Below are positions 1 to 64,000 of a stretch of 64,000 bases of DNA, in pieces (within the stretch, counting starts at the first letter, position 1; each line of letters opens with the position of its first letter). Where the stretch lies: the IMG/VR virus record IMGVR_UViG_3300031555_010338. The stretch is one strand, 5' to 3'. Origin of the DNA: a virus. Lineage: Duplodnaviria; Caudoviricetes. The position numbers were made by a program, and so were the translations under genes. The notes beneath the pieces are model-generated. The model was not told the origin of the DNA. It saw only the letters and a program-made list of their open reading frames with translations, and searched no databases.

Positions 1-318
1 CTCCCGCGTTCGGAGTGCATCCATCGCCATCTTGTAAGCTTTCTCAAATCGACTGCCTTCGCCATTCTCTTCAACCCACTTAATTGGCATCAGCGCTCCG
101 CAGAAAAGAAGGTGGGAAATCAGCTCTCGCTCGGCCTCTTCACTTGTCATACCGTCTACGGTGTACGGCTCAAGTCTCCTACCGCACTCTGGGCAGAACT
201 TGAACTGCTGCTCTTTGGGAAATCTGGTTGACCCGCCTGCCATTAGCATGTGTGCGCCATATTTGTCGATGTCGCATCGGATCGTCCCAAAGTCAAAATC
301 CTTACAGAATTTGCACAT
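1..318 (-). CDS. Hypothetical Cys-rich (CxxC...CPxCG) protein, runs off the window
   Basis: Not in the ORF track. ATG at 318 preceded by AAGGAGG; open to position 1 (MCKFCKDFDFGTIRC...FKFCPECGRRL...). Confidence 0.75.
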   Translation of the reverse strand, partial: MCKFCKDFDFGTIRCDIDKYGAHMLMAGGSTRFPKEQQFKFCPECGRRLEPYTVDGMTSEEAERELISHLLFCGALMPIKWVEENGEGSRFEKAYKMAMDALRTRE

Positions 319-360
319 TTCGGCCTCCTTGAATGTCATTTAGTTAATTCCTTAGTATCG

Positions 361-1569
361 TTAAAACGATACTTCATCAAGCCACTCGATCAGAAGCGTT
401 CTCATTCGCTGGCTTGGAATATAGATTTGAATTTCGTGGCCGTCTCTGATGGCCGAACGCCAAATCCACTGGATCATCTCACTCAGCGCATAGCGATCCT
501 CGTTTACCATACAGCCATGTTCCTCAAAGTACCGTTTCAAAAACGGATTGAAGAAGATATTGACGCAGTACGCCAGGTTCTTTCGGTCACGATATTCGTT
601 CGTGGCTCTGCAGCTACACGGAATGAAGCATCGGCTGTAATTCGGCGGGGCGATCTTGTCTTTCTGAGCCTTAAAAGAAGTCCACATACTATCTCCGCCC
701 TTACCACCACAATAATGCCGCAGAGCGTTATAGATGTTATTTCGCATTTTGCTTGCCATCTTTGGGTTGTTGAACTGCCGCTCAGACCAACTGGAAGACA
801 GCGCGAACTTCTCATCGCCAATACTATTCAGCTTCTTGTTGTCCAGAATGTGAACCCGATCCCGCAGGCCAGCAATTTTCGTAAACTGGTTGCGGGTTTC
901 AGAAAACACATACTGTCCGTCCGGTGTTACCTCAACGCCGATGTACTTGTAATCGAAGCCGTTAATGTCGAAGTAATACTTCTGGAGCTGCGCATCAAAG
1001 AGATATGTAAGGACGATCACTTCATCGAATGCCTGAAATACCTCAGGTGGAAACATCCAGAATAGGAATGTATCGTTATAGTAGAGAAGTGTGCCAGCCT
1101 TAGCTCGGAGCATCAGATCTTGGAAGGTGGTTCCTACATAGGAGTCGTTCAGCCAACGAACGCGGCACGTTTCCTTATCGACTTCGATATAGCCGCTGTT
1201 CATGAGATCCTGAACGTCTCCCTTAGAGATATTGATTTCCTTCACGATCTCGAATACCTCATCCATAACTAAGGTGTAGTGTCCTTCTCGGATCAACCGT
1301 ACCGTATCTTCATTATAGCTGGCGAAGAGAGCGTGGGTACTGGAGATATTGAACTTCTTATCCAGTAGGAAATGCAGATTGTACAGCTTGCTTCGTGGTT
1401 TGTCCTTAGGAGATTTGAACTCCTTGATTGGGCAGCTATCGATAATGCGATCACACTCATTGAGATATGGTGTAATGAAAATGAAGTTCCCATCTGAGGC
1501 ATTCATGTAGTTAATCGCAGCACTCGTCTTGCCAGCACCCATGATTGCATCGCAGATTTTGATATCCAT
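361..1569 (-). CDS. SF2/DEAD-like P-loop NTPase (helicase-like)
   Basis: Walker A DAIMGAGKTS, Walker B LVMDEV, C-terminal QWIWRSAIR motif; start moved to ATG 1569 behind a GGAGA RBS. Confidence 0.7.
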   Translation of the reverse strand: MDIKICDAIMGAGKTSAAINYMNASDGNFIFITPYLNECDRIIDSCPIKEFKSPKDKPRSKLYNLHFLLDKKFNISSTHALFASYNEDTVRLIREGHYTLVMDEVFEIVKEINISKGDVQDLMNSGYIEVDKETCRVRWLNDSYVGTTFQDLMLRAKAGTLLYYNDTFLFWMFPPEVFQAFDEVIVLTYLFDAQLQKYYFDINGFDYKYIGVEVTPDGQYVFSETRNQFTKIAGLRDRVHILDNKKLNSIGDEKFALSSSWSERQFNNPKMASKMRNNIYNALRHYCGGKGGDSMWTSFKAQKDKIAPPNYSRCFIPCSCRATNEYRDRKNLAYCVNIFFNPFLKRYFEEHGCMVNEDRYALSEMIQWIWRSAIRDGHEIQIYIPSQRMRTLLIEWLDEVSF

Positions 1570-1722
1570 ATTTGTCTCTCCTAAAAAAGTTCCTAATTTG
1601 GGTAGGCAAAACGCCTCCGACAAGGGGCAGAAAACACCGTTGAACAAAGGGTTTCGGAAAAGGCTTCCCTTTTAGATGGGTGGGGAAATAATGTATTTAA
1701 TTTCCCATTGTCTTATGGGAAA

Positions 1723-2511
1723 TTACCGCCCGTTTCCAGTTCCCATACAATCATGATTTCCAAAATCCTTGTCTGAAACAACATGAATACACATGTTATG
1801 GTACAAGGCTTTGTCTTCCTCATCGGTGATTCCCAAGTATCTGAGTGTCACTTCCGGAGAACTATGGCCGAAAGCTCTCTGTAGCATGGTGATGTCCATG
1901 TTTGCCTTATCGCTATTGTACTTGTACTGATGCCATCCCCATGTCTTGCGGCAGGTGTGGGTTCCAACATTCTGTTTTACTCCACAAGCCTTAGCCGCTT
2001 CTTTCAGAGCCTTACGAAAAGTCCCGACTTGAATAAAGTCACCTTCTCTGCTGGGGAACAGGTATCCATCACAATGTAAATAAGCCCCCTGCTCTGGAAA
2101 GCACCATTCCAGTACATCCTTACAAGCCTGGTTGAGAAAGACCGCACGATACTTGCCAGTCTTACTTTGCAGGATCTCAATGGCATCTGAGGTATCGTCA
2201 AGATCTTCGATCAACCTTACAGATCCATTGGGTGCAAACACTTGGTTCATCCTTAGCGAAAGGAGTTCGTTGGCTCTCAGGCCAACATTAACACCAAGGG
2301 TAAACGCTAAGACATACTTCTTGCCCTTATGCTCAAGCAGCCAGTTTGCCATAGCAATAATTTCATCATGCTTTTTCAAAGGATAAACTGTCTGGCGCTC
2401 ACCCTCTTTGTAGTTCTTGGGGCGGCTTTTCTGCTTAATGAGCTTTTCCAGATCAGGATGCAGCACCACTTGAGAAATTACAACTTCGGGAGTCTGTTCC
2501 ATTTCGTTCAC
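1723..2511 (-). CDS. Tyrosine recombinase/integrase (catalytic domain only)
   Basis: GLRANEL (R), KTGK (K), HTCRKT (HxxR), GHSS..TLRY (H, Y nucleophile). Confidence 0.92.
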   Translation of the reverse strand: MNEMEQTPEVVISQVVLHPDLEKLIKQKSRPKNYKEGERQTVYPLKKHDEIIAMANWLLEHKGKKYVLAFTLGVNVGLRANELLSLRMNQVFAPNGSVRLIEDLDDTSDAIEILQSKTGKYRAVFLNQACKDVLEWCFPEQGAYLHCDGYLFPSREGDFIQVGTFRKALKEAAKACGVKQNVGTHTCRKTWGWHQYKYNSDKANMDITMLQRAFGHSSPEVTLRYLGITDEEDKALYHNMCIHVVSDKDFGNHDCMGTGNGR

Positions 2512-2596
2512 CTCTCAAACTTGTTTAGCTAATTACTTTAGCTTTTGAATAAGCCGTTGATCTTCGGTGAAAATCGTTGGCTTCCTTACATGCTTT

Positions 2597-2625
2597 ATTA
2601 TAGCAGATTGCGGCACTAATGTCAA
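2597..2625 (-). promoter_or_regulatory. Sigma-A promoter for the leftward recombinase operon
   Basis: Perfect TTGACA-N17-TATAAT on the minus strand. Confidence 0.85.
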
Positions 2626-3040
2626 TAGAATTTGTGCGAAAAGTTATATAGTTAGTTCCTTACGGGGTGATGGTTTCGGGGAGATCCCGATGGTCAACGG
2701 TGATTTCTCTTCCAAAATACTAAAGCTAAACATATTTTGTAAGGTCATAAAAAATGAGAAGTCATCGTTGGTGAACGGTGGGTCGTCGAGGCGGTGTCTC
2801 GAAATATTTGAGGCGTGGAGAAGGGGGTACAAGGCGAACATTTTGTGAGCTGAAGGGGCGTGAAAATGTAAACTATCCCCCGTCTTGGAGCTGGCAAAAA
2901 TGCCCGTTATTCAAGGTAGTTCCGCATACTCCACAAAAGCGGAATTGATTCCAGGCATTTGGCGGGGCTTCTCTGCTGTCCAGCTTCTGCCGGTGCTATC
3001 TGCTGGCCTGGGCTGTAGCTTCGGGCAGGGCGGGGAAAAT

Positions 3041-3464
3041 GGCGGCTTTTTCTGTCTTTTTCCTGTCGCTCCCTCTCTTCTCTTCCCTCTCTTCTCTCTT
3101 GTCTCACATGCTCCAGCCGTGTCTCCCTGCTGTCTGTTTCCCTCTCTGCTATGGGCTACAGTGCCGCGCTTGCGGCTGTCTCTCCCTCTGCTGATCTGGG
3201 GCGGCTTCTCTCTGGCTCCTGCTGGCCGTGTCTCCAGTGCCGCGCCTCTGGCGCTGGCGCTCTTCCCTCTGTCCTTGCTTCTCTCCCTCTTCTCTCTGCT
3301 ACGGGTCGTCGCTGCGGGGCGCTGTCTGTCCTTGCCTTGCGTCCGGTGTCTGTCCTCCTGCTGGCCGTGGCCGTCTGTCCGTCTCTCTGGCCGTCATGAT
3401 CTCCACCGCCTGCGCCCTCTGTCCTCTGTCTATCTCTCCGGCTCTGGCGGCTGTCTGGCCGTCT
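3041..3464. other. Low-complexity, strongly A-depleted CT/GC-rich non-coding tract
   Basis: About 13 A in 424 nt on the + strand; many TGTC/CTCT units; lies between divergent transcription units. Confidence 0.8.
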
Positions 3465-3561
3465 ATCCAGGCCAATTCTGTATGGTCAAATTGCACAAAA
3501 ACCGCCTTGCGAATTTGGTTATAATTTAAGTGAGAAGCGAGAAAATTTTAGCGGTTTTATA

Positions 3562-3590
3562 TTGACAGCGGGAAAATAGTATGGTACAAT
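3562..3590 (+). promoter_or_regulatory. Sigma-A early promoter
   Basis: TTGACA-N17-TACAAT with extended -10 TG; operator-like GCGRGAAAAT repeats at 3536 and 3567. Confidence 0.8.
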
Positions 3591-3703
3591 AATACCAGAG
3601 TTAAGGAGATAGCAAAACAACCTTGACGAGATCGCCGCAGCCGTGAGGGTTGCGGATTGGAAGCCCTAAAGGAATTAGCTAAATAATCGGAGGTAATGAG
3701 AAA

Positions 3704-4048
3704 ATGAAGCTTGCAAACATGATTCCCCTGAATAGCAAAATTACCGTGTATGTCCCCGCTACGGTTGACATTAACAAGGAGATCGACAACGGCGCATATG
3801 TTGAGCGCGTGGCGCGTACCCTCTCCAATGCGTTCGGCGGCGCGACTGCTACCCAGGCCGCTGGCTATTGGGTTGCCGCTGATAACTCCCTTGTGGCTGA
3901 GCGTACAACAATGGTTTTCGCGTACTGCTCCACCGCTGACGCTGAAAAGTACATTGATGATATTGTCCGCATGTGCTACGAGCTGAAGCACGAGATGGGA
4001 CAAGAAGCAATCGCCCTTGAATATAACGGCGGTATGTACTTTATCTAA
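3704..4048 (+). CDS. Hypothetical protein (first early gene)
   Basis: GGAGG RBS; 114-aa ORF downstream of the sigma-A promoter. Confidence 0.85.
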   Translation: MKLANMIPLNSKITVYVPATVDINKEIDNGAYVERVARTLSNAFGGATATQAAGYWVAADNSLVAERTTMVFAYCSTADAEKYIDDIVRMCYELKHEMGQEAIALEYNGGMYFI

Positions 4049-4122
4049 GGACTTAACTAAACAAGCGGCAGCGGCGGCGACTTTGCCGCCCTGCCCATAC
4101 AAAAGAAAGCGAGGGCGCAAAC

Positions 4123-4410
4123 ATGAAAGCAACGCGGCAGCAGATAAAGAAAGCGAACGAGATCGCCGCACGGTTTAGCGGATGGCACGAGCCGCACGAG
4201 ATCGCGGCCATGTATGACGAATTGGAAAAGATCGGCGTTACTACCGGTGCAATTACTAACCGCCGCGACTTCCCAAATCTGGGATGCTGGCAAGGCTCTT
4301 GCGAATGGTACATAAACGGCGAAGAGGTCGAAAACAGCCGCTTTATTTATAGCGTGTACGAGGGGAACCCGAACATTACCCGCAACGATTACAACATTTA
4401 TTTTAGCTGA
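4123..4410 (+). CDS. Hypothetical protein
   Basis: GAGGG RBS; co-oriented 95-aa ORF. Confidence 0.8.
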   Translation: MKATRQQIKKANEIAARFSGWHEPHEIAAMYDELEKIGVTTGAITNRRDFPNLGCWQGSCEWYINGEEVENSRFIYSVYEGNPNITRNDYNIYFS

Positions 4411-4412
4411 AG

Positions 4413-4471
4413 CCCGCCTGATGATGGTTAGCCGGTCACTAACCGAAACGGCCACAAATGGCCGTCGCGGG
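4413..4471 (+). ncRNA. Hammerhead ribozyme (type I)
   Basis: Stem I CCCGC/GCGGG, CTGATGA core, one extra T, stem II GGTTAG/CTAACC, GAAA, stem III CGGCCA/TGGCCG, GTC cleavage triplet (cut after 4466). Confidence 0.88.
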
Positions 4472-4539
4472 AAACCGTAAAACAGAAGTATAAACGGCGC
4501 ACGGTGAAGCGCCTGGACAAATTGAAGGGAGTTTGAACA

Positions 4540-5322
4540 ATGAGCAAGTACAATCTGAAGGCCGTTATGGTCAAGGCGTGGGAGATTTACCACGCAGCCG
4601 ATGAGGGCGACGGCATCCGCCCTATCTTCTCCCTGTGCCTGTCTATGGCGTGGGCGCATGTGAAGAATCAGCCGGCCAACATCATCGAACAGTGGGCGAA
4701 CATGGGCGCAGATCAGCAGTATAACATGCTGAAGGCGAATGTGAAACGCGCCGCAAAGGACGAAATCCGGTACAGCGTCGAAGATCGTTACAACGAGTAT
4801 AACGAGTCTGTCGCCTGGGTTATCAATAGTCACGGCCTGGATGGTTTTGTCAATGATGCTTGGTTGAAGCTGGCCGAAATGCTGGATGCTGACTATCTGG
4901 AACAGCTCAACGAGCGCCGCGCCGCCTCTGGCAAGCTGAATATTTCCCTTGTGTCTCTGGTTTATCGTGCCTGCCTGTATTCCATCAATGCGGTTTATCG
5001 TGCTGAAGTGAAGCATGTCCGCGCCCGTGTCCATACCGTCATCGACAAGAACGGCGACGAGGTGGAGTATATCGACACTATGGCAACGAGCCGCAAGGAC
5101 AACACCGAAGCGGCGGCAATGGCTGAAGTTATGCTGGATGCGTTCATGAACAGCCGCGACGAGATCGACAGAATCATCATCGAGGGCAAGCGTGACGGAT
5201 ACACCAGCAAGGAGATCGCCGCGATGGTTGGTATCTCTGAGCCGGCAATCTGCAAGCGGCTGAAGAAGATCAAGGCCGCAGGCGTGGCCGCTGGACTGAC
5301 AAGCGCCGATGTTGCAGCGTAA
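4540..5322 (+). CDS. Phage-encoded sigma-70-family (ECF-like) factor
   Basis: Region-2-like segment (DGFVNDAWLKL...LVYRACLYSI) and C-terminal region-4 HTH (GYTSKEIAAMVGISEPAICKRLKKI). Confidence 0.7.
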   Translation: MSKYNLKAVMVKAWEIYHAADEGDGIRPIFSLCLSMAWAHVKNQPANIIEQWANMGADQQYNMLKANVKRAAKDEIRYSVEDRYNEYNESVAWVINSHGLDGFVNDAWLKLAEMLDADYLEQLNERRAASGKLNISLVSLVYRACLYSINAVYRAEVKHVRARVHTVIDKNGDEVEYIDTMATSRKDNTEAAAMAEVMLDAFMNSRDEIDRIIIEGKRDGYTSKEIAAMVGISEPAICKRLKKIKAAGVAAGLTSADVAA

Positions 5323-5442
5323 GGAATTAACCAAACAATGCGCCGCCCTGGTTCTGGATGGGCCGGGGCGGCTGAGAAAAAAAGACAAACAGCGGTTAAT
5401 TTCTGGTTGTCTGGATGATGGATTGATAAGGGAGGGTGAAAA

Positions 5443-5706
5443 ATGGAATGGCACGAGATCCCCGAAAAGCTGGAAGCTGGGCGCGTGGTATTCGTTACGG
5501 ATGGAACAGTAACGCGGCGAGTGCTGAAGGCTGAATGGCACGGGCTGGAACTCCAGCTCATGTTGGATAACGGAAAATCTCTCTGGCTATCCGCTGATGA
5601 GTTTGAGAACAGCGGAGATCAGAAGATCGGAATAATGGACAGCACGGACGGCCTTTATATTGCGCCGCTCTGGTGGATTAACTTGGGAGGTAAACAGAAT
5701 GAGTAA
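5443..5706 (+). CDS. Hypothetical protein
   Basis: GGGAGGG RBS; follows a phage promoter motif. Confidence 0.75.
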   Translation: MEWHEIPEKLEAGRVVFVTDGTVTRRVLKAEWHGLELQLMLDNGKSLWLSADEFENSGDQKIGIMDSTDGLYIAPLWWINLGGKQNE

Positions 5707-5896
5707 ACGGATGAGACGGCGCTTGATGCTCAAACAGAAATTGTATGGGCTGCTGATGCTGGCGCTGTGTGGCCTGGTGCTGTGGATGTGTTCCACTGGC
5801 ACGACTCCGGAAGATCAGGATGCAACGGCTGTGCTGCTGATTGCTCCGCTGGGCATTTGGATGATTTTTTCCAGGCATATTTTAATTTATGGTTAA
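5699..5896 (+). CDS. Small two-TM membrane protein
   Basis: GGAGG RBS, ATG 5699; two hydrophobic segments. Confidence 0.75.
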   Translation: MSKRMRRRLMLKQKLYGLLMLALCGLVLWMCSTGTTPEDQDATAVLLIAPLGIWMIFSRHILIYG

Positions 5897-5919
5897 ATTT
5901 TCCAATAGGAGGATAAACA

Positions 5920-6132
5920 ATGGAAAGACTTACTAAAATCGAGGTTCAATGGATTGTTGGCGAGCTGGAAAATCTGGCTGCTACATATCGAAATGCTGCG
6001 AAACAGTCAGCGGAAGTTGAAAGCTTTGAAAGAAGTCTATGTAATTTGAAGGCTGAACAGTATGACGCGCTGGCTAAAAAACTTTCTGCGTCTGTTCAGA
6101 ACGGGAACAAGCGCATAGCTATCGACTACTAA
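5920..6132 (+). CDS. Hypothetical protein
   Basis: AGGAGG RBS. Confidence 0.8.
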   Translation: MERLTKIEVQWIVGELENLAATYRNAAKQSAEVESFERSLCNLKAEQYDALAKKLSASVQNGNKRIAIDY

Positions 6133-6161
6133 CAGTGGATAAATAAGGGAGGAAAAATATC

Positions 6162-6572
6162 ATGGCAAGTTGTACCAAAGATCAGGTTATGAAGTGGAAC
6201 GAAAAGCTGCAGAACGGTTTCCGGTTTGATCTGCGTTGCTTCCTAATGCGGAACGACAAAACGGCGGTCAAGGTGCTGGATTTGTCGGATGGCCGTAAAC
6301 TCCAGGCAAAGCTGGAATACCGCGAAGAGCGCGAGAACTGGAAGACGATTGGACAGCAGCCGGTGCTTCACCTCTCCATCTGGGAAGTCTGCGAGAACAG
6401 CGACTTTATGAGATCGAGCGGTATGGGCGTGGATGTCCGGATGGGCGCGATGCAGAGCAAGAAGAATTACAATGTGCTGTGCAATCTGTCTGGAACCGTA
6501 ACGGATGAACAGATTCTGAACCTGGCGAACGAACACATGGGGCGGCTCAATAATCCTTTTATCCTGGGATAA
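6162..6572 (+). CDS. Hypothetical protein
   Basis: GGGAGG RBS; followed by a terminator. Confidence 0.85.
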   Translation: MASCTKDQVMKWNEKLQNGFRFDLRCFLMRNDKTAVKVLDLSDGRKLQAKLEYREERENWKTIGQQPVLHLSIWEVCENSDFMRSSGMGVDVRMGAMQSKKNYNVLCNLSGTVTDEQILNLANEHMGRLNNPFILG

Positions 6573-6581
6573 ACAGAACAG

Positions 6582-6614
6582 AACGGCGGGGCTTTTCTCC
6601 CCGCCGTTTTTTTT
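6582..6614 (+). terminator. Rho-independent terminator
   Basis: AACGGCGGGG/CCCCGCCGTT stem plus T-run. Confidence 0.85.
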
Positions 6615-6679
6615 GCTTCAGTGGTTAATTTCTGGTTGCCTGAACGATTAGATATAATAGGAAGACTGAATGGCGCTAC

Positions 6680-7054
6680 TCAGCTTATATGGTTGATGTA
6701 GTGAGTTTTGCAGTAATCGCTTTTGGCGTATCTGTATTTTGGAGCATAGCACTCAGGCTCAATACAAGTCAATTCGTCCTCATGTTTATCGCAATATTCA
6801 AACATCGTGTTAGCGTTGGATTGGCTATAACAGCCGTCTTCCGAGCATGTATGACGGATACAGTATCTGCTTCCGCTTGCTTTCGTTCCATTGCATGAAC
6901 CATATGTACATTCATTTTCGATATGCGTATATCGAATTGTATCGTCATCAGTTTTGAATACATAATTCAATGTGCCACGCAAACAGGCTGATAATCCAAT
7001 CAAAAAGAAAACGAGTACAATAGCGGATAGGATGATGTGATATTTATTTTTCAT
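6680..7054 (-). CDS. Membrane-anchored or exported Cys/His-repeat protein (moron-like)
   Basis: N-terminal hydrophobic helix, three C-x4-C...YC-x2-H repeats; own promoter; opposite strand and lower GC. Confidence 0.75.
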   Translation of the reverse strand: MKNKYHIILSAIVLVFFLIGLSACLRGTLNYVFKTDDDTIRYTHIENECTYGSCNGTKASGSRYCIRHTCSEDGCYSQSNANTMFEYCDKHEDELTCIEPECYAPKYRYAKSDYCKTHYINHIS

Positions 7055-7090
7055 CTTGCTGTAAACCTTTACAAGTAAATATTACCTCTT

Positions 7091-7119
7091 ATTATATAAG
7101 GCCGTAATTCTGCTGTCAA
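7091..7119 (-). promoter_or_regulatory. Sigma-A promoter for 6680..7054
   Basis: Perfect TTGACA-N17-TATAAT on the minus strand. Confidence 0.85.
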
Positions 7120-7209
7120 ACGGCAGTGGATTTTTTGTTTTCCGGTTAATTTTTGCTGTCCAGGATGATTAGTTATAATAGGAAATTCAATATACGGAGG
7201 TTTTTCAAA

Positions 7210-7428
7210 ATGGCTGAGACTGCAAATAAGCGTTATGCGGTTTGTATCACCGATGATGACGGTGGAACCGGCGAGGCGGTCTTCTGCGTGAAGAACAAAA
7301 CGGAAGCACGAGCCAGAGGTCGCCTGTATATCCGTCAGTGGCAGCTTCCTAACGGGAAGATCGAGTATATCCGCGAATTGGCGGACGGTGAAGAGCCTGT
7401 CAGATTTGGCAAGGCCGCTGGATATTAA
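7210..7428 (+). CDS. Hypothetical protein
   Basis: GGAGG RBS before ATG 7210. Confidence 0.8.
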   Translation: MAETANKRYAVCITDDDGGTGEAVFCVKNKTEARARGRLYIRQWQLPNGKIEYIRELADGEEPVRFGKAAGY

Positions 7429-7442
7429 GGAGGTAAATTATC

Positions 7443-7826
7443 ATGATGGAATATCATGTCAAGATGCGGTTAAACGCTGAGCAAGTCAAGGATGATACAT
7501 ACATCATCCACCTATCCAATGGCAAAACGGTTGAGATAGTGGAACAGCCGGAATATAACGGAACCGTTTGGAGTTGGAAGATCGACTCTCAGTATTTTGG
7601 CAATGATGCACATGCGCTGGATTATCTGAAGCGGTTGATTGCGGAAAAGCTGACCGGCGTTCGTGTAATCTATCACGAGAAGAAGAATGCCCCCAGCATT
7701 TGCGGCGAGGATGGACGGGGCTGCCGTCGGCCTGGTGAATGCAACAGCAATCTTTGCATGGGTTGTCCTATTGCGGATGCGTTCTTTGCTGAACGGGACG
7801 GCGTAAAGCTGGTGTATGCAATCTAA
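7443..7826 (+). CDS. Hypothetical protein with C-terminal Cys cluster
   Basis: AAGGAGG RBS; C..C..C..CxxC cluster. Confidence 0.8.
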   Translation: MMEYHVKMRLNAEQVKDDTYIIHLSNGKTVEIVEQPEYNGTVWSWKIDSQYFGNDAHALDYLKRLIAEKLTGVRVIYHEKKNAPSICGEDGRGCRRPGECNSNLCMGCPIADAFFAERDGVKLVYAI

Positions 7827-7835
7827 GATCGAGAG

Positions 7836-7866
7836 GCGGGGACAATTTCTGTCCCCGCTTTTTTTT
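7836..7866 (+). terminator. Rho-independent terminator
   Basis: GCGGGGACA/TGTCCCCGC stem plus T8. Confidence 0.85.
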
Positions 7867-7926
7867 GCTTTTCTGGTTAATTTTTCTTCCCTTCGATGAT
7901 TAGTTGTAATAGGAGGTGCAAAACAC

Positions 7927-8310
7927 ATGATTAAACTGGAAGTCAACAACGGTGGTCGTCTGGAAGTCAAGTATGACGAGAAGAGCGGATGGACAGTCGT
8001 TGAGAAATATGACGGCGCTGGCAAGTTGGAAGAGCGCTACGGCATCGAAGATCACGACTTTGTTTCTATGCTCAACTGGTACAGATACCAGAAAGAAAAC
8101 GGAAATGAGGCGCTGCTGTTCGACGGCGTTGGTATCGGTGAGGTGCAGTGCGTCCGTTCTTTCGATGAGGATGGCGAAGAGTATTTCAGCAAGAGATGCT
8201 ACTACACCATTATCAGCAAGGACAGTGTTGGATACCGTATCAAAAACAATTTCAACGGTGTCAGCATGATCTACACTGAGGACTTTGCAGACTATTTCAA
8301 GGAGGTTTGA
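7927..8310 (+). CDS. Hypothetical protein
   Basis: AGGAGG RBS after a phage promoter motif. Confidence 0.8.
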   Translation: MIKLEVNNGGRLEVKYDEKSGWTVVEKYDGAGKLEERYGIEDHDFVSMLNWYRYQKENGNEALLFDGVGIGEVQCVRSFDEDGEEYFSKRCYYTIISKDSVGYRIKNNFNGVSMIYTEDFADYFKEV

Positions 8311-8313
8311 CGG

Positions 8314-8514
8314 ATGAGCAAGCATGTATGCCCCAAGTGTGGTGGAAAGCAGTTTGAAACGACTGCACATGTTATGCAGTCATGGAAAGTGGATGAAAAT
8401 GGCGAGTTTATCGAGGTTCTGGATGACTGCCTGGAAACTACCCATGAGCCTGACGATGGCAACATCTGGACTTGCTTGAATTGCGGTGCTGAAGGCGTTG
8501 TTGTGGAGGATTGA
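8314..8514 (+). CDS. Small zinc-ribbon protein
   Basis: CPKC...CLNC; AAGGAGG RBS. Confidence 0.8.
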   Translation: MSKHVCPKCGGKQFETTAHVMQSWKVDENGEFIEVLDDCLETTHEPDDGNIWTCLNCGAEGVVVED

Positions 8515-8516
8515 CC

Positions 8517-9212
8517 ATGAATAAAGAGCATGTTTCTTTTCGTTGTCCGCACTGCGGAAAGCTGCTGATTGCTTCGGAGTTACTCGAATATGTCTATCAG
8601 TGCATGGAGTGCGATGAGGACTTTTACGCATTCGAGGCGGTCAAGATCGTATCTGTTTTCAGTGAGCCGACGCTGGAAGAACAGCGCAAGTATGATGATG
8701 ACGGCTTTTGTGTTGATCTGAGCCAGACGGTCAAGGTAAGTGTCTCCGATGAGTGGAATCGTCGCGGCTATTGTTATATGGCAAAGGCAGACGTTGAACG
8801 GCTTGGCCTGGACTATATCAAAGATCATGTTCGGCTGGAGTATTCCGCTGCGCTGGAAGAGTATTTTGTTCGGATGTCTCAGAACGACTGGTACAACGAT
8901 ACCCAGCGCAATCCTGAAAAGACTATCCCCGTTTCTTTTGTTGGCATTGAGAACGGAACAGGCCGACAGATTTACAAGGGCTTGGAGTCTGGCTGCTATT
9001 ATCTGCGCGAGGTTTCCAGCCGTGAGAAGTTTGCCAAGTGGCTGATCGGAGGAAAGCGCCGTTTGCCCGATGATGGCAATGAGCCGAGGGCAAATCTGGT
9101 TTTTCTGTGTGATGGACAAACAGAAAAGGTCACATATGATGACTGGAACGGCGTTTGTGCTTACAGCAACACCTTCAACGAGCATTTCAAGCCCAAAATG
9201 CAAGAGCGATGA
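8517..9212 (+). CDS. Hypothetical protein with N-terminal zinc ribbon
   Basis: CPHC...CMEC; GGAGG RBS. Confidence 0.8.
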   Translation: MNKEHVSFRCPHCGKLLIASELLEYVYQCMECDEDFYAFEAVKIVSVFSEPTLEEQRKYDDDGFCVDLSQTVKVSVSDEWNRRGYCYMAKADVERLGLDYIKDHVRLEYSAALEEYFVRMSQNDWYNDTQRNPEKTIPVSFVGIENGTGRQIYKGLESGCYYLREVSSREKFAKWLIGGKRRLPDDGNEPRANLVFLCDGQTEKVTYDDWNGVCAYSNTFNEHFKPKMQER

Positions 9213-9292
9213 AGTAATCTTGCATAATTATTCATAACTATTCGGTTAATTTTTGCCGACAAGCGTGATTAGTTGTAATAGGAGGTGAAAAA

Positions 9293-9760
9293 GTGGTCAG
9301 TTGGCAAAAGAAAGGTGTCAATGTGGATGTCCGTTACGCGGTTGAGTACATCGACAATCAAAAGGACTGGAACTATGTATGCAGCGGCTCAAACAAGAAT
9401 GGAGAGCCAGGAGATCGTTATAAGGTCAAGCATTTTTCCAATCTGGATGAAGCTATGACATCGTACTTGATCGGCTTTTTCTGCATGTGCAGCGAAGGTC
9501 AGACACACAACACGATTTATGATGTAAAGCTGTTTGAGCAGGTGCTTTTGGATGGTGAAGTCGTGCGAGAAAGCTGGATTGAACCGTCTTCCACAGTTTT
9601 GCATAGTTTGCACCAGACTTTTGGTGTGGAGCATACCAGCGAACTTTATAATCTGCGTCGGCAAAAGCAAAGCCAGATGGAAATGCTGGAAAAATACGAG
9701 GCGTTTATCAAGACGTATCACGCCGAGGAAAATTTCAAAAAGTTCGTCGATCAAGGTTAA
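9293..9760 (+). CDS. Hypothetical protein
   Basis: AGGAGG RBS, GTG start. Confidence 0.8.
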   Translation: MVSWQKKGVNVDVRYAVEYIDNQKDWNYVCSGSNKNGEPGDRYKVKHFSNLDEAMTSYLIGFFCMCSEGQTHNTIYDVKLFEQVLLDGEVVRESWIEPSSTVLHSLHQTFGVEHTSELYNLRRQKQSQMEMLEKYEAFIKTYHAEENFKKFVDQG

Positions 9761-9828
9761 TTTCTGCACCCGTACATGATTAGTAGTAATGGGTGGACAA
9801 CCCAACAAATATTAAGGAGGATTTTCAA

Positions 9829-10083
9829 ATGAGTAATCAGAAGCGTTCTAACCTGGGTAAGTATGAGCATCTGCGCGGCACTACCGTCAAGCGTGAGGTT
9901 GGCGCTGCCAATCCCAGCAAGGGCATCATCGGCAAGGGCGGCGGCAAAACCTGCAATGCTCCGATGGACTCCGACGCTGAATTCGAGAAGCGTCTGAAGC
10001 GCTATCAGCGTCAGCAGCAGGCCGCAGCCGCTAAGCACGAGGAAGCCAAGGCGGACGAGCCTGCCGAGGCCATTCCCGCATGA
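9829..10083 (+). CDS. Small basic hypothetical protein
   Basis: AAGGAGG RBS before ATG 9829. Confidence 0.75.
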   Translation: MSNQKRSNLGKYEHLRGTTVKREVGAANPSKGIIGKGGGKTCNAPMDSDAEFEKRLKRYQRQQQAAAAKHEEAKADEPAEAIPA

Positions 10084-10093
10084 GGTAATCGAT

Positions 10094-10396
10094 ATGATGT
10101 ATGAAGGCAAGCCTGTTTTTCAGCAGGGCGAGTTCGATACCAGTAAGGCGCAGATTGGTGACTATGTTTCCAAAGATATTGTGGATGACTTCATGGACTG
10201 TGTGCCGCCTGCCTGTTTGAGAAGCGACTGTTCCCAGATGGGTGAGCCTTATTCCATGAAGGAAGATCCCGATACCGGAAAATGGCGCAATACCTATCTC
10301 ACCTTTAAGCGTGTTGCTGCTGGCGTTTGGATGTACTGCGGCCACTGTTTCCGTGGTGAGAATGTGGAGCGCGGCAAAGAACCGGTATATGTATAA
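10094..10396 (+). CDS. Hypothetical protein
   Basis: GAGG RBS; 100 aa. Confidence 0.8.
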   Translation: MMYEGKPVFQQGEFDTSKAQIGDYVSKDIVDDFMDCVPPACLRSDCSQMGEPYSMKEDPDTGKWRNTYLTFKRVAAGVWMYCGHCFRGENVERGKEPVYV

Positions 10397-10549
10397 GGAG
10401 GTGCTGGAAATGAAGAAGTTCCGTTTCTGGTAATCCATAGCGGTTTTAGAGGGTATCCGCTCACCAAAAACCCTACCCCATAAAAATTACATATTTAGGT
10501 TAATTATTTCCGCTTCGGATGATTAGTTGTAATAGGAGGTGCGAAGCAC

Positions 10550-11005
10550 ATGAGTAAGATTTGTAAGACTTGCGGCAAGGCTATCGACGAGATCAAAGAG
10601 GTCGCTACTATTGTTAATGAAGGACTGGACTCCGAGTTTGCAATCTGCGAGGATTGTGCGCTCAACGACAACGACAAGTATCATATTTGCGATGCTTGCG
10701 GAAGTTGGTTTACCGGCGATGTTATCCATGACGAGGTGCTGAGTAAGCGCATCACCTTTACTCCCTGTCCATCCTGCGGCAAGGATATTGTGGATTGCAT
10801 GACCCGCGAGGAAATGCTGAGAGAGGCCGAGCCTTACCGCTTCGCCGTGATTGTCACATATACCAACGGCTACAATCGTGGGTACATGGTGGAAGCCGAT
10901 GACCGCGTAGAAGTGATGAAGAAACTTCTTGCTAATATCGACAATGTAGGTATTAGCAATATCGCAATTTCTGAAATCTTGGTGGAAGGAGATATTATCA
11001 GATGA
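10550..11005 (+). CDS. Cys-rich zinc-finger protein
   Basis: Four CxxC pairs; AGGAGG RBS. Confidence 0.8.
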   Translation: MSKICKTCGKAIDEIKEVATIVNEGLDSEFAICEDCALNDNDKYHICDACGSWFTGDVIHDEVLSKRITFTPCPSCGKDIVDCMTREEMLREAEPYRFAVIVTYTNGYNRGYMVEADDRVEVMKKLLANIDNVGISNIAISEILVEGDIIR

Positions 11006-11568
11006 TGTTGCTTTATAAAAAGGCTTTTGAAATTGCCGTTCGTTGTGGGAGGGAGTTGTCTGGTACGCCCGACCTAATTGGAGTGTATGATAGCGCTCAA
11101 AGAGATAATAGGGCGCTTCATACCTTCACTGATTTTTGCATTGAAAAAGCCAAACAGGAACTTGGCTGGTGCGATTTAAGTATTAGCGATAAAGAAAAGG
11201 CAAAGATTTTTGCCGTTGCCGCTCCGAAGATCATTGGCCTGCCTGAACGCGGAAGCCTGGAAACCAAACACAATGACGATGAAGATTTTATGGTCGTTTC
11301 TGTTTGGGAACTTGATGCTGCTCTGGAAGAGGCGTATCGCCTTGGACTTTCCAATAGTAAAAACACCGATATTCTGAAGTCTTCCATTGTCAAGGCATTG
11401 GATGCTTCTGGAAAACCGATGGAGTTTAACGAGATCGTGGAGGCGCTTGGTGCTAATGCTAACCGACTTACTCTGCATGAAGCGCTGGCCGTAATGGTTG
11501 CAAGAAAACGGCTCGTCTCTTATGTGGACGATGATGGCCGTGTTGTCTATGAGATCGCGGAGGTGTGA
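11002..11568 (+). CDS. Hypothetical protein with probable C-terminal winged helix
   Basis: ATGA overlap; C-terminal pattern IVKAL...MEFNEIVEAL...LHEALAVM. Confidence 0.7.
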   Translation: MMLLYKKAFEIAVRCGRELSGTPDLIGVYDSAQRDNRALHTFTDFCIEKAKQELGWCDLSISDKEKAKIFAVAAPKIIGLPERGSLETKHNDDEDFMVVSVWELDAALEEAYRLGLSNSKNTDILKSSIVKALDASGKPMEFNEIVEALGANANRLTLHEALAVMVARKRLVSYVDDDGRVVYEIAEV

Positions 11569-11569
11569 A

Positions 11570-11860
11570 ATGGGAAAAGAGTTTACCCTGCGCAACAAAA
11601 TCGCAGAGTCGAGATCGTGGCATTTGCAGCACTTTGGAGAACTGAATTGGCAGTGGACGGACGAGGGTTTGCCCAATGCGATTCTTGACTACCACTCCAG
11701 CAAAGGCTCTGTTCTTGACTTTACCGCCGACGATGAAGCGGTGTGTCTGGAAAATGGCTGGACGATGGAAGAAGTCATTGATCTTTGTGAGCGTGAGCCA
11801 GATACCGGCGTGACGATTGAAACATATCGTCAAGTTCAAGCAGAAAAACTTTTGAAATAG
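11570..11860 (+). CDS. Hypothetical protein
   Basis: GGAGG RBS before ATG 11570. Confidence 0.75.
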   Translation: MGKEFTLRNKIAESRSWHLQHFGELNWQWTDEGLPNAILDYHSSKGSVLDFTADDEAVCLENGWTMEEVIDLCEREPDTGVTIETYRQVQAEKLLK

Positions 11861-11943
11861 GTTAATTTCTGCCCTTCTCCGTTATTAGTTGTAATAGGAG
11901 ATCAAAAAAAACAAAACCAATTACTTTATGGGAGGATACAACA

Positions 11944-12870
11944 ATGGCAGCGAATGTTGAGACTATGTTTTATGTGCGCGAGGTTCCCTGGCACGGCCTG
12001 GGTACGATGGTGCAGGAAGCCCCTACCAGCGCGGATGCGTTGCGTCTGGCCGGTCTTGATTGGGAGGTCAGACAGAAGAATATCCAGGTGTGCGGCGGTG
12101 CTAAGATCGAGAATTTCAAAGCCAATGTCCGAAGCACTGATGGCAAGGTGCTGGGCGTGGTCAGTGACCGGTATCAGATCGTACAGAATGCGGATGCGTT
12201 CAGCTTCACCGATGAGTTGATCGGCGGCGATGTCCGCTACGAAACCGCAGGAAGTCTTCAGGAGGGCAAGAAGATTTGGCTGCTTGCCAAGATGCCTGCT
12301 CGTAAGATCGTTGGTGATGATGTGGAGCCTTACCTGTGCTTCTCCAATACTCACGACGGCAGCGGTTCTATCCGCGTTTGCATGACTCCCATCCGTGTTG
12401 TCTGCAATAACACCCTGAATATCGCTCTGAACACTGCTCAGCGTCAGTGGTCTACCAAGCATGTCGGCAACATCAACCAGAAGATGCAGGAGGCGCGTAT
12501 GTGTCTTGAACTGGCGGATGCCTACATGGGTGAGCTGGCTGAGTATGCGGACAAGCTGGCGAACAAGAAGATCACCGACGAACAGCTTGATAAGCTGCTG
12601 GATGAGATGTTCCCCGTAGATGAAGATGACTCTGATCGCAAGAAGAACAGCGTCCAGAAAGCTAAGGACGAGTTCATGGTGTGCTACCTGCGCCCTGACA
12701 TCGCCATGTTCATGAACACCGCCTGGGGCGTTGTGAACGCAATGAGCGATATGGTGTCCCATTCCACTCCCCGCCGCATGACTCAGAACTACCGCGAAAA
12801 CAACTGGGGTCGTATCATGGACGGTCACAAGATGCTTGATCGCGTTACTCAGTTGGTGGGGGTGCGCTGA
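11944..12870 (+). CDS. DUF932-family phage/plasmid protein
   Basis: PWHGLG, YQIVQN, ETAGSL, NTHDGS, TPIRVVCNNTL and TAWG motifs. Confidence 0.9.
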   Translation: MAANVETMFYVREVPWHGLGTMVQEAPTSADALRLAGLDWEVRQKNIQVCGGAKIENFKANVRSTDGKVLGVVSDRYQIVQNADAFSFTDELIGGDVRYETAGSLQEGKKIWLLAKMPARKIVGDDVEPYLCFSNTHDGSGSIRVCMTPIRVVCNNTLNIALNTAQRQWSTKHVGNINQKMQEARMCLELADAYMGELAEYADKLANKKITDEQLDKLLDEMFPVDEDDSDRKKNSVQKAKDEFMVCYLRPDIAMFMNTAWGVVNAMSDMVSHSTPRRMTQNYRENNWGRIMDGHKMLDRVTQLVGVR

Positions 12871-13145
12871 TGCACTCTGTCGAGAGCATGAACAAAACAT
12901 TCATGAAAAGAAGAAGGAGAACTCGTATGAAAACTTTCGCAACTATGGTCGGCTACATCTTCCTTGGCTTGCTGCTAATCGCCGCTGTCGGCTTCCTGAT
13001 GGCGCTTCTCATCTCTCTGGTGTGGAACACCGTTATGCCTCAGATCTTCAATCTGCCTGAGATCACATACTGGCAGGCGTATCTTCTCTACCTGCTCAGC
13101 TACCTTCTCTTCCATAACAATGTGTCTGTAAGTTCCAGCAAGTAA
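12870..13145 (+). CDS. Small membrane protein
   Basis: Hydrophobic helices; WN..MP.IF.LPEITYWQA pattern. Confidence 0.75.
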   Translation: MHSVESMNKTFMKRRRRTRMKTFATMVGYIFLGLLLIAAVGFLMALLISLVWNTVMPQIFNLPEITYWQAYLLYLLSYLLFHNNVSVSSSK

Positions 13146-13157
13146 ACAATCCGGACA

Positions 13158-13189
13158 AGCCGCCTGGGGAAACCTGGGCGGCTATTTTT
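13158..13189 (+). terminator. Rho-independent terminator
   Basis: AGCCGCC...GGCGGCT hairpin plus T-run. Confidence 0.7.
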
Positions 13190-13202
13190 ATGAGGTGACA
13201 AT

Positions 13203-13448
13203 ATGTATTTGACAAAAGAAACGCTGAACAGCATTGTTCAGAAGTACAACATTACCTTTCTCACCGAGGATGATGTCGTGAACGCATTCAATTTCGTTCA
13301 TGATGTGATGGTTGCAGAGGCTGATGCTATCAAGGCAAAGGAGCCGACTGCTACGGCCAGTATCTCCAGATTGGAGAGCGCTGCATACGAGGTTTTCAGT
13401 GTCGGCGGTGAGATCGAGAACGAAGAGTTCGACGAAGGGAGTAATTGA
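13203..13448 (+). CDS. Hypothetical protein
   Basis: GAGGTG RBS. Confidence 0.75.
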   Translation: MYLTKETLNSIVQKYNITFLTEDDVVNAFNFVHDVMVAEADAIKAKEPTATASISRLESAAYEVFSVGGEIENEEFDEGSN

Positions 13449-13449
13449 T

Positions 13450-13641
13450 ATGACAAAGGTTATCATTCGAGTTGAGGGCGGTCTTGTTCAGGCCGTTTAC
13501 TCCGATGGCGATGTCGATGTGGAGGTTGTTGATCTGGATGTCTCCGACTTCCCCGAAGATGGCGAACAGGAAGCCGCAGACAAGCGCAGAGAAGAGATGG
13601 AAGCTACCGTCTCGCAGCCTGGTTGGAAATGCGTCTGGTAA
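13450..13641 (+). CDS. Small acidic protein (VIIRVEGGLVQ family)
   Basis: GGGAG RBS before ATG 13450. Confidence 0.75.
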   Translation: MTKVIIRVEGGLVQAVYSDGDVDVEVVDLDVSDFPEDGEQEAADKRREEMEATVSQPGWKCVW

Positions 13642-13642
13642 G

Positions 13643-13691
13643 CCGCACTGATGAGTCGTAAACGACGAAACCGCCGAGAGGCGGTCTGCGG
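13643..13691 (+). ncRNA. Hammerhead ribozyme (type I, minimal)
   Basis: CCGCA-CTGATGA-GTCG(TAAA)CGAC-GAAA-CCGCC(GAGA)GGCGG-TC-TGCGG; canonical core; cut after 13686. Confidence 0.93.
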
Positions 13692-13756
13692 ATTTTTCTT
13701 TCCGCCTGGTTAAGATTTTCTATTCTACATGATTAGATATAATAGGAGGCGATAAT

Positions 13757-14197
13757 ATGTCATGTCCGAATTTCAAATCGATGCAAAACTTTTCTCTGTT
13801 CGTGAGAACGGATGACGAGCTTGATGAAGCTTATTTCATTGGTCGTGAGATCGAGTGTTCTCTGAAAGATATAAACGAAGGTCTGATGTTCCACAAGATT
13901 ATTGTGGATGGCGGTCATTATTACGGTCTTCAGTTCTTTGTGGAAGAGAACCACGATCCTAACGAGATGGATAATTACGACTGTCAATACTACTTTGACA
14001 TGTTCCGTAGCGTTGCCATTCGCCGCTACAACAGCGAGATCAATAAGATTAACCGTATGCTCCGCAGGATGGCAAAGGAATGGGGCTTTGAGGAAATCTA
14101 TTGCGCCGCCGTATTTGGTAATGGCGAGGCGGTGTATGCGCCGGTGCGGAATAACCCACGCGCACGGATTGCCCAGGCGGTTTGCCCTACCTACTAA
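13757..14197 (+). CDS. Hypothetical protein
   Basis: AGGAGG RBS after a phage promoter motif. Confidence 0.8.
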   Translation: MSCPNFKSMQNFSLFVRTDDELDEAYFIGREIECSLKDINEGLMFHKIIVDGGHYYGLQFFVEENHDPNEMDNYDCQYYFDMFRSVAIRRYNSEINKINRMLRRMAKEWGFEEIYCAAVFGNGEAVYAPVRNNPRARIAQAVCPTY

Positions 14198-14212
14198 GAA
14201 ATGGAGGCGACG

Positions 14213-14461
14213 ATGAAGCTTTATAAGATCATTGATTCTGTTATCCCCACAATGTTTAACAAGCCTTGCAAGATAGCTATCTTTACGGATGGCCGTCGCT
14301 GCAAGGTTTTTCAAAAAGACTTCGGGTTTTGGCAGCGGAACTACTGTCTTGAGGCGTATATTACTCCGCAAAGAATTGAACGGAAGATTTACGCGATTGA
14401 AGAAGAAGGAAAGATGCGTGAGGCGTTGCGTAAACGCCTCCGTGAGAACGGACTATTGTAA
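14213..14461 (+). CDS. Hypothetical protein
   Basis: GGAGG RBS before ATG 14213. Confidence 0.75.
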   Translation: MKLYKIIDSVIPTMFNKPCKIAIFTDGRRCKVFQKDFGFWQRNYCLEAYITPQRIERKIYAIEEEGKMREALRKRLRENGLL

Positions 14462-14494
14462 ATCAAAGATATAACTGATATAATTGGAGGCACT

Positions 14495-14974
14495 ATGAAC
14501 GATAACAAGGTGATTCGGATGAATTTTCAGAATAACGATATGGGCAATCGCATTGAAGCTGCCAAACAGCAGGCCGAAGCTGACTTCCAGGCAAAAGTGG
14601 AGCGCTCCCGCGAGTGTGATGTAGATGTCCGCGACTTCTTCACTCCGGACGAACTGGACAGAATTTTAGCGGACGATTACTTTAACGGCAAGATCGCTGA
14701 TCTGACCGTGATGCAGCGATATGAGAAGGTAAAGCAGGCGGCTTTGTGGATGGACGCACACTGCATGGAGGTTGCTTGTGTGGAGATCGAGCCTCTGTCC
14801 AGTTCCCGCCCGAATGCCGTCATCTCCATTGAAATTCGCCGGCTTGCTTCTCTCCGTGGAAAGGAACTGCGCGTGTTTACTGCGATGGGTGTGCTGTCTG
14901 ACAGCGTATTCCTGAGTGGCCTGAAAGACTCCACCATTCGCTTCACCTTTGGATTAGAAGGAGTGTGGCAGTAA
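14495..14974 (+). CDS. Hypothetical protein
   Basis: GGAGG RBS. Confidence 0.8.
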   Translation: MNDNKVIRMNFQNNDMGNRIEAAKQQAEADFQAKVERSRECDVDVRDFFTPDELDRILADDYFNGKIADLTVMQRYEKVKQAALWMDAHCMEVACVEIEPLSSSRPNAVISIEIRRLASLRGKELRVFTAMGVLSDSVFLSGLKDSTIRFTFGLEGVWQ

Positions 14975-15153
14975 TGTTTAATATGCAATTTTCTTCTGTC
15001 TCTGAACTGCGTAGGTGGCTGGAAAAGAAAAACTACGAGAGCGGAAGCGGCGAGGCATTCAGCGAATGGCTGACCGACTTCTTTGACAATGGTAATACCG
15101 TTTCGGTTGGCGACGAAGAGTACGACTTCTGGGCTTGCTGGGAACTGATCTAA
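14974..15153 (+). CDS. Hypothetical protein
   Basis: TAATG coupling; followed by a terminator. Confidence 0.7.
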   Translation: MFNMQFSSVSELRRWLEKKNYESGSGEAFSEWLTDFFDNGNTVSVGDEEYDFWACWELI

Positions 15154-15166
15154 CATATCGACAACG

Positions 15167-15198
15167 AAGACGCTGGATTTTTCCAGCGTCTTTTTTTT
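15167..15198 (+). terminator. Rho-independent terminator
   Basis: AAGACGCTGGA/TCCAGCGTCTT stem plus T-run. Confidence 0.85.
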
Positions 15199-15276
15199 GC
15201 AAAATCTTAGATGGTTGGTTAATTTTCGACGCTGACCGTTATTAAGTATAGTGAAAAGACTACTTGGAGGTGCAAC

Positions 15277-15984
15277 ATGAATATCACTCATGACAAATCT
15301 TATATCAGTGCTTCCTCTTTGGATTTCGTTCAGCGCGGATACGCCATTGAGGATTTGCATTCTCTACGTCTCAGATATGAGTACACTGAGGAAGAAAAGC
15401 AGGCTAACAAAGCCTTTGCCGACAGCCATACTCGTGAAGAGTGGAGCGCCCACTGCGATGACGCGGTACAAATCAGAAGTAACGCAATGCGCCCCGTTAT
15501 GGAGGCTCTTGCCAGAAAGTTTGTCTGCTATCAGTTCGAGCCTGACTGCGGCGTGGATTACGGAAGCGACAAATGGGATTTGTTTTTCTGGTGCAATGAC
15601 TTCTACCAGACCACCTGCGGCAAGTTCTCTGGTCGTGATTTCTCCTATTTCACGCTTACCTTTAATGACAGAATGACTGCGGATCAGCGGTTGGATGTCT
15701 GCAATCGCGTGTTGGCATTTCTGGTTGATCGATTTGAAGATCATACCCATCTGAACGTAGCTGTTCAGTACAAGGTTACGATGGATGACAAGAAGATCGC
15801 AGAAGATGCAAAGGCGGCTCTTCCCTCTCTGGTCGGTCAGAAATGCACCTACGGTCATATGGACGGTAAGATCGTCGAGACAGAGCGCGGCGTATTCTTT
15901 GTCAAGAAGTATGCCAGAAACAAAGGATACAAACTTTCGGACACCGATGTACTTCGGTTGAGCTGGAAGCTTGGTGTGGCCTGA
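15277..15984 (+). CDS. Hypothetical protein
   Basis: GGAGG RBS after a phage promoter motif. Confidence 0.85.
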   Translation: MNITHDKSYISASSLDFVQRGYAIEDLHSLRLRYEYTEEEKQANKAFADSHTREEWSAHCDDAVQIRSNAMRPVMEALARKFVCYQFEPDCGVDYGSDKWDLFFWCNDFYQTTCGKFSGRDFSYFTLTFNDRMTADQRLDVCNRVLAFLVDRFEDHTHLNVAVQYKVTMDDKKIAEDAKAALPSLVGQKCTYGHMDGKIVETERGVFFVKKYARNKGYKLSDTDVLRLSWKLGVA

Positions 15985-16002
15985 TGGAAAGGAGATAAAC
16001 GC

Positions 16003-16203
16003 ATGAAAAATCCGTATCGTATTCGACTGCGTAAGGATGGCCGATGGGAGATGTTTCGAGTGAAGTTTCCCGCTCTCCCCTATCCCCGCAGTGTTGGTAC
16101 TAAGGACCACGCATTCGACTATATGGCGGCGAAGCTCAATGTGACTCCAAAGGAGCTGCGGCAGGCCGCAAGGGATGGTACTCTTGAACCCATCGTAGCA
16201 TAG
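16003..16203 (+). CDS. Hypothetical protein
   Basis: AAGGAG RBS. Confidence 0.7.
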   Translation: MKNPYRIRLRKDGRWEMFRVKFPALPYPRSVGTKDHAFDYMAAKLNVTPKELRQAARDGTLEPIVA

Positions 16204-16217
16204 GTGGTGATTTGTTT

Positions 16218-16382
16218 ATGACCAAATACAGAATCGACATTTATGCGGGATGGAGTGTTTATGATGGTCTAATATCCCGTGAGTACAAGTCGTTCAAATG
16301 CGTGGATGACGCAAAAATTTATGCTTACAGTAAGATCGTTGGAACCAAAAATGGTTATTCGATTTTAGAAGTACATCGATAG
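16218..16382 (+). CDS. Hypothetical 54-aa protein
   Basis: Below the ORF-track cutoff; GGTGGTG RBS; MTKYRIDIYAGWSVYDGL... Confidence 0.55.
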   Translation: MTKYRIDIYAGWSVYDGLISREYKSFKCVDDAKIYAYSKIVGTKNGYSILEVHR

Positions 16383-16392
16383 GAGATTGCCT

Positions 16393-16545
16393 ATGACTTT
16401 ACTATTTTTCACCTTGCTCATGTGTAAGCTGATCTGGGATGGCGTGAAGACTTTCTATGCTCAGGCAGTTGTTGATACACATAATCCCTACCGCGAGTAT
16501 CGCAAAGCACTTGCGGAACAGAACAAAACGGAGGTACAAAAATGA
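16393..16545 (+). CDS. Hypothetical 50-aa protein with N-terminal hydrophobic helix
   Basis: AGGAG RBS; ATGA overlap with the next gene. Confidence 0.55.
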   Translation: MTLLFFTLLMCKLIWDGVKTFYAQAVVDTHNPYREYRKALAEQNKTEVQK

Positions 16546-17441
16546 GCCTTTTGGATAAATTCAACAGCGTGGAGATCACCGCTGACACCAGGATTTCCGA
16601 AGCTGACCGGAAGTTCTGTCAGACGCAGAAAGAGGCATACGATCATGCCCGTACCGCTCTGAAGTTTCTGGCCGAACACAGCCAGAAATATCTTGACGAA
16701 CAGACTGCCATTTTGGAGCGTTGCGAGAACGAGTCTTACGGCACTTACCTTGGAGATTTTAAGCCTTCCAAATACACCGAGGAACTGCGCGAGTCTCATG
16801 ACCGCTTCATCTCCAGAATTTTCTGGTACTTCCAGCATAAGTACAAAGTCACCATCGATTCTTCGGATGCGGATGATGTGTTGCTCCCCAAGAAGCCTGA
16901 AGGCGGATGGCGGTACAACGAAGAAGAGTGGAAAGCCTACAATAAAACGATGGCTGAACTGTCGTTGGACTATCAAGCCGTTCTGGATCAGATTTTCATT
17001 CAGCTTGGTGGCTTCTCCTTCCAGGATAAGGCCGTGCAAGAGCTGAAGCAAAAGGCTCATGATGCGGCGTGGAACAGCTATCGCGGCAATAAGACTTACG
17101 AGCAGAAAAAGGCAGTCATTTCCTTCACCGGATATGCCTGCAGCTTTGATAGCTGGCACGAAGAATATCACAAGGGCGAACACCAGATCAAGTTGTCGGA
17201 TAGCATGAAAAATGTCATTCGCGCTCTCGTCCATTTCGAGTATAACAGCACCGACCACACTCCTTACAGTCTCAGCGTTCTCCTTGGTTATGATTGGAAG
17301 ACATATGATACTGAGATGCCGGTTGGTTTGGAAAAGATCAAGAGCATCAAGTGCTTCAAGAATGGTCGTGTGGACATTCGCTTTACCAGCGAAGCTTTTG
17401 CCCGTCAGTTTGTGGAGGATTATTTGGGGACTGCCATATGA
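16542..17441 (+). CDS. Hypothetical protein (C-terminal IKCFKNGRVDIRF)
   Basis: GGAGG RBS; 299 aa; upstream of HNH and methylase-helicase genes. Confidence 0.8.
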   Translation: MSLLDKFNSVEITADTRISEADRKFCQTQKEAYDHARTALKFLAEHSQKYLDEQTAILERCENESYGTYLGDFKPSKYTEELRESHDRFISRIFWYFQHKYKVTIDSSDADDVLLPKKPEGGWRYNEEEWKAYNKTMAELSLDYQAVLDQIFIQLGGFSFQDKAVQELKQKAHDAAWNSYRGNKTYEQKKAVISFTGYACSFDSWHEEYHKGEHQIKLSDSMKNVIRALVHFEYNSTDHTPYSLSVLLGYDWKTYDTEMPVGLEKIKSIKCFKNGRVDIRFTSEAFARQFVEDYLGTAI

Positions 17442-18058
17442 AACAAATGATTATTGAAGACAAGGCGTATAGCCCAGAAGAAGTATTTTCTCTGATTGGC
17501 GAGGAATATCTACTGCGTAAAACAGACGCTTACAAACACACTTCTGATATGGTTGTGGATGGCTTTAATGTCCGTCCGGTGTCTCTGAGATATATGTTGT
17601 TTTATCAGAAGGGAACGACATGTGTTTGCTGTGGCAAAACCGGAACGCATTTCAAGCTTTGTGGAGATCCAGATACTAACCGTCGTCATTTCAATCTCTT
17701 TGCGGACGATGGTTCTTTGCTGACGAAAGATCACATTGTTCCCAAGAGCAAGGGCGGAAGAGATCATGTGGACAATATGCAAACCATGTGCGAAGCCTGT
17801 AATCACAAAAAGGGGAACTACCACGATACGATCAAGATTGATTATATCGTTGCGACCAGGGTGGATAGCGGAAAATCTACCTCTTTCCGAGACATTAACA
17901 AGGCCGCATTTCATATGGTTCAGAATTACTTGCATCCACCCAAGAAAGATTACAGCAATATCATTCAGTGTTCCATTAGTGCGGTATTGTCTATTCAGAA
18001 CGCACTTAATACCGGAGTTCCTTATTGTGGATATGTCTGGACTGTTGAGAGCAGATAG
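17438..18058 (+). CDS. HNH endonuclease
   Basis: CVCCG...TKDHIVPKSKGG...NMQTMCEACNHKKGN; ATGA overlap at 17438. Confidence 0.88.
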   Translation: MKQMIIEDKAYSPEEVFSLIGEEYLLRKTDAYKHTSDMVVDGFNVRPVSLRYMLFYQKGTTCVCCGKTGTHFKLCGDPDTNRRHFNLFADDGSLLTKDHIVPKSKGGRDHVDNMQTMCEACNHKKGNYHDTIKIDYIVATRVDSGKSTSFRDINKAAFHMVQNYLHPPKKDYSNIIQCSISAVLSIQNALNTGVPYCGYVWTVESR

Positions 18059-18125
18059 TAAACACCAAGAAGTTAGCTAAACAACTCGCATCGTGGGCGG
18101 TTGTGAATACAAACAGGAGGTAAAC

Positions 18126-21100
18126 ATGAAATACAAAAACATGCAGCAGGAAATCCCGCAGGAAAGTCGCCAGGGATTGAACGATAAGATTCTCTACCTG
18201 ATCGACAATGACTTGGCGGAATCCTCTGGTATCACCTGCGAAGATATTTACAACGCCTACACCGGCGATGGTGGATTGCACGGTCTGAAATACAGTGACT
18301 TTGACAACTACCATGAGTATTCCAGCGCAAAGAAAGAGTTGGAGAACGGACAGTTCTTCACCCCTCATGCGGTGTGTGAGTTCATCATGGACTGCTTGGC
18401 ACTGGATGATACGGACATCGTTGCCGATCTCACTTGCGGAATGGGTACATTCTTCAACTTTGCTCCGATGGAAAGCAATGTCTATGGGTGCGAACTGGAT
18501 GCCAAGGCTTACAAGGTTGCAAAGTATCTCTATCCGAAGGCAAATCTCACTTGCGGAGACATTCGTTCGTACAATCCTGGTATCAAGCTGGATTATGTGG
18601 TCGGCAATCCTCCCTTCAATCTGCGCTGGTGGGTGGATGGCGCACAGGTTCTGTCTCAGCTCTACTACTGCCAGAAGGCGGCAGAGCTTCTGAAGCCTAT
18701 GGGAATTATGGCTTTGGTTGTTCCTTCCTCTTTCCTTGCAGATGATTTTTCGGACGGTGGACTGATTAAGGAAATGGAGAAACACTTCAGCTTCCTTGGT
18801 CAATTCACTCTGGATGCAAACACCTTCTCTGGCCTGGGTGTCACCGGATACCAGACGAAGGTACAGTTCTGGCAGCGTAACAGCGATATGTCTGGTTGGA
18901 AGCCTCTTCCCTACACCACCTATGTACATGAGAATGTCGGGCTGAACGGAAGCGGCAAAGAGTATGTTCGCACTTTCTTTTTGAACGCGGCGCAGGAGCA
19001 ACTTCGGAAGAATAGATCTCACATCTTACTGGAACTCTCAAGAGATCGAGATTCGTCTGCCGACTTTACATACAAGGTGAAGAAATACCTGTATGATATC
19101 AAGTCTCATCCTCGTCTGAAAGAAAAGTATGTGAAATGCTGCGAATACATCAATCGCTACTACACACAGAAACAGCCCGAGGATATGTCCTACGAGGAAT
19201 GGTGTCGTGTCCGTATCACGGAAGCCAAGGTACTGGCGTATCTGCGAAACACGGTGCGCAAACAGCATCCCGTACAGTACAAGGACGAAATTCGGATGGT
19301 CAAGCGTGACTACTCCATTGGGTTTAAGGCTTATAGCCCGAAAATGGCACGGCAGATGACCGGCGCAATGAAAACCGATACTCCGATCTATCAGATCGTG
19401 TCGGATGAGCTGAATGCTTCTGAGTTTGGAAGCTACGCAAGAATGATTCGCCGTCGCCAGCGTGAATATCAGATCGAACAGCAGCAGTTCTCCGATATGG
19501 AACCGAATGCTGAGATCGCTACATGGCTGGATGAATTCATGCTCTACGACTCAGAAAACGAGGAAGAAATTCGTCTGAACGACTTGCAGAAACACGATAT
19601 TAACCTCGTATTGCAGAAGCGGTACACACTTCTTCAGTGGGAGCAAGGCAGTGGTAAAACGCTGGCTGGTATTGCTACAGGCTTGTATCGGATGGAACGG
19701 CAGGGTGCTTTTTGCACCTGGGTTCTCTCCCCCGCAATTTCTATCAAGAACAACTGGAACGATGTCCTTCCGAACTACGGACTTTCTTATGTCATGGTGG
19801 AAAAGCTGTCTGATCTGGAACGCATCCAGCGTGGAGATTTTATTCTCGTCACGATGAACAAGCTTTCCAAATATCGTAAGCAAATCAAGAACTGGATCAA
19901 GCAGCACGGTCAGAAGGTTGCGTTCTGCTTCGATGAAAGCGATGAGATTACCAATCCTTCCAGCATTCGAGCAAAGGCAACACTGGATGATTTCAGACGC
20001 TGTAAGTTTAAGCTTCTCATGACCGGAACCAGCACCAGAAACAATATCAGTGAGTTTGCCCCTCAGTTGGAGCTTGCATATAACAACTCTGCGAATATGA
20101 TTTCCTGGTGTAACACCATTTACCACTACGAACGGGCAAGTAAGAAGGATGGAAAGGAAGCAGAGCTTACTTGTACAAACAATCCGTATTATGGACAGCC
20201 TATCCCCGCATACAAGGCTGGATACTCCCTCTTTTCTGCAAGCCATCTGCCTGAGCGTATCACCGTGTTTGGTGTCGGTCAGAAAACGCAGGATATTTAC
20301 AATGCGGATGAGCTGAGCGATATCCTTGGTCGGTTTGTAATTACTCGTACTTTCGAGGAAATTTCTGGAAAAGACATCAAGCGCATCCATCAGGTTCCCG
20401 TTCGCTTTACGGAAGATGAACGCGCAGTGTATCAGAAAGCGATCAACGAGTTCCACGCTATGCGGAGTCATTACTTCGCTTCCACTGGAAACTCCCGCAA
20501 GGATTCTATGATGAAGCTTATCCAGCAGATTACCTTGCTTTTGCGGATCAGCGCTGCGCCGAATACTGTTGTTGAGTATTGCGGCGATACTCCGACAAAG
20601 ATCCGTACTGTCGTAGAAATGCTGCAGTCGATGGATAACAAGATCGTGGCAGTTGGTGTACGTCATAAGGTTGTTGTCAACGCATACGCCGAGGCTATTC
20701 GGAAAGCTATGCCTGATCGTCCGCTCTTCATTGTTACCGGCTCCACCACAACGCTGGCGAAGCGCCGCGCCCTTCGGAAAACCCTGCGTGAAAGCAAGAA
20801 CGGCATCTTGCTCTGTACTCAGCAGAGCTTGCCAAGTAGTGTGAACTTTGAGTTTGTGGATAATGTCATCATTCCGGAACTACACTACAACAATTCCAGA
20901 ATGAGCCAGTTCTACTTCCGCTTTATTCGCTATAACTCTGTCAATGTGAAGAATATCTACTTTGTCACCTACCTTGGAAGCATTGAATCTAATCAGATGC
21001 AGATGGTGTTGGCAAAAGAGAAGCTTAATCTTTTCATGCGCGGCCAAAATACCGATTTGGATGAAATCTACGAACGGTTTGGCGTTGATTACGATCTGCT

Positions 21101-21176
21101 GTCTATGTTGATGTCCCGCGAAGTGGATGAGAATGGCAAGTTCTACATTCGTTGGGGCGAACAAGAGATCGCATAA
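18126..21176 (+). CDS. N6-adenine methyltransferase fused to SNF2-like helicase (DarB-like)
   Basis: GQFFTP, DLTCGMG, GNPPF MTase motifs; EQGSGKT, FDESDE, TGT helicase motifs. Confidence 0.85.
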   Translation: MKYKNMQQEIPQESRQGLNDKILYLIDNDLAESSGITCEDIYNAYTGDGGLHGLKYSDFDNYHEYSSAKKELENGQFFTPHAVCEFIMDCLALDDTDIVADLTCGMGTFFNFAPMESNVYGCELDAKAYKVAKYLYPKANLTCGDIRSYNPGIKLDYVVGNPPFNLRWWVDGAQVLSQLYYCQKAAELLKPMGIMALVVPSSFLADDFSDGGLIKEMEKHFSFLGQFTLDANTFSGLGVTGYQTKVQFWQRNSDMSGWKPLPYTTYVHENVGLNGSGKEYVRTFFLNAAQEQLRKNRSHILLELSRDRDSSADFTYKVKKYLYDIKSHPRLKEKYVKCCEYINRYYTQKQPEDMSYEEWCRVRITEAKVLAYLRNTVRKQHPVQYKDEIRMVKRDYSIGFKAYSPKMARQMTGAMKTDTPIYQIVSDELNASEFGSYARMIRRRQREYQIEQQQFSDMEPNAEIATWLDEFMLYDSENEEEIRLNDLQKHDINLVLQKRYTLLQWEQGSGKTLAGIATGLYRMERQGAFCTWVLSPAISIKNNWNDVLPNYGLSYVMVEKLSDLERIQRGDFILVTMNKLSKYRKQIKNWIKQHGQKVAFCFDESDEITNPSSIRAKATLDDFRRCKFKLLMTGTSTRNNISEFAPQLELAYNNSANMISWCNTIYHYERASKKDGKEAELTCTNNPYYGQPIPAYKAGYSLFSASHLPERITVFGVGQKTQDIYNADELSDILGRFVITRTFEEISGKDIKRIHQVPVRFTEDERAVYQKAINEFHAMRSHYFASTGNSRKDSMMKLIQQITLLLRISAAPNTVVEYCGDTPTKIRTVVEMLQSMDNKIVAVGVRHKVVVNAYAEAIRKAMPDRPLFIVTGSTTTLAKRRALRKTLRESKNGILLCTQQSLPSSVNFEFVDNVIIPELHYNNSRMSQFYFRFIRYNSVNVKNIYFVTYLGSIESNQMQMVLAKEKLNLFMRGQNTDLDEIYERFGVDYDLLSMLMSREVDENGKFYIRWGEQEIA

Positions 21177-21195
21177 ATAGAAAGGGGTAAGATTT

Positions 21196-21522
21196 ATGAC
21201 CAGAAGAATTATTGCGCTGAAAGGGCGCGACGGATACTACATTTCCCAAGAGTTTAACGGAGATCGTGACGAGGCGATGCAGCTTCGTGGGTTTGCCGTA
21301 GTTCAGGCCAACTGGAGCGATATTGTTCCTTTGTTCAATGGTGTGTCTGGTCTTAGCATGTTTTCCAGTGCTGTAAAGAAGGCGGAAAATCTTTTCGGAT
21401 ACGAAAATCTTCCCTTGGAAGTCGTTAGTGAGCTTCCGTCCGAAGAAGAAATTTGGATCGTAGATAGAGAAGAACTTGTGCTTTTCTCCAAATACGGAGA
21501 GGTGGTCGATCAGAATGGATGA
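21196..21522 (+). CDS. Hypothetical protein
   Basis: AAAGGGG RBS. Confidence 0.75.
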   Translation: MTRRIIALKGRDGYYISQEFNGDRDEAMQLRGFAVVQANWSDIVPLFNGVSGLSMFSSAVKKAENLFGYENLPLEVVSELPSEEEIWIVDREELVLFSKYGEVVDQNG

Positions 21523-21940
21523 AGAGATCAGTTTGATTTATGAAGAGCTTTTTCTGAGCGGTTCTTGCGTGATCGGCAAACGTCGCAAGGATGGAAAGTG
21601 GGACGCAAAAACATATCGCATTCTGAATGGCCTGTGCGAGATTGCCAAGCGTTATGGACGAGTAGTGAAATTCAATAAAATCGATGGCTCTGTCGAACTG
21701 GATTACGAACTGTTCGAGGTCGATATCGACGGAAAGCATATTGTAGCTTACAAGGCAATCAACGGACGCGATTTGCTCCCTGGCGATTTGTATATCGCAA
21801 AGCGGAACACCGGATGGCATCTTGCAAAGTGTTTGTATGTTGACAAGAGCGGCGGCTGGGTAATGCCCGATCCTCCTGCATCGATTTACTCTTACGACTG
21901 TCATGAATGCTTCAAAGTAAAAGAGGTTACAAGCATATAG
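21515..21940 (+). CDS. Hypothetical protein
   Basis: GAGGTG RBS before ATG 21515. Confidence 0.7.
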   Translation: MDEEISLIYEELFLSGSCVIGKRRKDGKWDAKTYRILNGLCEIAKRYGRVVKFNKIDGSVELDYELFEVDIDGKHIVAYKAINGRDLLPGDLYIAKRNTGWHLAKCLYVDKSGGWVMPDPPASIYSYDCHECFKVKEVTSI

Positions 21941-21960
21941 TTAAACAACCGGAGGTGTGT

Positions 21961-22101
21961 ATGAACTATTCGTTTAACAATCGCGGCGGGCATATTGAAG
22001 TCCTCGATGATGCTGGACGATTCATGTTTTCTGCGGATACTGTTAGTGAAGCATACCGTGAGCTGGCAGACATGGATCGTGAAGAAAGCAAGAGAGAATA
22101 A
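21961..22101 (+). CDS. Small hypothetical protein
   Basis: GGAGG RBS; MNYSFNNRGGHIEVLDDAGRFMFSADT... Confidence 0.7.
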   Translation: MNYSFNNRGGHIEVLDDAGRFMFSADTVSEAYRELADMDREESKRE

Positions 22102-22137
22102 AAAAAAGCTCCCCATAAAGGGGAGCTAAGTTGAGAG

Positions 22138-22350
22138 GTGTTGTGGATGATTGAAAAGTTTGTGTCGTATAAGGAACGCAATGGAATTATTGAGCGAGAT
22201 CGGGATGTATGGACGGTCAAGATCGCCAATGGGAAATATTATATTTCGTGCAATGGAAATCCTATCTGCTATGGCACTGCTCAGCCTGGAATGACTTGCG
22301 AGCGCGTACTCCGCAACTGCTCTGGGAAACAGTTTATGAAAGTGAGTTGA
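22138..22350 (+). CDS. Hypothetical protein
   Basis: GAGGTG RBS; start 22138 or 22147. Confidence 0.6.
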   Translation: MLWMIEKFVSYKERNGIIERDRDVWTVKIANGKYYISCNGNPICYGTAQPGMTCERVLRNCSGKQFMKVS

Positions 22351-22972
22351 TCTGGCGGCTTTGCATCAAAACTCTTCGCATGTCATTTTCCCATGCAGTC
22401 TTTCTTCTGTACTTCTGCCACTTCAAATATTCATCCCATCGGTGGATGGAAGCTTCCGTAGAAAGGCCAAACACTTTCTTGATGTCGGACGGGGAGGCAA
22501 CTCCAAGCATTTGAAATAGCGGCATAGGGCATAACAGGGTAGCTGCAAACTGATCTGCTTCTGCCTCAAACTCTGGGGCGGTTAGATTGTTAAATCCATT
22601 TTCCGCAAGCATTGGTTCCGCCACAAGTGGAAGGTGTTTTAGGATGACATGTCCAAGCTCGTGTGCCTTAGTCCACCGTCGTCTACCCTCCACATTGTTT
22701 TCGGAGTGGTCGTCATTCCATAAGATCAGATACCGATCATTGGCAATGTCGTAGTGTGTGCAGCCAGACTTACTTTCGCAGAGCACAATCACATCTCGTA
22801 TTGTACATTGGTTAATTTCTGCGAACTTGTCATATGTCAAGATCCTGCAATTAGAAAGGCTTGAAATAATATCGCCTGGTTCAATAGGAAACGTGATGCT
22901 TCCCATCTGCCTATATAGCTGCAGAACTTGGTTGTAGATATACGGGTATCGAATCACGGAATACACCTCCAT
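22334..22972 (-). CDS. ImmA/IrrE-family metallopeptidase (anti-repressor)
   Basis: RRRWTKAHELGH (HExxH) and EAEADQFAATLLCP; adjacent to an XRE gene. Confidence 0.9.
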   Translation of the reverse strand: MEVYSVIRYPYIYNQVLQLYRQMGSITFPIEPGDIISSLSNCRILTYDKFAEINQCTIRDVIVLCESKSGCTHYDIANDRYLILWNDDHSENNVEGRRRWTKAHELGHVILKHLPLVAEPMLAENGFNNLTAPEFEAEADQFAATLLCPMPLFQMLGVASPSDIKKVFGLSTEASIHRWDEYLKWQKYRRKTAWENDMRRVLMQSRQINSLS

Positions 22973-23013
22973 TCTGCTGTATTATATCAAGTTTACTGTC
23001 CAATAAAAAGGAC

Positions 23014-23370
23014 TTATTCTCCGTTCCCCTCGTCACTGAATGCGTAGTCAAATCCCAGGCGGATCATCTTCATCATTTTCTCGCGGTCAGTCGGAGACAT
23101 TTTGTTTCTTGCTCTTTGCAGCGACACAAAATCATCGTCGCTCATAAGCTTTTCTGCCGGTTCTTCCACATTGGACAGGCCAATCAAATAATCGGTAGAA
23201 ACATCAAAATACTCAGCAATCAACTTGACCTTATCAATGGACGGGGAGGAAGTCTGCTTCCATTTACGGATCAAAGATGTGCCGATACCAAGATCGGTTG
23301 CCATCTTAGTAATTGTAATGCCTCTTGCTTTGCACAAGCCAGATATTCTCTCATATAAAATCGAGTCCAT
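23014..23370 (-). CDS. XRE-family HTH repressor (ImmR/CI-like)
   Basis: RISGLCKARGITITKMATDLGI...WK...PSIDKVKLIAEYFDVSTDYLIG. Confidence 0.92.
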   Translation of the reverse strand: MDSILYERISGLCKARGITITKMATDLGIGTSLIRKWKQTSSPSIDKVKLIAEYFDVSTDYLIGLSNVEEPAEKLMSDDDFVSLQRARNKMSPTDREKMMKMIRLGFDYAFSDEGNGE

Positions 23371-23412
23371 AATATATCCTCCAGAAAAGATAAAATTTTC
23401 TCGCTTTCCCTA

Positions 23413-23441
23413 TTGACACCGCCACTATTTTCCGCTATACT
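23413..23441 (+). promoter_or_regulatory. Rightward sigma-A promoter
   Basis: TTGACA-N17-TATACT. Confidence 0.8.
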
Positions 23442-23477
23442 TATACCCGTCGAGAAAATAGTAGCGCTTGCTACTTA

Positions 23478-23506
23478 ATTATAAGTCAAATTTTCGCACT
23501 TGTCAA
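23478..23506 (-). promoter_or_regulatory. Leftward sigma-A promoter for repressor/ImmA, face-to-face with 23413
   Basis: TTGACA-N17-TATAAT on the minus strand. Confidence 0.8.
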
Positions 23507-23532
23507 CACAATAATCCAACTGGAGGCGGAAC

Positions 23533-23988
23533 ATGATTTTCAAGAATGGTGTAACGAACGAGCCTGTACTGGCTGCTGACTTCGATATGGTCAGCACAGA
23601 TAATAAGCGTGTTGTTCTGAAGTACAACGGAAAGCTTTGGGATGATGTTCTGTTTGAGGCAATGCGTATGGCCTGTGAGGTCATCAACAATCCTGCTATT
23701 GATATGGATAGCTTTGAAAGTGTTGTTGCTGACATCTCCATGTGTGTTGGATTCAGTATTCAGTTGGCATCTATCCGTACTTACGCAGATCTATCCGTTA
23801 CAACTACATCCGGAAAAATTGCAAAGCGTCGGTTCCTTGTCTATGGAGAAACGGAAGAGGTTGTAAATATCCTCACACGTTTCTTTTCTGAGGGTTGCCA
23901 GGGTGTCTACCCTTCTTTTGCAGATCACTTTGCGGCGTTCTTTGCCGCATGGCGATCCTCAGAAAAAAATCAAAAATTATTTTGCTAA
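23533..23988 (+). CDS. Hypothetical protein
   Basis: GGAGG RBS. Confidence 0.75.
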   Translation: MIFKNGVTNEPVLAADFDMVSTDNKRVVLKYNGKLWDDVLFEAMRMACEVINNPAIDMDSFESVVADISMCVGFSIQLASIRTYADLSVTTTSGKIAKRRFLVYGETEEVVNILTRFFSEGCQGVYPSFADHFAAFFAAWRSSEKNQKLFC

Positions 23989-23994
23989 TTCCTA

Positions 23995-24023
23995 TTGACA
24001 AATGCCCAGCAATCGTGTATAGT
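23995..24023 (+). promoter_or_regulatory. Sigma-A promoter
   Basis: TTGACA-N17-TATAGT; a repeat-motif copy lies at 24035. Confidence 0.7.
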
Positions 24024-24075
24024 ATTGCTTGTAAGGAACGAACTAAACAATTCTCTTGAATATGGAGGGGTGTGC

Positions 24076-25023
24076 GTGGATAACAGTAGTTACCGTAACC
24101 TTTATATTGCAGAGCTAACGGAAAAGAGACAGCTTTCCGAGGCTTCCGTTCAGACAATCCAGAACTTCTGGAAGCGTGTGCAGCGCTTTGAGGAAGAGAA
24201 TGGAAATACTTTGGAGGACGGATACACGAAGGAAGAGTTTGTGAAACTCATTTCCAGCTTTAATATAAGCAATGTGTCTGGCTTCTTGGGTGATAAGAGT
24301 AGACTAAGGAAATACCTTGAGTGGCTTGTTGAGACGAAAGGTTTCGATCCGAACATTGTTTCTGTTCTTACTTCCGTAGGATATGACGATATTGATGCAA
24401 GTCGGTTGTTTGAGTTGAAGTTCTTCAAAGACTTTCAGGACTTGCAGGACACGATTGCGACTACCTTGGTAGTCGCAGACAAGGTTGACGAGCGCATCTT
24501 TGCAACTCAGATTACAGCCATTTATATGGCCTGGTGTGGATTGCAGATGGAGGAAGCCTTGCAGATCAGAAAAGCCGATGTCAAAGACGATCATATCTGT
24601 GTCGGAGATCGTGTGATTTATCCAAATGCGACAATTATGCAGTTCATCAAAGACTACCGTGATGCAACTGAGTATCAGTCTGCAGCAAGAGCAATCATCA
24701 CACTAAAATATACTCCGTCCGAGATGCTATTCCGCACTGCGAGATCCGGATATGTTGACTCCCCTAAGACTATGCGCATCTTCATCCGAAACTTCGGAAA
24801 GAGCGGCGGCGAGGACAGCAACATGTTCCATTACGACAAGGTTTATTGGTCTGGCGTGTATAACAGAGCATATCTTTATGAGTGTGCGAATGGCCTAATT
24901 CGTCAGGGCGATATGGAAACCATCAGCAAACTTTTTAACGAAAACTACACCTCTATTTCCGTAGCAAATAAGCGTCTCCAGGCATATCGGAAGTTCGTGC
25001 AGTATTTCTTCCCTTCCAAATGA
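24076..25023 (+). CDS. Catalytically degenerate tyrosine-recombinase-fold protein, MrpR-like repressor candidate
   Basis: SAM-like N-domain (KSRLRKYLEW); AWCGLQMEEALQIRKADV lacks the catalytic Arg; KVYWSG replaces HxxR; GTG 24076 with GGAGGGG RBS. Confidence 0.6.
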   Translation: MDNSSYRNLYIAELTEKRQLSEASVQTIQNFWKRVQRFEEENGNTLEDGYTKEEFVKLISSFNISNVSGFLGDKSRLRKYLEWLVETKGFDPNIVSVLTSVGYDDIDASRLFELKFFKDFQDLQDTIATTLVVADKVDERIFATQITAIYMAWCGLQMEEALQIRKADVKDDHICVGDRVIYPNATIMQFIKDYRDATEYQSAARAIITLKYTPSEMLFRTARSGYVDSPKTMRIFIRNFGKSGGEDSNMFHYDKVYWSGVYNRAYLYECANGLIRQGDMETISKLFNENYTSISVANKRLQAYRKFVQYFFPSK

Positions 25024-25083
25024 AAAGCTTAAAAAGGCGAAAGCCTTTTAAGCCTCAAAAGGAATTAGCTAAACAACACTATA

Positions 25084-25143
25084 TGTCCGAACAGTTACCG
25101 GTGGAACGCCATATGGAGAGCGGGTTCGACTCCCGAACGGATA
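25084..25143 (+). ncRNA. Truncated tRNA-like element (acceptor-like stem plus T-arm)
   Basis: TGTCCG/CGGATA ends; CGGG-TTCGACT-CCCG T-arm; no proper D or anticodon arm. Confidence 0.35.
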
Positions 25144-25178
25144 ACGATGCTAATTCAATAAGTTGGGAGGTGGTGCTA

Positions 25179-25475
25179 TTGAGTGGGTGTCATTACTGCC
25201 GCAGGCAGAGAACATTTTGGGCATCTGAGCCATCTGGAAAGCCAGATGCTTCGCAGGATCTTCAAAACGCGCATATTCTTGCCGGCACGAACATCTTTTC
25301 GGATACGGCTGGTCGTCAGATACGCTTCATGTATTGCCCCATGTGTGGTGAGCCGTTGCTGAAGCCACCCGACGATGGGGGGGGTAAAGTTGGTATTCTT
25401 GCCGCCCTATTTCCCCCGAAATTTTGCAATAGCATAACAAAATTACAAGGAGCGTGTAAATCATGGGCAAAGTGA
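25179..25475 (+). CDS. Cys-containing hypothetical protein
   Basis: GGGAGG RBS, TTG start; CHYC...YCPMCG; contains a G8 tract. Confidence 0.6.
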   Translation: MSGCHYCRRQRTFWASEPSGKPDASQDLQNAHILAGTNIFSDTAGRQIRFMYCPMCGEPLLKPPDDGGGKVGILAALFPPKFCNSITKLQGACKSWAK

Positions 25476-25699
25476 AAAATGACAGCGGTTACTATTGGGT
25501 TGACAAGGCGATTACCTGTAACGGCTGCAAGTTTCTAAACTTCTACAAGTGCGGTTGCCGCAGAAACCAGCCGCCTGGAACCGTTCGTCCCCTGTCGTCC
25601 TATATCAACGGCGACAATTATGTGGCAGTTCTCAAGCCTACCGACTGTGATTATCAGAAGGAGCAGAAAGAAGCTGTCTCCAGCACCAAGGTATCATGA
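25463..25699 (+). CDS. Cys-containing hypothetical protein
   Basis: AAGGAG RBS; CNGCKF. Confidence 0.7.
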   Translation: MGKVKNDSGYYWVDKAITCNGCKFLNFYKCGCRRNQPPGTVRPLSSYINGDNYVAVLKPTDCDYQKEQKEAVSSTKVS

Positions 25700-26439
25700 A
25701 GAAGATAGCTGGTGTTTTAGCCTTACTCCTAATTTGGCAAGTAGGATCGACGATGACAACCCCATTGTTCGTTCCCTCTCCAATGTCAGTGCTTGAAGCA
25801 CTTGTAGGACTGGTTGAAACAGGACAGTTGCTTCCAGGGTTGGCTTACTCTTTCTCCAGAATCACTATCGCAGCACTACTTTCCATGTCCGTAGCCGTTC
25901 CTCTGGCTTTGTTGGTATGTGCATTCAAGCCAATCAAGGACATGGTTCACCCTGTCGTATCTGCTATGCGATACATTCCAGTTACCGCATTTTCTCCACT
26001 GCTTATTTTGTGGTTTGGAATCGATGAGACAATGAAGATCTCCTTCCTTTTTCTGGCGACCTTTGTTTATCTGCTTCCATCAACAATTATGTGTCTGGAA
26101 GATGTGCCGCAAGACCTAATTGATACCGGCAAGTCCATCGGAATGCGTTCTCACGAAATCATTTCGGAAATCCTACTTCCCGCAGCTCTACCGTCAATTA
26201 TGAACTCATTTCTCATGATGTATGGTATTGGCTGGACGTATGTAGCAGTGATTGAAGCTGTTAATGCTAAGTTTGGCCTGGGCTTCATTATCAATGTGGG
26301 AGCTGCGAGAGGGAAAACGGCTATCGTATTCGCCTCAATTCTGGTGATCGTCATTTTCAGCTATCTATTCGATTGCGTTGGAAAGAAACTGATCCGTCGA
26401 GCGTTTAGATGGAGGTATTTGAATGATAACCTTGAATGA
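25696..26439 (+). CDS. ABC transporter permease (NitT/TauT/SsuC-type)
   Basis: Multiple TMs; RYIPVTAFSPLLILWFG; EAA-like loop; ILLPAALP. Confidence 0.9.
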   Translation: MKKIAGVLALLLIWQVGSTMTTPLFVPSPMSVLEALVGLVETGQLLPGLAYSFSRITIAALLSMSVAVPLALLVCAFKPIKDMVHPVVSAMRYIPVTAFSPLLILWFGIDETMKISFLFLATFVYLLPSTIMCLEDVPQDLIDTGKSIGMRSHEIISEILLPAALPSIMNSFLMMYGIGWTYVAVIEAVNAKFGLGFIINVGAARGKTAIVFASILVIVIFSYLFDCVGKKLIRRAFRWRYLNDNLE

Positions 26440-27007
26440 TCTTGTGGTTGGGTACGATAAGCCACTTATGAAACCCATCAACTTCACATTTGAAGACGGC
26501 AAGATATACGGAATTTTGGGCAAGTCTGGTTGTGGCAAAAGCACACTGCTGAAAACAATCGCAAAGCTGCATAAGCCGATTTCCGGTAGTGTTAAGCGCG
26601 ATGGTAGTAAGCAAATCTACATGATGCACCAGCGATACACCAATTTTAATTGGCTGAATTGCTTGGATAATGTGCTGATTGCAGAACGCAACCGCCGTAA
26701 GCGCAAAGAGCTTATTCCAGTAGCAAAGACCATTTTGGAACAAGTTGGTCTTGGAGAATATCTTGACCGTTATCCCACCGAGCTTTCCGGTGGAATGCAG
26801 CAGAGATTGGCGTTAGCGCGTGTGTTATTCGTCAAGCCCTCTTGTCTGCTAATGGATGAACCATTATCAGCTCTGGATGATACGACAAGATCAAAAATGC
26901 AGAAGCTGATTATGGATATACACAAAGAAACCAACAGCACCATAATCATGGTCACACATAGCGAAGAAGAAGCAAAGAAAATGTGCGACCACATCTTGAA
27001 ACTTTAA
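26423..27007 (+). CDS. ABC transporter ATP-binding protein
   Basis: GKSGCGKS, LSGGMQQR, LLMDEP, VTH. Confidence 0.95.
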   Translation: MITLNDLVVGYDKPLMKPINFTFEDGKIYGILGKSGCGKSTLLKTIAKLHKPISGSVKRDGSKQIYMMHQRYTNFNWLNCLDNVLIAERNRRKRKELIPVAKTILEQVGLGEYLDRYPTELSGGMQQRLALARVLFVKPSCLLMDEPLSALDDTTRSKMQKLIMDIHKETNSTIIMVTHSEEEAKKMCDHILKL

Positions 27008-27023
27008 GGGAGGTTTTTACATT

Positions 27024-27557
27024 ATGAGTTGGTTGGAAAAGATTGGCCTCGTCGAGCGTGATGCGGCTGAAACCCCGCTGGCAGTTGAAGAGCTGCCTAC
27101 AGAATCCGAGATTCTGGTTGATGCGGAAATTGCGTCCACGGATAACATCGTGGATGAGATTTACGGTCAGAACGAGCTTTCTGACAAAAGCAATTCTATC
27201 TACACTGTCCAGGCATTGATTGCCACTCTCCCCGCCGAGATGACCACTGCTAAGAAGCAGGCCACCGTTGCCGGTATTCTCGCTGTGTCTGGCAAGACCA
27301 TCTCCGCACTGCTGGAAGATGCAGAAAAGCGTCTGGAAGTTCTGAGTGCAGCGCAAAACAAGATCGTTGCTGAGCGCACTGCCGAGATCGAGACTGCGAA
27401 TGCTGATATCGAAACGCTGAAAGGCGCTATTGAGGCTGCGAATATCAAGATTAAAGAGGGCGAGGATATTATCGCAGCAACAAAAAAGTCCGTAGAGGAC
27501 GAGGCAACCGTAATTTCTGATCTGGTTGAGTTCTGTAACGGAATGGAGGGCAAGTAA
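27024..27557 (+). CDS. Coiled-coil hypothetical protein
   Basis: GGGAGG RBS; heptad-rich C-terminal half. Confidence 0.8.
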   Translation: MSWLEKIGLVERDAAETPLAVEELPTESEILVDAEIASTDNIVDEIYGQNELSDKSNSIYTVQALIATLPAEMTTAKKQATVAGILAVSGKTISALLEDAEKRLEVLSAAQNKIVAERTAEIETANADIETLKGAIEAANIKIKEGEDIIAATKKSVEDEATVISDLVEFCNGMEGK

Positions 27558-28300
27558 TGAAGTTCGTTGTAGGTGCAATTATCGTAGTTGTTCTTCTGGC
27601 GCTCATCATTTTCCCCGAATTTCGTAAGAAGCTGAAAGTCCTGGTCGGCGGTTTTCTGAATGTCTTTGTCGAGGATGCTGCCAAGACTCCTGAGGGTGCA
27701 AACGCCGTTTTCAATCAGGCTATCGAAGAAATGCAGGACAAATACAACCGTGCCGCAAATACTCTGAATAAGCTGTCTGGTGAGCTGAAACATGCCGAAG
27801 CAGCGGTTGACAGCATTACCAAGGAGATCAAAGAGGTGGAGGCAACCTGCGAACGACTGGTAAAGGCTGGTCAGTTGAACGATGCCGAGGTTTATGCTTC
27901 CCGCCGTGCCGAGCTTATTACCGAGCTTGAGCAGAAGAAAGAGTGTATTGTTCGCCTGAAGCCTATGGTTGCGGATGCGACCCAGATCTATGACACTCTT
28001 GGCAAGAAGCTCCGTGAGCTGAAGCGCAACAAGAAGGAAACCGTTGAGAAGCTGAAGATGAACGGTCAGTTGAAGGATCTGCTGGGTGATCTGGATGAGC
28101 TGAAAAAGGATACCGCAACGGCCAAGATGCTGGATGCTGTCATGGATGGCTCTAAGGATCTCCAGAAAGAGGTCGATGGCGCTCGTGTTGTTCACGAGAA
28201 CCGCGCATCTACCAAGATTGCTCGTGCGGAGCAAAAGGCCGCTCAGTTGAAGAGCGACGAATACCTTGAATCTCTCAAGAAGAAGTACGGAGGAAAGTAA
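27557..28300 (+). CDS. PspA/IM30-like coiled-coil protein with N-terminal TM
   Basis: TM helix, TPEGANAVFNQAIEEM, long coiled coil, ends YLESLKKKY. Confidence 0.65.
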   Translation: MKFVVGAIIVVVLLALIIFPEFRKKLKVLVGGFLNVFVEDAAKTPEGANAVFNQAIEEMQDKYNRAANTLNKLSGELKHAEAAVDSITKEIKEVEATCERLVKAGQLNDAEVYASRRAELITELEQKKECIVRLKPMVADATQIYDTLGKKLRELKRNKKETVEKLKMNGQLKDLLGDLDELKKDTATAKMLDAVMDGSKDLQKEVDGARVVHENRASTKIARAEQKAAQLKSDEYLESLKKKYGGK

Positions 28301-28302
28301 AG

Positions 28303-29889
28303 ATGAAACTGAGACTTACTAAGGCCGGTCGTGCCGTCCTGTTCATTGCCATTATCGTTGTGTTGGGTGTGGGTGGCTTCTTTGGCTATCAGCATTTCGC
28401 CGGTGACGGCGCAAGCCTGATCGACCAGTTCCAGAGCGATAAGCTTCCCAGCAACGATACAAATGCTGGTGTTACCGACACCGCAAAGCCCAATAATAAC
28501 ACCGCTCAGAATATCGACACCAATGACACCACCATCAATCTGTCTCTGGACGAGTGGATTGGTTGGAAGCCCATTATTGATGCCAATCAGGGCTTGACTA
28601 CCCAGCCTGGTTCTATCTTTGATAAGCTTGGTCTGAAGGTCAATATCAATATTATCAACGATGCAGATGCTTCCAGCAATGCTCTGATTAAGGGTGATCT
28701 GAATGCAGCCGGCTATACGCTTAACCGTACCGCATTCCTTTCTGGTAAGTTCAGTGATGCCGGCCTGGATGTTGTGATGCCCGTGTTCACCAATTACTCT
28801 GATGGCGGCGATGGCATTATCGCTCTGAGCAAGTACAACACCATTGAGAGCCTTGTTGATGCCAAGATCGGTGTACCCAAGTTCAGTGAGGCACAGTCCC
28901 TTGTTATCTGGTTTGTGAATAAGTCCGATCTGCCCGATGCAGATAAGCAGAAGATTATCGACAATCTGATCCTGCTGGACGATGCTGAGCAGACCGGCCA
29001 GGCATTCTTCGCAGGCAGTCTGGACGTTGCTGCAACTTGGCAGCCCTACTTGTCCAACGCAGAGAATAGCACCAATTCCCACATTCTGTTCGATACCACT
29101 TCCTCTAACAAGCTGATTATGGACGGCATTTTGTTCCGCTCCGATTTTGCACAGGCACATCCCGACATGATTTCCGCCTTTATCGATGGCATTTTCCAGG
29201 CCGAGGATATGTACGAAACCGAGTTTAAGTATATCCGTAAGGTAATGCCTATGTTCGCTGACTCTTCTGATGAAGACATTCTGAGCATGTGCGGTGACGC
29301 TGGCCTGATGGGTTATACCGAGAATGTAAACGCTCTGGAAAACGACTGCCCCACCGTGTATGCAGACATGTGTGCAATCTGGGAGAGCATTGGCGAGACT
29401 GTTGACAGAACTCTTGGTGCAACTCTGTTTGACACCAGCTATGTAAAGACCCTTTCCAATAACTATTCTTCTCTGCCCCAGCAGTCTACCTTTGAGATTA
29501 CCGAAGAGCAGAAGGAAAGTATCAAGGATGTTGCTGCTCTTCTGACCAAGAGCGCCACCATCAACTTTATCCCCGATACTGCGAAGTTCCTGGATAATGC
29601 AGAGGCTGATGCTGTTCTGAGCGAGTTCGTTGAGATGGCTAAGACTCTGGATGGTACTATCATCCAGATCGAGGGCAATATCAACTCCAACAGCAACACC
29701 GAGGGCGGTATGAAGCTGTCCGAGGAACGCGCAAAGACCGTTAAGAACTACTTTGTGGCAAACGGCATTGATCCCAACCGCATTATCGTAGTCGGTAACG
29801 GCAATACAAAGATGGTCGCTGATCCCAATGGCCCCAATGCGGAGCAGAACCGAAGAACCGATATCTTCTTCAAGACGATTGAAAACTAA
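28303..29889 (+). CDS. NMT1/THI5-like substrate-binding protein fused to C-terminal OmpA-like peptidoglycan-binding domain
   Basis: N-terminal TM; WIGW, SDGGDGI, DVAATWQPY; C-terminal IEGN...LSEERAKTVKNY...NRRTDI. Confidence 0.85.
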   Translation: MKLRLTKAGRAVLFIAIIVVLGVGGFFGYQHFAGDGASLIDQFQSDKLPSNDTNAGVTDTAKPNNNTAQNIDTNDTTINLSLDEWIGWKPIIDANQGLTTQPGSIFDKLGLKVNINIINDADASSNALIKGDLNAAGYTLNRTAFLSGKFSDAGLDVVMPVFTNYSDGGDGIIALSKYNTIESLVDAKIGVPKFSEAQSLVIWFVNKSDLPDADKQKIIDNLILLDDAEQTGQAFFAGSLDVAATWQPYLSNAENSTNSHILFDTTSSNKLIMDGILFRSDFAQAHPDMISAFIDGIFQAEDMYETEFKYIRKVMPMFADSSDEDILSMCGDAGLMGYTENVNALENDCPTVYADMCAIWESIGETVDRTLGATLFDTSYVKTLSNNYSSLPQQSTFEITEEQKESIKDVAALLTKSATINFIPDTAKFLDNAEADAVLSEFVEMAKTLDGTIIQIEGNINSNSNTEGGMKLSEERAKTVKNYFVANGIDPNRIIVVGNGNTKMVADPNGPNAEQNRRTDIFFKTIEN

Positions 29890-29914
29890 CATAGCCTAAA
29901 CAGGCATGGAAGTA

Positions 29915-29975
29915 ACGGCACTTACAGCAACTTTACTACACATAATTTGGGTTTATGATCGTGAAAATGTGCCGT
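29915..29975 (+). ncRNA. ACAGCAA-tagged RNA 1 carrying a Pro(TGG)-like anticodon stem-loop
   Basis: ACGGCAC/GTGCCGT closing stem, TTACAGCAA, inner CATAA-TTTGGGT-TTATG. Confidence 0.65.
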
Positions 29976-29996
29976 GTTGGAATACGAAATATAATA

Positions 29997-30053
29997 AAGG
30001 CGCTAACAGCAATGTTACAAAACATGGACTTGAAATCTATTCAAATGCGCCTT
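29997..30053 (+). ncRNA. ACAGCAA-tagged RNA 2 carrying a Ser(TGA)-like anticodon stem-loop
   Basis: AAGGCGC/GCGCCTT closing stem, TAACAGCAA, inner ATGGA-CTTGAAA-TCTAT. Confidence 0.65.
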
Positions 30054-30064
30054 GCAAAGAAAAT

Positions 30065-30157
30065 GGAGCAGTAAGCCTAACTGGTAAGATAGTCGCCTGC
30101 TAAGCGACGAGTAGCCGCGTAAGCGGTGTGCAGGTTCGAGTCCTGTCTGCTCCGCCA
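30065..30157 (+). tRNA. tRNA-Ser(GCT)
   Basis: GGAGCAG/CTGCTCC acceptor, GTCGC-CTGCTAA-GCGAC, long variable arm, GGTTCGAGTCC, encoded CCA. Confidence 0.9.
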
Positions 30158-30161
30158 TCAA

Positions 30162-30327
30162 GAGCAAGTAGGCAAAGAGAAAGCCTATTCATATCGACGA
30201 GCAATAACTGTAACACCTCCCTTTACTCACCATACATCCCCCTCCCTATCTCCTTTGTTCCCTGCTTCGTCGCATGAATACAAAATAGATTCGTCTATTG
30301 CATAGGAGCGTTGCCTATGCCTTGCTC
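30162..30327 (+). ncRNA. Structured ncRNA candidate with large C/U-rich loop
   Basis: Nested helices GAGCAAG/CTTGCTC, TAGGCAA/TTGCCTA, TATTCAT/ATGAATA, CGACGAGCA/TGCTTCGTCG enclosing an anti-SD-rich loop. Confidence 0.6.
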
Positions 30328-30340
30328 GATAAAAAAATCT

Positions 30341-30427
30341 GCTGGTGTGGTGGAATTGGCAGACACATCGGACTTAAGTTCCGATGCTCGTAAGGGCGTG
30401 TGGGTTCAAGTCCCACCGCCAGCACCA
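30341..30427 (+). tRNA. tRNA-Leu(TAA)
   Basis: GCTGGTG acceptor, TGGAATTGGCAGAC D-arm, TCGGA-CTTAAGT-TCCGA, variable arm, T-arm, CCA. Confidence 0.95.
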
Positions 30428-30432
30428 AACAC

Positions 30433-30546
30433 GGGAGCGTCTGGGCGGCAGCTTTTTACAGTGTATAGGACGGCGGACACTTACAGCAACTTTACAAAAA
30501 GAGTTATGGAAAAACTTAGCTTGCGGTTCGATTCCGCAGCTCCCCA
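30433..30546 (+). ncRNA. ACAGCAA-tagged RNA 3: degenerate tRNA-like with Ser(GGA)-like loop
   Basis: GGGAGC/GCTCCC acceptor, GACAC-TTACAGCAA tag, GAGTT-ATGGAAA-AACTT, T-arm TGCGG-TTCGATT-CCGCA. Confidence 0.6.
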
Positions 30547-30613
30547 AAGCCGTTAATTTTCTTCAAAGTCCGGTTAATTTTATTGGCAGTCGATGATAAG
30601 ACATAATAGACAT

Positions 30614-30729
30614 GCGGAAGTAGCTCAGTCGGTAGAGCAACAGTAAAAAAAATGTGTCGTGTATATGACGCACACAGCAATTTCAAATATGGGAACTGCG
30701 TGTCGGAGGTTCGAGTCCTCCCTTCCGCG
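30614..30729 (+). ncRNA. ACAGCAA-tagged RNA 4: tRNA with insertion in the anticodon loop (Pro-like TGG/GGG)
   Basis: GCGGAAG/CTTCCGC acceptor, canonical D- and T-arms, insert AATGTGTC..GACGCAC-ACAGCAA. Confidence 0.7.
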
Positions 30730-30736
30730 CGAATAT

Positions 30737-30853
30737 GCCAGGGTAGCTCAGTTGGATAGAGCGCGTAAATAACGCGACTTGTACAAGACGCTAACAGCAA
30801 TTTCTTTTGGTCTGTTAAACCCGTGGTCGTGGGTTCGAGTCCCACCCCTGGCG
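30737..30853 (+). ncRNA. ACAGCAA-tagged RNA 5: tRNA-Asn(GTT) with 43-nt insertion in the anticodon stem
   Basis: GCCAGGG/CCCTGGC acceptor, G73, GGT-CTGTTAA-ACC; insert 30766-30808 contains GACGC-TAACAGCAA. Confidence 0.75.
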
Positions 30854-30860
30854 CATTTAT

Positions 30861-30977
30861 ACGGTGGTCGTCAAGTGGTAAGACAGCGGCCATATAAAAT
30901 GTGACCGTAAGGCTCACTAACAGCAAAGTTATGAAGCCAAGCCGCCACCGCAGGTTCGATTCCTGCCCACCGTTCCA
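30861..30977 (+). ncRNA. ACAGCAA-tagged RNA 6: tRNA-Gly(GCC)-like with insertion in the anticodon loop
   Basis: ACGGTGG/CCACCGT acceptor, T73, CCA; GCGGC/GCCGC stem; insert AATGTGA..TCAC-TAACAGCAA before GCCAA. Confidence 0.75.
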
Positions 30978-31202
30978 CGGGGATAAGCTGACTTCGCCAT
31001 TCAAACAGCCCCTTATTAAACTGGTAGAAATGGCCTCTGGTACAGCAGAAGTAAAGAGGTATAGCCGGCGATGAGTCGTAGTAACCGGCGAGGTTAAGAG
31101 CTGACGCATGGGAACTGTAACTCCCTGGGCATCGTGAAAAGTCATCCACGGCCACACGGATGGTACGATGTACCGCTCCTGCATAGGTGCGCATATGCAA
31201 AT

Positions 31203-31287
31203 CGAGACACTTACAGCAACATTAAAGGTTAAAGTAGTTGGTAGCATTGCCGATGCGAGAAGGTTCAAGTCCTTCACTCGTGTCTCG
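31203..31287 (+). ncRNA. ACAGCAA-tagged RNA 7: terminal tag stem enclosing a D-loop/T-arm module
   Basis: CGAGACAC/GTGTCTCG, TTACAGCAA, AGTTGGTAG, GAAGG-TTCAAGT-CCTTC. Confidence 0.65.
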
Positions 31288-31299
31288 TAAACCTCCTTT

Positions 31300-31405
31300 A
31301 AGACACCTGCAGCAAATAACAATGGGAGTCGTTTTAATTGGTAAAGACGGCTGGATACCAGTCATGCGGGTTCGAGTCCCGTCTTCTATTAAAATGGCGT
31401 GTCTT
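31300..31405 (+). ncRNA. Tagged RNA 8: terminal tag stem enclosing a cloverleaf with minimised anticodon loop
   Basis: AAGACAC/GTGTCTT, variant tag CTGCAGCAA; AATGGGAG/CTTCTATT, D-loop TAATTGGTA, GGCTGG-ATA-CCAGTC, GCGGG-TTCGAGT-CCCGT. Confidence 0.65.
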
Positions 31406-31462
31406 GGGGAATCGCGTTTCTTTTATTGGAATTAGCAAAACAATTTAAGGAGGAACTAAGAA

Positions 31463-32980
31463 ATGAGCAATTTTATGTCTGCGGTCAAGAACACTCTGAA
31501 CAATGAGTGTAACTACTCCATGACGGAGAATGGTGCGCTGGGCTATCGCACCACCGGCAAGGAGCTGTTGGATCTCAACTTTGCGGTTGCTTCTCTGCGC
31601 CGCGCAACTCCCAGCGAAATCGCAAACCGATTTACAAAGGCTTTCTTTGAGGACAAGATCGTTGCGATGAAGTGGCTGTTCTTCGCCCGTGATGTTCGTG
31701 GTGGCCTGGGTGAGCGCCGCCTGTTCAGAACCATCCTGTCTAATATGGCTCACACAAACCCCGAATACATCGTACCTCTGCTGGAACTCGTTCCTGAGTA
31801 TGGCCGCTACGATGATCTGTGGTGTCTGCTCGATACCGAGCTGCAGAAGGATGTTCTGGATGTGATTTCCAAGCAGCTTACCGAAGACATCCAGAACTTG
31901 AAGGAAGGCAAGGGTATTTCCCTGCTGGCAAAATGGCTTCCTTCTCCCAATGCTTCTTCTAAGACTACCAAGCGGTATGCCAAGAAGATTTACAAGCACA
32001 TGGGCGTTTCTGAGCGAGACTACCGCAAGGCAATCTCTCGTCTGCGTACCAAGCTGGATGTCGTCGAGAAGAAGATGTCCGCTAAGCATTGGGGTGATAT
32101 CGCATATGAGGCTGTCCCCTCTCGTGCCAACCTGATCTACAACTCCGCTTTCCTTCGTAACGACGAAGAGCGCCGCCGTAACTTCCTCTCCAAGCTGGAA
32201 AAGGGCGAAGCAAAGATCAACGCATCCACCCTGTTCCCTCACGACATTGTACATCAGTATGGCCGAAAGAGTAGTGCTGATGCTACTTTGGAAGCTCTGT
32301 GGAAGGCTCTGCCTGACACCGTTCAGGGCTGCGGCAACACTATTGTTGTGGCAGACGGTAGTGGTAGCATGAGCGTCCGCGTTGGTGGAACTGATGTTTC
32401 TGCTCTGGAAGTTGCTAATGCACTGGCAATTTACTTTGCCGAGCGTTCTTCCGGTCAGTTCAAGGATAACTACATTACCTTCTCTGAGCGTCCTAAGCTC
32501 GTCAATCTGAGCAATGGAAAGAACCTGCGTGAGAAGATCCAGATCGCTCGTCGCCATAGCGAGGTAGCAAACACCAATATCGAAGCTGTCTTCGATCTGA
32601 TTTTGACTACCGCAAAGCGCGAGAATATGGCGCAGGAGGATATTCCTCAGAACATCCTTATCATCTCTGACATGGAGTTTGATGGCTGCGCGGTTTGCAC
32701 TACGAACCGTCGTCCTGATGCCCGTCTGTTCCAGGTGATTGCCAAGCGTTACGAAGACGCTGGCTATAAGCTGCCCCGCCTGGTGTTCTGGAATGTGAAT
32801 AGCAGAAGTGCTACCATTCCCGTTATCGAAAACGACATGGGTGTTGCGCTGGTAAGCGGCTTCAGCACCAATATCGTCAAGATGGTCATGAGCGGCAAGA
32901 CCGATCCCTATGAGTGCTTGCTGGAAACTCTGAACACCGAGCGTTATGCACCGATTGGTGAGGCTCTGAAGAGTCTGTAA
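31463..32980 (+). CDS. DUF2828-family protein (helical repeats plus C-terminal vWA; putatively TROVE/Ro60-like)
   Basis: TENGA, ARDVRGGLGER, YGRYDDL, AKWLPS, VPSRA, LFPHDIV; MIDAS DGSGSM, ISDMEFD, FWNV, VSGFS. Confidence 0.88.
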   Translation: MSNFMSAVKNTLNNECNYSMTENGALGYRTTGKELLDLNFAVASLRRATPSEIANRFTKAFFEDKIVAMKWLFFARDVRGGLGERRLFRTILSNMAHTNPEYIVPLLELVPEYGRYDDLWCLLDTELQKDVLDVISKQLTEDIQNLKEGKGISLLAKWLPSPNASSKTTKRYAKKIYKHMGVSERDYRKAISRLRTKLDVVEKKMSAKHWGDIAYEAVPSRANLIYNSAFLRNDEERRRNFLSKLEKGEAKINASTLFPHDIVHQYGRKSSADATLEALWKALPDTVQGCGNTIVVADGSGSMSVRVGGTDVSALEVANALAIYFAERSSGQFKDNYITFSERPKLVNLSNGKNLREKIQIARRHSEVANTNIEAVFDLILTTAKRENMAQEDIPQNILIISDMEFDGCAVCTTNRRPDARLFQVIAKRYEDAGYKLPRLVFWNVNSRSATIPVIENDMGVALVSGFSTNIVKMVMSGKTDPYECLLETLNTERYAPIGEALKSL

Positions 32981-32987
32981 TCGCAAT

Positions 32988-33018
32988 GGGGCGGCGGATA
33001 GTTACCGCCGCCTCTTTT
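32988..33018 (+). terminator. Rho-independent terminator
   Basis: GGGGCGGCGG/CCGCCGCCTC stem plus TTTT. Confidence 0.75.
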
Positions 33019-33039
33019 CACATATTAGGAGGAAACCAC

Positions 33040-33321
33040 ATGGATCTCGTAACGAAGTACATCATGACTCATTCCACCGGAAGCAAACGTCCGATTAGCG
33101 GAGCAGAAATTGCAAGAGCGTTTTGTATATCTGGCGTTGCAGTAAGGCGGCTTATCAATGCTGCCAGAACCAATGGCGATCCTATTTGCTCAAATGGCAA
33201 GGGTTATTATATTGCCAAGGACAAAGAAGAACTTCGCCGTACCATTGAATCCATGCAAGGCAGAATTAACATGATGAGTGATGCTGTCGCTGGTATGGAA
33301 AAGTGTCTGCGAGGTGCGTAA
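33040..33321 (+). CDS. Winged-helix HTH protein
   Basis: AGGAGG RBS; PISGAEIA...VRRLINAAR..GDPICS..KGYY. Confidence 0.75.
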   Translation: MDLVTKYIMTHSTGSKRPISGAEIARAFCISGVAVRRLINAARTNGDPICSNGKGYYIAKDKEELRRTIESMQGRINMMSDAVAGMEKCLRGA

Positions 33322-33644
33322 TGAGCAATGTGGTAATGACAAACCATAGTATCCAGCGCACAAAAGAGCGTGTTGGTTTGAGTAAGAAAATCGCAGACAA
33401 GAACGCTCAAAAGGCTTTGGAGTGCGGAATTACACATTCCGAGTGCAAGGCTGGCCTGCGCCGATACCTTGATAAACTGTACCTCTCGAATGGCAATGCG
33501 AACAATGTGCGGATATATCACCGCTTTGTATATATGTTCCGAGATAACAAATTGCTTACGATCCTCCCGCTACCTCGTAAGTTTTATGACTTGGCTGATA
33601 AACTTCAGCAACAAAAGGCTGGTGAAAAACGTGAAGACGGCTGA
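33321..33644 (+). CDS. Small basic protein, possible BECR/RelE-like RNase fold
   Basis: TNHSIQRTKER N-terminal motif and terminal YMFRDNKLLTIL strand; TAATG coupling. Confidence 0.5.
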   Translation: MSNVVMTNHSIQRTKERVGLSKKIADKNAQKALECGITHSECKAGLRRYLDKLYLSNGNANNVRIYHRFVYMFRDNKLLTILPLPRKFYDLADKLQQQKAGEKREDG

Positions 33645-34629
33645 TGAAATCTTAAATGCAAATAAATGTGGAGACATATTTAGCTGCGCTGATAAAAAGA
33701 CCGTGATATCCGAGTATCGGCAACTGGCAAAGATTTTTCATCCCGATCATTGCTTTCTGCCAAACGCCAATGCAATCACTTCAAGACTGAATGATTTGTA
33801 CGAAAAGGCGTTAGAGCTGATTGAGCGTGGAGAGTGGGAGATTAGCAATGTAATTGAACTGCGTGACATGACTGGCAAAAAGTATATCGGGCGATATTTG
33901 AAAGCTTATCATTTTGAGCTTGGCATGTTGTATGTGTCGGATTCTTCTATTACATACGTTTTTGAAAAGCAGCATGAAAAATTCTTTGAAAATGCGCTTT
34001 CACAAATCAAGTCTTTGCGGTATGCAAGCCCAGAGATGGAAAAAGAGATCTCAAGGTATATGCCGACCATTCGTTACAGCTTTAAGATGCCTGACGGTAG
34101 ATGCTGTTTGATTATTTCAAAGACACCGGATGTATATTTGCTGGCAGATGTCCTCGAATTTTACGGTGGGACAATACCAGATCGGCATGTTGCCTGGATC
34201 ATGAGTAGGTTGTGCAACCTGTGTTGCTATTTTGAATATCTGGGCATTGCCCATAATGGCCTAACATTGCAGACCTGCTTTATCTCTCCGCAGTATCACA
34301 CAATTCTTCCGCTTGGCGGATGGTGGTATGCACGGAACATAGGAGATCCCTTAATCGGCGTATCTCGTTCCGTTTATGATGTCATGTCTGTAAAGGCGAA
34401 GAGCGATAAAGTATCCTCTATTCGGACGGACTTAGAAGCAGCAAAGCTTATTGGCCGTCAGACAATCGATCAGAAATGTGCGCCGCAGCCGATTTTGGAC
34501 TTCTTGAATGCAGGCTCTTCTTCTAAGGCAACAGAAGAGTTTGGTAAGTGGAGCAAAACACTTGATGCGGCTTATGGTAAGCGACAGTTTGTTGAAATGA
34601 AAGTCAGCAAATTGGACATATACAAATAA
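33631..34629 (+). CDS. J-domain (HPD) fused to degenerate protein-kinase-like domain
   Basis: YRQLAKIFHPD; HVAWIMSRL, IAHNGL, LGGWWY; GTG start 33631. Confidence 0.75.
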   Translation: MKTADEILNANKCGDIFSCADKKTVISEYRQLAKIFHPDHCFLPNANAITSRLNDLYEKALELIERGEWEISNVIELRDMTGKKYIGRYLKAYHFELGMLYVSDSSITYVFEKQHEKFFENALSQIKSLRYASPEMEKEISRYMPTIRYSFKMPDGRCCLIISKTPDVYLLADVLEFYGGTIPDRHVAWIMSRLCNLCCYFEYLGIAHNGLTLQTCFISPQYHTILPLGGWWYARNIGDPLIGVSRSVYDVMSVKAKSDKVSSIRTDLEAAKLIGRQTIDQKCAPQPILDFLNAGSSSKATEEFGKWSKTLDAAYGKRQFVEMKVSKLDIYK

Positions 34630-34647
34630 TTTTAGGAGGTTTTATTT

Positions 34648-35544
34648 ATGGGCGGCGGAAGTTGGACTTCTCGTGATTGGGATAGCTATTCCAAAAGTAC
34701 GATCAGTGGCAAGACGGCATCTGGTATTTACACCAGTCGTTCCACAAAAGCTGAATTTGATCCGAAGAATGTAACGGTGCGTGAGAGCAGAGATGGCGTA
34801 GACCATCCAGAAAGCAATGCAATTATCGTTGGCTTGGATGTCACCGGCTCCATGAACGACATTCTGGAAGGCGTTGCAAAGAAGCTGAATGTCTTGGTCA
34901 GCGAAATTCTGGATCGTAAACCCGTTACTGATCCTCAGATCATGTTCAATGCGATTGGAGATGCGATGTGCGACAGCTCTCCCTTCCAGGTAACGCAGTT
35001 TGAGTCCGATATTAGAATTGCAGAGCAGCTCACTCAGCTCTATTTTGAGCGAGGCGGCGGCGGAAACAGCTTTGAGAGCTATCCCCTCGCATGGTATTTT
35101 GCTGCACGGCATACCGATATCGACTGTTTCAACAAGCGTGGCAAGAAGGGCTTCTTGTTCACTATGGGAGATGACTGTTTCCCGAAGAAACTGACTAAAC
35201 GAGAGATCAATGACATTTTTGGCGACACTGTTGAGGCAGATATCCCCGTTGAAAATATTTTGACGGAGGTAAATCGCAAGTACGAAGTGTTCCATCTGGT
35301 TCTGGATCGCTATGGTGACAGCAGCCGCATTGGTGAGTGGCGAAACCTAATTGGCGAACGTGCCATCAAAGTAAGCGACTATACCAAAATCCCCGAAATC
35401 ATTGTTTCTATTCTGGAGACTATGGGCGGCAAGGATGTTGACACTGTTGCCGCAAGCTGGGATGGCTCCACTTCTTTGGTGGTCAAAGATGCTCTGAGCG
35501 GCCTCCAGAGTGTGACTGCAAAAAGCGATCTTGTAGAGTTTTAA
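34648..35544 (+). CDS. vWA-domain protein
   Basis: MGGGSW N-terminus, MIDAS DVTGSM, QFESD, GGGGN..ESY, FTMGD. Confidence 0.85.
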
Positions 35545-35564
35545 TATGAAAGGAATGTAGCGAC

Positions 35565-36761
35565 ATGGTAAAGCAGATCAAAGTTGTTATCGGAGCCAAT
35601 TTTGGCGATGAGGGCAAAGGTCTTATGACCGATTATTTCTGCCACGAGCTTTCACAAACTGGTAGCGTTCTGAACATTCGTCATAACGGCGGCGCACAAG
35701 CTGGTCATACCGTGGTATTACCAGACGGCAAGCGTCATGTGTTCAGTCACTTTGGGTCTGGGAGCTTCGTACCCCATGTCGCTACTTATCTTTCTCAGGA
35801 TTTTATTCTCAACCCTATGCTCTTCTGTCGTGAACTGGAGCGTCTGAAAAACAAGTTCGGCCTAATGCCAAGAGTATTCATCAACCCATATTGTAGGCTT
35901 ACAACCCCATACGACATGCTTATCAACCAGATCGCAGAGCGTAGTCGTGGTGATGCACGGCACGGTAGCTGCGGTTTAGGTATCAATGAAACTGTCGTTC
36001 GCAATGAGCGCATTCGGACGGATATCGGTCTGTTTGCATCTAAACCAGCATTGATGAATCATCTGGTAGCAACGCTGGTTTATCTGCGTAAGGAATATGT
36101 TCCAAGCCGTTTGAAGCAGCTTGGCGTAGATAACATTTCTATCGAGGACATGAAGCTAATTGAAAGCGATATCGTCCTTGAAAACTGGATGATGCAACTG
36201 ACAGAAATGCTCAACTATTGCACCATTGCCGGCGATGAAATCCTTGATAATTACGACGGACTTGTGTTCGAGGGAGCGCAGGGGCTTCTTCTGGACAACG
36301 ACTGTAAAGCGTTTGCTCCGCACCTTACCACATCTAAGACGGGATCTTTTAACCCTAAAAATATTCTTGCTCGTATGTCCATGCAGGATCGGGATATTGA
36401 GTTCTGCTATGTGACCCGCTCCTACTTCACACGGCATGGAGCTGGCAAGTTCCCTTCTGAGTGTGAGAAAAGCATTATTCTTCCTGAGGATGTTGTTGAT
36501 AAGACCAATCATTTCAACGAGTTTCAGAGAGAATTCCGCTATGGATACTTTGATGAGTATTTGTTCGAGAATGCCACTGAGAAAGATCTTCTGTATCGGC
36601 ACTGCGATTTCTCAAAGGCCAAATATACCAGAGCAGTTACCCATTTGGACGAAACGGATGGTAAGCTGATCGGCCACGATGGAAAGGAACTCTCCTTCCC
36701 GTCTGGCACACGATACCGCAGCTACGGAGAGACACGAAACGATGTCCATTGTCTGCGCTAA
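35565..36761 (+). CDS. Adenylosuccinate synthetase-like (PurA family) protein
   Basis: GANFGDEGKG, GGAQAGHTV, HGSCGLGI, FEGAQGLLLD, TRHGAG. Confidence 0.88.
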   Translation: MVKQIKVVIGANFGDEGKGLMTDYFCHELSQTGSVLNIRHNGGAQAGHTVVLPDGKRHVFSHFGSGSFVPHVATYLSQDFILNPMLFCRELERLKNKFGLMPRVFINPYCRLTTPYDMLINQIAERSRGDARHGSCGLGINETVVRNERIRTDIGLFASKPALMNHLVATLVYLRKEYVPSRLKQLGVDNISIEDMKLIESDIVLENWMMQLTEMLNYCTIAGDEILDNYDGLVFEGAQGLLLDNDCKAFAPHLTTSKTGSFNPKNILARMSMQDRDIEFCYVTRSYFTRHGAGKFPSECEKSIILPEDVVDKTNHFNEFQREFRYGYFDEYLFENATEKDLLYRHCDFSKAKYTRAVTHLDETDGKLIGHDGKELSFPSGTRYRSYGETRNDVHCLR

Positions 36762-36839
36762 TCTCTCAAAAACATACAGTAAATCTCAATAAAAAATGGC
36801 TGAAAACAGCCACAAACAAGAAAGGGAGTATAACTTGTC

Positions 36840-37916
36840 ATGATTAAGAAAGTTGACCGCAAAAACCGTTTTGTGTCCATGTTTGACCCCAAGACTGGTT
36901 TCTATGCCAGAAGCGGAGTAATCGATGAAAACGGCAATGATACCGGCGTAGATCCTTTTATGACCGCTTATCCTGAGCTGATCGATGTCGGCGTTATGGG
37001 ACATTGCGTACACGGCAGCAGTGGTCTTTGCATTAAGTCTGGTGTCCAGTGCTATCAGAACGGCCTTAAAACAAAGCATCCCAACATGACGCTTGAAAAC
37101 TTCAAACGTATTGTAGATGAGTGCAAGGGAAAAACCTTCCAGCTTGCGCTTGGTGGTCGTGGCGATGTGGATCAGCATGAAAATTTTGCTGAGATCCTTC
37201 AGTATTGTCGTGAGAACGATATCGTCCCCAACTTCACCAGCTCTGGCCTTGGTTTCACTGACGAAATCGTACAGCTTTGTAAGCAGTATTGTGGTGCGGT
37301 TGCGATTTCCTGGTATCGTCAGTCTCATACGATCCGTGCGATTCAGATGCTTCTTGATGCTGGTGTAAAGACCAACATTCACTATGTTCTTGGAAACAAT
37401 TCCATCGACGAGGCAATCGAGCGTTTGAAGAACAATGATTTCCCAGCCGGTGTTAATGCAGTAATCTTTCTGCTTCATAAGCCCGTTGGTCTTGGTAGTG
37501 AAGAGAATGTGCTACAGAGCGACGATCCCCGTGTTGCGGAGTTTTTCAAGGTAGTGGATGCGCAGAAGTTCAATTTCAAGATTGGTTTTGACTCCTGTTC
37601 TATTCCCGCCGTACTTAACCTTACAAGTAATATCGATCATGACAGTATCGATACCTGCGAGGGTGGCCGTTGGAGCATGTATATTACCAGCGACATGAAG
37701 GCTTTGCCCTGCTATTTCGATAATCAGGAGCTTCGCTGGGCATACGACATCAGCAACGACAGCATTCAGAACGCCTGGAACAGTCCTCAGTTTGAAGACT
37801 TCCGCAATCATTTCCGCACGGCCTGTCCTGGATGTAGCCAGCGGTGTGCTTGCATGGGCGGCTGTCCTATTCGTCCGCAGATCGTTATTTGTAATAGGAA
37901 GGAGAAAACGGTGTAA
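36840..37916 (+). CDS. Radical SAM/SPASM-domain protein with atypical CX7CX6C motif
   Basis: CVHGSSGLCIKSGVQCYQ; ALGGRGD; SPASM CEGG..PC..CPGC..CMGGCP. Confidence 0.85.
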   Translation: MIKKVDRKNRFVSMFDPKTGFYARSGVIDENGNDTGVDPFMTAYPELIDVGVMGHCVHGSSGLCIKSGVQCYQNGLKTKHPNMTLENFKRIVDECKGKTFQLALGGRGDVDQHENFAEILQYCRENDIVPNFTSSGLGFTDEIVQLCKQYCGAVAISWYRQSHTIRAIQMLLDAGVKTNIHYVLGNNSIDEAIERLKNNDFPAGVNAVIFLLHKPVGLGSEENVLQSDDPRVAEFFKVVDAQKFNFKIGFDSCSIPAVLNLTSNIDHDSIDTCEGGRWSMYITSDMKALPCYFDNQELRWAYDISNDSIQNAWNSPQFEDFRNHFRTACPGCSQRCACMGGCPIRPQIVICNRKEKTV

Positions 37917-38185
37917 TGCCTAAATATCCAAAGGGTTATAAAGACGTTGAATTTTTCGCTCACAATGTTAAGCCTGGTAAAAAGCGCAGACGCTTGGCTG
38001 GATCGACAAAAGCAACAAACGACTTCCTTGTGATTATCCATGAGCAATATCCAGATAAAACAATTTCACAGTTACGGGATCTTCTTCTGGATAAAACACA
38101 GTTCATTTATCACCCTGAGGCAGTTGCCGTTCTTGATGCTTACATAAAGGCCGGCGAAGCAGACATTATTCCGTATTGGAAATAA
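37916..38185 (+). CDS. Hypothetical protein
   Basis: TAATG coupling; AAGGAG RBS. Confidence 0.7.
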   Translation: MPKYPKGYKDVEFFAHNVKPGKKRRRLAGSTKATNDFLVIIHEQYPDKTISQLRDLLLDKTQFIYHPEAVAVLDAYIKAGEADIIPYWK

Positions 38186-38394
38186 TGCGAGATATCAAGC
38201 GTATTAGAAAGTTTTGCAATCAGCTTGCAGACTTATGGGAAACACATTGCCCAGATATGAGGTTTGGGCAGTTGGTTCATAATGTAGTCAATAGTGGCGA
38301 GTTGGCAAAAACCGACCCGTTTTATATTGAAGACGAAGAAATGCTTCAGCATTTCAAAAACTACTTTTCAAAACAAATGGAGGTACAGTCATGA
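38185..38394 (+). CDS. Hypothetical phage protein (MRD..RI...W...PDMRFGQL)
   Basis: TAATG coupling; recognisable small phage-protein pattern. Confidence 0.7.
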   Translation: MRDIKRIRKFCNQLADLWETHCPDMRFGQLVHNVVNSGELAKTDPFYIEDEEMLQHFKNYFSKQMEVQS

Positions 38395-38582
38395 AAAAGA
38401 TCATTTCCGTAGACACCACATACACATTCGACACAGCAATCATCTCTTTGCCCGATGGCACTGTTGTCAAGGGCGAAGTTGACTCGTGGACAGACTACGA
38501 AGACGGCGATCAGATTCAAGTCGTTATTGACGGCGTTACATATCTGGTTCACTCTACCAACATTGTTCTGGTTCAGGACTGA
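38391..38582 (+). CDS. Hypothetical protein
   Basis: GGAGG RBS; ATGA overlap. Confidence 0.75.
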   Translation: MKKIISVDTTYTFDTAIISLPDGTVVKGEVDSWTDYEDGDQIQVVIDGVTYLVHSTNIVLVQD

Positions 38583-38591
38583 GGTGGCAGC

Positions 38592-38942
38592 ATGAAGCTG
38601 AGAAATGGATTTGTGACGAATAGCTCTTCCAGTAGCTATCTGTGTGTTGCGAAAATCGATTTTACCGATGAACTTCGCGCATACATGAAGGAAGAGTTTG
38701 GTAAGTATGGCGAACGTCTGTTGAAGGAACATCTGCAAACTGGCGCAAAGATCAAAGAAGACTGCGACGAGATTTGGGACTATTTCGATGATCGTGGCTG
38801 CTTGGATGATCTGGAAGATGATGCTTACTATCTTGGCGCACGGTTTATCGAGTGGACGAACGATGGAGATACAGAGGGCGACGACGCTTTCCTCTATAAC
38901 AATATCCCCGATAAATTCAAGCTGGCAACTTATGGTGAGTAA
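38592..38942 (+). CDS. FVTNSSSSS-motif protein 1
   Basis: MKLRNGFVTNSSSSSYL. Confidence 0.9.
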   Translation: MKLRNGFVTNSSSSSYLCVAKIDFTDELRAYMKEEFGKYGERLLKEHLQTGAKIKEDCDEIWDYFDDRGCLDDLEDDAYYLGARFIEWTNDGDTEGDDAFLYNNIPDKFKLATYGE

Positions 38943-39446
38943 ATGAAAGTCCGAAGCGATTTTGTCACCAATAGTTCATCGAGCAGTTTTGTTCTCGCTT
39001 TCAATAGTAAGGATGATTTCGACGAGTTCAATTTTCGATGTGAGGATTTAGGATATAAGGCGTTTTTCAGACTTATTAAGCGGATGATGAAGCGTAGTGA
39101 ATCCGTAGACAAGAACGCCGCACTTAAAATGCTCCGTAGCTTCTATCGTTTCGAGAAAATCAATGAGAATGAAATGATGGACGCATATGCAAAGGATCGT
39201 GGAAAGCGATATTGGTATGAAGTATCTGACGAGGCAAATAACGATCCTGATTACCAAGCAGAAATCGAGCGCCGTTTAGCAGCTACCGACTATACCGAAC
39301 AGAAACAGCGCATTGAAAATGCAGAAATTGTCGTTAGCGGTACAATCTGGGATAGCGACGGTGGCTTGCTTGAATGGGCAATTCGGAATGGATTCATCAA
39401 AGATGAGTTCTGGAGGTATTGCATTTTATCGTGGAATGTAGGGTGA
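38943..39446 (+). CDS. FVTNSSSSS-motif protein 2
   Basis: MKVRSDFVTNSSSSSFV. Confidence 0.9.
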   Translation: MKVRSDFVTNSSSSSFVLAFNSKDDFDEFNFRCEDLGYKAFFRLIKRMMKRSESVDKNAALKMLRSFYRFEKINENEMMDAYAKDRGKRYWYEVSDEANNDPDYQAEIERRLAATDYTEQKQRIENAEIVVSGTIWDSDGGLLEWAIRNGFIKDEFWRYCILSWNVG

Positions 39447-39450
39447 GACA

Positions 39451-39870
39451 ATGAAGAAACGAACAGATTTTGTAACTAACAGCTCGTCAAGTAGCTTTAT
39501 CTGTTGCTTTGCTCGAATTGCAGATCAGCAGAAAGCGCAGGCCACGCTTGACAAGCATGAAAAGAAGATCGAGGTTTATACCGCAGAGGAAGTGCTTGAA
39601 GAACTGAAGCGAAACTCTTCCTGGTCTAAGTGGCTTGAATACGATTGGACTGGTATCGATGTTACTCCAAGCAAGGAGTATATCGAGCAGCACATGGATG
39701 ATCGGTTTATCGTTATCACTGACAGCGAAGATCTTTACGAGGATGAGGACGGAGATATCGACTACGATGTTGACTACTCCGATTTTGACACCGATGCGAT
39801 TGACGATATCACCGAAGAGAATGGCTTTGCTGATATCGATTGTCAGTACGGAGCCGGTAGAAATGGTTGA
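39451..39870 (+). CDS. FVTNSSSSS-motif protein 3
   Basis: MKKRTDFVTNSSSSSFI. Confidence 0.9.
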   Translation: MKKRTDFVTNSSSSSFICCFARIADQQKAQATLDKHEKKIEVYTAEEVLEELKRNSSWSKWLEYDWTGIDVTPSKEYIEQHMDDRFIVITDSEDLYEDEDGDIDYDVDYSDFDTDAIDDITEENGFADIDCQYGAGRNG

Positions 39871-39882
39871 TAGGAGATTCGC

Positions 39883-40182
39883 ATGAAGATTAGAAAAGAC
39901 TTCGTAACCAACAGCTCTTCTTCAAGCTTTCTGATTACCAACAAATCCGATAAGGAAATGGATGCAAGAGATGTCATACTTTCGCTTCTTGCCAGAATTT
40001 TGGAGGATGCCGAAGGAAGATTTACCTTGGAGCCTGGTCAGTCCATTCATTATGAATGCGGAGACGGAGATGACGATGGTGCTTTTGAGAACTTCATCCA
40101 TAGCGGATTTAGCGGGTGGGGTATCACTGAAAGATACGGCAATGGTGATGCGGAAGTGACATTTTTGGAAAGTCATCATTAA
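39883..40182 (+). CDS. FVTNSSSSS-motif protein 4
   Basis: MKIRKDFVTNSSSSSFL; ends ESHH. Confidence 0.9.
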   Translation: MKIRKDFVTNSSSSSFLITNKSDKEMDARDVILSLLARILEDAEGRFTLEPGQSIHYECGDGDDDGAFENFIHSGFSGWGITERYGNGDAEVTFLESHH

Positions 40183-40193
40183 GGAGGATGCCA

Positions 40194-40709
40194 ATGAAAA
40201 TCAGACATGATTTTGTGACGAACAGTAGTTCAAGCAGTTTTATTCTGGCCTTCGAGAGCAAAGAAGACGGGTATTCTAAGATCGCAGCCATGACAAAAGA
40301 ATATGGTAGCAATTATGTGTGCCAGCTTTTGAAGGATTTCGAGGAAGAGCAGCCTATCCCTCGTGAAGAACTCTATGAGCGTGTGAAGAACGATCTCGAA
40401 TCGCTTGCTTATTACAAGCTTTGTTATGGCGATGGTGGATGGTGGAGTTCCGAAAAGGATACATTTAGGAGCCGTTGGGAGAAGGCGCATCCTGGCGCTG
40501 GTTATTCTGACTTCTATCGTTCAGAAGAGTTTATCACAGAAAAGGAGCGCCTGGTAAAGCAGTATTTTGATGAGTTGCTTGCCAAGATTGGTGATCGCAG
40601 CCATATCGTAGAGATTGAATATGAAGACCACTCCACTGTAGGTAGTGAGCTTGAACACAATATTCTTCCCGACTGCGATTTCACTATTCAGCGGTTTAGC
40701 CACCATTAA
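40194..40709 (+). CDS. FVTNSSSSS-motif protein 5
   Basis: MKIRHDFVTNSSSSSFI; ends FSHH. Confidence 0.9.
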   Translation: MKIRHDFVTNSSSSSFILAFESKEDGYSKIAAMTKEYGSNYVCQLLKDFEEEQPIPREELYERVKNDLESLAYYKLCYGDGGWWSSEKDTFRSRWEKAHPGAGYSDFYRSEEFITEKERLVKQYFDELLAKIGDRSHIVEIEYEDHSTVGSELEHNILPDCDFTIQRFSHH

Positions 40710-40721
40710 AGGAGGTAGCCA

Positions 40722-41276
40722 ATGAAGTTCAGAAAAGATTTTGTGACCAATTCCAGTAGCTCAAGCTATGTTTGTGAGATCTGCGGAGAAACAGCAAGCG
40801 GCTGGGATATCAGTCTTAGTGAAGCAGAGATGGTCGAGTGTGAAAACGGCCATGTGATCTGCGAAAGTGAAATGCTTCCGATTTCAAGAGAAGATCTGAT
40901 TGCGATGATGGTAAAGGATTTTGACCATATCGCAGAAGAGTTTGATGACAAGTCAGATGACGAAATTCTTAGTAGTTATCTGAGCGAAGATGATGTGCGG
41001 TATGGCGTTCCCGAATGCTTCTGCCCTATTTGCCAGTTTATCGAATATTCTCAGGGCGACCTTGCCAAGTATCTGGAAAAGAAATATAAAGTAAGCCGTG
41101 CTGAGGTGTTTGAGAAGGTCAAGCAGCTCAACAAGCGTCGCAAGAAGCTGTATGACAGCGAGTATGTGACCGAAGTATGCAGCCGCTTCAATCTGAACCC
41201 CACTGAGATTGTTGCCGGTCTGAAAGCAGAGTTTGGCAGTTATCGAAGATTCAAAAACTACATTATGATGCGGTGA
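40722..41276 (+). CDS. FVTNSSSSS-motif protein 6 (Cys-rich)
   Basis: MKFRKDFVTNSSSSSYVCEIC...CENGH.IC...CPIC. Confidence 0.9.
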   Translation: MKFRKDFVTNSSSSSYVCEICGETASGWDISLSEAEMVECENGHVICESEMLPISREDLIAMMVKDFDHIAEEFDDKSDDEILSSYLSEDDVRYGVPECFCPICQFIEYSQGDLAKYLEKKYKVSRAEVFEKVKQLNKRRKKLYDSEYVTEVCSRFNLNPTEIVAGLKAEFGSYRRFKNYIMMR

Positions 41277-41281
41277 TCTGA

Positions 41282-41638
41282 ATGAAAGTAAGAAGTGATT
41301 TTGTAACGAATTCAAGCAGTAGCGCCTTTATCTGTCTGCGTATTGGCCGTGACTTGGAAGAAGTATTCTTTCTTGCAAATGACATGACCAGTGAGCAGAT
41401 TCTTGATAAGGCATATGACGAGGGCTTGGATGAAGTAGAGCTGAAGGGCAAGAATATGGTTGCTGCCGTTGGCGAGTGTAGCGTTGAGTATGTCGGATGG
41501 ACACTTGATGAAAGCGATCTTACCGAAAAGAATCTGGTTCAGCTCAAAGAGGAAATGGCAAAGACCATTAGAGAAACCTACGGTATTCAGCTCGAAGATA
41601 AGGATATCCAGTTTGACTATGGAGAGATTTCACGATGA
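41282..41638 (+). CDS. FVTNSSSS-motif protein 7
   Basis: MKVRSDFVTNSSSSAFI. Confidence 0.9.
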   Translation: MKVRSDFVTNSSSSAFICLRIGRDLEEVFFLANDMTSEQILDKAYDEGLDEVELKGKNMVAAVGECSVEYVGWTLDESDLTEKNLVQLKEEMAKTIRETYGIQLEDKDIQFDYGEISR

Positions 41639-42069
41639 AGATCAGACAGGACTTTGTAACGAATAGTAGTAGTTCCAGCTATATTATTGCGTATCAGCAG
41701 ATTCCCGAAATCGACGATGATACACTGGCAAAGTATCCGATGCTTACTTGTTTTAACAAGCTTGTGGAGACTGTAATGTTTGCTAAGAGCGACTATAACG
41801 ATACTACTGCTGGCAAAAAGATTGCAACCAAAGAAGAGCTTGACGCTCATTTCAAAGATTACTACGGCTGGCGCAAAGAACAGACCTTGGAGGAAATTTT
41901 TGAAGATGAAGAGTACGCCAAGGATCAGTACGATAGGTGTGCTACGGCTCTTGACCGTGGTTGCAACATCTTGATTAAGCATGTTGACTACAGCGATGAC
42001 ACAATCGCTAATATGCTTAAAATGCTTGGGCAGGGCGACACTGGAATCGAAATTATTGACAGCGATTAA
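41635..42069 (+). CDS. FVTNSSSSS-motif protein 8
   Basis: MKIRQDFVTNSSSSSYI. Confidence 0.9.
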   Translation: MKIRQDFVTNSSSSSYIIAYQQIPEIDDDTLAKYPMLTCFNKLVETVMFAKSDYNDTTAGKKIATKEELDAHFKDYYGWRKEQTLEEIFEDEEYAKDQYDRCATALDRGCNILIKHVDYSDDTIANMLKMLGQGDTGIEIIDSD

Positions 42070-42123
42070 GAAATTAGCTAAACAAGGTTAATTTTTGCTG
42101 TTGGACATCATTAAGTATAAGAG

Positions 42124-43530
42124 GTGAAGACATTGTATTCTGCATTTGTTACCAGAATTAAAAACCTGAGAAAACATACGAATGCAGATCGTCTGATGTG
42201 TGGCGAGTGTTTTGGCAATACGGTTATCGTTGGCCTGGACACTCAGCCAGACGAGCTTGGTGTTTACTTCCCCGTAGACGGCAAGCTTGGTTTGGAGTTT
42301 GCGCAGAAGAATGATCTGCTCCGCCGCAAGGATGAAAATGGCAAACCTGCTGGCGGTTATCTCGATCCTGAGAAGAGAAACATTAAGGCTCTGAAGCTCC
42401 GTGGAGAAAAGAGCGACGGCCTGTTTATGCCTCTTGTTTGTCTGGCAGATTACACCGATATTGCCAGTTTGAAAGAGGGTGACACCATTACAGTGTTGAA
42501 TGGTGTAACGATTTGTGAGAAATATATCCCCCGCGCAAGTAGTAGGGGGGGGTGTCATTTTGATGGTAATCGCACTCGCAAGCGCAAAGATCCTGTGTCT
42601 CCCCTGTTCATGGAACATGCAGACACGGAACAGCTTGCCTACAATCTTACATCCTTCCGTGCTGGCGACCAAATCGAGGTCACTTTGAAGATGCACGGCA
42701 CTTCTCAGAGAACCGGCTATCTTCCCGTTCTGAGTGGATATAAGCGCACCATTATGGATAAGCTGCGCAAGCGTTCTGGCACACCGATTTATGATTGGGG
42801 CTATGTCTCCGGTACTCGTCGTGTAGTTCTGGACGATTATGAAGGCGGCTACTATGGGAGCAACGCCTTCCGTGAGCAGCACAGCAAGATCTTTGAAGGC
42901 AAACTTCATAAGGGCGAGACGGTATATTATGAGGTTGTTGGTTTTACTCAGGACGGTACGCCTATCATGGCTTCTTGTGATAACAAGAAAGTAGGCGATA
43001 AGGAATTTACTAAACAATACGGAGATGTTACGACATTCTCTTATGGCTGCAAGCCTGGACATTTGGGCGGACTTATCAAAGATAAGGAAATTGTGGATAA
43101 CGAAGCTGTTGTGTATCCGCAGTCTGACATCTATGTGTACCGTATGACCATGACCAATGAGGACGGCGATGTAGTTGAGTACACGCCCGATTTTATGCGT
43201 TACCGTTGTGAGCAGATGGGCGTTAAGTGTGTTCCCGTATTTTACAAGGGCTACATTCCCGAATACTTCATCCTGCCCGATGATGTTGGAAGTCCCGCCG
43301 CAATCGATGCTGGTGCATATGTAAAGAAGCTGGCTGAGGATTTCTACGACGGCGCTGATCCTGTTGGTAAATCCCATATCCGTGAGGGTGTTGTAGTTCG
43401 GATCATCAACCGTCCTAAGTTCACCGCTTACAAGCATAAGAACTTTGCGTTTAAGGTGCTGGAGGGCATTATCAAGGATGTTGCTACCGCACCTGACATG
43501 GAAGAGGCTCAGGAACAGGAGGCTGCATAA
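42124..43530 (+). CDS. ATP-dependent RNA ligase (Rnl2/DRB0094-like) with N-terminal OB-like domain
   Basis: H.NADRL and KLRGEKSDG N-domain; motif I KMHGTS, III YYEVVG, IV EGVVV, V YKHKN. True start may be TTG 42133. Confidence 0.85.
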   Translation: MKTLYSAFVTRIKNLRKHTNADRLMCGECFGNTVIVGLDTQPDELGVYFPVDGKLGLEFAQKNDLLRRKDENGKPAGGYLDPEKRNIKALKLRGEKSDGLFMPLVCLADYTDIASLKEGDTITVLNGVTICEKYIPRASSRGGCHFDGNRTRKRKDPVSPLFMEHADTEQLAYNLTSFRAGDQIEVTLKMHGTSQRTGYLPVLSGYKRTIMDKLRKRSGTPIYDWGYVSGTRRVVLDDYEGGYYGSNAFREQHSKIFEGKLHKGETVYYEVVGFTQDGTPIMASCDNKKVGDKEFTKQYGDVTTFSYGCKPGHLGGLIKDKEIVDNEAVVYPQSDIYVYRMTMTNEDGDVVEYTPDFMRYRCEQMGVKCVPVFYKGYIPEYFILPDDVGSPAAIDAGAYVKKLAEDFYDGADPVGKSHIREGVVVRIINRPKFTAYKHKNFAFKVLEGIIKDVATAPDMEEAQEQEAA

Positions 43531-43694
43531 TGGGACTTCCGCAAATCATTTTTGTTGGGCTTTATGCTCTGTCGCTTGGTTGCATTCTGGCTAAGCACGG
43601 CGAAGCAAGAACGGGGAAGTATAATTTCTTCACTTCTCTGTTTACTGTCTCCTTAGAGATGATGCTGCTTTGGTGGGGCGGCTTCTTTGGATAA
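43530..43694 (+). CDS. Small membrane protein (54 aa)
   Basis: Below the ORF-track cutoff; AGGAGG RBS, TAATG coupling; ends LLWWGGFFG. Confidence 0.65.
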   Translation: MGLPQIIFVGLYALSLGCILAKHGEARTGKYNFFTSLFTVSLEMMLLWWGGFFG

Positions 43695-44001
43695 ACAAAC
43701 CATCATCGACTTCATCCGCCACTTCAAAGATGCGCAAAAGACATTTCTTGACGGGTGCTGCTACTGGTTCTGCTATATTTTGAGCGCCAGATTTGGAGGC
43801 TCAACATTTTATGAGCCAGTTGAAGGACACTTTGTACAAAAAATTGGCGATTCGTTCTTTGATGTGCGCGGTGATGTCACTGAACTGTATAAGGACTGTC
43901 GGTATATGGTGTGTTGGGATACATACAAGCTTGTAGACCCAACACATTACCGGCATGTTGTAAGAGACTGTGTATTGAAAGAGAGGTATGAAGATGATTG
44001 A
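43687..44001 (+). CDS. Hypothetical protein (GCCYWF...GHF...FDVRG)
   Basis: Cys-His-Asp pattern reminiscent of a papain-like triad. Confidence 0.65.
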   Translation: MDKQTIIDFIRHFKDAQKTFLDGCCYWFCYILSARFGGSTFYEPVEGHFVQKIGDSFFDVRGDVTELYKDCRYMVCWDTYKLVDPTHYRHVVRDCVLKERYEDD

Positions 44002-44806
44002 TGCACTTGAGCGTGACCAGAAAATCATGCGTCGGCTTGCTGAACATCTTGATTCGGTGAAGGATAAACATCCAGAATGGGTCGGTATCTTTCTCCAAGG
44101 CTCTCAGAATTACAACCTGGACTATGAGGGGAGCGACATTGATTCAAAGCTGATTGTCCTCCCCTCTTTCGAGGATTTTGTACTTAACAGAAAGCCTTAT
44201 AGCTACACGCACATCATGGAAAACGATGAGCATGTGGATGTAAAGGATATTCGCTTGATGTTTGAGTGCTTCCGTAAGCAAAATATCAACTTTGTTGAGA
44301 TCCTTTTTACAAAGTATCGCATTATGAACCCTAAATACGAGGTGTTGTTCAAGCCCGTTTTGGATGCTCGTGAACTCGTTGGACGATACAACAACTATGC
44401 CGCTATGAACTGTATGGTTGGTGCGGCGATGGAGAAGCGCAAGGCTTTGTGCCATCCTTATCCCGCCACTATGGAGAAGATCGAAAAGTTTGGCTACGAT
44501 CCGAAGCAACTTCATCATATCCTGCGCTTTGATGAATTTAATGAGCGTTGGCTTGCCGGTGTTCTGTATGAACACTGCTTGATTTCTGAGCAGCGTGACT
44601 ATTTTCGATCTGTAAAGTTTGGTTGTCACACTTTAGAAGAAGCAATCGAAATTGCAGACGAAACGATTGAGCGTATGAAACGACGTAAAGACGAGTACAT
44701 GGCTGCTACCCCCCCCATTATCAATCGTGATGTGGAGCAAATCTTGAACTCAGCTCTTATCGAGCTGTTCAAATACAATTTTCAGTGTGAGATTGGAGGT
44801 GTGTAA
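43988..44806 (+). CDS. DNA polymerase beta-superfamily nucleotidyltransferase
   Basis: QGSQNY.LD..GSDID signature; YDPKQLHHILR. Confidence 0.8.
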   Translation: MKMIDALERDQKIMRRLAEHLDSVKDKHPEWVGIFLQGSQNYNLDYEGSDIDSKLIVLPSFEDFVLNRKPYSYTHIMENDEHVDVKDIRLMFECFRKQNINFVEILFTKYRIMNPKYEVLFKPVLDARELVGRYNNYAAMNCMVGAAMEKRKALCHPYPATMEKIEKFGYDPKQLHHILRFDEFNERWLAGVLYEHCLISEQRDYFRSVKFGCHTLEEAIEIADETIERMKRRKDEYMAATPPIINRDVEQILNSALIELFKYNFQCEIGGV

Positions 44807-44807
44807 C

Positions 44808-45737
44808 ATGGAAAATAAGCAACCTATCTTTTTCATGCTTGTTGGTCTTCCGTACAGTGGAAAATCTGTCCAGGCCGAAAAGCTGAAAGAACAGTATGGA
44901 GCTGTTATCCATTCCAGTGATGCCATCAGAGCGGAAGTCCTTGGCGATGTTCAGGATCAGAATAATAATGGAAAAGTGTTTGAAGTTCTTCACCGCCGCG
45001 TCTTTGATGATCTGTCTGCCGGCAAGAATGTCGTGTACGATGCTACCAACATCAGTTATAAGCGCCGCATGGATGCTTTGCAGCGTATCAACAAAATCGA
45101 TTGTCAGAAGGTCTGCCTTTTCATGGCAACTCCCTTTGATGTCTGTATTGAGCGCAGCAAGAACCGTGAGCGCGTTGTTCCTTATGAGGTTGTCGAGCGC
45201 ATGTATAAAACGATCTGGATTCCCAATGTGTATGAGGGTTGGGATCATGTTGAGTTGATTTATCCCGAAGGTTTTAAGCCTTACAATCTTCGTGACCTGT
45301 TCAACGGAGAGAATGGTTTGAACTACATCAATCAGGACAATCCTCATCACGCTCTGACTGTCGGACATCATTGCATTACTGCATATGGCCTTGTCCACAA
45401 CGAGTCTCCTGAATTGCAGGAAGCAGCTCTTCTGCATGATATCGGTAAGCCTTTTACGAAGTCTTTCGTAAATAGCAAGGGTGAAACTACTGAGGTTGCC
45501 CATTATTACGACCATCATCATGTTTCCGCATATGACAGTTTGTTTTATGGTGATTTCAGTCTGGATCGTCTTTACATCGCCGCTATCATCCAGTGGCATA
45601 TGAGGCCGTTTGAACTTGAGCGTCTTGGTGACTCCAGACGTGCAAAAGAAAAGTTCAGAGATCTTGTTGGATATAAGCTGTACCGCGACATTGAGCGTCT
45701 GCATGTGGCAGATATCGAAGCGAAAGGCTTGAAGTAA
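44808..45737 (+). CDS. Polynucleotide kinase (P-loop) fused to HD phosphohydrolase (RNA end-healing)
   Basis: GLPYSGKS, SSDAIR, DATN; NPHH...LLHDIGK, HM, AD. Confidence 0.85.
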   Translation: MENKQPIFFMLVGLPYSGKSVQAEKLKEQYGAVIHSSDAIRAEVLGDVQDQNNNGKVFEVLHRRVFDDLSAGKNVVYDATNISYKRRMDALQRINKIDCQKVCLFMATPFDVCIERSKNRERVVPYEVVERMYKTIWIPNVYEGWDHVELIYPEGFKPYNLRDLFNGENGLNYINQDNPHHALTVGHHCITAYGLVHNESPELQEAALLHDIGKPFTKSFVNSKGETTEVAHYYDHHHVSAYDSLFYGDFSLDRLYIAAIIQWHMRPFELERLGDSRRAKEKFRDLVGYKLYRDIERLHVADIEAKGLK

Positions 45738-45787
45738 GACATAATCATTAGCGCAAAGTAGGTGTTTCTATATATAGCAAAGAAGAT

Positions 45788-46704
45788 TTGGAGGTAATGC
45801 AGTCTTGGGATTTGCAGCGCAAGATCCAAGTTACCACGACACGCATTATCGAATGGTATGAGCATTACAACGGCAATGTCTATGTAGCGTTCTCTGGTGG
45901 CAAAGATTCTACTGTTTTGCTGGATATTGTACGGCGTATTTATCCCGATGTGCCGGCTGTTTTCTGCGATACTGGTTTGGAGTTTCCCGAAATCAGAGAG
46001 TTTGTTAAAAAGCAAGCTAATGTTGTCATTCTTCGGCCTGAGATGAATTTCCGAAAGGTCATTGAGGTGTATGGCTACCCCGTCGTTTCCAAGCGCGTCG
46101 CTGACACGGTAGAGTACGGCCATAAGCCTGGTTCTTTCCGTTGGAAGGAGCTGCACGGAGAAATCATGCGTAGCAATGGCACTCCTTCTGAGTTCAACTG
46201 CGAGAAGTGGTGCTATCTGCTGGATGCGCCTTTCAAGGTATCTTCCCGTTGCTGCAACATCATGAAGAAGCGGCCAATGAAAAAGTATGCTAAGCAGACT
46301 GGCCGAGTTCCCATTATTGCTACTATGACAGACGAAAGCCGTTCCCGCCGATCCGTATGGATGAAGCAGGGTTGTAATGCCTTTAATAAGAAAGATCCAT
46401 CTTCTCAGCCTATGTCTTTCTGGACTGAAAACGATGTCCTTGAATATCTCTACACCTACAATATCCCCTATGCACCGGTTTATGGTGAAATCATGCGTTG
46501 CGGGGGGGGTGGACGACGACAGGTGAAAAGCGCACCGGATGCGTATTTTGTGCATTTGGCGCTCATCTGGAGAAGTCCCCTAACCGCTTCCAGCGTCTGA
46601 AGGTTTCTCATCCTAAGCTGTGGGATTATTGTATGAGATCGTGGGATGAACATGGCTTAGGCATGAGAGAAGTTTTGGAGTACATCGGTATCCAATGTGA
46701 ATAG
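45788..46704 (+). pseudogene. PAPS-reductase-family protein frameshifted at G8 (46502-46509)
   Basis: SGGKDS, DTGLEFP, PMSFWT in one frame; conserved RTGCVFCAFG C-terminus in another; G9 restores a single ORF. Confidence 0.8.
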
Positions 46705-46707
46705 GAG

Positions 46708-47322
46708 TTGAAGAAAATAGAAGACCGTAAGTATCTGAGCGGTACGAGTCTGGCTGGCAAGTCTCCTACGAGATCTCGTGCTGAGAACGATTTCTACGCA
46801 ACTCCGTTTGAAACGACTGCAGCAATTCTTGATCGTGTCCCGCTCGTTGGATCTATCTTGGAACCAGCAGCAGGCCAAGGTCATATCAGCAAGCTTCTGA
46901 TGGAGCGTTATCCTAATAGCGAGATTGTTTCTACGGATTTAGTAGAGCGTGAAGATAAGTTCGCCTGCGGTGTCCAGGGAGGGGTAGATTTCCTTACCTA
47001 TGACTTCGGGCGGAAGTTTGACAATGTGATTACTAACCCGCCGTTCTCTCTGGCAAAAGAGTTTATCGAAAAAGCTCTTGAAGTATCAAATGATAAGGTA
47101 ATCATGTTTGCAAAAATTCAGCTTCTCGAAGGTGAGAAGCGTCGTCCTCTGTTTGACACACATCCGCCAAAGTATGTGTATGTGTTTACCAAGCGCCAAA
47201 GCCCTTTGAACAATGGCAGTGCTGTTGATGAAAATGGAAAGCCTTGGGCAACTACAATGTGTTTTGCTTGGTTTGTGTGGGAACATGGTTTTGTCGGTGA
47301 GCCGACAATTCGTTGGATTTAA
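46708..47322 (+). CDS. Amino-methyltransferase-like DNA methylase
   Basis: DFYATP, LEPAAGQG, ITNPPF, FAWFVW. Confidence 0.85.
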   Translation: MKKIEDRKYLSGTSLAGKSPTRSRAENDFYATPFETTAAILDRVPLVGSILEPAAGQGHISKLLMERYPNSEIVSTDLVEREDKFACGVQGGVDFLTYDFGRKFDNVITNPPFSLAKEFIEKALEVSNDKVIMFAKIQLLEGEKRRPLFDTHPPKYVYVFTKRQSPLNNGSAVDENGKPWATTMCFAWFVWEHGFVGEPTIRWI

Positions 47323-47352
47323 GAAATTAGCTAAACAACACAAGGAGAGTAA

Positions 47353-48041
47353 TATGTTTGAGGTAAACAAGATTTTTGTAGGGGATTGTATTTCAGGTAT
47401 GCAATCGTGGGGGGGGGCAAGCCGACCTTGTGCTTACAGACCCTCCTTATAACATCAGCGTTGATAACAATTTCCATACGATGCGTGGTCGCCACGGAAT
47501 TGATTTTGGAGATTGGGATAAAGGGTTCGACTTGACGGGTTGGATACCAGAGGCGGTATCCAGGCTTAAACCAGGCGGAAATATTATCATTTTTAATGCT
47601 TGGCGAAATATGGGTGAAATTGCTACTGCTCTGGAAGGGTGTGGATGCCTTGTAAAAGAGATGATCCAGTGGCAAAAGACCAATCCAATGCCAAGAAACA
47701 GAGATCGCCTATATGTAACTGCTTGTGAATTTGCAATTTGGGCGACTAAAGGCAAAGGATGGACGTTCAACCGACAAAGAGAAACCTACGAAAACACAAT
47801 TTTCAAATATCCAATCGTGTCTGCAAAACGGCGCATTCATACGACGCAAAAACCGATTGAACTTATTCGTGATTTAATTCTCATCCATAGTAACCCGAAC
47901 GATATAGTTCTCGATCCGTTTATGGGCAGTGGTACAACTGCTATTGCCGCCATTGAAACGGGACGAAAGTTTGTTGGGTTCGAGATTGACGAAAATTATT
48001 ACTCTGCTGCGTGTCAGCGAATTACAGAAAGAATTGCTTAA
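47353..48041 (+). pseudogene. Beta-class N4/N6 DNA methyltransferase frameshifted at G9 (47409-47417)
   Basis: MFEVNKIFVGDC in one frame; DLVLTDPPY...HTTQKP...DPFMGSGTT in another; G10 or G7 restores it. Confidence 0.8.
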
Positions 48042-48058
48042 CGGCGAGTGTGATTTAC

Positions 48059-48799
48059 ATGAAGCATATTGCAAGTGTCAGCTTTGGCAAGGATAGCCTT
48101 GCTATGCTGTTATGTCTTATCGAAAAGAAATACCCGCTCGATATTGTCCTCTTCTATAACACTGGTATGGAGTTTGAGGCAATTTACCGAATCCGAGACA
48201 AGATTGTTCCTGTGCTTGAAGAACTTGGAATCGATTATGTTGAGCTTCATCCATCAGAACCCTTTCTATACACGATGCTTGAGCGTCCTGTTAATAGCAT
48301 GAGGGGGGGGCAGAAGTACGGATACGGCTGGTGCGGTGGTCTTTGCCGTTGGGGAACGTCAGAAAAACTCAGAGCAATAAAGAAGTTTAAGCGCTCACTG
48401 AATGATGTGGTCATTGATTATGTCGGCATCGCTTCTGACGAACAATCCCGTTTTGAAAAGGCAAAAAGCGACGGCAAAAGATTACCACTGGTTGAGTGGG
48501 ATATGACAGAAAAGGATTGTTTGGAGTATTGCCATGCAAAAGGTTGGTATTGGTACGAAACAACAGAATCCGGAACTGTTGAACTGTATTCAATTTTAGA
48601 TCGTGTTTCTTGTTGGTGTTGTTGTAACAAGAACCTAAAAGAACTGAAAAACATCTATCTACATCTCCCAGAATATTGGGAGAAGTTAAAAGCGCTTCAA
48701 TCTCAAATGAGTAGGCCAATCAAAGGTTTTTACAAAAATCATCCAAAGGGAATTTTTGAGCTTGAAGATAGATTTTCTAAGGAGATAAACAAATCATGA
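48059..48799 (+). CDS. PAPS-reductase-family protein
   Basis: SFGKDS, NTGMEF, RVSCWCC; in-frame G8 at 48303. Confidence 0.85.
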   Translation: MKHIASVSFGKDSLAMLLCLIEKKYPLDIVLFYNTGMEFEAIYRIRDKIVPVLEELGIDYVELHPSEPFLYTMLERPVNSMRGGQKYGYGWCGGLCRWGTSEKLRAIKKFKRSLNDVVIDYVGIASDEQSRFEKAKSDGKRLPLVEWDMTEKDCLEYCHAKGWYWYETTESGTVELYSILDRVSCWCCCNKNLKELKNIYLHLPEYWEKLKALQSQMSRPIKGFYKNHPKGIFELEDRFSKEINKS

Positions 48800-49683
48800 A
48801 ATACAATACTGCCCTTTTCTGCGAGTTCGACAAGTACGCCGCAGAAAGCTATTGCGCAGTTCATGGTGTGGATCATTCTCTGAACATTGGCGATATCACC
48901 CAGGCCGACGAAAAAGCTGTGCCTGACTTCAATGTAATGTTCGGGGGTAGTCCGTGCCAGGACTTCTCAATCGCCGGCAAACAGGGGGGGGTAGCGTGGA
49001 AATGTAAATCCTGCGACCATACATATAACCCTCTGGAAGCCCACTATACCGTTCGCTACCAGTGTCCGAAGTGCGGATCAACCGACATTGATAAGACCCG
49101 CTCTTCCCTTCTTGTAGAGTGGCTGCGCTTTCTCCGTGAGAAGAAGCCTCGCTTTGCAATCTATGAAAATGTCAAAAACATTGTCGGTACTCGTTTCAAA
49201 GAAACCTTTGATTTGTTTGTAAAGGAACTTGAAGAGTACGGCTACAATGTGTACTGGCAGGTTTTGAATGCAAAGAATTATGGCATTCCTCAGAACAGAG
49301 AGCGTGTCTACTGCGTTATCATTCGTAAAGATTTGGATAACGGTCAATTCAAATTCCCAGAACCAATTCCTCTGAAATCATCTTTGAGTGATCTGCTGGA
49401 GGACGAAGTAGATGAGCATTACTATCTCAGCGACGAGAAAGTAGCTCAGATGATCGCCCCCCCCCACTCCGTAATATCAGCAACACCGTCCGATCAAGCG
49501 GACGCGGATCAACTGACAGACACACATGGGACTTGCTGCCATGCGAAGAGAGGCGCAAAGCTGAGTAACAAAGGGAGCCATTTTGATGGCTACAGCGATG
49601 TCGCCTTAACCTTATTGGCACGAGACTATAAAGGTTTTGGAAATCAGCAAATGACAGGAGTTATTGAGTCGAATGAACGATAA
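48796..49683 (+). CDS. C5-cytosine methyltransferase, subunit with motifs II-VIII
   Basis: CEFD, GGSPCQDFS, YENV, PQNRERV; lacks motif I; Zn-ribbon insertion; G8 and C9 tracts. Confidence 0.85.
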   Translation: MKYNTALFCEFDKYAAESYCAVHGVDHSLNIGDITQADEKAVPDFNVMFGGSPCQDFSIAGKQGGVAWKCKSCDHTYNPLEAHYTVRYQCPKCGSTDIDKTRSSLLVEWLRFLREKKPRFAIYENVKNIVGTRFKETFDLFVKELEEYGYNVYWQVLNAKNYGIPQNRERVYCVIIRKDLDNGQFKFPEPIPLKSSLSDLLEDEVDEHYYLSDEKVAQMIAPPHSVISATPSDQADADQLTDTHGTCCHAKRGAKLSNKGSHFDGYSDVALTLLARDYKGFGNQQMTGVIESNER

Positions 49684-50551
49684 ATTAAACCCTGACAGTC
49701 TGTTTACCCCCCCCGTATCATATTGCATAGACGCAAATTACTATAAGGGGACAACAATAGAACAGTACGTCAAAAAGAAGCGGAGGCAACTTGTAGTGGA
49801 TACTTTTGATAAACATAAAACAAAGAACGATATTACGATGCTTGGCGGGTTGCAAGCTCATCAACATCCGTGCAGTGATGGGATTTGCCCCTGTGTGAAT
49901 AGTGCGGCTGGAATGGGTGGTGGACAAACACCTATTGCAATTCGACCTGGATTTCGTGTGAGAAAACTTACACCAAAAGAGTGTTGGAGACTTATGGGAT
50001 TTGAAGACCAAGATTTTGAGAATGCCAAGAACGGCATGAATCAGAATATCTACAATGGAAATGATCGTTCCAGCTCTCAGCTCTATAAGCAGGCTGGCAA
50101 CAGTATTGTTGTCGATGTGCTGCTTCACATCATGGAAAACCTGTACGAAGCTATGCCGTATTTGTTTGAAGACATCCAAATCGGCTCTTTCTTCAGCGGT
50201 ATTGGCGCATTTGAAAAGGCTCTTGATCGACTTGAGCCTAACAATACTCACTCAGCCGAATTAGCGACGGACAACCCTGAGTTGCATCAACTTGGTTATA
50301 TCAACGGAAATAATGGTGTAGCCAATCGCGTATATGATAACAACCTGGCTCGTACCTTAGCTGCCGAGGCGGGGGGGGGCGGAGCTAAGACCGGCTGGTA
50401 TCGAATTACCCCCCCCCGCAATCCAGTGATTCTGGATGTAAAGCAGCAACATCGGGAGGGGAAGCCGAGAATGTACCAGACAGGTATTGTCCCGACCCTT
50501 GCAGCACGGGATTACAAAGACCCGTTGCGAGTTGTTGTGAAGAAAGGGTAA
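49673..50551 (+). CDS. C5-cytosine methyltransferase, subunit with motifs IX-X-I
   Basis: RKLTPKECWRLMGF, YKQAGNSIVV, then SFFSGIGAFE; C8, G9 and C9 tracts. Confidence 0.85.
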   Translation: MNDKLNPDSLFTPPVSYCIDANYYKGTTIEQYVKKKRRQLVVDTFDKHKTKNDITMLGGLQAHQHPCSDGICPCVNSAAGMGGGQTPIAIRPGFRVRKLTPKECWRLMGFEDQDFENAKNGMNQNIYNGNDRSSSQLYKQAGNSIVVDVLLHIMENLYEAMPYLFEDIQIGSFFSGIGAFEKALDRLEPNNTHSAELATDNPELHQLGYINGNNGVANRVYDNNLARTLAAEAGGGGAKTGWYRITPPRNPVILDVKQQHREGKPRMYQTGIVPTLAARDYKDPLRVVVKKG

Positions 50552-50565
50552 TTTTAGATGATACT

Positions 50566-50787
50566 ATGGGCTTTGAACAAACGCCTCGCATTTACAAAGA
50601 GTTTTGTCCAAGTTTGAGAGCGAGTAGAAATGGTTTGAAAACTGTTACTGCTTCCAATCTTGGGATTATTGATCCGCAAGGCCGCACAAAGAAAAAGCTC
50701 TATATCAAAAAGATCTGTCCAACGCTCCGCGCACAAATCCACGGAAATCCGCCATGTGCGGTGTATGAGGTAAAACAAAATGAGTGA
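50566..50787 (+). CDS. Methyltransferase variable-region (TRD-like) modules
   Basis: CPSLRA and CPTLRA repeats resembling phage C5-MTase variable-region modules. Confidence 0.6.
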   Translation: MGFEQTPRIYKEFCPSLRASRNGLKTVTASNLGIIDPQGRTKKKLYIKKICPTLRAQIHGNPPCAVYEVKQNE

Positions 50788-51014
50788 GACGATCAGAATC
50801 AAACAGGCCACAAAGCAAGGCTTCATTGAGTGTGTCGTGGGGGGGGGCTGTCGATCTCTCCTACCCAAACTCTAAAACCCGTCGTGGCCGTGTGCAAGAA
50901 GGCGGAATGATTTGCCCGACGATTACAGCCCAGACAACGGGAATTTGTATCGTAGAAAAAGCAAGGAATTCCACCAAACCTATTGACAAATCCGAAAAAC
51001 CTGATATACTATAA
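50780..51014 (+). pseudogene. Methyltransferase-associated module frameshifted at G9 (50839-50847)
   Basis: MSETIRIKQATKQGFIEC then AVDLSYPNSKTRRGRVQ in another frame; G8 restores it. Confidence 0.7.
50983..51010 (+). promoter_or_regulatory. Sigma-A promoter for the replication operon
   Basis: TTGACA-N16-TATACT with extended -10 TG; followed by two repeat-motif copies. Confidence 0.7.
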
Positions 51015-51115
51015 AAGGAGTTAGTTAAACAATTTCGCAGAGCAGCATGTAGCCGCCGCGAATGTTTCAATATCCAAGGAATTAACAAAACAATCTTATC
51101 AAAAGGAGAATCGTT

Positions 51116-51679
51116 ATGAACCCTCATGATGCAAAAGCACTGAATGATCTGCTCCCCGTTTTTCTTCCTTCTGTTGCTGAGCTTACCAAGTATGTTCCTA
51201 AGGAAGACAGTTCCTGCGCTTGTGCGAGTGCGGCATCTGCGGCTGCAGTCCCCGCAACTCGTCCTATTGCTCCCAAGGCAATCTCTCTGGTTCCTCAGCA
51301 GGTGATTTTCAATCCTCCCGCTACCATTGTGTACTGGAAGGACGGCGACAAGACCGTTGTTCGCTGTGACAACGATGAGTTCTCTGAGGAATTTGGCTTT
51401 GCTATGGCCTGCATGAGAAAGATCTACGGCACTCGTGCCAATTTCAAGGCTCAGTTCAAGGATGCCTATCGTCCTCAGGCAAAGAAGGCGACTGCCAAGC
51501 TGAAGGAAGCTAACGTAGAAGTTGGCGCTCCCGCTCCCAATGCCGCAAAGATGAACAATCCTATTCGGATCATCAAGAAGAGCGGCAACGGTGTTCCTTC
51601 TCTGGATCAGTTGCTCAAGGAGCTGGCCGGCGACGACAGCATCGGCGTTGAGATCGAGTTCCGCGTAAAGAATGCCTGA
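51116..51679 (+). CDS. Phage hypothetical protein
   Basis: VIFNPPATIVYWKDGDKTVVRC motif; AAGGAG RBS. Confidence 0.8.
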   Translation: MNPHDAKALNDLLPVFLPSVAELTKYVPKEDSSCACASAASAAAVPATRPIAPKAISLVPQQVIFNPPATIVYWKDGDKTVVRCDNDEFSEEFGFAMACMRKIYGTRANFKAQFKDAYRPQAKKATAKLKEANVEVGAPAPNAAKMNNPIRIIKKSGNGVPSLDQLLKELAGDDSIGVEIEFRVKNA

Positions 51680-51929
51680 TAAGTTTGTATGTGTTGAGTG
51701 TGGCTGTGTCTTTCATGATCCAAAGCGATATACGGAAAGACATGGCCTTGACACTCCCCCATACGAGCATTTTACTGGTTGTCCGAAATGCGGTGGCGCT
51801 TATGTAGATGCAAGAGCTTGTGAATACTGCGGTGAAGATATCACTGGTGAATATGTATTAACCGCAGACGGGAAGAGCTATTGCGAAGAGTGCTATACCC
51901 GTAGGGATATTTCAGATGACCTTAGTTAA
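51672..51929 (+). CDS. Zinc-finger protein
   Basis: Four CxxC pairs. Confidence 0.75.
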   Translation: MPDKFVCVECGCVFHDPKRYTERHGLDTPPYEHFTGCPKCGGAYVDARACEYCGEDITGEYVLTADGKSYCEECYTRRDISDDLS

Positions 51930-51944
51930 TGGAGGCTATGTCGT

Positions 51945-52535
51945 TTGCAAAACATCGATTTGAAAGCAAAGTTTCTCACAATCTGTCGTGAGAAAATCAA
52001 TCGTGATGGCCTGGACTCTCTGCTTGACTGGCTGGAGAACGAGAGTGATTTCTTTGTCGCTCCCGCCAGCACAAGATTTCATGGCAACCACAAGTATGGC
52101 CTGTTAGAGCATTCTCTGAATGTCTATAATGCTCTCAACGAATTAGTTAAACAATTTCCGCATTTGAATATTTCCGAAGAAACCATTGCAATCGCAGCTC
52201 TTTTCCATGATTTGTGCAAGGCTAACTACTATGTTGTCAGCACAAAGAATGTGAAGGACGAAACGACTGGTGTATGGCGTAAGGAACCGTTCTATAAGGC
52301 AGATGACCAGTACCCCGTAGGCCACGGAGAAAAGTCTGTCATTATCCTAATGAAGCACATGCAGCTTACCGACGATGAGATCTACGCAATTCGTTGGCAT
52401 ATGTCTGGCTATGATTCCGCTGTCAAGGGTGGAGATTACGGTTGTGGGAAAGCATATGAGATTTGCCCATTTGCCGTGTTGCTCCACTTAGCAGATATGA
52501 CAGCAAGTTATTTGATGGAGGAACACAGTGTCTGA
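51945..52535 (+). CDS. HD-domain hydrolase
   Basis: APASTRFH, LLEHSLNV, LFHDLCK, GHGEKS, IRWHM, LHLAD. Confidence 0.9.
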   Translation: MQNIDLKAKFLTICREKINRDGLDSLLDWLENESDFFVAPASTRFHGNHKYGLLEHSLNVYNALNELVKQFPHLNISEETIAIAALFHDLCKANYYVVSTKNVKDETTGVWRKEPFYKADDQYPVGHGEKSVIILMKHMQLTDDEIYAIRWHMSGYDSAVKGGDYGCGKAYEICPFAVLLHLADMTASYLMEEHSV

Positions 52536-53256
52536 AGAGAAAGCTTTGAACTTAGTACAGAAGCTTGCCAAGATCCGTGAAATGGTCGAGGTTCTTCGCA
52601 AGAATAAGTCTGGCTTTAACTATAAGTATGTCACTGAGGATGAAATCTTGGCTCGTGTTGCCGCCGGCATGAAGAAGTACGGCGTGTCTCTCAAGCCAAG
52701 CGTTGTCCCTGGCACACTGGTTACAAGCCCTATTCACTATCAGAAAACAAAGAAATCCAAGTCCGGAGATCCTATTATTGAGGACATTTACGAGACTTTG
52801 GTGCAGGCCGATCTCGTTTTTACATGGATCGACTGCGACAATCAGGATGACAAGATGGAAGTCACATGGGCTTTGATCGGTCAGCAGGGAGACGCAGCCC
52901 AGGCATTTGGCAGCGCTCTTACATATGCGAACCGTTACTTTATGCTGAAGTTCTTCCAGATTGCAACTCCCGACGACGATCCTGACAACTGGCGTAGCAA
53001 GAAGGAAGAGGCCGAGGCAGAAGCCGAGCTTGCTGTTACTCGTCAGCTTATCGCCAAGATCGACGCTCATGTGCATACCTATCTGGATGCAAACAACAAC
53101 AGCGACGAGGCTCGTAAGAAGCTGACCGAGGTTGTTAAGAAGTATGTCCGCAATGGCAATAAGCCTTCCGCAGACTACATGAATTATCTGACTGACCCCT
53201 CTGTGGCCGCTAAGCTGCTGGAAGAGCTTGGTCGTCAGTTCTCAATTACAGAATAA
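52528..53256 (+). CDS. ERF-family ssDNA annealing recombinase
   Basis: GFNYKY, GSALTYANRYF, DDDPD. Confidence 0.88.
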   Translation: MSEEKALNLVQKLAKIREMVEVLRKNKSGFNYKYVTEDEILARVAAGMKKYGVSLKPSVVPGTLVTSPIHYQKTKKSKSGDPIIEDIYETLVQADLVFTWIDCDNQDDKMEVTWALIGQQGDAAQAFGSALTYANRYFMLKFFQIATPDDDPDNWRSKKEEAEAEAELAVTRQLIAKIDAHVHTYLDANNNSDEARKKLTEVVKKYVRNGNKPSADYMNYLTDPSVAAKLLEELGRQFSITE

Positions 53257-53270
53257 GGAGGAAGTAAGAT

Positions 53271-53717
53271 ATGGGTTTTCGTGAAGGCGCATTCGCTACT
53301 GTTTGGGAAATTACCAACCAGGGCGATAGTTTTGCAAAAATCAGAATGTCCACCAGCCGCAAGGACAAGAAGACAGACGAGTATGTGACTGACTTCAGCG
53401 GCTTCGTCAGCCTGATCGGTGAGGCTAATAAGAAGATTGGCCTGATTGAAAAGGGTCTGGAAAACGGTGATCGTTACCGTATCAAGATGGGTGCTTGCGA
53501 TGTATCCAATCGCTACGACAAGGAAGCAGGCCGTGAGTTCACCAATTTCACGCTGTTCGATTTTGAGCCGGCAGATGGCGCTTCTACTGACAGCGACAGT
53601 GGTAGCTCTAAGACTTCCAGCAAGAAGGCAAGCGGCGGAGCAAAGAAGCAAAAGGCAGCTCCTTCCCCTCTGGCAGATGACGGGGACGACGGAGAAGACG
53701 GCGATCTGCCCTTCTAA
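53271..53717 (+). CDS. ssb: Single-stranded DNA-binding protein
   Basis: OB-like N-terminal half, acidic tail ending DLPF; next to ERF. Confidence 0.75.
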   Translation: MGFREGAFATVWEITNQGDSFAKIRMSTSRKDKKTDEYVTDFSGFVSLIGEANKKIGLIEKGLENGDRYRIKMGACDVSNRYDKEAGREFTNFTLFDFEPADGASTDSDSGSSKTSSKKASGGAKKQKAAPSPLADDGDDGEDGDLPF

Positions 53718-53769
53718 GCAGTTTTAACGGCGGTGATACTCTATTCGTTATGATTTAGTCATCGGTGAC

Positions 53770-54525
53770 ATGACTTGGAGCTATTCACGCTTAACTTCTT
53801 TTTCGGATTGTCCATACAAGTGGTTTCTGACCTATCTGTATCGTGACGAATATGGAAAGCCGTTAAAAAAGCAAAGTGGATTTTTTGCGGAGTTTGGTAG
53901 CTACATACACCTGATAATGCAGATGTATCTTTCGGGTGAGTTGGCAAGAAAAGACCTTTCTACTTACTATGTAGCCCACTTCGCAGAAAATGTCCGTGCC
54001 AAAGCTCCAAATCGAAAAATTCACCACAATTATTTCGAGCAGGGTTTTTATTATCTGGACAATATCAGTTTTCCAAAACGCAAAATCATCAGTGTAGAAG
54101 AAAAAATGGAATTTATCTTCGCTGATCGACCTTGGACTGGATTTATTGATGTGGTTAGCGATGACGGCCAGCTTATCATCACTGACCACAAATCCAGAAC
54201 CTTAAAGCCACGCTCTAAGAGATCCAAACCAACAAAGTCAGACGCGGAATTGGATGACTACCTACGGCAGCTCTATGTATATTCCGCAGCAGTAAAAGAC
54301 AAGTATGGTCGCTTTCCTGACATATTGGAATTCAACTGTTTCCGCTCACAAATCATGATCCAAGAGCCGTTTCAAATCAAGCGGTTCCACGAAGTTGAAA
54401 AGTGGGCAGGAAGTGAAATCGATTCAATCACACGCAACGACAGTTGGCAACCACAACCGGAATACTGGCGGTGCAACTATCTATGCGATGTGTGTAAGGA
54501 GTGCGAGTTTAGCAAAATGTTCTGA
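53770..54525 (+). CDS. PD-(D/E)XK Cas4/RecB-like exonuclease
   Basis: SYSRL...CP, GFIDV...ITDHKS, QLYVY, terminal C-x3-C..C; start may be ATT 53743. Confidence 0.85.
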   Translation: MTWSYSRLTSFSDCPYKWFLTYLYRDEYGKPLKKQSGFFAEFGSYIHLIMQMYLSGELARKDLSTYYVAHFAENVRAKAPNRKIHHNYFEQGFYYLDNISFPKRKIISVEEKMEFIFADRPWTGFIDVVSDDGQLIITDHKSRTLKPRSKRSKPTKSDAELDDYLRQLYVYSAAVKDKYGRFPDILEFNCFRSQIMIQEPFQIKRFHEVEKWAGSEIDSITRNDSWQPQPEYWRCNYLCDVCKECEFSKMF

Positions 54526-54530
54526 AAGGG

Positions 54531-56507
54531 GTGACTTTACTGCAAATTGATCGTGACGTTATTCTTGAGGCGAAAGAAAAGCTTGGCGACGAAAACGCGC
54601 TTATCATTGCCCAGGAATTAGATATCCATGACTTTGACGAACAGAACCTTCGATGTTGTTGCCCCTTCCACCAAGAAGATCACGCATCATTCATCTACAA
54701 CAAAAAGACGTTCTCCTTCCATTGCTTTGGAGCGTGTGCAAGGAACTACGATATTTTGGATGTGTTCATTTACAAAGGCATGACTTATCTTCAGGCTTGC
54801 CAAAAGCTATTTGAATTAGCTGGTATCAAATATAGCTTCGGTGAGCTTGGAGTAAAAACCAAGCATCAGTATAAATACCCCAAGGAAGTACCATTAGGCG
54901 ATAAATCGAAAGTCTACTCCTACTTCAAGAAGCGCTGCATCAGCGAAAAGACGCTGGACTATGCAGATGTACGGCAGGATGAAGAAGGAAATATCGTCTG
55001 GAACTATTACGACACCAACGATGTGCTGACAATGGTAAAGTACAGACCTTCGCGCAAGGTTCGCAAGGGCGAAAATAAATGTTGGTGTCAGAAAAATGCA
55101 GATACAAGCAATTTGCTGTTCAATATGAACCGCATCAATGTAAACTCTCCTCTGTTGATCTGCGAGGGCGAACCCGATTGTCTGTCTGCTATTGAGGCTG
55201 GCTACACAAACACCGTCTCTGTACCTCTTGGAAGTAGCAACTTCCATTGGATCGAAGAGAATTGGGATTGGCTGGAGCAGTTCGATTCCATCATCATCTG
55301 CTCCGACAACGATGAGGCCGGTATTAAGATGCAGAAAGAAGTTGTTTATCGCCTTGGCAGTTGGAGAACAAAGGTCGTTGAAATCCCATCTATTGTGGAA
55401 ATGCCAGACGGCAAGAAGCTTCCCGTCAACGACTTAAACGAAGCTCTTTACTATTTTGGTAAGGAGAAAGTGCTTGAATTCATCCTTAACGCAAAGGATA
55501 GCCCCGTACCAGGCGTTGTGGATTTTTCAGATATCCAAGATGTTGACTTAGACCAGATCGACGGTGTAACCACGGGTATTAAACCTCTGGACAGATACCT
55601 CATGAAGCTGTTTCAGGGTACGCTCAACATCATCACTGGTATTAACGGCGCAGGTAAAAGCTCTTTCATTAACCAGCTCATTTGCCAGTCTCTTGAGCAA
55701 GACAAGAATGTTTTTCTGTTTTCCGGTGAGCTGCCGAACTTCCAGACAAAGAACTGGTTGAATTCGGTACTTGCAGGCCAGCGCCATATTGAAGAGCGAC
55801 ATTTTGAAGATTCCGTATATTACAAGGTTCGTCCTGATGCAAAGCGAGAAATCGAAGAGCATTATCGCGGCAGACTGTACATCTACGAAGACGGAAGATC
55901 CAACCGTATGACAGATCTGCTGAAAACGATGGAAGACTCTGTTCGCAAGTACGGAACGAAACTGCTCATTCTGGATAACCTGACCGCAATCAATCTGGAA
56001 TGCAGCGACGACAATAAGTACAACAAGCAGAGTGAGCTTATCATGCAGCTTATCTCTTTTGCGGTCAAATTCAATGTCATTGTTATTTTGGTAGTTCATC
56101 CCCACAAGATCGACACAATGCGCCGTCTGAACAAGATGGATGTGCAGGGTATCTCCGCAATCATTGACCTTGCACACCGTATCATCAGTCTCTACCGCGT
56201 ATCTGAAAAGGATAAGCAAGGTGAACCGAAGCTTAATGGCAACGGATGGAGAGTAAAACCGATTAAGGACGATGTTCTGATCGATATCCTCAAAGACCGT
56301 ATGCTTGGCTTTGAAGGTAGAAGTGTTGGCGTGTTTTACGATCAGCCGTCTCGCCGTTTCTTCACAAACGAAGTAGATCTTGATCGTCGTTACTCTTGGG
56401 ATAAGCACAAGCACACTGGCGGACTACCATTCCCTCCGGAACAACTCAATGACGAAGAGGATGAGGTATTTGGCTCTATCCAGGATGGAGGTGGTTACGG
56501 TGGATGA
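54531..56507 (+). CDS. Primase-helicase (CHC2 Zn finger, TOPRIM, SF4 helicase)
   Basis: CPFH..HCFGAC, ICEGEPD, SDNDEAG, GINGAGKS, ILDNL, VVHPHK. Confidence 0.92.
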   Translation: MTLLQIDRDVILEAKEKLGDENALIIAQELDIHDFDEQNLRCCCPFHQEDHASFIYNKKTFSFHCFGACARNYDILDVFIYKGMTYLQACQKLFELAGIKYSFGELGVKTKHQYKYPKEVPLGDKSKVYSYFKKRCISEKTLDYADVRQDEEGNIVWNYYDTNDVLTMVKYRPSRKVRKGENKCWCQKNADTSNLLFNMNRINVNSPLLICEGEPDCLSAIEAGYTNTVSVPLGSSNFHWIEENWDWLEQFDSIIICSDNDEAGIKMQKEVVYRLGSWRTKVVEIPSIVEMPDGKKLPVNDLNEALYYFGKEKVLEFILNAKDSPVPGVVDFSDIQDVDLDQIDGVTTGIKPLDRYLMKLFQGTLNIITGINGAGKSSFINQLICQSLEQDKNVFLFSGELPNFQTKNWLNSVLAGQRHIEERHFEDSVYYKVRPDAKREIEEHYRGRLYIYEDGRSNRMTDLLKTMEDSVRKYGTKLLILDNLTAINLECSDDNKYNKQSELIMQLISFAVKFNVIVILVVHPHKIDTMRRLNKMDVQGISAIIDLAHRIISLYRVSEKDKQGEPKLNGNGWRVKPIKDDVLIDILKDRMLGFEGRSVGVFYDQPSRRFFTNEVDLDRRYSWDKHKHTGGLPFPPEQLNDEEDEVFGSIQDGGGYGG

Positions 56508-59500
56508 AAACTATGTTGTATATCATCTCCACTCTGATTTGTCCTTGCTGGACAGCGCAACAAAGTTTGAAGACTATGTAAATCGTGCTGTTGAGCTTGG
56601 GCAGAAAGCCATTGCATTTACCGAGCATGGCAACATTTATCAGTGGGTGGCTAAAAAGATGTGCTGCGACAAAGCAGGCATCAAGTATTTGCACGGTGTC
56701 GAGTGTTATCTGACAGAGAAATTCATCTGGACAGATCCTCGCACCGGCGAAGAAAGCAGACTGAGAGACAATTATCATACGATCTTGATTGCAAAAAACC
56801 AGGCTGGTTTGCAAGAGCTGAATGATTTGGTCAGCGCCTCAACACGAGACGACCATTTCTATTATAAGCCTCGCATCTCGTTCAATGAGTTCTTGGGTAT
56901 CTCCAAGAATGTAATCAAGATTAGCGCTTGTCTTGCCTCCCCTCTAAACAAAATGAAGGTAAACCATCCGTTGTACGAGCGCTTGTTAAAGCACTACGAC
57001 TACTTAGAAATTCAACCGCACAATCACCCAGAGCAGATTTCTTATAACTGTCATCTGGCAGAAATGTCTAAGAAGTACGGTATTCCTTTGATTGCCGGCA
57101 CTGATACGCATAGCTTGAACAGTTATAAGGCAGAGTGCAGAAGTGTAATGCAGCTTGCAAAGCACATCGAGTTTGCAGACGAGGATAGTTTCGACCTTAG
57201 CTACAAGTCCTATGAAGAACTGGTCGAAATGTTCAGACTGCAAAATGCGCTTCCAGAAAGCATCTTTCTTGATGCTATCGAAAACACAAATCGTATGGCC
57301 GATTCCGTAGAGGCGTTTGAGCTGGATGTCAGCTTTAAGTACCCGAAGCTTTACGGAGCGAGAGATAAGGAAGTTTTTGAACAGACGATCAAAGATAACC
57401 TTCTTGCAAAAATCAAAGAAGGAGCTATCACCCAAGACCAGATCAGCAATTTTGCCTCTGCAATCCAAGAAGAGTGCCGCGTATTCGACAAAATCGAGAT
57501 GTCTGGTTTTATGCTTTTCATGTCAGAGCTGGTAACTTGGTGCAAGTCCAACGGCATTCCTATTGGTTTCAACCGTGGTTCTTGTGGTGGTTCCCGTGTG
57601 GCCTACGTCACTAACACAACAGACCTTAATCCTGAGACTTGGCATACCGTGTTTAGCCGTTTCTGTAACGAAGACCGTAAAGAGATTGGCGATATTGATA
57701 TCGATGTGTCGCCGTCTGATCGAGATAAGGTTTACGAATATATCATTAACCGCTTTGGTCAGGAAAACACTGCTTTTATCCTTGCCATTGGCACAATCAA
57801 ATCCAAAGGCTGCATTGATGAGATATGCCGTGCGCTTGGCGTTCGCTGGAACAAAGAGCATCAACACGATCTGGGAGACTTGAAGAGCCTTCTGAAAGCT
57901 CTGAAAGATATGGATGTTGAGGTAACATTTGGTGATTCACGAGATGGATTCGGCACTTACTATTGGGACAGAAAAACAAATAAGCTTATCTTCCCAGAGA
58001 AAATGGGCGGTACTCCACGAGCAGAGCTTATCAAGGCGTATTCGAGAGAGTATGAGCGGCTGAAGGCTGAAAACGAAAAGATCTTTGAGAAAAACCCTTG
58101 GGTTGGCAAGATCAACAACACGATCAAGCAGGACTTTGAAGCAAATCCTGAGGAAGCCCGTAAGAAATACCCAGATGTGTTTTATTACTATGACGGGCTG
58201 CTTGATGTGGCGATCTCTCAGTCTATGCACCCAGCAGGTATCGTCGCAAGTCCGCTCACTCTCCGCGATAACTACGGAACCTTTATGTCGGAAGGCAAGG
58301 AGATTTTGCAGATCGACATGGAGTGCGTACATGAAGCTGGATTGGTTAAGTATGACATTCTTGGCCTGAAAAACATCGAAATCATCAAGGATACATACGC
58401 GCTGATCGGAAAGCCATATCCTAAGTCTCATGAAATCGACTGGAACGACGACGCGGTATGGAAAGACATGCTCCGTTCACCTATCGGAATTTTCCAGTTT
58501 GAATCTGCTTTCGCGTTCGACAGTCTGAAGAAGTTCAAAACACATAGCATTTACGATATGTCTCTGGTTACTGCGTGTATCCGTCCTTCCGGTGCTTCTT
58601 ACCGAGATGAGTTGCTGCAGAGAAAACCACACAAGAACCCTTCGCCAATCATCGACGAGCTTTTGAAAGACAACCTTGGCTATCTGATTTATCAGGAGGA
58701 TACGATCAAGTTTCTGCAAGAAATTTGCGGCCTAAGCGGAAGCGAAGCTGATAATGTCCGCCGAGCAATCGGACGAAAGCAGAAAGATCGCCTGGATAAA
58801 GCTCTTCCATCCATTCTGGAAGGATATTGTTCCAAGTCTTCTCAACCAAGAGATGTTGCAGAGCAGGAAGCAAAAGAGTTCATCCAGATCATTGAAGACA
58901 GTGCGAGTTATCAGTTTGGCTATAACCATTCCATTGGTTACTGCATGATTGGTTATCTCTGTGCTTATCTTCGCTACTATCACCCATACGAGTTCATCAC
59001 GGCGTATCTGAACAACGCAAATAACGAAGAAGATATTAAGAACGGCAGCGCTCTTGCTGAGTTGTATGGTATCCAAATCGTGCCGCCACGCTACGGACTT
59101 TCTAAGGACAAATATATATTTGATGCCGAAAAGGGCGTTATCGCTAAGGGTATCGAGTCTATTAAGTACATGAATAGTGCCGTTGCAAATGAACTGTATG
59201 AAATCTCAAAGAAACATCAACCGCAAACATTTATGGAGCTTCTAAAGCTCATGACGGAAGAAAGCTCTCTTGATACCAGACAACGTGAAATTCTGATTAA
59301 GATTGACTTCTTCCAGGACTTCGGCAATATACCGGAGCTTACACGAATCGTTACCTTTTACTCGTTCTTCAAAAATGGCACTGCAAAGAAAATCCCAAAA
59401 GCAAAATTGGAAGGCCAGATTTATGATTTGGTCGCGCAGTACGCCACCGATAGGAACAAAGACGGCTCAGAGGCAAAGTCTTTTAGCATTACGGATATGG

Positions 59501-59868
59501 ACGGCCTGCTTGCTGCTTGCGAAGGAGCGATCAAATCCCTTAATCTGCCCGATATCGATCTGAAGTGCAAAATCCAATCTCAGCTTGAACTCATGGGCTA
59601 TATCGACCTTACCACAAAGCGTCCTGAGGACAGAAGAAAGCTTCTCGTCAGCGATGTTTATCCAATGGTTAGTCGTGAAAAGGGAACTGTTTGGGGCTAT
59701 GCCCTACAAACCAGATCAATCGGTAGCGGTAAAACTGCTCGTCTTACCGTCCGTGCTTATACATTCACCAAAAATCCAATCAAGCGATTCGATATCATAC
59801 AGGCAAAAGAGTTAGAGAAAAACAAGAGTGGATATTGGTATTTGCTCGATTACGAACTAATTGCCTAA
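56500..59868 (+). CDS. dnaE: DNA polymerase III alpha subunit (family C)
   Basis: PHP HLHSDLSLLD, TEHG; RGSCGGS, DIDID, HPAG, KYDILGL, FQFES, YQE; GTG 56500. Confidence 0.95.
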   Translation: MDENYVVYHLHSDLSLLDSATKFEDYVNRAVELGQKAIAFTEHGNIYQWVAKKMCCDKAGIKYLHGVECYLTEKFIWTDPRTGEESRLRDNYHTILIAKNQAGLQELNDLVSASTRDDHFYYKPRISFNEFLGISKNVIKISACLASPLNKMKVNHPLYERLLKHYDYLEIQPHNHPEQISYNCHLAEMSKKYGIPLIAGTDTHSLNSYKAECRSVMQLAKHIEFADEDSFDLSYKSYEELVEMFRLQNALPESIFLDAIENTNRMADSVEAFELDVSFKYPKLYGARDKEVFEQTIKDNLLAKIKEGAITQDQISNFASAIQEECRVFDKIEMSGFMLFMSELVTWCKSNGIPIGFNRGSCGGSRVAYVTNTTDLNPETWHTVFSRFCNEDRKEIGDIDIDVSPSDRDKVYEYIINRFGQENTAFILAIGTIKSKGCIDEICRALGVRWNKEHQHDLGDLKSLLKALKDMDVEVTFGDSRDGFGTYYWDRKTNKLIFPEKMGGTPRAELIKAYSREYERLKAENEKIFEKNPWVGKINNTIKQDFEANPEEARKKYPDVFYYYDGLLDVAISQSMHPAGIVASPLTLRDNYGTFMSEGKEILQIDMECVHEAGLVKYDILGLKNIEIIKDTYALIGKPYPKSHEIDWNDDAVWKDMLRSPIGIFQFESAFAFDSLKKFKTHSIYDMSLVTACIRPSGASYRDELLQRKPHKNPSPIIDELLKDNLGYLIYQEDTIKFLQEICGLSGSEADNVRRAIGRKQKDRLDKALPSILEGYCSKSSQPRDVAEQEAKEFIQIIEDSASYQFGYNHSIGYCMIGYLCAYLRYYHPYEFITAYLNNANNEEDIKNGSALAELYGIQIVPPRYGLSKDKYIFDAEKGVIAKGIESIKYMNSAVANELYEISKKHQPQTFMELLKLMTEESSLDTRQREILIKIDFFQDFGNIPELTRIVTFYSFFKNGTAKKIPKAKLEGQIYDLVAQYATDRNKDGSEAKSFSITDMDGLLAACEGAIKSLNLPDIDLKCKIQSQLELMGYIDLTTKRPEDRRKLLVSDVYPMVSREKGTVWGYALQTRSIGSGKTARLTVRAYTFTKNPIKRFDIIQAKELEKNKSGYWYLLDYELIA

Positions 59869-59890
59869 AACAAGAAAGGACGTAACGAAC

Positions 59891-60523
59891 ATGAGTCGTA
59901 AACGCAATTCTGCCGGCAAGATTGTCACTGTCATATGTGGCGCATGTCTGGCAACACTTCTGATGGGTTCCATGTGCTACCCCGCCGCGAGATCGTGTGA
60001 TATGGACACCCCCCCCGAAAATACAGCTACTACTTCTTATTTGGTACATACTTCTGAGCCGGTCATGTTGGTACTGCCAGAGGTTGTGGAACCAATCGAA
60101 ACAACTAAGGTTGAACCAGTTGTTCCAGAGGAAGATCCTCCCGCAATTCCCTATACAGAAGAAGACCTTGATTTGTTTGCAAGACTTCTTACCGCTGAGA
60201 TGGGTGGCTCTTGGATTCCCGATGAGATTCAGCTTTATGTTGGTAGTGTTGTCATTAACCGTATGGGACATGAACTGTATCCCGATACGCTGTACGATGT
60301 TATTTATCAACCTGGTCAGTATTCTCCTACTTGGAGCGGCGCAATCAACAACACGCCAGATGAACGTACCATTGAAAATGCACGGCAGCTTCTTGAGGAA
60401 GGGAGTATCCTCCCCGCAAATGTGGTATTCCAGGCTAACTTTAAGCAGGGCGACGGCGTTTACTATGAATACTACGACGAAATTCTTGGAACAACAACTT
60501 ATTTTTGCTATCTATCGAATTAA
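59891..60523 (+). CDS. SleB/CwlJ-like cell-wall hydrolase (Hydrolase_2)
   Basis: Signal/TM; LFARLLTAEMG, VGSVVINR, YPDTLYDVIYQPGQYS. Confidence 0.85.
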   Translation: MSRKRNSAGKIVTVICGACLATLLMGSMCYPAARSCDMDTPPENTATTSYLVHTSEPVMLVLPEVVEPIETTKVEPVVPEEDPPAIPYTEEDLDLFARLLTAEMGGSWIPDEIQLYVGSVVINRMGHELYPDTLYDVIYQPGQYSPTWSGAINNTPDERTIENARQLLEEGSILPANVVFQANFKQGDGVYYEYYDEILGTTTYFCYLSN

Positions 60524-60547
60524 CTAAACAATTTCGGAGGTTATGCA

Positions 60548-61207
60548 ATGAGAATTATCAAACCGAGTTTTGAAATTATCACACCTATCGATCCTGAGCA
60601 GATTCTGAAAACAGTGGAGGCAGTTGGCCGCACCTGTTACAAGAGCGAGGACAAGATCACTGATGAGTCTTGTCGCACCTTTGTTGCTGGCCTTATCAAG
60701 CGTGGTCACGAGGCAGTGATTGAACATTACAACATCACCGTCCGACTCACTGTTGATCGCGGTGTTACTCATGAGGTGGTTCGTCACCGTATCGCAAGCT
60801 ACGCTCAGGAAAGCACTCGTTACTGCAACTATTCTCAGGATAAGTTTGGTAACGAAGTAACCTATATCGATCTGAAGGGTGGCATGGAGCTTGATCCTAA
60901 GGTTTCTAAGCTGGACGCTGAAACCGCCGCAGCTATTTACGCAGAGTGGATTGCGGCCTGTGAAGATGCTGAGCGCCACTATAACAGAATGATTGAGTTG
61001 GGCGCTTCTCCCCAAATTGCCCGTTCTGTTTTGAACAACTCTACCAAGACCGAGATCTGCATCACCATGAATATGCGTGAGTGGAGACATTTCTTCAAGC
61101 TGCGTACTCCCATTGCGGCTCATCCCCAGATGCGTGAAGGCGCAACGCCCCTGCTGATGGAGTTCAAAGAGAAGATTCCCGTTTTCTTTGATGATATCGA
61201 GTGCTAA
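60548..61207 (+). CDS. thyX: FAD-dependent thymidylate synthase
   Basis: GHEAVIEH, RHRIASYAQESTRY, ARSVL, NMREWRHF, AHPQMR. Confidence 0.95.
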   Translation: MRIIKPSFEIITPIDPEQILKTVEAVGRTCYKSEDKITDESCRTFVAGLIKRGHEAVIEHYNITVRLTVDRGVTHEVVRHRIASYAQESTRYCNYSQDKFGNEVTYIDLKGGMELDPKVSKLDAETAAAIYAEWIAACEDAERHYNRMIELGASPQIARSVLNNSTKTEICITMNMREWRHFFKLRTPIAAHPQMREGATPLLMEFKEKIPVFFDDIEC

Positions 61208-61220
61208 ACGGAGGCGGAAT

Positions 61221-61766
61221 ATGAAGGTAATTTGTATTTCCGGTAAGGCTCAGCATGGTAAGGATACTACTGCTGGCATTTTGAAAGAGGTGCTTGAGTC
61301 CGATGGCAACTCTGTACTGGTCGCCCACTATGGAGATTTGGTTAAGTATGTCTGTCGTACATTCTTTGCTTGGAATGGCGAAAAGGACGAATATGGCAGA
61401 AGCCTCTTGCAGCGCGTCGGTACTGACATTGTAAGAAACCAGCGCCCAGATTATTGGGTCAACTTTATTACTGATATGTTGGAGTTGTTCCCCGATGAAT
61501 GGGACTACGTTCTCATTCCAGATAGTCGCTTTCCCAACGAAATTGACCATCTGAAGAATGCCGGCTTTGATGTCGTTCATGTCAGAGTTCGCAGAGATAA
61601 TTTCATCAGTCCTCTTACACCAGAACAGCAGCAGCATCCGTCTGAGACTGCGCTGGATATGGTTGAGCCAGACAACTTCATTCTGAACGACGGTACTTTG
61701 AAGGATTTGAAAAAGGAAATCGAAGGAATGATCGATGGCTGGAGAAACGCGGGGATGGTCGCATGA
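61221..61766 (+). CDS. Deoxynucleoside monophosphate kinase
   Basis: ISGKAQHGKDT, RSLLQRVGTD, DSRFPNE, HPSE. Confidence 0.85.
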   Translation: MKVICISGKAQHGKDTTAGILKEVLESDGNSVLVAHYGDLVKYVCRTFFAWNGEKDEYGRSLLQRVGTDIVRNQRPDYWVNFITDMLELFPDEWDYVLIPDSRFPNEIDHLKNAGFDVVHVRVRRDNFISPLTPEQQQHPSETALDMVEPDNFILNDGTLKDLKKEIEGMIDGWRNAGMVA

Positions 61767-62323
61767 AAAAATTGACCATTCTCATTGACATGGATGATGT
61801 GTTGGAGGAACTGACAGCAGCGTGGGTTGCCGAGCTTAACCGTGTATATGGCACTTCTGTTCGTCCAGAAGATATTGTCTCATGGGAAATCGCAGACTTC
61901 TTTCCCACTCTGACTACGGAGCAGGTTTTCAGCCCATTACACTGTCCTGAGTTTTGGTCAACACTCGTTCCAACACAAGACGCACCAGACATTGTAAAGC
62001 GGCTGTTAGATGACGGACACACTATCCGAATTGTAACCGCTTCACATTACAACACCGTAGCCCCAAAAATCGCTTGGTTGCTTAATGCGTATCCATATTT
62101 GAAATGGGAAGATGTTATTATTGCCAGCGACAAGTCTGTTGTTCACGGAGATGTGATGATTGATGACGGCGTACACAATTTGGAAACCACCTCCTGTATC
62201 AAGCTGCTGTTTGATCGTTACCACAACCGCGCATACAACGCAGAAGCTAACGACATGATCCGCGTAAAAGCATGGAACGAGATTTATCGTATCATTTTCA
62301 ATTTGGCAGGAGGAACCGAATGA
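61763..62323 (+). CDS. 5'(3')-deoxyribonucleotidase (HAD, NT5C-like)
   Basis: IDMDDVL, IVTA, K..WL, DVMIDD, YHN. Confidence 0.85.
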   Translation: MKKLTILIDMDDVLEELTAAWVAELNRVYGTSVRPEDIVSWEIADFFPTLTTEQVFSPLHCPEFWSTLVPTQDAPDIVKRLLDDGHTIRIVTASHYNTVAPKIAWLLNAYPYLKWEDVIIASDKSVVHGDVMIDDGVHNLETTSCIKLLFDRYHNRAYNAEANDMIRVKAWNEIYRIIFNLAGGTE

Positions 62324-64000
62324 TTACAGAAATCAGAAAACGAGACGGCAGAGTTGAGCCGTTTGATGCTGGCAAGATCGTTAGTGCCATTACAAAAGCA
62401 ATGGTACAGGCCGGCGAGGTTGATGAGGATGTCGCTCTTCGCATTGCAAGCAAGATCGCAAACTCCAACCAGCTCTCCGGTACAGTAGATGTAGAGCAGA
62501 TTCAAGATATGGTTGAAGACGGTCTGATGGGTAGCCGCTGTAAGAAGACAGCAAAGGCTTATATCAAATACCGTGAGAGCCGAAACCAGGAGCGTCAGAA
62601 AAACAACGATCTCAACAAGCAGATCGAGGACATTCTGCTCTGCAACAATGTCCAGAATCAGAATGCCAATGTTGATGAGCATTCTTTTGGCGGAAGAAAG
62701 TTTGAAAGTGCGAATGTGCTGCATAAAAACATCGCTTTGAATGTATTCATTCGCCCTGAGGTAGCACAGGCACACAGAGAGTCCCGCATCTATCTGCATG
62801 ACCTTTCCGAATATGATATCGGATCTCACAACTGTCTTTTTGCAGACCTTCAGCGTCTGCTTAACAATGGTTTTGCTACCAGAAACGGCGATGTCCGCCC
62901 AGCTAACAGCTTCTCTACTGCATGTCAGTTGATTGCTGTTATCTTCCAGATTCAGAGTCAGGTTCAGTATGGTGGCGTTGCTTCTTGTCATCTGGACTAT
63001 GACCTCGCATCCTTTGTCACAAAGACCTTCTTCAAGAAGTATGTTATGGCATTGGTGAAGTCCAGCCAGGATTTCGCGGACACCGATTTCTCCGCTATGA
63101 CAGATGAAGAGATCGACGCATTTATTGATAAGGTTAAGCCAGATGTTCTGGCTAAGGCCGGTTTAACCGAAAAGGACATTCATCTTGACAACAAGAGCAG
63201 CCTTGATAGTGTCATGTACAATCAAGCATACTTTGACATGATGTGTGAGGGTAAGCAGGCCGCACAAAGCCTTTACCACAATCTGAATACTCTGGAGAGT
63301 CGTGCCGGTTCTCAGATTCCATTTACATCCATCAATTTCGGTACGGATACTTCTACCAGTGGTCGCTTGGTGTCTCGCTGGCTCATGTCCGCAAGTCTTG
63401 ATGGCATCGGCCAGTATCATTTGACTCCCATCTTCCCCATCAGTATTTTCAAGTATAAGAAGGGTGTTAATGCTCGTCCTGGCGATCCGAACTACGACAT
63501 CAAGAAGTTGGCGATCAAGTCTCTGTGTAAGCGCATTTATCCCAATATTGTAAATTGCGACTTCTCTCAGAACATCGAAGATCCCAATAATCCCGATACC
63601 GAGATGGCGACAATGGGTTGTCGTACCATGATGGGATACGACAGAAATGGCCTTGGCTATTCCAAGCTTGGCCGTGGTAACGTCTGCCCTACTACTATCA
63701 ACCTGCCGAAGATCGGTATCAAACACGGTATTTGTTTGGGTGAGCGCAGCAAGCCCGATCTGGATGGTTTCTGGAAAGAGCTTGATGAAGTTCTGTACCT
63801 TACAGAAATGTCCTTGGTTGATCGCTTCTACCATGTATGCAAGCAGTCTGTTGCCTCTGCAAAGTTTATGTATGGCAACGGAACTATCGCTGACTTCGAT
63901 CAGGCTTCTTTCAAGGGTATCTATGAGGCTATGAAGCACGGAACCCTGGCTGTTGGCTATATTGGCATTGCGGAAATGTGTCAGGCACTCTTTGGCAAAG
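62320..64000 (+). CDS. nrdD: Anaerobic ribonucleoside-triphosphate reductase (class III), partial
   Basis: Not in the ORF track (no stop in window). ATP-cone IRKRDGRVEPFD; IYLHDL, HNC, SRAGSQIPFTSINFG, PIFPI, MGCRT, GRGN, INLP. Confidence 0.93.
   Translation, partial: MITEIRKRDGRVEPFDAGKIVSAITKAMVQAGEVDEDVALRIASKIANSNQLSGTVDVEQIQDMVEDGLMGSRCKKTAKAYIKYRESRNQERQKNNDLNKQIEDILLCNNVQNQNANVDEHSFGGRKFESANVLHKNIALNVFIRPEVAQAHRESRIYLHDLSEYDIGSHNCLFADLQRLLNNGFATRNGDVRPANSFSTACQLIAVIFQIQSQVQYGGVASCHLDYDLASFVTKTFFKKYVMALVKSSQDFADTDFSAMTDEEIDAFIDKVKPDVLAKAGLTEKDIHLDNKSSLDSVMYNQAYFDMMCEGKQAAQSLYHNLNTLESRAGSQIPFTSINFGTDTSTSGRLVSRWLMSASLDGIGQYHLTPIFPISIFKYKKGVNARPGDPNYDIKKLAIKSLCKRIYPNIVNCDFSQNIEDPNNPDTEMATMGCRTMMGYDRNGLGYSKLGRGNVCPTTINLPKIGIKHGICLGERSKPDLDGFWKELDEVLYLTEMSLVDRFYHVCKQSVASAKFMYGNGTIADFDQASFKGIYEAMKHGTLAVGYIGIAEMCQALFGK

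What the first reader, a model, noticed from the sequence alone, without database searches (positions are those of the whole stretch)
29915..32980. Candidate new RNP system: eight tRNA-like RNAs sharing a stem+ACAGCAA tag directly upstream of a DUF2828 (putative Ro60/TROVE-like) gene
Seen: eight RNAs in 1.5 kb (29915, 29997, 30433, 30614, 30737, 30861, 31203, 31300) share a helix ending in CAC/CGC followed by NNACAGCAA (one CTGCAGCAA variant). The partner strand GTG/GCG is often preceded by AAT. Stems differ in sequence but keep pairing (ACGGCAC/GTGCCGT, AAGGCGC/GCGCCTT, CGAGACAC/GTGTCTCG, AAGACAC/GTGTCTT). The tag occurs in two circularly permuted forms: closing the RNA ends (1, 2, 7, 8) or as a hairpin inserted into a tRNA (3-6). 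Every cargo is tRNA-derived. The array ends about 60 nt before the DUF2828 gene. Established: Ro60 (helical ring plus vWA) binds Y RNAs through a conserved stem; bacterial YrlA RNAs pair that stem with a tRNA-mimic module and are often encoded near RNA-repair genes. Inference: the tag is a protein-binding handle for DUF2828, which would display tRNA or anticodon mimics, for example as decoys or repair substrates against host anticodon nucleases.
Basis: partly seen in the sequence, partly recalled or inferred. Interest (0 to 1): 0.95.

Follow-up and report, generated by a model that had tools for sequence, protein, structure and literature searches.

The report
Phage Ro60-like protein with handle RNAs
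A 144-kb gut phage encodes a ring protein predicted to fold like the RNA-surveillance protein Ro60, preceded by eight small RNAs that share one "handle" (a 7-bp stem plus ACAGCAA) joined to tRNA bodies or anticodon arms; the same pairing recurs in very different phages and probably forms an undescribed Y-RNA-like particle.

Summary
Eight co-oriented RNAs at 29915-31407 carry a covarying 7-bp helix followed by NN-ACAGCAA. Four have the helix closing the RNA ends. In three it is a hairpin that replaces a tRNA anticodon loop. In one it sits in the D-arm region.

The gene at 31463-32980 (Pfam DUF2828 + DUF7788) gives a confident model (pLDDT 93.6). That model aligns over its whole length with Ro60 (Z 20, 423 residues) and has an invariant MIDAS motif. 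It does not match Pfam TROVE.

The handle travels with this gene:
- Listeria phage A511, a Felix-O1-like coliphage, a Bacillus phage and a mycobacteriophage all carry it.
- A covariance model hit 10 of 10 gene-positive genomes, always beside the gene, and 0 of 4 gene-negative records.
- All 70 hits in 80 bacterial or MAG loci lie within 2 kb of the gene.

No Rfam family matches. The handle equals the published Dictyostelium Class I RNA motif. A 2025 paper on Listeria phage CKA15 speculated that abundant RNAs beside the orthologous gene are Y RNAs.

Binding and function are inferred, not shown. This scan has reported the same system before on many other genomes.

The parts
29915..29977 (+). RNA 1, closing-type handle RNA. 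Helix 29915-29921 with 29969-29975, tag 29924-29930. The cargo is an anticodon-arm-like hairpin with loop UUUGGGU (UGG).
   Evidence: Model R1 scores 53.3 bits, E 2e-10. Loop analysis.
29997..30055 (+). RNA 2, closing-type handle RNA. Helix 29997-30003 with 30047-30053, tag 30006-30012. The cargo hairpin has loop CUUGAAA (UGA).
   Evidence: R1 scores 48.7 bits. Orthologues keep the loop while the stem changes.
30065..30157 (+). Canonical tRNA-Ser(gct) inside the array.
   Evidence: ARAGORN. Rfam tRNA 42.5 bits.
30341..30427 (+). Canonical tRNA-Leu(taa) inside the array.
   Evidence: ARAGORN. Rfam tRNA 56.6 bits.
30433..30545 (+). RNA 3, a tRNA-like RNA with acceptor stem, T arm and an anticodon arm with loop AUGGAAA (GGA). 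The handle replaces the D-arm region: short helix 30461-30464 with 30477-30480, conserved GGCGG loop, tag 30483-30489.
   Evidence: In 12 orthologues the anticodon stem covaries and the anticodons are GGA, GCA or UGA.
30614..30729 (+). t4, a tRNA body whose anticodon loop is replaced by a 50-nt module. Handle hairpin 30654-30671 (7 bp, GUAU loop), tag 30674-30680.
   Evidence: Rfam tRNA 49.8 bits with a 50-nt insert. Hairpin. Stems covary.
30737..30853 (+). t5, a tRNA body with the handle module in the anticodon-loop position. Hairpin 30774-30791, tag 30794-30800, followed by a covarying 3-bp mini-arm with loop CUGUUAA (GUU).
   Evidence: Rfam tRNA 45.2 bits. Alignment A3. Hairpin.
30861..30974 (+). 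t6, a tRNA body with the handle module in the anticodon-loop position. Hairpin 30901-30917 (GUAA loop), tag 30920-30926. GCCAA is conserved before the 3' anticodon-stem strand. The RNA ends in an encoded N-CCA.
   Evidence: Rfam tRNA 44.8 bits. Alignment A4 and pair counts.
30975..31202 (+). Unexplained 228-nt spacer. It holds a 5-bp hairpin (31034-31059) around a degenerate tag, ACAGCAG.
   Evidence: No Rfam hit. Fold z-score -0.12.
31204..31288 (+). RNA 7, closing-type handle RNA. Helix 31204-31210 with 31280-31286, tag 31213-31219. The cargo has a D-loop-like stretch and a T arm (loop UUCAAGU).
   Evidence: R1 scores 33.8 bits, E 1e-5.
31300..31407 (+). RNA 8, closing-type handle RNA. Helix 31300-31306 with 31399-31405, tag variant GCAGCAA at 31309-31315. 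The cargo has a D-arm-like stretch, a short hairpin and a T arm. It ends 56-58 nt before the start codon.
   Evidence: R1 scores 22.7 bits, E 0.006.
31463..32980 (+). Ro60-like ring protein (505 aa; DUF2828 + DUF7788/vWA; MIDAS residues D298, S300, S302, T371, D403).
   Evidence: Pfam and PHROG 850. Invariant columns. Model pLDDT 93.6. Ro60 is the top fold match, Z 20.0.
32986..33321 (+). Small HTH_11 protein directly downstream. Possible regulator, conserved only in close relatives.
   Evidence: Pfam E 3.3e-5. tblastn finds it in 13 of 107 loci.
42124..45737 (+). Context: RNA-repair cassette. RNA ligase 42124-43530, nucleotidyltransferase 43988-44806, polynucleotide-kinase-like 44787-45737.
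   Evidence: PHROG 968 (3e-63), 388 and 505/6931. Weak PF09414 hit.

Best explanation
The gene encodes a divergent Ro60-type ring protein: an alpha-helical ring closed by a vWA/MIDAS domain. The eight RNAs upstream, plus five more in the phage's main tRNA array, are most likely its Y-RNA-like partners.

The shared handle is a 7-bp helix of free sequence, flanked 3' by NN-ACAGCAA and 5' by an A-rich stretch. I infer that it is the protein-binding site, playing the role that the conserved terminal helix of Y RNAs plays for Ro60. The variable part of each RNA is a tRNA module: an anticodon arm alone, a tRNA body whose anticodon loop is replaced by the handle, or a T/D 'elbow'. The particle would therefore present tRNA look-alikes.

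The RNAs sit in tRNA operons a few nucleotides from real tRNAs, so they are probably cut out by the tRNA-processing enzymes. The last RNA ends about 57 nt before the start codon with no terminator between, so the gene is probably co-transcribed with the array.

Most likely role (inferred, about 35-40%): the particles act in the phage-host contest over tRNA. They could be protein-protected decoys for tRNA-directed nucleases. Alternatively they could be adaptors that bring tRNA-binding enzymes, or broken tRNAs, to the ring for repair or disposal, working with the phage's RNA ligase/kinase cassette.

Shown here: the fold, the RNA family, the covariation and the genomic linkage. Inferred: binding, processing and function.
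For: Protein:
- AlphaFold model with pLDDT 93.6 and pTM 0.92.
- The 13 best Foldseek hits are all Ro60 or Rsr, including phage phiLo Ro60, at E 2e-8 to 6e-5.
- VIA-align gives Z 20.0, rmsd 3.9 A, 423 aligned residues, model 13-481 against Ro60 10-537. The best non-Ro hits cover the vWA domain only, at Z 11.5.
- A sequence profile finds Ro60 as the best PDB hit, weakly (E 0.014).
- The MIDAS residues are invariant in 65 homologues.

RNA:
- The 7-bp helix is 99.4% paired, and all 7 pairs show changes on both sides. Unbiased site tests agree.
- tRNA-body stems are 99.1% paired, and all 5 anticodon-stem pairs covary.
- 21 of 41 closing-type cargos hold a Y-U-NNN-R-N 7-nt loop hairpin, against 6.0 +/- 2.3 after shuffling.

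Linkage:
- Handles lie next to the gene in 22 of 23 IMG/VR relatives, upstream or downstream.
- The same holds in Listeria A511, coliphage SP22, Bacillus phage Chewbecca and mycobacteriophage JoeDirt.
- A protein-blind pattern scan gave 12 hits with a 7/7 helix, of which 9 records carry the gene (the other 3 are fragments). Of 14 hits with 6 or fewer helix pairs, none of the 13 records that could be searched has the gene.
- Model R1 finds 2-7 hits, all beside the gene, in 10 of 10 gene-positive genomes and none in 4 gene-negative records.
- R1 gives 70 hits in 80 loci chosen by protein alone. 68 are on the gene's strand, and all are within 2 kb upstream or 0.4 kb downstream.

Modularity: JoeDirt RNA 2 joins a YrlA-type permuted tRNA module (Rfam 39.8 bits) to an ACAGCAA-type handle instead of the CGAA stem.

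Context: 29 tRNAs, a tmRNA, RNA ligase and PNK in this phage.

Literature: in the A511 sister phage CKA15, the three most transcribed non-coding regions lie within 2 kb upstream of the orthologue, and the protein is found in virions (PMC12282133).
Against: - There is no direct evidence of binding or of expression in this phage.
- Pfam TROVE does not match. Only vWA_Ro60 matches, below its cut-off. Identity to Ro60 is 12-17%.
- The handle motif is unrelated to the known Ro60-binding motif (GNCGAAN0-1G / CGAA).
- Five of this genome's 13 handle RNAs lie about 47 kb from the gene.
- One Dictyostelium Class I RNA, which carries the same motif, is reported to bind an RRM protein directly. Another reader of the motif is therefore possible.
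- One relative (L023) shows no handle within 4 kb.
- In CKA15 the most abundant RNA is the ROOL-like RNA. It is not shown to be a handle RNA.
Confidence: 0.7

Rival explanations
1. The handle is read by something other than DUF2828, such as a host tRNA-processing or tRNA-modifying enzyme, an RRM/La-type protein or another phage protein. The gene sits beside the RNAs only because both belong to the phage's tRNA operon.
For: The RNAs are packed among tRNAs, 4-11 nt from them. Five lie 47 kb from the gene. Class I RNA with the same motif binds the RRM protein Rnp1A/CIBP.
Against: The linkage holds where there is no tRNA array, as in JoeDirt. It holds in many bacterial loci with a single RNA just before the gene. 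It survives rearrangement from upstream to downstream of the gene. In whole genomes of 75-314 kb the model hits only beside the gene.
Confidence: 0.12
2. The handle module is an excisable, intron-like insert. RNAs t4-t6 would then be split or interrupted tRNAs that mature into working tRNAs, with the ring protein as a cofactor of that maturation.
For: The insert lies exactly within a covarying anticodon stem. t6 orthologues keep CNU ... GCCAA around the insert and an encoded CCA end.
Against: Predicted 'intron' positions and anticodons are inconsistent within and between orthologues: 31/32, 32/33, 33/34, and aaa, tta and others. No group I intron or other ribozyme is found in Rfam. Half of all handles close stand-alone RNAs with nothing to splice. 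The protein has no nuclease or ligase domain.
Confidence: 0.06
3. The elements are mainly cis-regulatory: processing or stability signals, or an operator through which the protein controls its own mRNA. They would not be trans-acting partner RNAs.
For: A handle RNA nearly always ends 30-100 nt before the start codon. Some relatives have a minimal 37-nt handle hairpin there (L001 3910-3946; L011 3933-3968). No terminator lies between the array and the gene.
Against: Up to 8 copies per locus carry conserved, covarying tRNA-like cargos. Copies occur downstream of the gene and in distant tRNA arrays.
Confidence: 0.05
4. The elements are a selfish repeat (a miniature mobile element) that targets tRNA genes.
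For: There are many copies, some inside tRNA genes.
Against: Only 7 nt are conserved. The helix differs in every copy yet stays paired. Orthologous copies are kept at syntenic places across phages with 50-75% protein identity.
Confidence: 0.02

Closest known systems
Ro60/Rsr with Y RNAs: bacterial YrlA/YrlB and Yrn1, mycobacteriophage ET08 YrlA (Chen et al. 2014, PMC4201824; Rfam RF02553), and Thermus phage phiLo Ro60 with Yrl1/Yrl2 (PMC12135203)
   Same: The protein is a ring of helical repeats plus a vWA/MIDAS domain (Z 20 to Ro60). The partner-RNA genes lie next to the protein gene. A terminal stem with a conserved motif on its 5' strand is joined to a tRNA-like module. One DUF2828-linked RNA (JoeDirt RNA 2) even has the YrlA-type permuted tRNA module.
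   Different: The protein family differs: Pfam DUF2828/DUF7788, with no TROVE hit. The motif differs: NN-ACAGCAA after a 7-bp helix rather than GNCGAAN0-1G/CGAA in a bulged stem. There are many more RNAs per genome (13 here). There are two topologies, including a handle grafted into the anticodon loop of an otherwise normal tRNA body. Some cargos are bare anticodon arms. No handle RNA reaches the Rfam YrlA threshold.
Class I RNAs of Dictyostelium and other dictyostelids (Aspegren 2004; Avesson 2011; Kjellin 2021, PMC7919456; search pattern in PMC5054030)
   Same: The design is the same. A short covarying stem joins the 5' and 3' ends. It is followed on the 5' strand by C-UU-ACAGCAA; the published pattern is GTTGRCCTTACAGCAA ... 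GTCAACTG. Then come a variable middle and G(U) after the 3' strand. Length is about 60 nt and the genes are clustered in many copies. RNAs 1, 3 and 7 of the window carry C-UU-ACAGCAA letter for letter.
   Different: Class I RNAs are eukaryotic, have their own DUSE promoter, and were reported as unique to Dictyostelia. Their stem is 6 bp. No tRNA-like cargo is described. The known direct binder is an RRM protein (Rnp1A/CIBP). Whether Dictyostelium has a DUF2828 protein could not be checked here.
Listeria phage CKA15 (P100-like, sister of A511): CKA15_055 and abundant non-coding transcripts (mSystems 2025, PMC12282133)
   Same: CKA15_055 belongs to the same protein family as A511 gp57, which has 37% identity to the window protein. 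It lies downstream of the tRNA region. The authors found an HHpred match to Deinococcus Rsr and suggested that the highly transcribed non-coding regions within 2 kb upstream may be Y RNAs. The protein was detected in purified virions.
   Different: The paper defines no RNA motif, structure or family, and tests no binding. Its most abundant region (26,236-26,727) coincides with a ROOL-like RNA in A511, not with the three handle RNAs at A511 25,286-25,555.
Phage answers to anticodon nucleases: T4 Rnl1 + Pnkp repair of PrrC-cut tRNA-Lys, and phage tRNA arrays that replace cleaved host tRNAs (established knowledge, from memory)
   Same: The phage is tRNA-rich (29 tRNAs) and has an RNA ligase and a polynucleotide-kinase-like gene. 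The RNAs display anticodon loops.
   Different: No ring protein or handle RNA is part of those systems. The link made here is inference only.

Membership tests
Pfam DUF2828 (PF11443) + DUF7788 (PF25043) proteins; PHROG 850 | Profile match above the curated cut-off. | tested here: met
   DUF7788 at 155.6 bits (cut-off 27.1). DUF2828 at 119.7 bits (cut-off 29). PHROG 850 at E 1.8e-141.
Ro60 / TROVE family (protein) | Sequence match to the TROVE domain (Pfam PF05731). | tested here: not met
   No TROVE hit at E <= 0.01. Only vWA_Ro60 at 16.6 bits, below its cut-off of 27.7. The profile against PDB sequences gives Ro60 at E 0.014, over the vWA part only.
Ro60 / TROVE family (protein) | Closed ring of helical repeats capped by a vWA domain. 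| tested here: met
   Model pLDDT 93.6. Ro60 entries 2i91, 1yvr and 1yvp give Z 19.8-20.0, rmsd 3.9 A, 414-423 aligned residues spanning model 13-481. Phage phiLo Ro60 gives Z 14.8-15.7 and Rsr gives Z 12.4.
Ro60 / TROVE family (protein) | MIDAS motif (DxSxS ... T ... D) in the vWA domain. | tested here: met
   D298, S300, S302, T371 and D403 are invariant in 65 homologues.
Ro60 / TROVE family (protein) | Binds Y RNA on the ring surface and threads single-stranded RNA ends through the hole. | not testable with these tools
   Needs biochemistry or a solved structure.
YrlA / Y RNA (Rfam RF02553) | Covariance-model score at or above the gathering score of 69 bits. | tested here: not met
   In the window there are only 27.9 and 18.8 bits, on spans that bridge neighbouring tRNA-like genes. 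JoeDirt RNA 2 scores 39.8 bits.
YrlA / Y RNA (Rfam RF02553) | Conserved Ro-binding motif GNCGAAN0-1G (CGAA) in the terminal stem. | tested here: not met
   The invariant motif is CAGCAA after a 7-bp helix. In the YrlA alignment of JoeDirt RNA 2 the terminal stem does not pair.
YrlA / Y RNA (Rfam RF02553) | Terminal stem from the 5' and 3' ends, plus a tRNA-like module, encoded beside the ring-protein gene. | tested here: met
   RNAs 1, 2, 7 and 8 have the closing helix. tRNA-like modules are present. Adjacency to the gene is shown.
Dictyostelid Class I RNA | Short covarying stem joining the 5' and 3' ends. | tested here: met
   The stem is 7 bp here against 6 bp published.
Dictyostelid Class I RNA | 11-nt motif CCUUACAGCAA next to the 5' strand of the stem. 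| tested here: met
   The published pattern is GTTGRCCTTACAGCAA. RNAs 1, 3 and 7 have CAC-TT-ACAGCAA.
Dictyostelid Class I RNA | DUSE promoter about 60 nt upstream, in a eukaryotic host. | tested here: not met
   These are phage tRNA-operon genes, so they are not members of the dictyostelid gene family as it is defined.
Dictyostelid Class I RNA | Score with the authors' Class I covariance model. | not tested
   The model is not available here.
Canonical tRNA (RF00005) | Cloverleaf with a 7-nt anticodon loop. | tested here: not met
   t4-t6 pass the Rfam tRNA threshold (44.8-49.8 bits), but 50-56 nt stand in place of the anticodon loop. ARAGORN without introns does not call them.
Intron-containing tRNA (group I or bulge-helix-bulge) | A consistent splice position that restores a 7-nt anticodon loop, or a recognisable intron ribozyme. 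| tested here: not met
   Positions and anticodons are inconsistent. Rfam finds no intron family.

The most novel reading that the evidence does not exclude
The phage and bacterial handle RNAs and the Dictyostelium Class I RNAs are one ancient RNA family. Its general partner is the DUF2828 ring protein. This would be a second Ro60/Y-RNA-like particle lineage running from phages, giant viruses and bacteria into eukaryotes. In phages it would present tRNA mimics in the fight over tRNA. It would also give the 20-year-old Class I RNAs a protein partner and a testable function.
Probability: 0.3. Interest if true: 0.9.

Novelty: new variant of a known kind. Interest (0 to 1): 0.8.

Why it matters
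Ro60 with Y RNAs is a classic RNA-surveillance particle, studied in autoimmunity and in bacterial stress. A second, sequence-unrelated lineage would be a large blind spot in phage RNA biology. It has its own RNA handle and is present in hundreds of phages, including laboratory and therapeutic ones such as Felix O1 types, Listeria A511/P100 types, Herelleviridae, KVP40-like Vibrio phages and mycobacteriophages.

The handle acts as a portable tag fused to anticodon arms or whole tRNA bodies. This points to a new way for phages to counter tRNA-directed defences or to manage their own tRNA pools. The system can be tested directly in tractable phages.

The letter-for-letter match with Dictyostelium Class I RNAs offers a concrete hypothesis for an unexplained eukaryotic RNA class.

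For annotation, about 115-nt 'tRNAs with inserts' and 60-nt intergenic hairpins next to DUF2828 genes can now be named.

Tried and rejected
- Rfam, at gathering and at permissive thresholds, finds nothing for the handle RNAs apart from tRNA hits on t4-t6 and artefactual YrlA hits that span adjacent genes.
- I rejected the intron reading. ARAGORN with introns allowed gives inconsistent splice sites and anticodons.
- The displayed anticodon arms are not copies of the phage's own tRNA arms. Only the loops agree.
- The sigma-70 promoter and terminator scan gives nothing above chance. The one 'terminator' is the T arm of RNA 8.
- The 228-nt spacer 30975-31202 has no significant fold.
- RtcB and the CCA-adding enzyme are absent from the genome.
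- The downstream HTH gene is not a conserved partner. It is found in 13 of 107 loci.
- The PDB sequence search with the single protein finds nothing.
- A literature search for 'DUF2828' returns only plant and tardigrade mentions.
- The protein atlas gave no information on eukaryotic relatives.
- The CKA15 supplement has no TSS table, so its abundant RNAs could not be mapped onto the handle RNAs.
- Model R1 misses long-cargo handle RNAs. Several Lachnospiraceae loci without a model hit do carry a single handle RNA before the gene. The figure of 33 of 80 loci with a hit is therefore a lower bound.

Full report
WHAT IS THERE

The window is part of a 143.8-kb IMG/VR virus record. Between an OmpA-domain gene that ends at 29889 and a 505-aa gene at 31463-32980 lie 1.55 kb without ORFs of note. 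ARAGORN finds two ordinary tRNAs there: Ser(gct) at 30065-30157 and Leu(taa) at 30341-30427. Rfam's tRNA model also passes its threshold at 30614-30729, 30737-30853 and 30861-30974, but each of these has 50-56 nt in place of the anticodon loop.

Eight matches in 1.4 kb compare with about 0.05 expected from the shuffles.

THE HANDLE

In RNAs 1, 2, 7 and 8 a 7-nt strand ending in C is followed by two free nucleotides, then ACAGCAA (GCAGCAA in RNA 8), then a cargo of 34-83 nt. The perfect complement of the 7-nt strand comes next, followed by G.
- Of the 45 CAGCAA sites on the + strand of the window, only these four have a perfect Watson-Crick partner within 200 nt. Shifting the register gives 0-1.
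- In t4, t5 and t6 the same 7-position helix is a local hairpin with a 4-nt loop. It is preceded by an A-rich stretch and followed by NN-ACAGCAA.
- Across the window and 23 related loci there are 88 distinct tags. Of these, 43 have a 7/7 closing partner. Of the other 45, 11 have a 7/7 ungapped upstream hairpin, against 1 of 180 register-shifted controls.
- In an alignment of 24 closing-type RNAs from ten phages, the helix is 99.4% paired and all seven pairs change on both sides. The members were chosen for pairing, so searches are the unbiased tests.

The two circularly permuted topologies are therefore real. RNA 3 is the odd one: a 4-bp helix around a conserved GGCGG loop, placed in the D-arm region.

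THE CARGOS

- RNAs 1 and 2 carry a 5-bp stem with a 7-nt loop of anticodon-loop form: UUUGGGU and CUUGAAA. Orthologues keep the loop while the stem changes.
- Of 41 distinct closing-type RNAs, 21 have such a Y-U-NNN-R-N hairpin, against 6.0 +/- 2.3 after shuffling. A few of these are T loops.
- RNA 3 has an acceptor stem, a T arm and a covarying anticodon arm that shows GGA, GCA or UGA in 12 phages.
- In t4-t6 and their orthologues the acceptor, anticodon and T stems are 99.1% paired, and all five anticodon-stem pairs covary. The handle module therefore replaces the anticodon loop of an otherwise intact tRNA body.
- t5 keeps a covarying 3-bp mini-arm with loop CUGUUAA or CUUUUAA.
- RNAs 7 and 8 carry T arms and D-like stretches.
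- Reading the inserts as introns fails, because splice sites and anticodons are inconsistent.

THE PROTEIN

- It matches Pfam DUF2828 and DUF7788 and PHROG 850 ('RNA-binding protein'), but not TROVE.
- With 64 homologues the AlphaFold model reaches pLDDT 93.6 and pTM 0.92.
- The best 13 Foldseek matches are all Ro60 or Rsr, including the Ro60 of Thermus phage phiLo.
- VIA-align gives Z 20.0, rmsd 3.9 A and 423 aligned residues from one end of the protein to the other. Unrelated vWA proteins reach only Z 11.5 on 166 residues.
- The MIDAS residues are invariant.

By fold it is a Ro60-type ring. By sequence it is a separate family.

LINKAGE

- Handles cluster beside the gene in 22 of 23 viral relatives down to 47-50% identity. 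They lie upstream in most, and downstream in L018 and L021.
- The gene occurs in 710 isolate phage records. In four that I opened, from hosts of three phyla, handle RNAs with different helices but the same tag lie next to it:
  - A511: three, just upstream of gp57.
  - SP22 (Felix-O1 type): four, in the tRNA array just downstream.
  - Chewbecca: three or four.
  - JoeDirt: three, just downstream of its 'Ro-like RNA binding protein'.
- A scan of 2.9 million viral contigs with a protein-blind pattern gave 27 hits. Of the 12 with a 7/7 helix, 9 lie in records that carry the gene, and the other three are fragments estimated 9-53% complete. Of the 14 with 6 or fewer helix pairs, none of the 13 records that could be searched has the gene.
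- A covariance model of the closing-type handle (R1) finds only RNAs 1, 2, 7 and 8 in the window. It finds 2-7 hits, all beside the gene, in ten gene-positive genomes of 65-314 kb, three of which are unrelated to the training set. It finds none in four gene-negative records.
- In 80 bacterial or MAG loci picked by the protein alone, all 70 hits lie within 2 kb upstream or 0.4 kb downstream of the gene, and 68 are on its strand.
- Loci without a model hit often carry one long-cargo handle RNA just before the gene.

GENOME CONTEXT

The phage has 29 tRNAs, a tmRNA and five further handle RNAs inside its main tRNA array, 4-8 nt from neighbouring tRNAs. It also has an RNA ligase, a nucleotidyltransferase and a polynucleotide-kinase-like gene 9-13 kb downstream of the ring-protein gene. 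RtcB and the CCA-adding enzyme are absent.

COMPARISON WITH WHAT IS KNOWN

1. Ro60 with Y RNAs. The protein fold is the same, the RNA genes sit beside the protein gene, and a terminal stem is joined to a tRNA-like module (Chen 2014; phiLo). The protein family and the RNA motif differ, and no handle RNA reaches the Rfam YrlA threshold. JoeDirt RNA 2 is telling: its T arm, closed acceptor and D arm match YrlA well, but the YrlA terminal stem with CGAA is replaced by the ACAGCAA-type handle. The tRNA module is shared while the handle changes with the protein family. That is what a protein-specific binding site predicts.

2. Dictyostelium Class I RNAs. The published search pattern, GTTGRCCTTACAGCAA ... 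GTCAACTG, and the published description (a 6-bp covarying terminal stem, an 11-nt motif on the 5' side, about 60 nt) fit RNAs 1 and 2 almost letter for letter. Those RNAs were reported as unique to dictyostelids, and their function is unknown. I checked the motif in the papers myself.

3. Listeria phage CKA15 (mSystems 2025). The orthologue matched Deinococcus Rsr by HHpred, was found in purified virions, and lies within 2 kb downstream of the three most transcribed non-coding regions. The authors proposed Y RNAs as one explanation. Their most abundant region coincides with a ROOL-like RNA that I see in A511. The handle RNAs themselves are not described there.

VERDICT

Most likely this is a Ro60-like ring protein with a family of Y-RNA-like partner RNAs, whose handle is a 7-bp helix plus ACAGCAA and whose cargos are tRNA mimics (confidence about 0.7). 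Binding, processing and the biological role are inferred. The role could be decoy, repair platform or enzyme tether in the contest over tRNA.

It is a new variant of a known kind of particle. It is widespread and, as far as the searched literature and Rfam show, undescribed as an RNA family. The same system has already been reported by this scan on many other genomes.

Noticed in passing
window 35565-36761: PurZ-like adenylosuccinate synthetase (PHROG 1211, '2-aminooxy adenylosuccinate synthetase'; Pfam PF00709, E 1.3e-40). The phage may replace adenine by 2-aminoadenine (a Z genome).
   Followed up: no
window 42124-45737: RNA-repair cassette: RNA ligase (PHROG 968, 3e-63), a nucleotidyltransferase and a polynucleotide-kinase-like protein. 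No RtcB or CCA-adding enzyme is found in the genome.
   Followed up: partly
G000:C1 about 47.1-47.5 kb, - strand (L027 2499-2919): Phage-encoded tmRNA (Rfam RF00023, 97.8 bits). It lies inside a 27-tRNA array that also holds five handle RNAs (G000:C1 42806-42873, 44541-44645, 46067-46133, 46832-46942, 46954-47009).
   Followed up: partly
L032 3507-4058 (Listeria phage A511, record 26196-26747): ROOL-like RNA (RF03087, 87.5 bits, below the gathering score of 99.1, E 2e-16) between the tRNA array and gp57. Its position coincides with the most transcribed region of sister phage CKA15 (26,236-26,727), which was first annotated there as CDSs CKA15_059/060 (PMC12282133).
   Followed up: partly
window 30975-31202: 228-nt spacer with no ORF, no Rfam hit and no significant fold. 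It contains a 5-bp hairpin (31034-31059) around ACAGCAG, possibly a decayed ninth handle.
   Followed up: partly
window 30158-30340: 183-nt gap between tRNA-Ser and tRNA-Leu. Nothing was recognised in it.
   Followed up: no
window 32986-33321: Small HTH_11 protein 6 nt after the ring-protein gene. It is conserved only in close relatives (13 of 107 loci). The CKA15 paper also notes a predicted transcriptional regulator just downstream of its orthologue.
   Followed up: partly
window 25696-29889: Cell-type genes in a phage: an ABC-transporter permease-like gene (BPD_transp_1), a PspA/IM30-like gene and a 528-aa protein with an OmpA C-terminal domain. All have PHROG families.
   Followed up: no
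L001 3910-3946; L011 3933-3968; L015 3937-3970: Minimal handle hairpins (cargo 11-14 nt, about 37 nt in all) that end 30-55 nt before the ring-protein start codon in relatives. They may be an autoregulatory operator in the 5' UTR.
   Followed up: partly
window 18093-21176: 1027-aa helicase with an N-terminal methyltransferase/DarB-like region (PHROG 24008, 10089), a likely anti-restriction protein.
   Followed up: no
window 36840-37916: SPASM-domain (radical-SAM-type) protein just downstream of the PurZ-like gene.
   Followed up: no

What the first reader, a model, noticed from the sequence alone, without database searches (positions are those of the whole stretch)
29915..30053. Free-standing anticodon stem-loops (Pro-TGG, Ser-TGA) mounted on the tag stem
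Seen: each roughly 60-nt RNA contains a 5-bp stem and a 7-nt loop with U33 and purine 37 (CATAA-TTTGGGT-TTATG; ATGGA-CTTGAAA-TCTAT). These match natural Pro(TGG, G37) and Ser(TGA) loops, but there is no acceptor, D or T arm. Inference: minimal anticodon decoys that cannot be charged and could titrate anticodon nucleases, modification enzymes or T-box sensors.
Basis: partly seen in the sequence, partly recalled or inferred. Interest (0 to 1): 0.78.

Follow-up and report, generated by a model that had tools for sequence, protein, structure and literature searches.

The report
Anticodon-arm mimic RNAs on Ro60-like handle
Two ~60-base phage RNA genes each carry a faithful copy of a tRNA anticodon arm (proline, serine) on a conserved "handle" that travels with a Ro60-like ring protein in many phages, so they are probably protein-mounted tRNA-part mimics, not stray hairpins.

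Summary
Element 1 (29915-29975) and element 2 (29997-30053) each have a 7-bp terminal helix, 2 nt, ACAGCAAY, then a 5-bp stem with a 7-nt loop: UUUGGGU (Pro-like) and CUUGAAA, which is identical to this phage's own tRNA-Ser(UGA) loop. Neither has an acceptor, D or T arm.

The refutation test fails. Among 73 related free-standing elements, 26 show a stem of at least 5 bp with a 7-nt U33/R37 loop, against 3.7±1.8 in shuffles. Thirteen of 68 from other phages carry a loop identical to a genuine tRNA loop, against 0.05 expected. Both helices covary. A covariance model built only from other phages hits both elements at E about 1e-12.

The "tag stem" is a conserved handle, always co-oriented with a DUF2828/DUF7788 gene (31463-32980) whose model folds like Ro60 (TROVE plus vWA). 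The same pairing occurs in cultured Listeria, Staphylococcus, Enterococcus, Bacillus, Campylobacter, Mycobacterium and Felix-O1-like phages. The handle motif also matches Dictyostelium Class I RNAs.

Anticodons swap between orthologous copies. I read these RNAs as Y-RNA-like partners that display anticodon arms. A decoy role against anticodon-reading or anticodon-cutting factors is plausible but untested.

This scan has already found the same system on other DNA (about 90 genomes).

The parts
29915..29975 (+). Element 1: a 61-nt handle RNA carrying a tRNA-Pro(UGG)-like anticodon stem-loop
   Evidence: Sequence read. Hit by model R2, built only from other phages, at 55.9 bits and E 4.5e-12 with all pairs standard. 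Orthologues at the same array position in L032, L033 and L035 keep the loop UUUGGG while the stem differs.
29915..29931 (+). Element 1 handle, 5' side: helix strand ACGGCAC, spacer TT, tag ACAGCAAC
   Evidence: The last 11 nt, ACTTACAGCAA, match 10 of 11 positions of the Dictyostelium Class I motif CCTTACAGCAA.
29941..29957 (+). Element 1 anticodon-arm mimic: CATAA / TTTGGGT / TTATG (loop 29946-29952)
   Evidence: The genuine tRNA-Pro(UGG) of this phage has the loop TTTGGGA, so 6 of 7 positions match. Homologues carry TTTGGG with any base at the seventh position on covarying stems.
29969..29975 (+). Element 1 handle, 3' helix strand GTGCCGT, preceded by AAAAT
29997..30053 (+). Element 2: a 57-nt handle RNA carrying a tRNA-Ser(UGA) anticodon stem-loop
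   Evidence: Best hit of model R2 in the window, at 58.4 bits and E 1e-12. Orthologues in L035 and L009-L018 keep the loop CTTGAAA on different stems.
29997..30013 (+). Element 2 handle, 5' side: helix strand AAGGCGC, spacer TA, tag ACAGCAAT
30024..30040 (+). Element 2 anticodon-arm mimic: ATGGA / CTTGAAA / TCTAT (loop 30029-30035)
   Evidence: The loop is identical to that of the phage's own tRNA-Ser(UGA). The stem covaries in homologues.
30047..30053 (+). Element 2 handle, 3' helix strand GCGCCTT, preceded by AAAT
30065..30157 (+). Ordinary tRNA-Ser(GCU), which follows the two elements in all close relatives
30341..30427 (+). Ordinary tRNA-Leu(UAA)
30433..30977 (+). Four tRNA-shaped genes with the same handle (hairpin plus NN plus ACAGCAAY) inside the anticodon arm
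   Evidence: Rfam tRNA hits with 50-56 nt inserts. Tags at 30483, 30674, 30794 and 30920. The last three have 50 nt between the anticodon-stem strands, by my reading.
31204..31405 (+). Two further handle RNAs enclosing tRNA-like pieces (T arm). The second has the variant tag GCAGCAA and ends about 60 nt before the protein gene.
   Evidence: Model R2 hits 31204-31286 (E 1.2e-05) and 31300-31405 (E 0.0098). Sequence.
31463..32980 (+). DUF2828/DUF7788 protein of 505 aa, Ro60-like (TROVE ring plus vWA with a conserved MIDAS motif): the presumed protein partner
   Evidence: Pfam. PHROG 850 'RNA-binding protein'. The AlphaFold model matches Ro60 structures 9kop, 1yvp, 2i91, 9l5y and 2nvo over its full length. 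D298, S300 and S302 are invariant.

Best explanation
Elements 1 and 2 are small non-coding RNA genes of a large phage family. Each member has a terminal 6-8-bp helix, then 2 nt and single-stranded ACAGCAAY on the 5' side, and an A-rich stretch (AAU) on the 3' side. I infer that this "handle" is the binding site for the adjacent Ro60-like (TROVE plus vWA, DUF2828) protein, in the way the closing stem and internal loop of Y RNAs bind Ro60.

The variable part of the RNA mimics pieces of tRNA. In these two members it is only the anticodon arm, with the authentic 7-nt loop of tRNA-Pro(UGG) or tRNA-Ser(UGA) on an AU-rich 5-bp stem. The RNAs cannot be charged.

The most likely role is to present anticodon arms, as part of a ribonucleoprotein, to host factors that read or cut anticodon loops. 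Host tRNA-targeting defence nucleases are the leading candidates, with the RNAs acting as bait, competitor or tether.

Shown here:
- the structure;
- membership of the family;
- exact loop mimicry;
- linkage to the protein gene;
- the Ro60-like fold of the protein.

Inferred:
- binding of the RNA to the protein (about 0.6);
- the anti-defence decoy role (about 0.3).
For: 1. Structure and covariation. In 29 homologues 98.6% of cells are paired, and 10 of 12 pairs show compensatory changes. Versions with the partner slid by 1-3 columns pair in only 29-56% of cells.
2. Membership. Model R2, built from 150 matches in other phages, hits element 2 (E 1e-12) and element 1 (E 4.5e-12) as the best two matches in the window.
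3. Mimicry. Loops with U33 and R37 on stems of at least 5 bp occur in 26 of 73 representatives, against 3.7±1.8 in shuffles. In 13 of 68 representatives from other phages the loop is identical to a genuine tRNA loop of this phage, against 0.05 expected. The loops seen are Lys CUUUUAA, Ser CUUGAAA and CUGCUAA, Asn CUGUUAA, Cys CUGCAAA, Gln CUUUGAC, Pro UUUGGG plus any base, and Met CUCAUAA.
4. Selection on the loop. At the same array position in relatives whose protein is 74-79% identical, the loops are kept while the stems change. Orthologous copies with the same helix and stem swap anticodons: Asn to Ile, Ser-UGA to Lys, Gln to UUU.
5. Linkage to the protein.
   - All 151 model hits in 614 kb lie on the strand of the DUF2828 gene.
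   - In 88 loci there are 547 forward tags against 48 reverse.
   - The pairing recurs down to about 35% protein identity in cultured phages of six host genera.
6. The protein model matches Ro60 with bound RNAs (1yvp, 2i91) and the phage phiLo Ro60 (9kop, 9l5y).
7. Precedent.
   - Ro60 partners (Y RNAs) lie within 4 kb on the same strand and mimic tRNA (PMC4201824).
   - The phiLo Ro60 binds two upstream Y-like RNAs (PMC12135203).
   - Isolated anticodon stem-loops are cut by at least one tRNA-targeting nuclease (PMC13692257).
   - Competition by viral tRNAs has been proposed for AriB (PMC12409363).
Against:
- Binding of the handle to the protein is inferred only from linkage and analogy.
- The handle lacks the GNCGAA/CGAA motif of known Ro60-binding Y RNAs.
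- Rfam YrlA does not match elements 1 and 2.
- Only about a third of free-standing family members carry an anticodon-like hairpin, so anticodon display is one cargo among several.
- A cleavable decoy would be consumed by a catalytic nuclease.
- Some anticodon nucleases need modified bases or the full tRNA (established knowledge).
- Thermodynamic support is weak.
- The sequences used for the covariation count were chosen for having the helix and the hairpin, so the percentage paired is partly true by construction. The shuffle tests do not share this bias.
Confidence: 0.6

Rival explanations
1. Gate or pseudo-substrate reading. The Ro60-like protein's real clients are damaged or misfolded tRNAs, in RNA quality control or repair. 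The anticodon-arm RNAs occupy or regulate its tRNA-binding surface, or tether it to tRNA-processing or repair enzymes, as Y RNAs gate Ro60 and tether PNPase. They would not be acting on host defence nucleases.
For: - The protein has a Ro60-like fold.
- Y RNAs gate Ro60 and tether PNPase (PMC4201824, PMC12135203).
- The gene sits in or beside tRNA arrays in many phages, and an RtcB-type ligase lies 1.2 kb downstream in a Listeria phage.
- The comparative-genomics literature treats TROVE proteins as an RNA-repair platform (PMC7824862).
- A weak RNA-ligase-like ORF lies at window 42124-43530.
Against: - This phage has no RtcB.
- Rapid anticodon swapping between orthologous copies is explained more easily by changing external targets than by housekeeping repair.
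- Nothing here separates this reading from the bait reading.
Confidence: 0.2
2. Naked decoys. The hairpins titrate anticodon nucleases, modification enzymes, aminoacyl-tRNA synthetases or T-box leaders on their own. The helix plus tag only stabilises the RNA or directs its processing.
For: Exact loop mimicry. Isolated anticodon stem-loops can be substrates of a tRNA-targeting nuclease.
Against: - The tag is invariant over very distant phages and always travels with the DUF2828 gene. A stabilising stem would not need that.
- Serine loops are among the commonest cargos, yet seryl-tRNA synthetase does not read the anticodon (established knowledge). This argues against synthetase titration.
- T-box binding also needs the tRNA elbow (established knowledge).
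Confidence: 0.1
3. Non-functional leftovers: decayed fragments of tRNA genes into which a mobile handle element once inserted, or mere processing signals of the tRNA operon transcript.
For: The same handle sits inside otherwise intact tRNA-shaped genes a few hundred bases away. No promoter or terminator of their own was found.
Against: - The loops are conserved letter for letter while the stems covary across relatives with 74-79% protein identity.
- The stems are AU-rich and unlike those of the genuine tRNAs, so these are not recent copies.
- The enrichment over shuffles is very large.
Confidence: 0.05

Closest known systems
Bacterial and phage Y RNAs bound by Ro60/Rsr (YrlA, YrlB, Yrn1; Rfam RF02553; Chen et al. 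2014, PMC4201824; phage phiLo Yrl1/Yrl2, PMC12135203)
   Same: - Small RNAs encoded within a few kb of a Ro60-type (TROVE plus vWA) gene and on its strand.
- A 5'-3' closing stem that flanks an internal loop carrying a conserved motif.
- A variable domain that mimics tRNA.
- In Mycobacterium phage Zaria and Enterococcus phage EFDG1, handle RNAs with a tRNA-like body overlap weak YrlA matches of 34-45 bits, below the family's gathering score of 69.
   Different: - The motif is ACAGCAAY, not GNCGAA/CGAA.
- Elements 1 and 2 carry only an anticodon arm, the one part of tRNA that YrlA lacks, and have no T or D arm.
- The RNAs come in arrays of about 5-14 per locus.
- The protein belongs to the DUF2828/DUF7788 branch.
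- Rfam gives no match for elements 1 and 2.
Class I RNAs of dictyostelid social amoebae (Rfam RF01414; Kjellin et al. 2021, PMC7919456; search pattern GTTGRCCTTACAGCAA...GTCAACTG in PMC5054030)
   Same: - Length of about 60 nt and a short covarying stem joining the 5' and 3' ends.
- A conserved unpaired motif, CCUUACAGCAA, directly after the 5' strand, with the remainder variable.
- Genes in clusters.
- Element 1 matches 10 of 11 motif positions and element 2 matches 9 of 11. Both have all five positions that the paper calls universal (T3, C6, C9, A10, A11).
- The bases after the motif are also alike: AUCUAAC in DdR-28 and DdR-56 and in the phage copy L009.
   Different: - Class I RNAs are eukaryotic, with their own promoter element and a conserved CUGU 3' end.
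- They are reported as unique to Dictyostelia, and their known direct binder is the RRM protein Rnp1A.
- No anticodon-like hairpins were evident in the few sequences seen.
- No Rfam family, RF01414 included, reaches E 10 on elements 1 and 2.
- Whether the likeness is homology or convergence is open.
Phage tRNAs that counter tRNA-targeting defences (for example T5 tRNA-Lys/Thr/Asn against PARIS AriB; PMC12409363)
   Same: Phage-encoded RNAs with tRNA anticodon arms, encoded in tRNA arrays. The anticodons overlap known nuclease targets: Lys UUU, Asn GUU, Pro UGG.
   Different: Those are full, chargeable tRNAs that escape cleavage through changed nucleotides and restore translation. Elements 1 and 2 keep the authentic loop, lack the body, and cannot take part in translation.

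Membership tests
ACAGCAA-handle RNAs linked to DUF2828 (undescribed family, defined here and in earlier reports of this scan) | Terminal helix of 6-8 bp that covaries | tested here: met
   The 7-bp helices are 29915-21 with 29969-75 and 29997-30003 with 30047-53. Five of the 7 helix pairs show compensatory changes and all cells are paired. RNAalifold predicts this helix on its own.
ACAGCAA-handle RNAs linked to DUF2828 (undescribed family, defined here and in earlier reports of this scan) | Two-nucleotide spacer, then ACAGCAAY after the 5' strand, and an A-rich stretch (AAU) before the 3' strand | tested here: met
   Element 1 has TT, ACAGCAAC and AAAAT. Element 2 has TA, ACAGCAAT and AAAT. 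Column frequencies over 140 unique family members are.
ACAGCAA-handle RNAs linked to DUF2828 (undescribed family, defined here and in earlier reports of this scan) | Same strand as a DUF2828/DUF7788 gene and within a few kb of it | tested here: met
   The gene at 31463-32980 lies 1.4-1.5 kb downstream on the + strand. All 151 model hits in 66 loci are on the gene's strand.
ACAGCAA-handle RNAs linked to DUF2828 (undescribed family, defined here and in earlier reports of this scan) | Match to a covariance model built without the window's own sequences | tested here: met
   Model R2 gives 58.4 bits (E 1e-12) and 55.9 bits (E 4.5e-12). Caveat: the first-round model R1, used to collect the sequences for R2, included the two elements among its 29 seeds.
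Y RNA / YrlA (Rfam RF02553) | Encoded beside a Ro60 (TROVE plus vWA) gene on the same strand | tested here: met
   The protein model matches Ro60 structures over its full length at E 1e-8 to 1e-6. Pfam gives only DUF2828/DUF7788 and a faint vWA_Ro60 match.
Y RNA / YrlA (Rfam RF02553) | GNCGAA(N)G or CGAA motif at the closing stem | tested here: not met
   The sequence has ACAGCAAY instead. The motif definition comes from PMC4201824 and PMC12135203.
Y RNA / YrlA (Rfam RF02553) | tRNA-like domain with T and D arms; Rfam gathering score of 69 bits | tested here: not met
   There is no Rfam match at E up to 10 in 29905-30062. The cargo is an anticodon arm only.
Y RNA / YrlA (Rfam RF02553) | Physical binding to the Ro60-type protein | not testable with these tools
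   This needs EMSA, RIP or cryo-EM.
Dictyostelium Class I RNA (Rfam RF01414) | Length 42-65 nt, a short 5'-3' stem, and the 11-nt motif CCUUACAGCAA next to the 5' strand | tested here: met
   The elements are 61 and 57 nt with 7-bp stems. The motif matches at 10 of 11 and 9 of 11 positions, with all five universal positions kept.
Dictyostelium Class I RNA (Rfam RF01414) | Match to the family's covariance model; conserved CUGU 3' end; DUSE promoter | tested here: not met
   No Rfam match at E up to 10. The 3' flanks are GTTGG and GCAAA. The promoter element is eukaryotic and was not sought.
tRNA | Acceptor stem with a 3' end, plus D arm and T arm | tested here: not met
   ARAGORN and Rfam tRNA call the neighbouring genes but not these two elements. 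Only the anticodon arm is present.
tRNA | Anticodon arm: 5-bp stem, 7-nt loop, U33, purine 37 | tested here: met
   The loop of element 2 is identical to that of the genuine tRNA-Ser(UGA) of this phage, and the loop of element 1 matches tRNA-Pro(UGG) at 6 of 7 positions.

The most novel reading that the evidence does not exclude
The Ro60-like protein and its handle RNAs form a modular "tRNA-part display" particle. The handle is a universal adaptor and the cargo (an anticodon arm, a tRNA elbow or a whole tRNA body) is exchangeable. Swapping one or two anticodon bases retargets the particle to a different anticodon-reading enemy. The same adaptor survives in eukaryotes as the Class I RNAs of social amoebae. 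If so, an ancient DUF2828-handle ribonucleoprotein spans phages and eukaryotes, and the long-unexplained Class I RNAs gain a candidate protein partner.
Probability: 0.2. Interest if true: 0.88.

Novelty: new variant of a known kind. Interest (0 to 1): 0.7.

Why it matters
Ro60 and its Y RNAs are conserved from bacteria to humans, yet what the tRNA-like part of Y RNAs is for remains unclear. The role of the Ro60-like "RNA-binding protein" carried by hundreds of phages is unknown.

Here the partner RNAs are many per genome and have a simple, recognisable handle. In cases like these two they display nothing but an authentic anticodon arm, whose anticodon changes between close relatives. This points to the anticodon loop as the business end and gives direct experiments.

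The same pairing is present in culturable phages: Felix-O1-like wV8, Listeria Pecentumvirus, Enterococcus EFDG1, Bacillus 2S-4 and Campylobacter CJLB-10.

It also bears on the current picture of tRNA as a main battleground between phages and bacterial defences. And it links phage RNAs to the Dictyostelium Class I RNAs, which have been published as unique to social amoebae.

Tried and rejected
- **Rfam.** There is no match for the two elements, even at E 10.
- **Single-sequence folding.** It is not informative: element 1 has a z-score of -0.71, and the minimum-energy fold of element 2 chooses another hairpin.
- **Longest-stem hairpin caller.** It over-extended stems into the loops through G-U pairs and under-counted 7-nt loops. 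I replaced it with a fixed-loop scan with shuffle controls.
- **Alignment A3.** It was made without the window's sequences, but MAFFT misaligned the 3' strands. I did not use it. Independence was obtained through a second-round model instead.
- **Promoter and terminator scan.** It found nothing above chance.
- **RNA repair genes.** RtcB is absent from this phage. There is only a sub-threshold RNA-ligase-like ORF.
- **Protein Atlas look-up.** It returned only phage DUF2828 clusters and says nothing about eukaryotic relatives.

Ideas considered and dropped:
- **Kissing-loop guides.** The mimics would pair with tRNAs of complementary anticodon. Most of the mimicked anticodons have no complementary bacterial tRNA, by my reasoning.
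- **Synthetase titration.** Serine loops are common, and SerRS ignores the anticodon.
- **CRISPR-repeat mimicry.** It was recalled as a possible analogy and not tested. Linkage to the Ro60-like gene explains the tag better.
- **Protein coding.** The ORF 29906-30103 runs across a tRNA gene.
Full report
**What is there**

The stretch 29915-30053 lies at the start of a 1.5-kb non-coding array (29915-31405, + strand) in a 143.8-kb phage or prophage record.

Element 1 (29915-29975) reads as follows:
- helix strand ACGGCAC, spacer TT, tag ACAGCAAC;
- a 9-nt linker, then hairpin CATAA / TTTGGGT / TTATG;
- a linker ending in AAAAT, then helix strand GTGCCGT.

Element 2 (29997-30053) has the same plan:
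- helix strand AAGGCGC, spacer TA, tag ACAGCAAT;
- a 10-nt linker, then hairpin ATGGA / CTTGAAA / TCTAT;
- linker TCAAAT, then helix strand GCGCCTT.

ARAGORN and Rfam call the two ordinary tRNAs that follow, Ser-GCU at 30065-30157 and Leu-UAA at 30341-30427. Rfam also calls two tRNA-shaped genes further on with 50-56-nt inserts. Neither tool calls anything at elements 1 and 2. There is no acceptor, D or T arm.

**Is it more than chance, and do homologues behave the same?**

I fetched 88 viral loci through the neighbouring protein. In them the 7-mer ACAGCAA occurs 547 times on the protein's strand and 48 times on the other, where about 50 per strand would be expected by chance. A closing helix of at least 7 bp within 90 nt is present at 40% of forward tags, against 9% of random positions.

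I then took every free-standing element, chosen only for having the tag and a closing helix, with 20-50 nt of cargo. I clustered them into 73 representatives. No condition was placed on the cargo.
- 26 have a stem of at least 5 bp closing a 7-nt loop with U at position 2 and a purine at position 6. Dinucleotide shuffles give 3.7±1.8, and none of 500 shuffles reached 26.
- A stricter test used the 68 representatives from other phages. Thirteen carry a loop that is letter for letter one of the 28 genuine anticodon loops of this phage's own tRNAs. Shuffles give 0.05, with a maximum of 1 in 1000.

The loops seen are CUUUUAA (Lys), CUUGAAA (Ser-UGA), CUGCUAA (Ser-GCU), CUGUUAA (Asn), CUGCAAA (Cys), CUGAUAA (Ile), CUUUGAC (Gln, including its unusual C38), CUCAUAA (Met), and UUUGGG plus any base (Pro, with G37).

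**Structure and membership**

On an alignment of 29 such elements, the terminal helix and the hairpin stem pair in 98.6% of cells. Ten of the 12 pairs show compensatory changes. Sliding the partner strand by 1-3 columns drops pairing to 29-56%. RNAalifold recovers the terminal helix on its own. Because these sequences were chosen for having both helices, the percentage paired is partly true by construction. The diversity of the pairs and the shuffle tests above are the unbiased evidence.

A covariance model from this alignment found 151 matches (E at most 0.01) in 614 kb of other loci, and every one lies on the protein's strand. A second model, built only from those matches, hits element 2 (58.4 bits, E 1e-12) and element 1 (55.9 bits, E 4.5e-12). 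These are the two best matches in the window. It also hits the other array members and three copies in the phage's distant tRNA array.

**Conservation at the same position**

The closest relatives are L032 and L033 (79% protein identity), L035 (77%) and the L009 group (74%). In L032, L033 and L035 the array keeps the same order: element 1, element 2, tRNA-Ser(GCU), tRNA-Leu(UAA), tagged tRNA-shaped genes, protein gene.
- Element 1 keeps UUUGGG in the loop in L032, L033 and L035, while its stem changes from CAUAA/UUAUG to AUAUA/UAUAU. In the L009 group the element just before the element-2 orthologue carries a larger, different loop.
- Element 2 keeps CUUGAAA on three different stems (AUGGA/UCUAU, UCAAA/UUUGA, UUGAA/UUCAA). 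In L032 it carries another loop.

Orthologous copies with identical helix and stem also differ only in the anticodon: CUGUUAA against CUGAUAA, CUUGAAA against CUUUUAA, and CUUUGAC against CUUUUAC. The loop frame is therefore under selection while the anticodon can be exchanged. The stems are AU-rich and unlike those of the phage's genuine tRNAs. These are mimics, not recent copies of the tRNA genes.

**What the tag stem is**

The gene 1.4 kb downstream (31463-32980) matches Pfam DUF2828 and DUF7788 and PHROG 850 "RNA-binding protein". Its AlphaFold model (pLDDT 73) matches Ro60 over the full length:
- the Xenopus Ro autoantigen with bound RNAs (1yvp, 2i91);
- Deinococcus Rsr (2nvo);
- the Ro60 of Thermus phage phiLo (9kop, 9l5y).

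E-values are 1e-8 to 5e-6. The MIDAS residues of the vWA domain are invariant.

The published picture of Ro60 fits the locus. Its partner Y RNAs are encoded within about 4 kb on the same strand, they have a 5'-3' stem flanking an internal loop with a conserved motif, and they mimic tRNA (PMC4201824). The phiLo Ro60 binds two upstream Y-like RNAs (PMC12135203). The helix plus ACAGCAAY is therefore best read as the protein's handle.

The handle also occurs without cargo, about 55 nt before the protein's start codon in several relatives. It occurs inside the anticodon arm of otherwise complete tRNA-shaped genes here, and it encloses pieces that contain a T arm. This is the behaviour of a portable module.

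**Breadth**

The protein has full-length relatives in 710 cultured phage records. I inspected eight and found the handle beside the gene in seven:
- Mycobacterium phage Zaria: three copies, one overlapping a weak YrlA match;
- Enterococcus EFDG1;
- Bacillus 2S-4: includes a Lys anticodon-arm copy at L099:1480-1545;
- Listeria vB_Liva_VAfA18;
- Staphylococcus S-CoN_Ph2;
- Escherichia phage wV8 (Felix-O1-like);
- Campylobacter CJLB-10: a Ser-GCU anticodon-arm copy at L103:3820-3883.

No convincing copy was seen in Vibrio ValKK3.

**Link to amoebal Class I RNAs**

Earlier reports of this scan pointed to the Class I RNAs of social amoebae, and I checked this. The published search pattern is GTTGRCCTTACAGCAA...GTCAACTG (PMC5054030). 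The 11-nt motif is CCTTACAGCAA. The RNAs are 42-65 nt, with a 6-bp covarying terminal stem and a variable remainder, and they were reported as unique to Dictyostelia (PMC7919456).

Elements 1 and 2 match 10 and 9 of the 11 motif positions, including all five positions that the paper calls universal, and they share the overall plan. The Rfam scan returned no match of any family, RF01414 included. The likeness is thus one of signature, and membership is not shown.

**How it most likely works**

Shown:
- the RNA structure and family membership;
- authentic anticodon-loop mimicry that is under selection;
- obligatory linkage to a protein with a Ro60-like fold.

Inferred:
- The protein binds the handle (about 0.6).
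- The particle presents anticodon arms to factors that recognise anticodon loops.

Host tRNA-targeting defence nucleases are the leading candidates (about 0.3), for three reasons:
- The displayed anticodons include known targets: Lys UUU, Asn GUU and Pro UGG for AriB.
- At least one tRNA-targeting nuclease cuts isolated anticodon stem-loops.
- Anticodon swapping between close relatives looks like retargeting.

The main rival (about 0.2) is a repair or quality-control particle in which these RNAs gate or tether the ring. The other readings are less likely for the reasons given under rivals: naked decoys, synthetase or T-box titration, and decayed leftovers.

**Verdict**

This is a new variant of the Ro60/Y-RNA kind, with a different handle and with anticodon-arm-only cargo. 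It appears to be undescribed in Rfam and in the papers searched. This scan has already reported the same system on about 90 other genomes.

Noticed in passing
window 30433-30977: Four tRNA-shaped genes carry the handle as a hairpin (permuted form) inside the anticodon arm. In the last three, 50 nt lie between the anticodon-stem strands. In the Asn-like gene, removing 43 nt (30766-30808) would restore a perfect CGGGU/CUGUUAA/ACCCG arm. Whether these inserts are spliced out or are permanent mimics is open.
   Followed up: partly
window 31300-31405: The last array member has the variant tag GCAGCAA. It encloses a tRNA-like piece and ends about 60 nt before the start of the Ro60-like gene. In relatives a cargo-less handle sits about 55 nt before the start codon (for example L019:3934-3967, L021:3935-3970 and L023:3938-3969). 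This could be a site for autoregulation of the protein's own mRNA.
   Followed up: no
window 35565-36761: This ORF is an adenylosuccinate-synthetase homologue. It matches PHROG 1211, which I take to be the PurZ family of 2-aminoadenine synthesis. The phage may replace A by 2-aminoadenine (Z) in its DNA. Partner genes (DatZ, MazZ) were not sought.
   Followed up: no
window 42124-43530: A 468-aa ORF has sub-threshold matches to Pfam RNA_ligase (PF09414) and to the PHA02142 OB-fold domain. It is a possible RNA ligase about 10 kb from the array. No RtcB is present in the genome.
   Followed up: partly
G000:C1:42666-49587 (minus strand; partly in L001): This second, large tRNA array of 27 genes also holds handle RNAs. 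Model R2 hits L001:1450-1516 (a Lys-like CUUUUAA loop with a mismatched closing pair), L001:2337-2392 and L001:2215-2325.
   Followed up: partly
L100 (Listeria phage vB_Liva_VAfA18) 6742-8061: A gene annotated 'putative tRNA splicing ligase' (RtcB type) lies 1.2 kb downstream of the Ro60-like gene, and a NADAR gene follows. Three handle RNAs lie upstream at 3663-3920.
   Followed up: no
Supplement of PMC7919456: The outgroup candidates that the authors discarded include an Arabidopsis sequence (stem GTTTTC/GAAAAC, then ATT, then ACAGCAAT) and a Capsaspora sequence (GGAACTC, then CTT, then ACAGCAAT ... GAGTTC). Both have the same stem-plus-ACAGCAA signature. Papers name DUF2828 proteins in plants. 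The handle may therefore occur in other eukaryotes that have this protein.
   Followed up: no
window 25696-27007 and 28303-29889: The phage region just upstream encodes an ABC-transporter permease and ATPase, and a 528-aa protein with an OmpA-type C-terminal domain (PHROG 25518). This is unusual cargo for a phage, or part of the host flank of a prophage.
   Followed up: no
window 36840-37916: An ORF with a SPASM iron-sulfur domain (a radical-SAM-type maturase partner) lies just after the PurZ-like gene.
   Followed up: no

What the first reader, a model, noticed from the sequence alone, without database searches (positions are those of the whole stretch)
30433..30977. tRNAs with about 40-nt tagged insertions in the anticodon arm that fit no known intron class
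Seen: elements 4-6 have canonical acceptor, D and T arms. Identity elements are consistent (Asn GTT with G73; Gly GCC with T73 and CCA). Each carries a hairpin+ACAGCAA insert, but at different positions: the 5' strand of the anticodon stem for Asn (30766-30808) and the 5' side of the loop for the Gly and Pro-like RNAs. Element 3 is more degenerate. The inserts are far too short for group I/II introns and show no obvious bulge-helix-bulge. Inference: these are either a new protein-dependent intron (the phage encodes a ligase and PNK/HD) or permanent protein-docking appendages on non-translating tRNA mimics.
Basis: partly seen in the sequence, partly recalled or inferred. Interest (0 to 1): 0.8.

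Follow-up and report, generated by a model that had tools for sequence, protein, structure and literature searches.

The report
tRNA look-alikes carrying a Ro60-like protein handle
Four tRNA-shaped genes in this phage really do carry about 43 extra bases in the anticodon arm, but the extra piece is most likely a permanent docking handle for the Ro60-like protein encoded next door, which makes these RNAs an undescribed, widespread kind of tRNA mimic and probably not tRNAs with a new intron.

Summary
E4 (30614-30729), E5 (30737-30853) and E6 (30861-30977) have intact acceptor, D and T arms. In each, a hairpin followed by NN-ACAGCAA interrupts the anticodon arm. In E5 it sits between base pairs 28 and 29 (30766-30808). 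In E4 and E6 it sits on the 5' side of the loop. E3 (30433-30554) is a reduced tRNA shape with the same module.

Orthologues in 10-13 related viral contigs keep every helix, with many compensatory changes, so these are not pseudogenes.

The same helix-plus-ACAGCAA junction also closes small RNAs by pairing their two ends, where it cannot be an intron. It lies on the gene strand beside DUF2828 genes in 12 unrelated phage lineages. The DUF2828 protein models as a Ro60 fold. I found no bulge-helix-bulge, group I core, splicing endonuclease or RtcB.

All 29 ordinary tRNA genes of this phage encode CCA, against 1 of the 4 handle-bearing RNAs.

Best reading (about 0.6): these are Y-RNA-like tRNA mimics with a retained protein handle. 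Excision by an unknown nuclease, sealed by the phage RNA ligase and PNK/HD, stays possible (about 0.2).

Nothing in Rfam 15 or the searched literature describes this. This scan has noted the same module in at least 17 other genomes.

The parts
30433..30554 (+). E3: reduced tRNA-shaped RNA. It has a 6-bp acceptor (30433-30438/30539-30544), handle hairpin 30460-30481, ACAGCAA 30483-30489, anticodon-like hairpin 30502-30516, and T arm 30522-30538. Handle loop 30469-30474 pairs with the 3' trailer 30549-30554.
   Evidence: Alignment A5 of 10 orthologues is 97.7% paired, with 16 of 26 pairs changed on both sides. The loop-trailer helix is 100% paired, with 4 of 6 pairs compensatory.
30614..30729 (+). 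E4: Pro-like tRNA-shaped RNA. The anticodon stem 30640-30644/30695-30699 encloses a 50-nt loop containing the handle hairpin (about 30653-30672) and ACAGCAA 30674-30680. No CCA is encoded.
   Evidence: Rfam tRNA 49.8 bits. Fold z-score -4.36, with the MFE showing acceptor, D, T and handle hairpin. A3 is 92.8% paired, with 14 of 28 pairs compensatory.
30737..30853 (+). E5: Asn-like tRNA-shaped RNA. The 43-nt insert 30766-30808 lies between pairs 28 and 29 of the 5' strand of the anticodon stem. ACAGCAA is at 30794-30800 and the anticodon loop CTGTTAA at 30812-30818. No CCA is encoded.
   Evidence: Rfam tRNA 45.2 bits. A1 is 96.6% paired, with 12 of 27 pairs compensatory. All 3 pairs of the lower anticodon helix are compensatory.
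30861..30977 (+). E6: Gly-like tRNA-shaped RNA. The anticodon stem 30886-30890/30941-30945 encloses 50 nt with handle hairpin 30901-30917 and ACAGCAA 30920-30926. GCCAA 30936-30940 is conserved. T73 and CCA are encoded.
   Evidence: A2 is 99.2% paired, with 12 of 24 pairs compensatory. Fold z-score -3.05.
29915..30054 (+). E1 (29915-29975) and E2 (29997-30053): small RNAs closed by the same helix-NN-ACAGCAA junction. The helix is formed by the two ends of the RNA and encloses a cargo of 34-38 nt.
   Evidence: Sequence; helix search.
31203..31409 (+). E7 (31203-31287) and E8 (31296-31409): the same junction, with termini-closed helices CGAGACAC/GTGTCTCG and AAGACAC/GTGTCTT, enclosing tRNA fragments. 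E8 carries the variant GCAGCAA.
   Evidence: Sequence; helix search.
31463..32980 (+). Gene for the DUF2828/DUF7788 protein (505 aa) with a Ro60-like fold, the presumed partner of the handle.
   Evidence: Pfam DUF7788 1.5e-45 and DUF2828 1.8e-34. PHROG 850 'RNA-binding protein' 1.8e-141. AlphaFold model pLDDT 75, pTM 0.71. The top 13 PDB matches are all Ro60/TROVE structures.
42124..45737 (+). RNA repair cassette: RNA ligase (42124-43530), nucleotidyltransferase (43988-44806) and a kinase (AAA_33) plus HD phosphohydrolase protein (44787-45737).
   Evidence: PHROG 968 RNA ligase 3.3e-63 and PHROG 388 nucleotidyltransferase. PF13671 3.2e-20 and PF01966 1.5e-6 in one frame. ORF coordinates.

Best explanation
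E3-E6 are real, selected, tRNA-shaped non-coding RNAs. A portable RNA module has been grafted into their anticodon arm. The module is a 5-10-bp helix (5 bp in E3) whose base usually reads GYG/CRC, with an A-rich run ending in T on the 5' side and NN-ACAGCAA on the 3' side.

Inferred: the module stays in the mature RNA and docks the Ro60-like DUF2828 protein encoded 490 nt downstream of the last of the four elements. That gives a particle built like Ro60 with a Y RNA. The ring protein sits at the anticodon end. The acceptor/T-arm elbow and an exposed anticodon or anticodon-like strand remain free as bait for proteins that recognise tRNA.

Most speculative step: the baited proteins are host anticodon nucleases, or tRNA-modifying or tRNA-charging enzymes. 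The particle would then work alongside the phage's ligase / CCA-type nucleotidyltransferase / PNK-HD repair cassette.

Shown here: the structures, their conservation, the two topologies of the module, its co-occurrence with DUF2828, and the Ro60-like fold. Inferred: binding, retention of the module, and the biological role.
For: 1. Structure under selection. The three tRNA families and the E3 family are 93-99% paired, with 12-16 compensatory pairs each. These values are far above the shuffled and slid controls.

2. One junction, two topologies. It is hairpin-closed inside tRNA bodies (E3-E6). It is closed by the RNA's own ends in E1, E2, E7 and E8, where it cannot be an intron.

3. Link to the protein.
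- Relatives with DUF2828 at 47-74% identity keep ACAGCAA modules and T loops beside the gene.
- In 12 distant phage loci (Vibrio, Listeria, Mycobacterium, Salmonella, Bacillus, Enterococcus, Campylobacter, Staphylococcus, Aeromonas, Erwinia, Rhizobium, Synechococcus) ACAGCAA occurs 37 times on the gene strand and 3 times on the other, against 5.4 expected.
- Handle-bearing tRNAs recur in Aeromonas phage 4_4572 (L159:500-616, tRNA model 49.2 bits) and Synechococcus phage B23 (L162:4851-4960, 51.4 bits; annotated in GenBank as tRNA-Undet). My script also flags about 47 candidates in IMG/VR contigs.
- Of ten such contigs with no DUF2828 in the fetched piece, five carry it elsewhere. The other five are fragments estimated 29-69% complete.
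- Only 710 of 50,697 phage records hold the gene.

4. Fold. The top 13 PDB matches of the model are Ro60/TROVE structures, aligned over the full length, with E 1e-8 to 6e-5.

5. The E3 handle loop forms a 6-bp helix with the 3' trailer. It is 100% paired with 4 compensatory pairs, so the module is built into the fold.

6. Against a decoding role.
- All 29 ordinary tRNA genes of the phage encode CCA, against 1 of the 4 handle RNAs.
- Ordinary tRNA-Asn(GTT) and tRNA-Pro(TGG) already exist in the phage.
- Removing the insert from E4 or E6 leaves no U33.
- On one constant body the anticodon changes: GTT, TCT, TTT, TGT.

7. The motif pattern (T3, C6, C9, A10, A11 next to a terminal stem) matches what Kjellin et al. 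describe for the abundant mature Class I RNAs of dictyostelids (PMC7919456).
Against: There is no transcript, binding or processing data.

In the Asn-like architecture the anticodon hairpin is fully canonical (Y32/A32, U33, purine 37). Precise excision would restore a perfect 5-bp stem, as expected of a spliced tRNA. This architecture recurs with many anticodons.

The phage has the healing and sealing enzymes a protein-dependent splicing pathway would need.

The two-topology argument is not decisive. Archaeal bulge-helix-bulge sites also occur both in introns and in processing stems that flank retained RNAs.

The protein model is of moderate quality (pLDDT 75; TM about 0.5 to Ro60). Its sequence does not reach the Pfam Ro60 vWA threshold (16.6 against 27.7 bits).
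Confidence: 0.6

Rival explanations
1. A new protein-dependent tRNA intron or processing signal. The handle marks the RNA for an unknown endonuclease, perhaps recruited by the DUF2828 protein. The phage PNK/HD and RNA ligase then heal and seal the exons, giving working tRNAs (Asn and others). In the termini-closed RNAs the same cut would release the cargo.
For: Removing E5 30766-30808 leaves a perfect tRNA-Asn with a 5-bp stem and the loop CTGTTAA. The same 2-bp + insert + 3-bp design with canonical loops recurs for Asn, Thr, Arg, Ser, Pro and Lys anticodons, among others; Asp appears in an A32 variant. The insert nearly always begins with TA directly after pair 28. An RNA ligase, a nucleotidyltransferase and a kinase/HD protein are encoded 11-14 kb away.
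Against: No endonuclease candidate was found. There is no bulge-helix-bulge. The only weak hit to the splicing-endonuclease family is a FolD enzyme, and there is no RtcB. The distances from the handle to both would-be splice sites vary (7-14 nt and 8-12 nt), and the 3' junction has no conserved bases. E4 and E6 families would not regain a canonical loop. The E3 handle loop is tied into the fold. CCA is missing in 3 of 4.
Confidence: 0.2
2. The handle is a cis-acting site for something other than DUF2828. Examples are an RNase that dices the polycistronic array, a phage transcription signal, or a site for another RNA-binding protein. On this view the adjacency to DUF2828 reflects only a shared tRNA-region neighbourhood.
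For: Binding to DUF2828 is inferred from adjacency alone. Dictyostelid Class I RNAs with the same motif pattern are reported to bind an RRM protein, Rnp1A (PMC7919456).
Against: The helix covaries while ACAGCAA stays fixed, which is RNA-level selection and does not fit a DNA promoter. The motif follows the DUF2828 gene strand in 12 lineages with otherwise different neighbours. In some it lies downstream of the gene (L026, L029, Faith1, BE22).
Confidence: 0.1
3. They are working tRNAs that decode with the extra arm in place, as an expanded tRNA.
For: The elbow nucleotides are intact (U8, A14, G18 G19, T54 T55 C56) and E5 has a canonical anticodon loop. E6 encodes CCA.
Against: From general knowledge of ribosome-tRNA contacts, a 43-50-nt arm on the anticodon stem should clash with the 30S A and P sites. 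E4 and E6 lack U33. Three of the four lack the CCA that all 29 ordinary tRNA genes encode. Asn(GTT) and Pro(TGG) are redundant with ordinary genes.
Confidence: 0.05
4. They are decaying tRNA pseudogenes disrupted by a small mobile insertion.
For: E3 looks degenerate at first sight, and default tRNA finders miss all four.
Against: Orthologues at 47-74% protein identity keep every helix through compensatory changes and keep the insert at the same place. The insert has no terminal repeats or target duplications.
Confidence: 0.02

Closest known systems
YrlA-type Y RNAs with Ro60/Rsr in bacteria and phages (Rfam RF02553; Chen et al. 2014, PMC4201824; Thermus phage phiLo Ro60 with Yrl1/Yrl2, PMC12135203)
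   Same: A ring protein of Ro60 fold is encoded beside small RNAs that combine a protein-binding helix with a tRNA-like domain. The protein-binding part joins the tRNA shape at the anticodon end. RNA repair genes are linked: RtcB in Salmonella and in Listeria phage LP-048, and ligase plus PNK/HD here.
   Different: The protein belongs to DUF2828/DUF7788, not the TROVE family. The handle sequence (ACAGCAA) is unrelated to the Y RNA Ro-binding helix. In E3-E6 the RNA keeps true tRNA topology, with its ends in the acceptor stem, and the handle is a closed hairpin. In YrlA the ends form the Ro-binding stem. RF02553 scores only 27.9 bits against a threshold of 69, and that match spans two neighbouring elements.
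Class I RNAs of dictyostelid social amoebae (Rfam RF01414; Kjellin et al. 2021, PMC7919456)
   Same: [quoted passage not shown] The near-invariant T3, C6, C9, A10, A11 fit NNTTACAGCAA as seen here. The rest of the RNA is variable and the stem covaries.
   Different: Those RNAs are reported only in Dictyostelia and with an RRM protein partner. None is a tRNA chimera. RF01414 reaches 21.4 bits on a termini-closed handle RNA at genome 46066-46132 and 13.4 bits on the E3 handle, against a threshold of 41.5. Whether the likeness reflects homology is untested here.
Protein-spliced tRNA introns of archaea and eukaryotes (bulge-helix-bulge, EndA/Sen endonuclease, RtcB or Trl1-type ligation)
   Same: A short insert with no ribozyme, in or near the anticodon arm. 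Archaeal introns also occur at non-canonical positions. Healing and sealing enzymes are present in this phage.
   Different: There is no bulge-helix-bulge, no endonuclease homologue and no RtcB. The insert carries a conserved protein-type motif that also occurs outside tRNAs. The insert site is 28/29 or the 5' side of the loop, not 37/38.
Group I introns in bacterial and phage tRNA anticodon loops (PMC3984707)
   Same: They interrupt tRNA genes of bacteria and phages in the anticodon arm.
   Different: From general knowledge, group I introns need a catalytic core of roughly 200 nt or more. The inserts here are 43-50 nt and match no Rfam intron or ribozyme family.

Membership tests
tRNA (Rfam RF00005) | Score at or above the gathering threshold, with acceptor, D and T arms | tested here: met
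   E4 scores 49.8 bits and E5 45.2 bits against a threshold of 29. E6 and E3 are not reported by Rfam, but their arms are supported by covariation.
tRNA (Rfam RF00005) | Contiguous 5-bp anticodon stem closing a 7-nt loop with U33 | tested here: not met
   In E5 the stem is split 2+3 by 43 nt. E4 and E6 have 50-nt loops, and the residue before the anticodon-like triplet is A.
tRNA (Rfam RF00005) | Encoded 3' CCA, as in every ordinary tRNA gene of this phage | tested here: not met
   29 of 29 ordinary genes have CCA. Of E3-E6 only E6 has it.
tRNA (Rfam RF00005) | Aminoacylation and decoding | not testable with these tools
   This needs acid-urea gels or reporter assays.
Y RNA / YrlA (RF02553) with Ro60 | Match to the YrlA covariance model | tested here: not met
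   The best match is 27.9 bits against 69. It joins the T arm of E4 to the D arm of E5. There is no YrlA hit in eight related or distant loci.
Y RNA / YrlA (RF02553) with Ro60 | Partner protein of the Ro60 kind (HEAT-repeat ring plus vWA domain) | tested here: inconclusive
   By fold the feature is met: the top 13 PDB hits are Ro60/TROVE. By sequence family it is not: the matches are DUF2828/DUF7788, with vWA_Ro60 at 16.6 bits against 27.7, and phmmer finds no PDB match.
Y RNA / YrlA (RF02553) with Ro60 | [quoted passage not shown] | tested here: not met
   In E3-E6 the handle helix is a local hairpin. The feature is met by E1, E2, E7 and E8 of the same array.
Bulge-helix-bulge tRNA intron | Two 3-nt bulges separated by a 4-bp helix at the exon-intron borders | tested here: not met
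   No such motif spans the insert in E3-E6. Totals are 0-2 per element, against 0.6-2.4 in shuffles.
Bulge-helix-bulge tRNA intron | Splicing endonuclease (PF01974) available | tested here: not met
   The only hit in the phage (12 bits) is a FolD enzyme. The host genome was not available.
Group I intron | Catalytic core recognised by Rfam intron models | tested here: not met
   No intron or ribozyme family appears at E up to 5 in 29000-32000.
Dictyostelid Class I RNA (RF01414) | Conserved motif next to a stem (T3, C6, C9, A10, A11) | tested here: met
   E3 reads ACTTACAGCAA directly after the helix. The pattern is as described in PMC7919456.
Dictyostelid Class I RNA (RF01414) | Score at or above the gathering threshold (41.5 bits) | tested here: not met
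   21.4 bits at genome 46066-46132 and 13.4 bits on the E3 handle.

The most novel reading that the evidence does not exclude
The handle defines a new, protein-guided class of tRNA intron and RNA-processing site in bacteriophages. On this reading the Ro60-like DUF2828 protein recognises helix-NN-ACAGCAA and presents the RNA to a nuclease, and the phage ligase and PNK/HD reseal it. Phage tRNAs would be stored as nuclease-resistant pro-tRNAs and matured on demand. The termini-closed RNAs would release anticodon-arm fragments.
Probability: 0.15. Interest if true: 0.9.

Novelty: new variant of a known kind. Interest (0 to 1): 0.72.

Why it matters
If the reading holds, many phages of Firmicutes, Actinobacteria, Proteobacteria and cyanobacteria make particles in which a Ro60-shaped protein holds whole tRNA look-alikes by a handle set into the anticodon arm.

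This would extend the Ro60/Y-RNA principle, whose function in bacteria is still unclear, to a second protein family and a second RNA design. It would explain tRNA genes that annotation pipelines call 'undetermined' or miss altogether.

It would also give a testable link between phage tRNA arrays, tRNA repair enzymes and host anticodon-nuclease defences. The shared motif with dictyostelid Class I RNAs hints at a much older RNA-protein pair.

In practice, the handle is a short, portable tag that nature has grafted onto many RNA scaffolds.

Tried and rejected
I did not use these calls, because they contradict the covarying helices.

2. I asked whether E4-E6 are recent copies of the phage's own ordinary tRNAs. 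The best global alignments are to unrelated isoacceptors, so they are not.

3. The weak splicing-endonuclease hit (E 0.025) inside the ordinary tRNA array is a FolD dehydrogenase/cyclohydrolase.

4. YrlA hits in the array are artefacts of adjacent T and D arms. Chen et al. warn of this for dimeric tRNAs.

5. Promoter and terminator scans gave counts no higher than shuffles and were not informative.

6. Single-sequence MFE folds of E3, E5 and E6 do not reproduce the full cloverleaf (E3 z-score 0.05). I therefore relied on covariation and not on these folds.

7. My helix-search script and candidate lists contain false positives at short helix lengths. I cite only clear cases. The count of about 47 candidate handle-tRNAs is approximate.

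8. Literature searches for DUF2828, Ro-like phage proteins, intron-containing phage tRNAs and TROVE/vWA/tRNA-like RNAs found no description of this RNA. One hit (PMC10732093) was irrelevant.

9. No RNA-protein docking tool was available, so binding was not modelled.
Full report
**What is in the window.** The window is part of a 143,788-bp IMG/VR provirus record. Between an OmpA-domain gene that ends at 29889 and a 505-aa gene at 31463-32980 lies 1.5 kb with no long reading frame. Default ARAGORN finds two ordinary tRNAs there, Ser(GCT) and Leu(TAA). The Rfam tRNA model also hits 30614-30729 and 30737-30853, skipping 50 and 56 nt in the anticodon arm. ACAGCAA occurs seven times on the + strand within 1.3 kb. 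The whole window has 24 copies against 11.6 expected, and no shuffle reaches 24.

**Check of the observation.** By direct reading, E5 has:
- acceptor 30737-30743/30846-30852;
- a standard D arm and T arm;
- an anticodon stem whose 5' strand is CG (30764-30765), then 43 nt (30766-30808), then GGT (30809-30811);
- the loop CTGTTAA and the uninterrupted 3' strand ACCCG.

E4 and E6 keep a 5-position anticodon stem (one A/C mismatch in the window's E4) that encloses 50 nt. The hairpin and ACAGCAA sit on the 5' side. An anticodon-like strand (TATGGGA, and GCCAA) sits on the 3' side, with no U33. E3 has a 6-bp acceptor, a T arm, a small anticodon-like hairpin and the same module. No bulge-helix-bulge spans any insert. 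No Rfam intron or ribozyme family matches.

**Are they real RNAs?** A scan of viral contigs with the 505-aa protein gave 23 loci at 47-74% identity. Nearly all have clusters of ACAGCAA and T loops beside the gene. I aligned orthologues of each element and counted pairs for the structure I read in the window.

| Family | Sequences | Cells paired | Pairs changed on both sides |
|---|---|---|---|
| Asn-like (E5) | 13 | 96.6% | 12 of 27 |
| Gly-like (E6) | 11 | 99.2% | 12 of 24 |
| Pro-like (E4) | 11 | 92.8% | 14 of 28 |
| E3 family | 10 | 97.7% | 16 of 26 |

In the Asn-like family all three pairs of the lower anticodon helix are compensatory. In every family the slid controls fall to 28-54% paired. 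The handle helix itself covaries (GCGAA/TTCGC, GTGAGTC/GATTCAC, CGCGGGTT/AATTCGCG and others), while ACAGCAA stays fixed. These are selected structures, not pseudogenes.

**What the insert is.** The same local junction appears in two topologies. The junction is a helix with an A-rich run ending in T entering one strand and NN-ACAGCAA leaving the other. In E3-E6 the far end of the helix is closed by a short loop. In E1, E2, E7 and E8 the helix is formed by the two ends of the RNA and encloses the rest. In the second form it cannot be an intron.

The junction follows the neighbouring gene. In 12 phage loci from unrelated lineages that carry a homologue at 32-42% identity, ACAGCAA occurs 37 times on the gene strand and 3 times on the other, against 5.4 expected. 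Most copies are clear termini-closed handles next to the gene and its tRNA array. Examples are Listeria LP-048, Mycobacterium Faith1, Salmonella Mushroom, Bacillus Skywalker, Campylobacter CPX, Staphylococcus BE22, Aeromonas 4_4572 and Rhizobium RHph_I1_18. Rfam finds nothing but tRNAs in these loci.

**Handle-bearing tRNAs elsewhere.**
- Aeromonas phage 4_4572 has one (L159:500-616).
- Synechococcus phage B23 has one that GenBank lists as tRNA-Undet (L162:4851-4960, with the variant ACTGCAA).
- A pattern scan of IMG/VR plus a script gave about 47 further candidates. Among the 123 RNAs that a second, wider script listed from all the loci held, 39 have the E5 design with a canonical loop: two pairs, insert, three pairs, 7-nt loop.
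- The loops present Asn, Thr, Arg, Ser, Pro, Lys, Cys and other anticodons; Asp appears in an A32 variant that the strict count left out.
- Of the 119 fetched stretches, 34 contain the protein gene. Of ten flagged contigs without it in the fetched piece, five have it elsewhere and the other five are fragments.
- Only 1.4% of GenBank phage records carry the gene.

**The protein.** Pfam places it in DUF7788 and DUF2828, with a sub-threshold Ro60 vWA match. PHROGs calls it 'RNA-binding protein'. Sequence search of the PDB finds nothing. An AlphaFold model built from 11 sequences (pLDDT 75, pTM 0.71) shows a helical-repeat half and a vWA half. Its best 13 PDB matches are all Ro60/TROVE structures aligned over the full length. 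The likeness to Ro60 is therefore one of fold, not of family.

**Intron or appendage?**

For excision:
- Removing 30766-30808 leaves a perfect tRNA-Asn.
- The E5 design with canonical loops is widespread.
- The phage has an RNA ligase (42124-43530), a nucleotidyltransferase (43988-44806) and a kinase/HD protein (44787-45737).

Against excision:
- There is no bulge-helix-bulge, no endonuclease (the one weak hit is FolD) and no RtcB.
- The distances from the handle to both would-be junctions vary, and the 3' junction has no conserved bases.
- E4 and E6 and their orthologues would not regain a canonical loop.
- In the E3 family the handle loop pairs with the 3' trailer in a helix that is 100% paired with four compensatory pairs. 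The module is part of the fold, and the RNA runs past the acceptor end.
- All 29 ordinary tRNA genes of this phage encode CCA, while E3, E4 and E5 do not.
- The phage already has ordinary tRNA-Asn(GTT) and tRNA-Pro(TGG) in a separate array of 27 tRNAs. E4-E6 are not recent copies of them.
- On the constant Asn-like body the anticodon reads GTT, TCT, TTT or TGT in different relatives. L015 and L017 differ by two of their few substitutions exactly there.

I weigh this as about 0.6 for a retained handle and about 0.2 for excision. The two-topology argument alone is not decisive, because archaeal splice motifs also occur around retained RNAs.

**How it most likely works.** By analogy with Ro60 and Y RNAs (PMC4201824, PMC12135203), the handle binds the ring protein and the rest of the RNA is the effector module. 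Here that module is a whole tRNA shape, or in E1 and E2 a bare anticodon arm. The acceptor/T elbow is free, and an anticodon or anticodon-like strand is exposed next to the protein.

The partners would be proteins that read tRNA anticodon arms. Three things make host anticodon nucleases, or the repair of their damage, the most plausible theme: the repair cassette in this phage; the HD and RtcB genes beside the homologue in Listeria phage LP-048; and the position of the gene at tRNA arrays in many phages. This last step is inference only.

**Comparison with what is known.** The closest system by mechanism is Ro60/Rsr with YrlA. Membership fails on the covariance model, the protein family and the topology. 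The closest RNA by motif is the dictyostelid Class I RNA: a terminal 6-bp stem followed by an 11-nt motif with T3, C6, C9, A10 and A11 nearly invariant (PMC7919456). RF01414 reaches only 21.4 and 13.4 bits here. Searches of the held literature found no account of a DUF2828 partner RNA or of such tRNA chimeras.

Earlier notes of this scan describe the same module in at least 17 other genomes and reach similar readings. I used them as leads only. The Class I RNA lead came from one of them, and I checked it partly.

**Verdict.** The inserts fit no known intron class. They are most likely permanent Ro60-like-protein handles on tRNA mimics, which is a new variant of the Ro60/Y-RNA kind. Transcript sizes and a binding assay would settle the question.

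Noticed in passing
genome G000:C1:46066-46132 (- strand), outside the window, inside the ordinary tRNA array (locus L170): A ninth handle RNA of the termini-closed type lies here (AGAGCGC, TT, ACAGCAA ... GCGCTCT). Its cargo contains CTTTTAA, the loop of tRNA-Lys(UUU). It is the best match in the phage to the dictyostelid Class I RNA model, at 21.4 bits, which is below threshold.
   Followed up: partly
window 30469-30474 with 30549-30554: The loop of the E3 handle hairpin (GACGGC) pairs with the 3' trailer (GCCGTT) beyond the acceptor stem. The helix is kept in 10 of 10 relatives, with 4 of 6 pairs compensatory, which indicates a pseudoknot-like tertiary helix.
   Followed up: yes
L015:3478-3602 versus L017:3505-3629: These nearly identical Asn-like handle RNAs differ in the anticodon itself, GTT versus TCT. 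Other relatives show TTT (L027, L023) and TGT (L030) on the same body. This looks like rapid turnover of the displayed triplet.
   Followed up: partly
genome G000:C1:44347-44438 and 45521-45611 (- strand): ARAGORN calls tRNA-Ile(TAT) at 92 nt and tRNA-Gln(TTG) at 91 nt. Both are unusually long for these isoacceptors.
   Followed up: no
L023:3699-3808 and L030:614-781: These tRNA-shaped genes carry a different insert in the anticodon arm: a GC-rich hairpin followed by GACAGAA, not ACAGCAA. They end in a loop reading CATTTAA.
   Followed up: no
L162:4851-4960 (Synechococcus phage B23, MN695335.1) and L154 (Salmonella phage Mushroom): The B23 gene is annotated in GenBank as tRNA-Undet, yet it is a handle-bearing tRNA with the variant ACTGCAA. 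In L154 the feature table lists the tRNAs on the - strand of the locus, while Rfam finds them on the + strand, the same strand as the DUF2828 gene.
   Followed up: partly
window 30162-30327: This stretch between the two ordinary tRNAs is rich in C and T (CCCTCCC, CTCCTTT). Another first-stage note flags it as a possible anti-Shine-Dalgarno RNA. I did not examine it.
   Followed up: no
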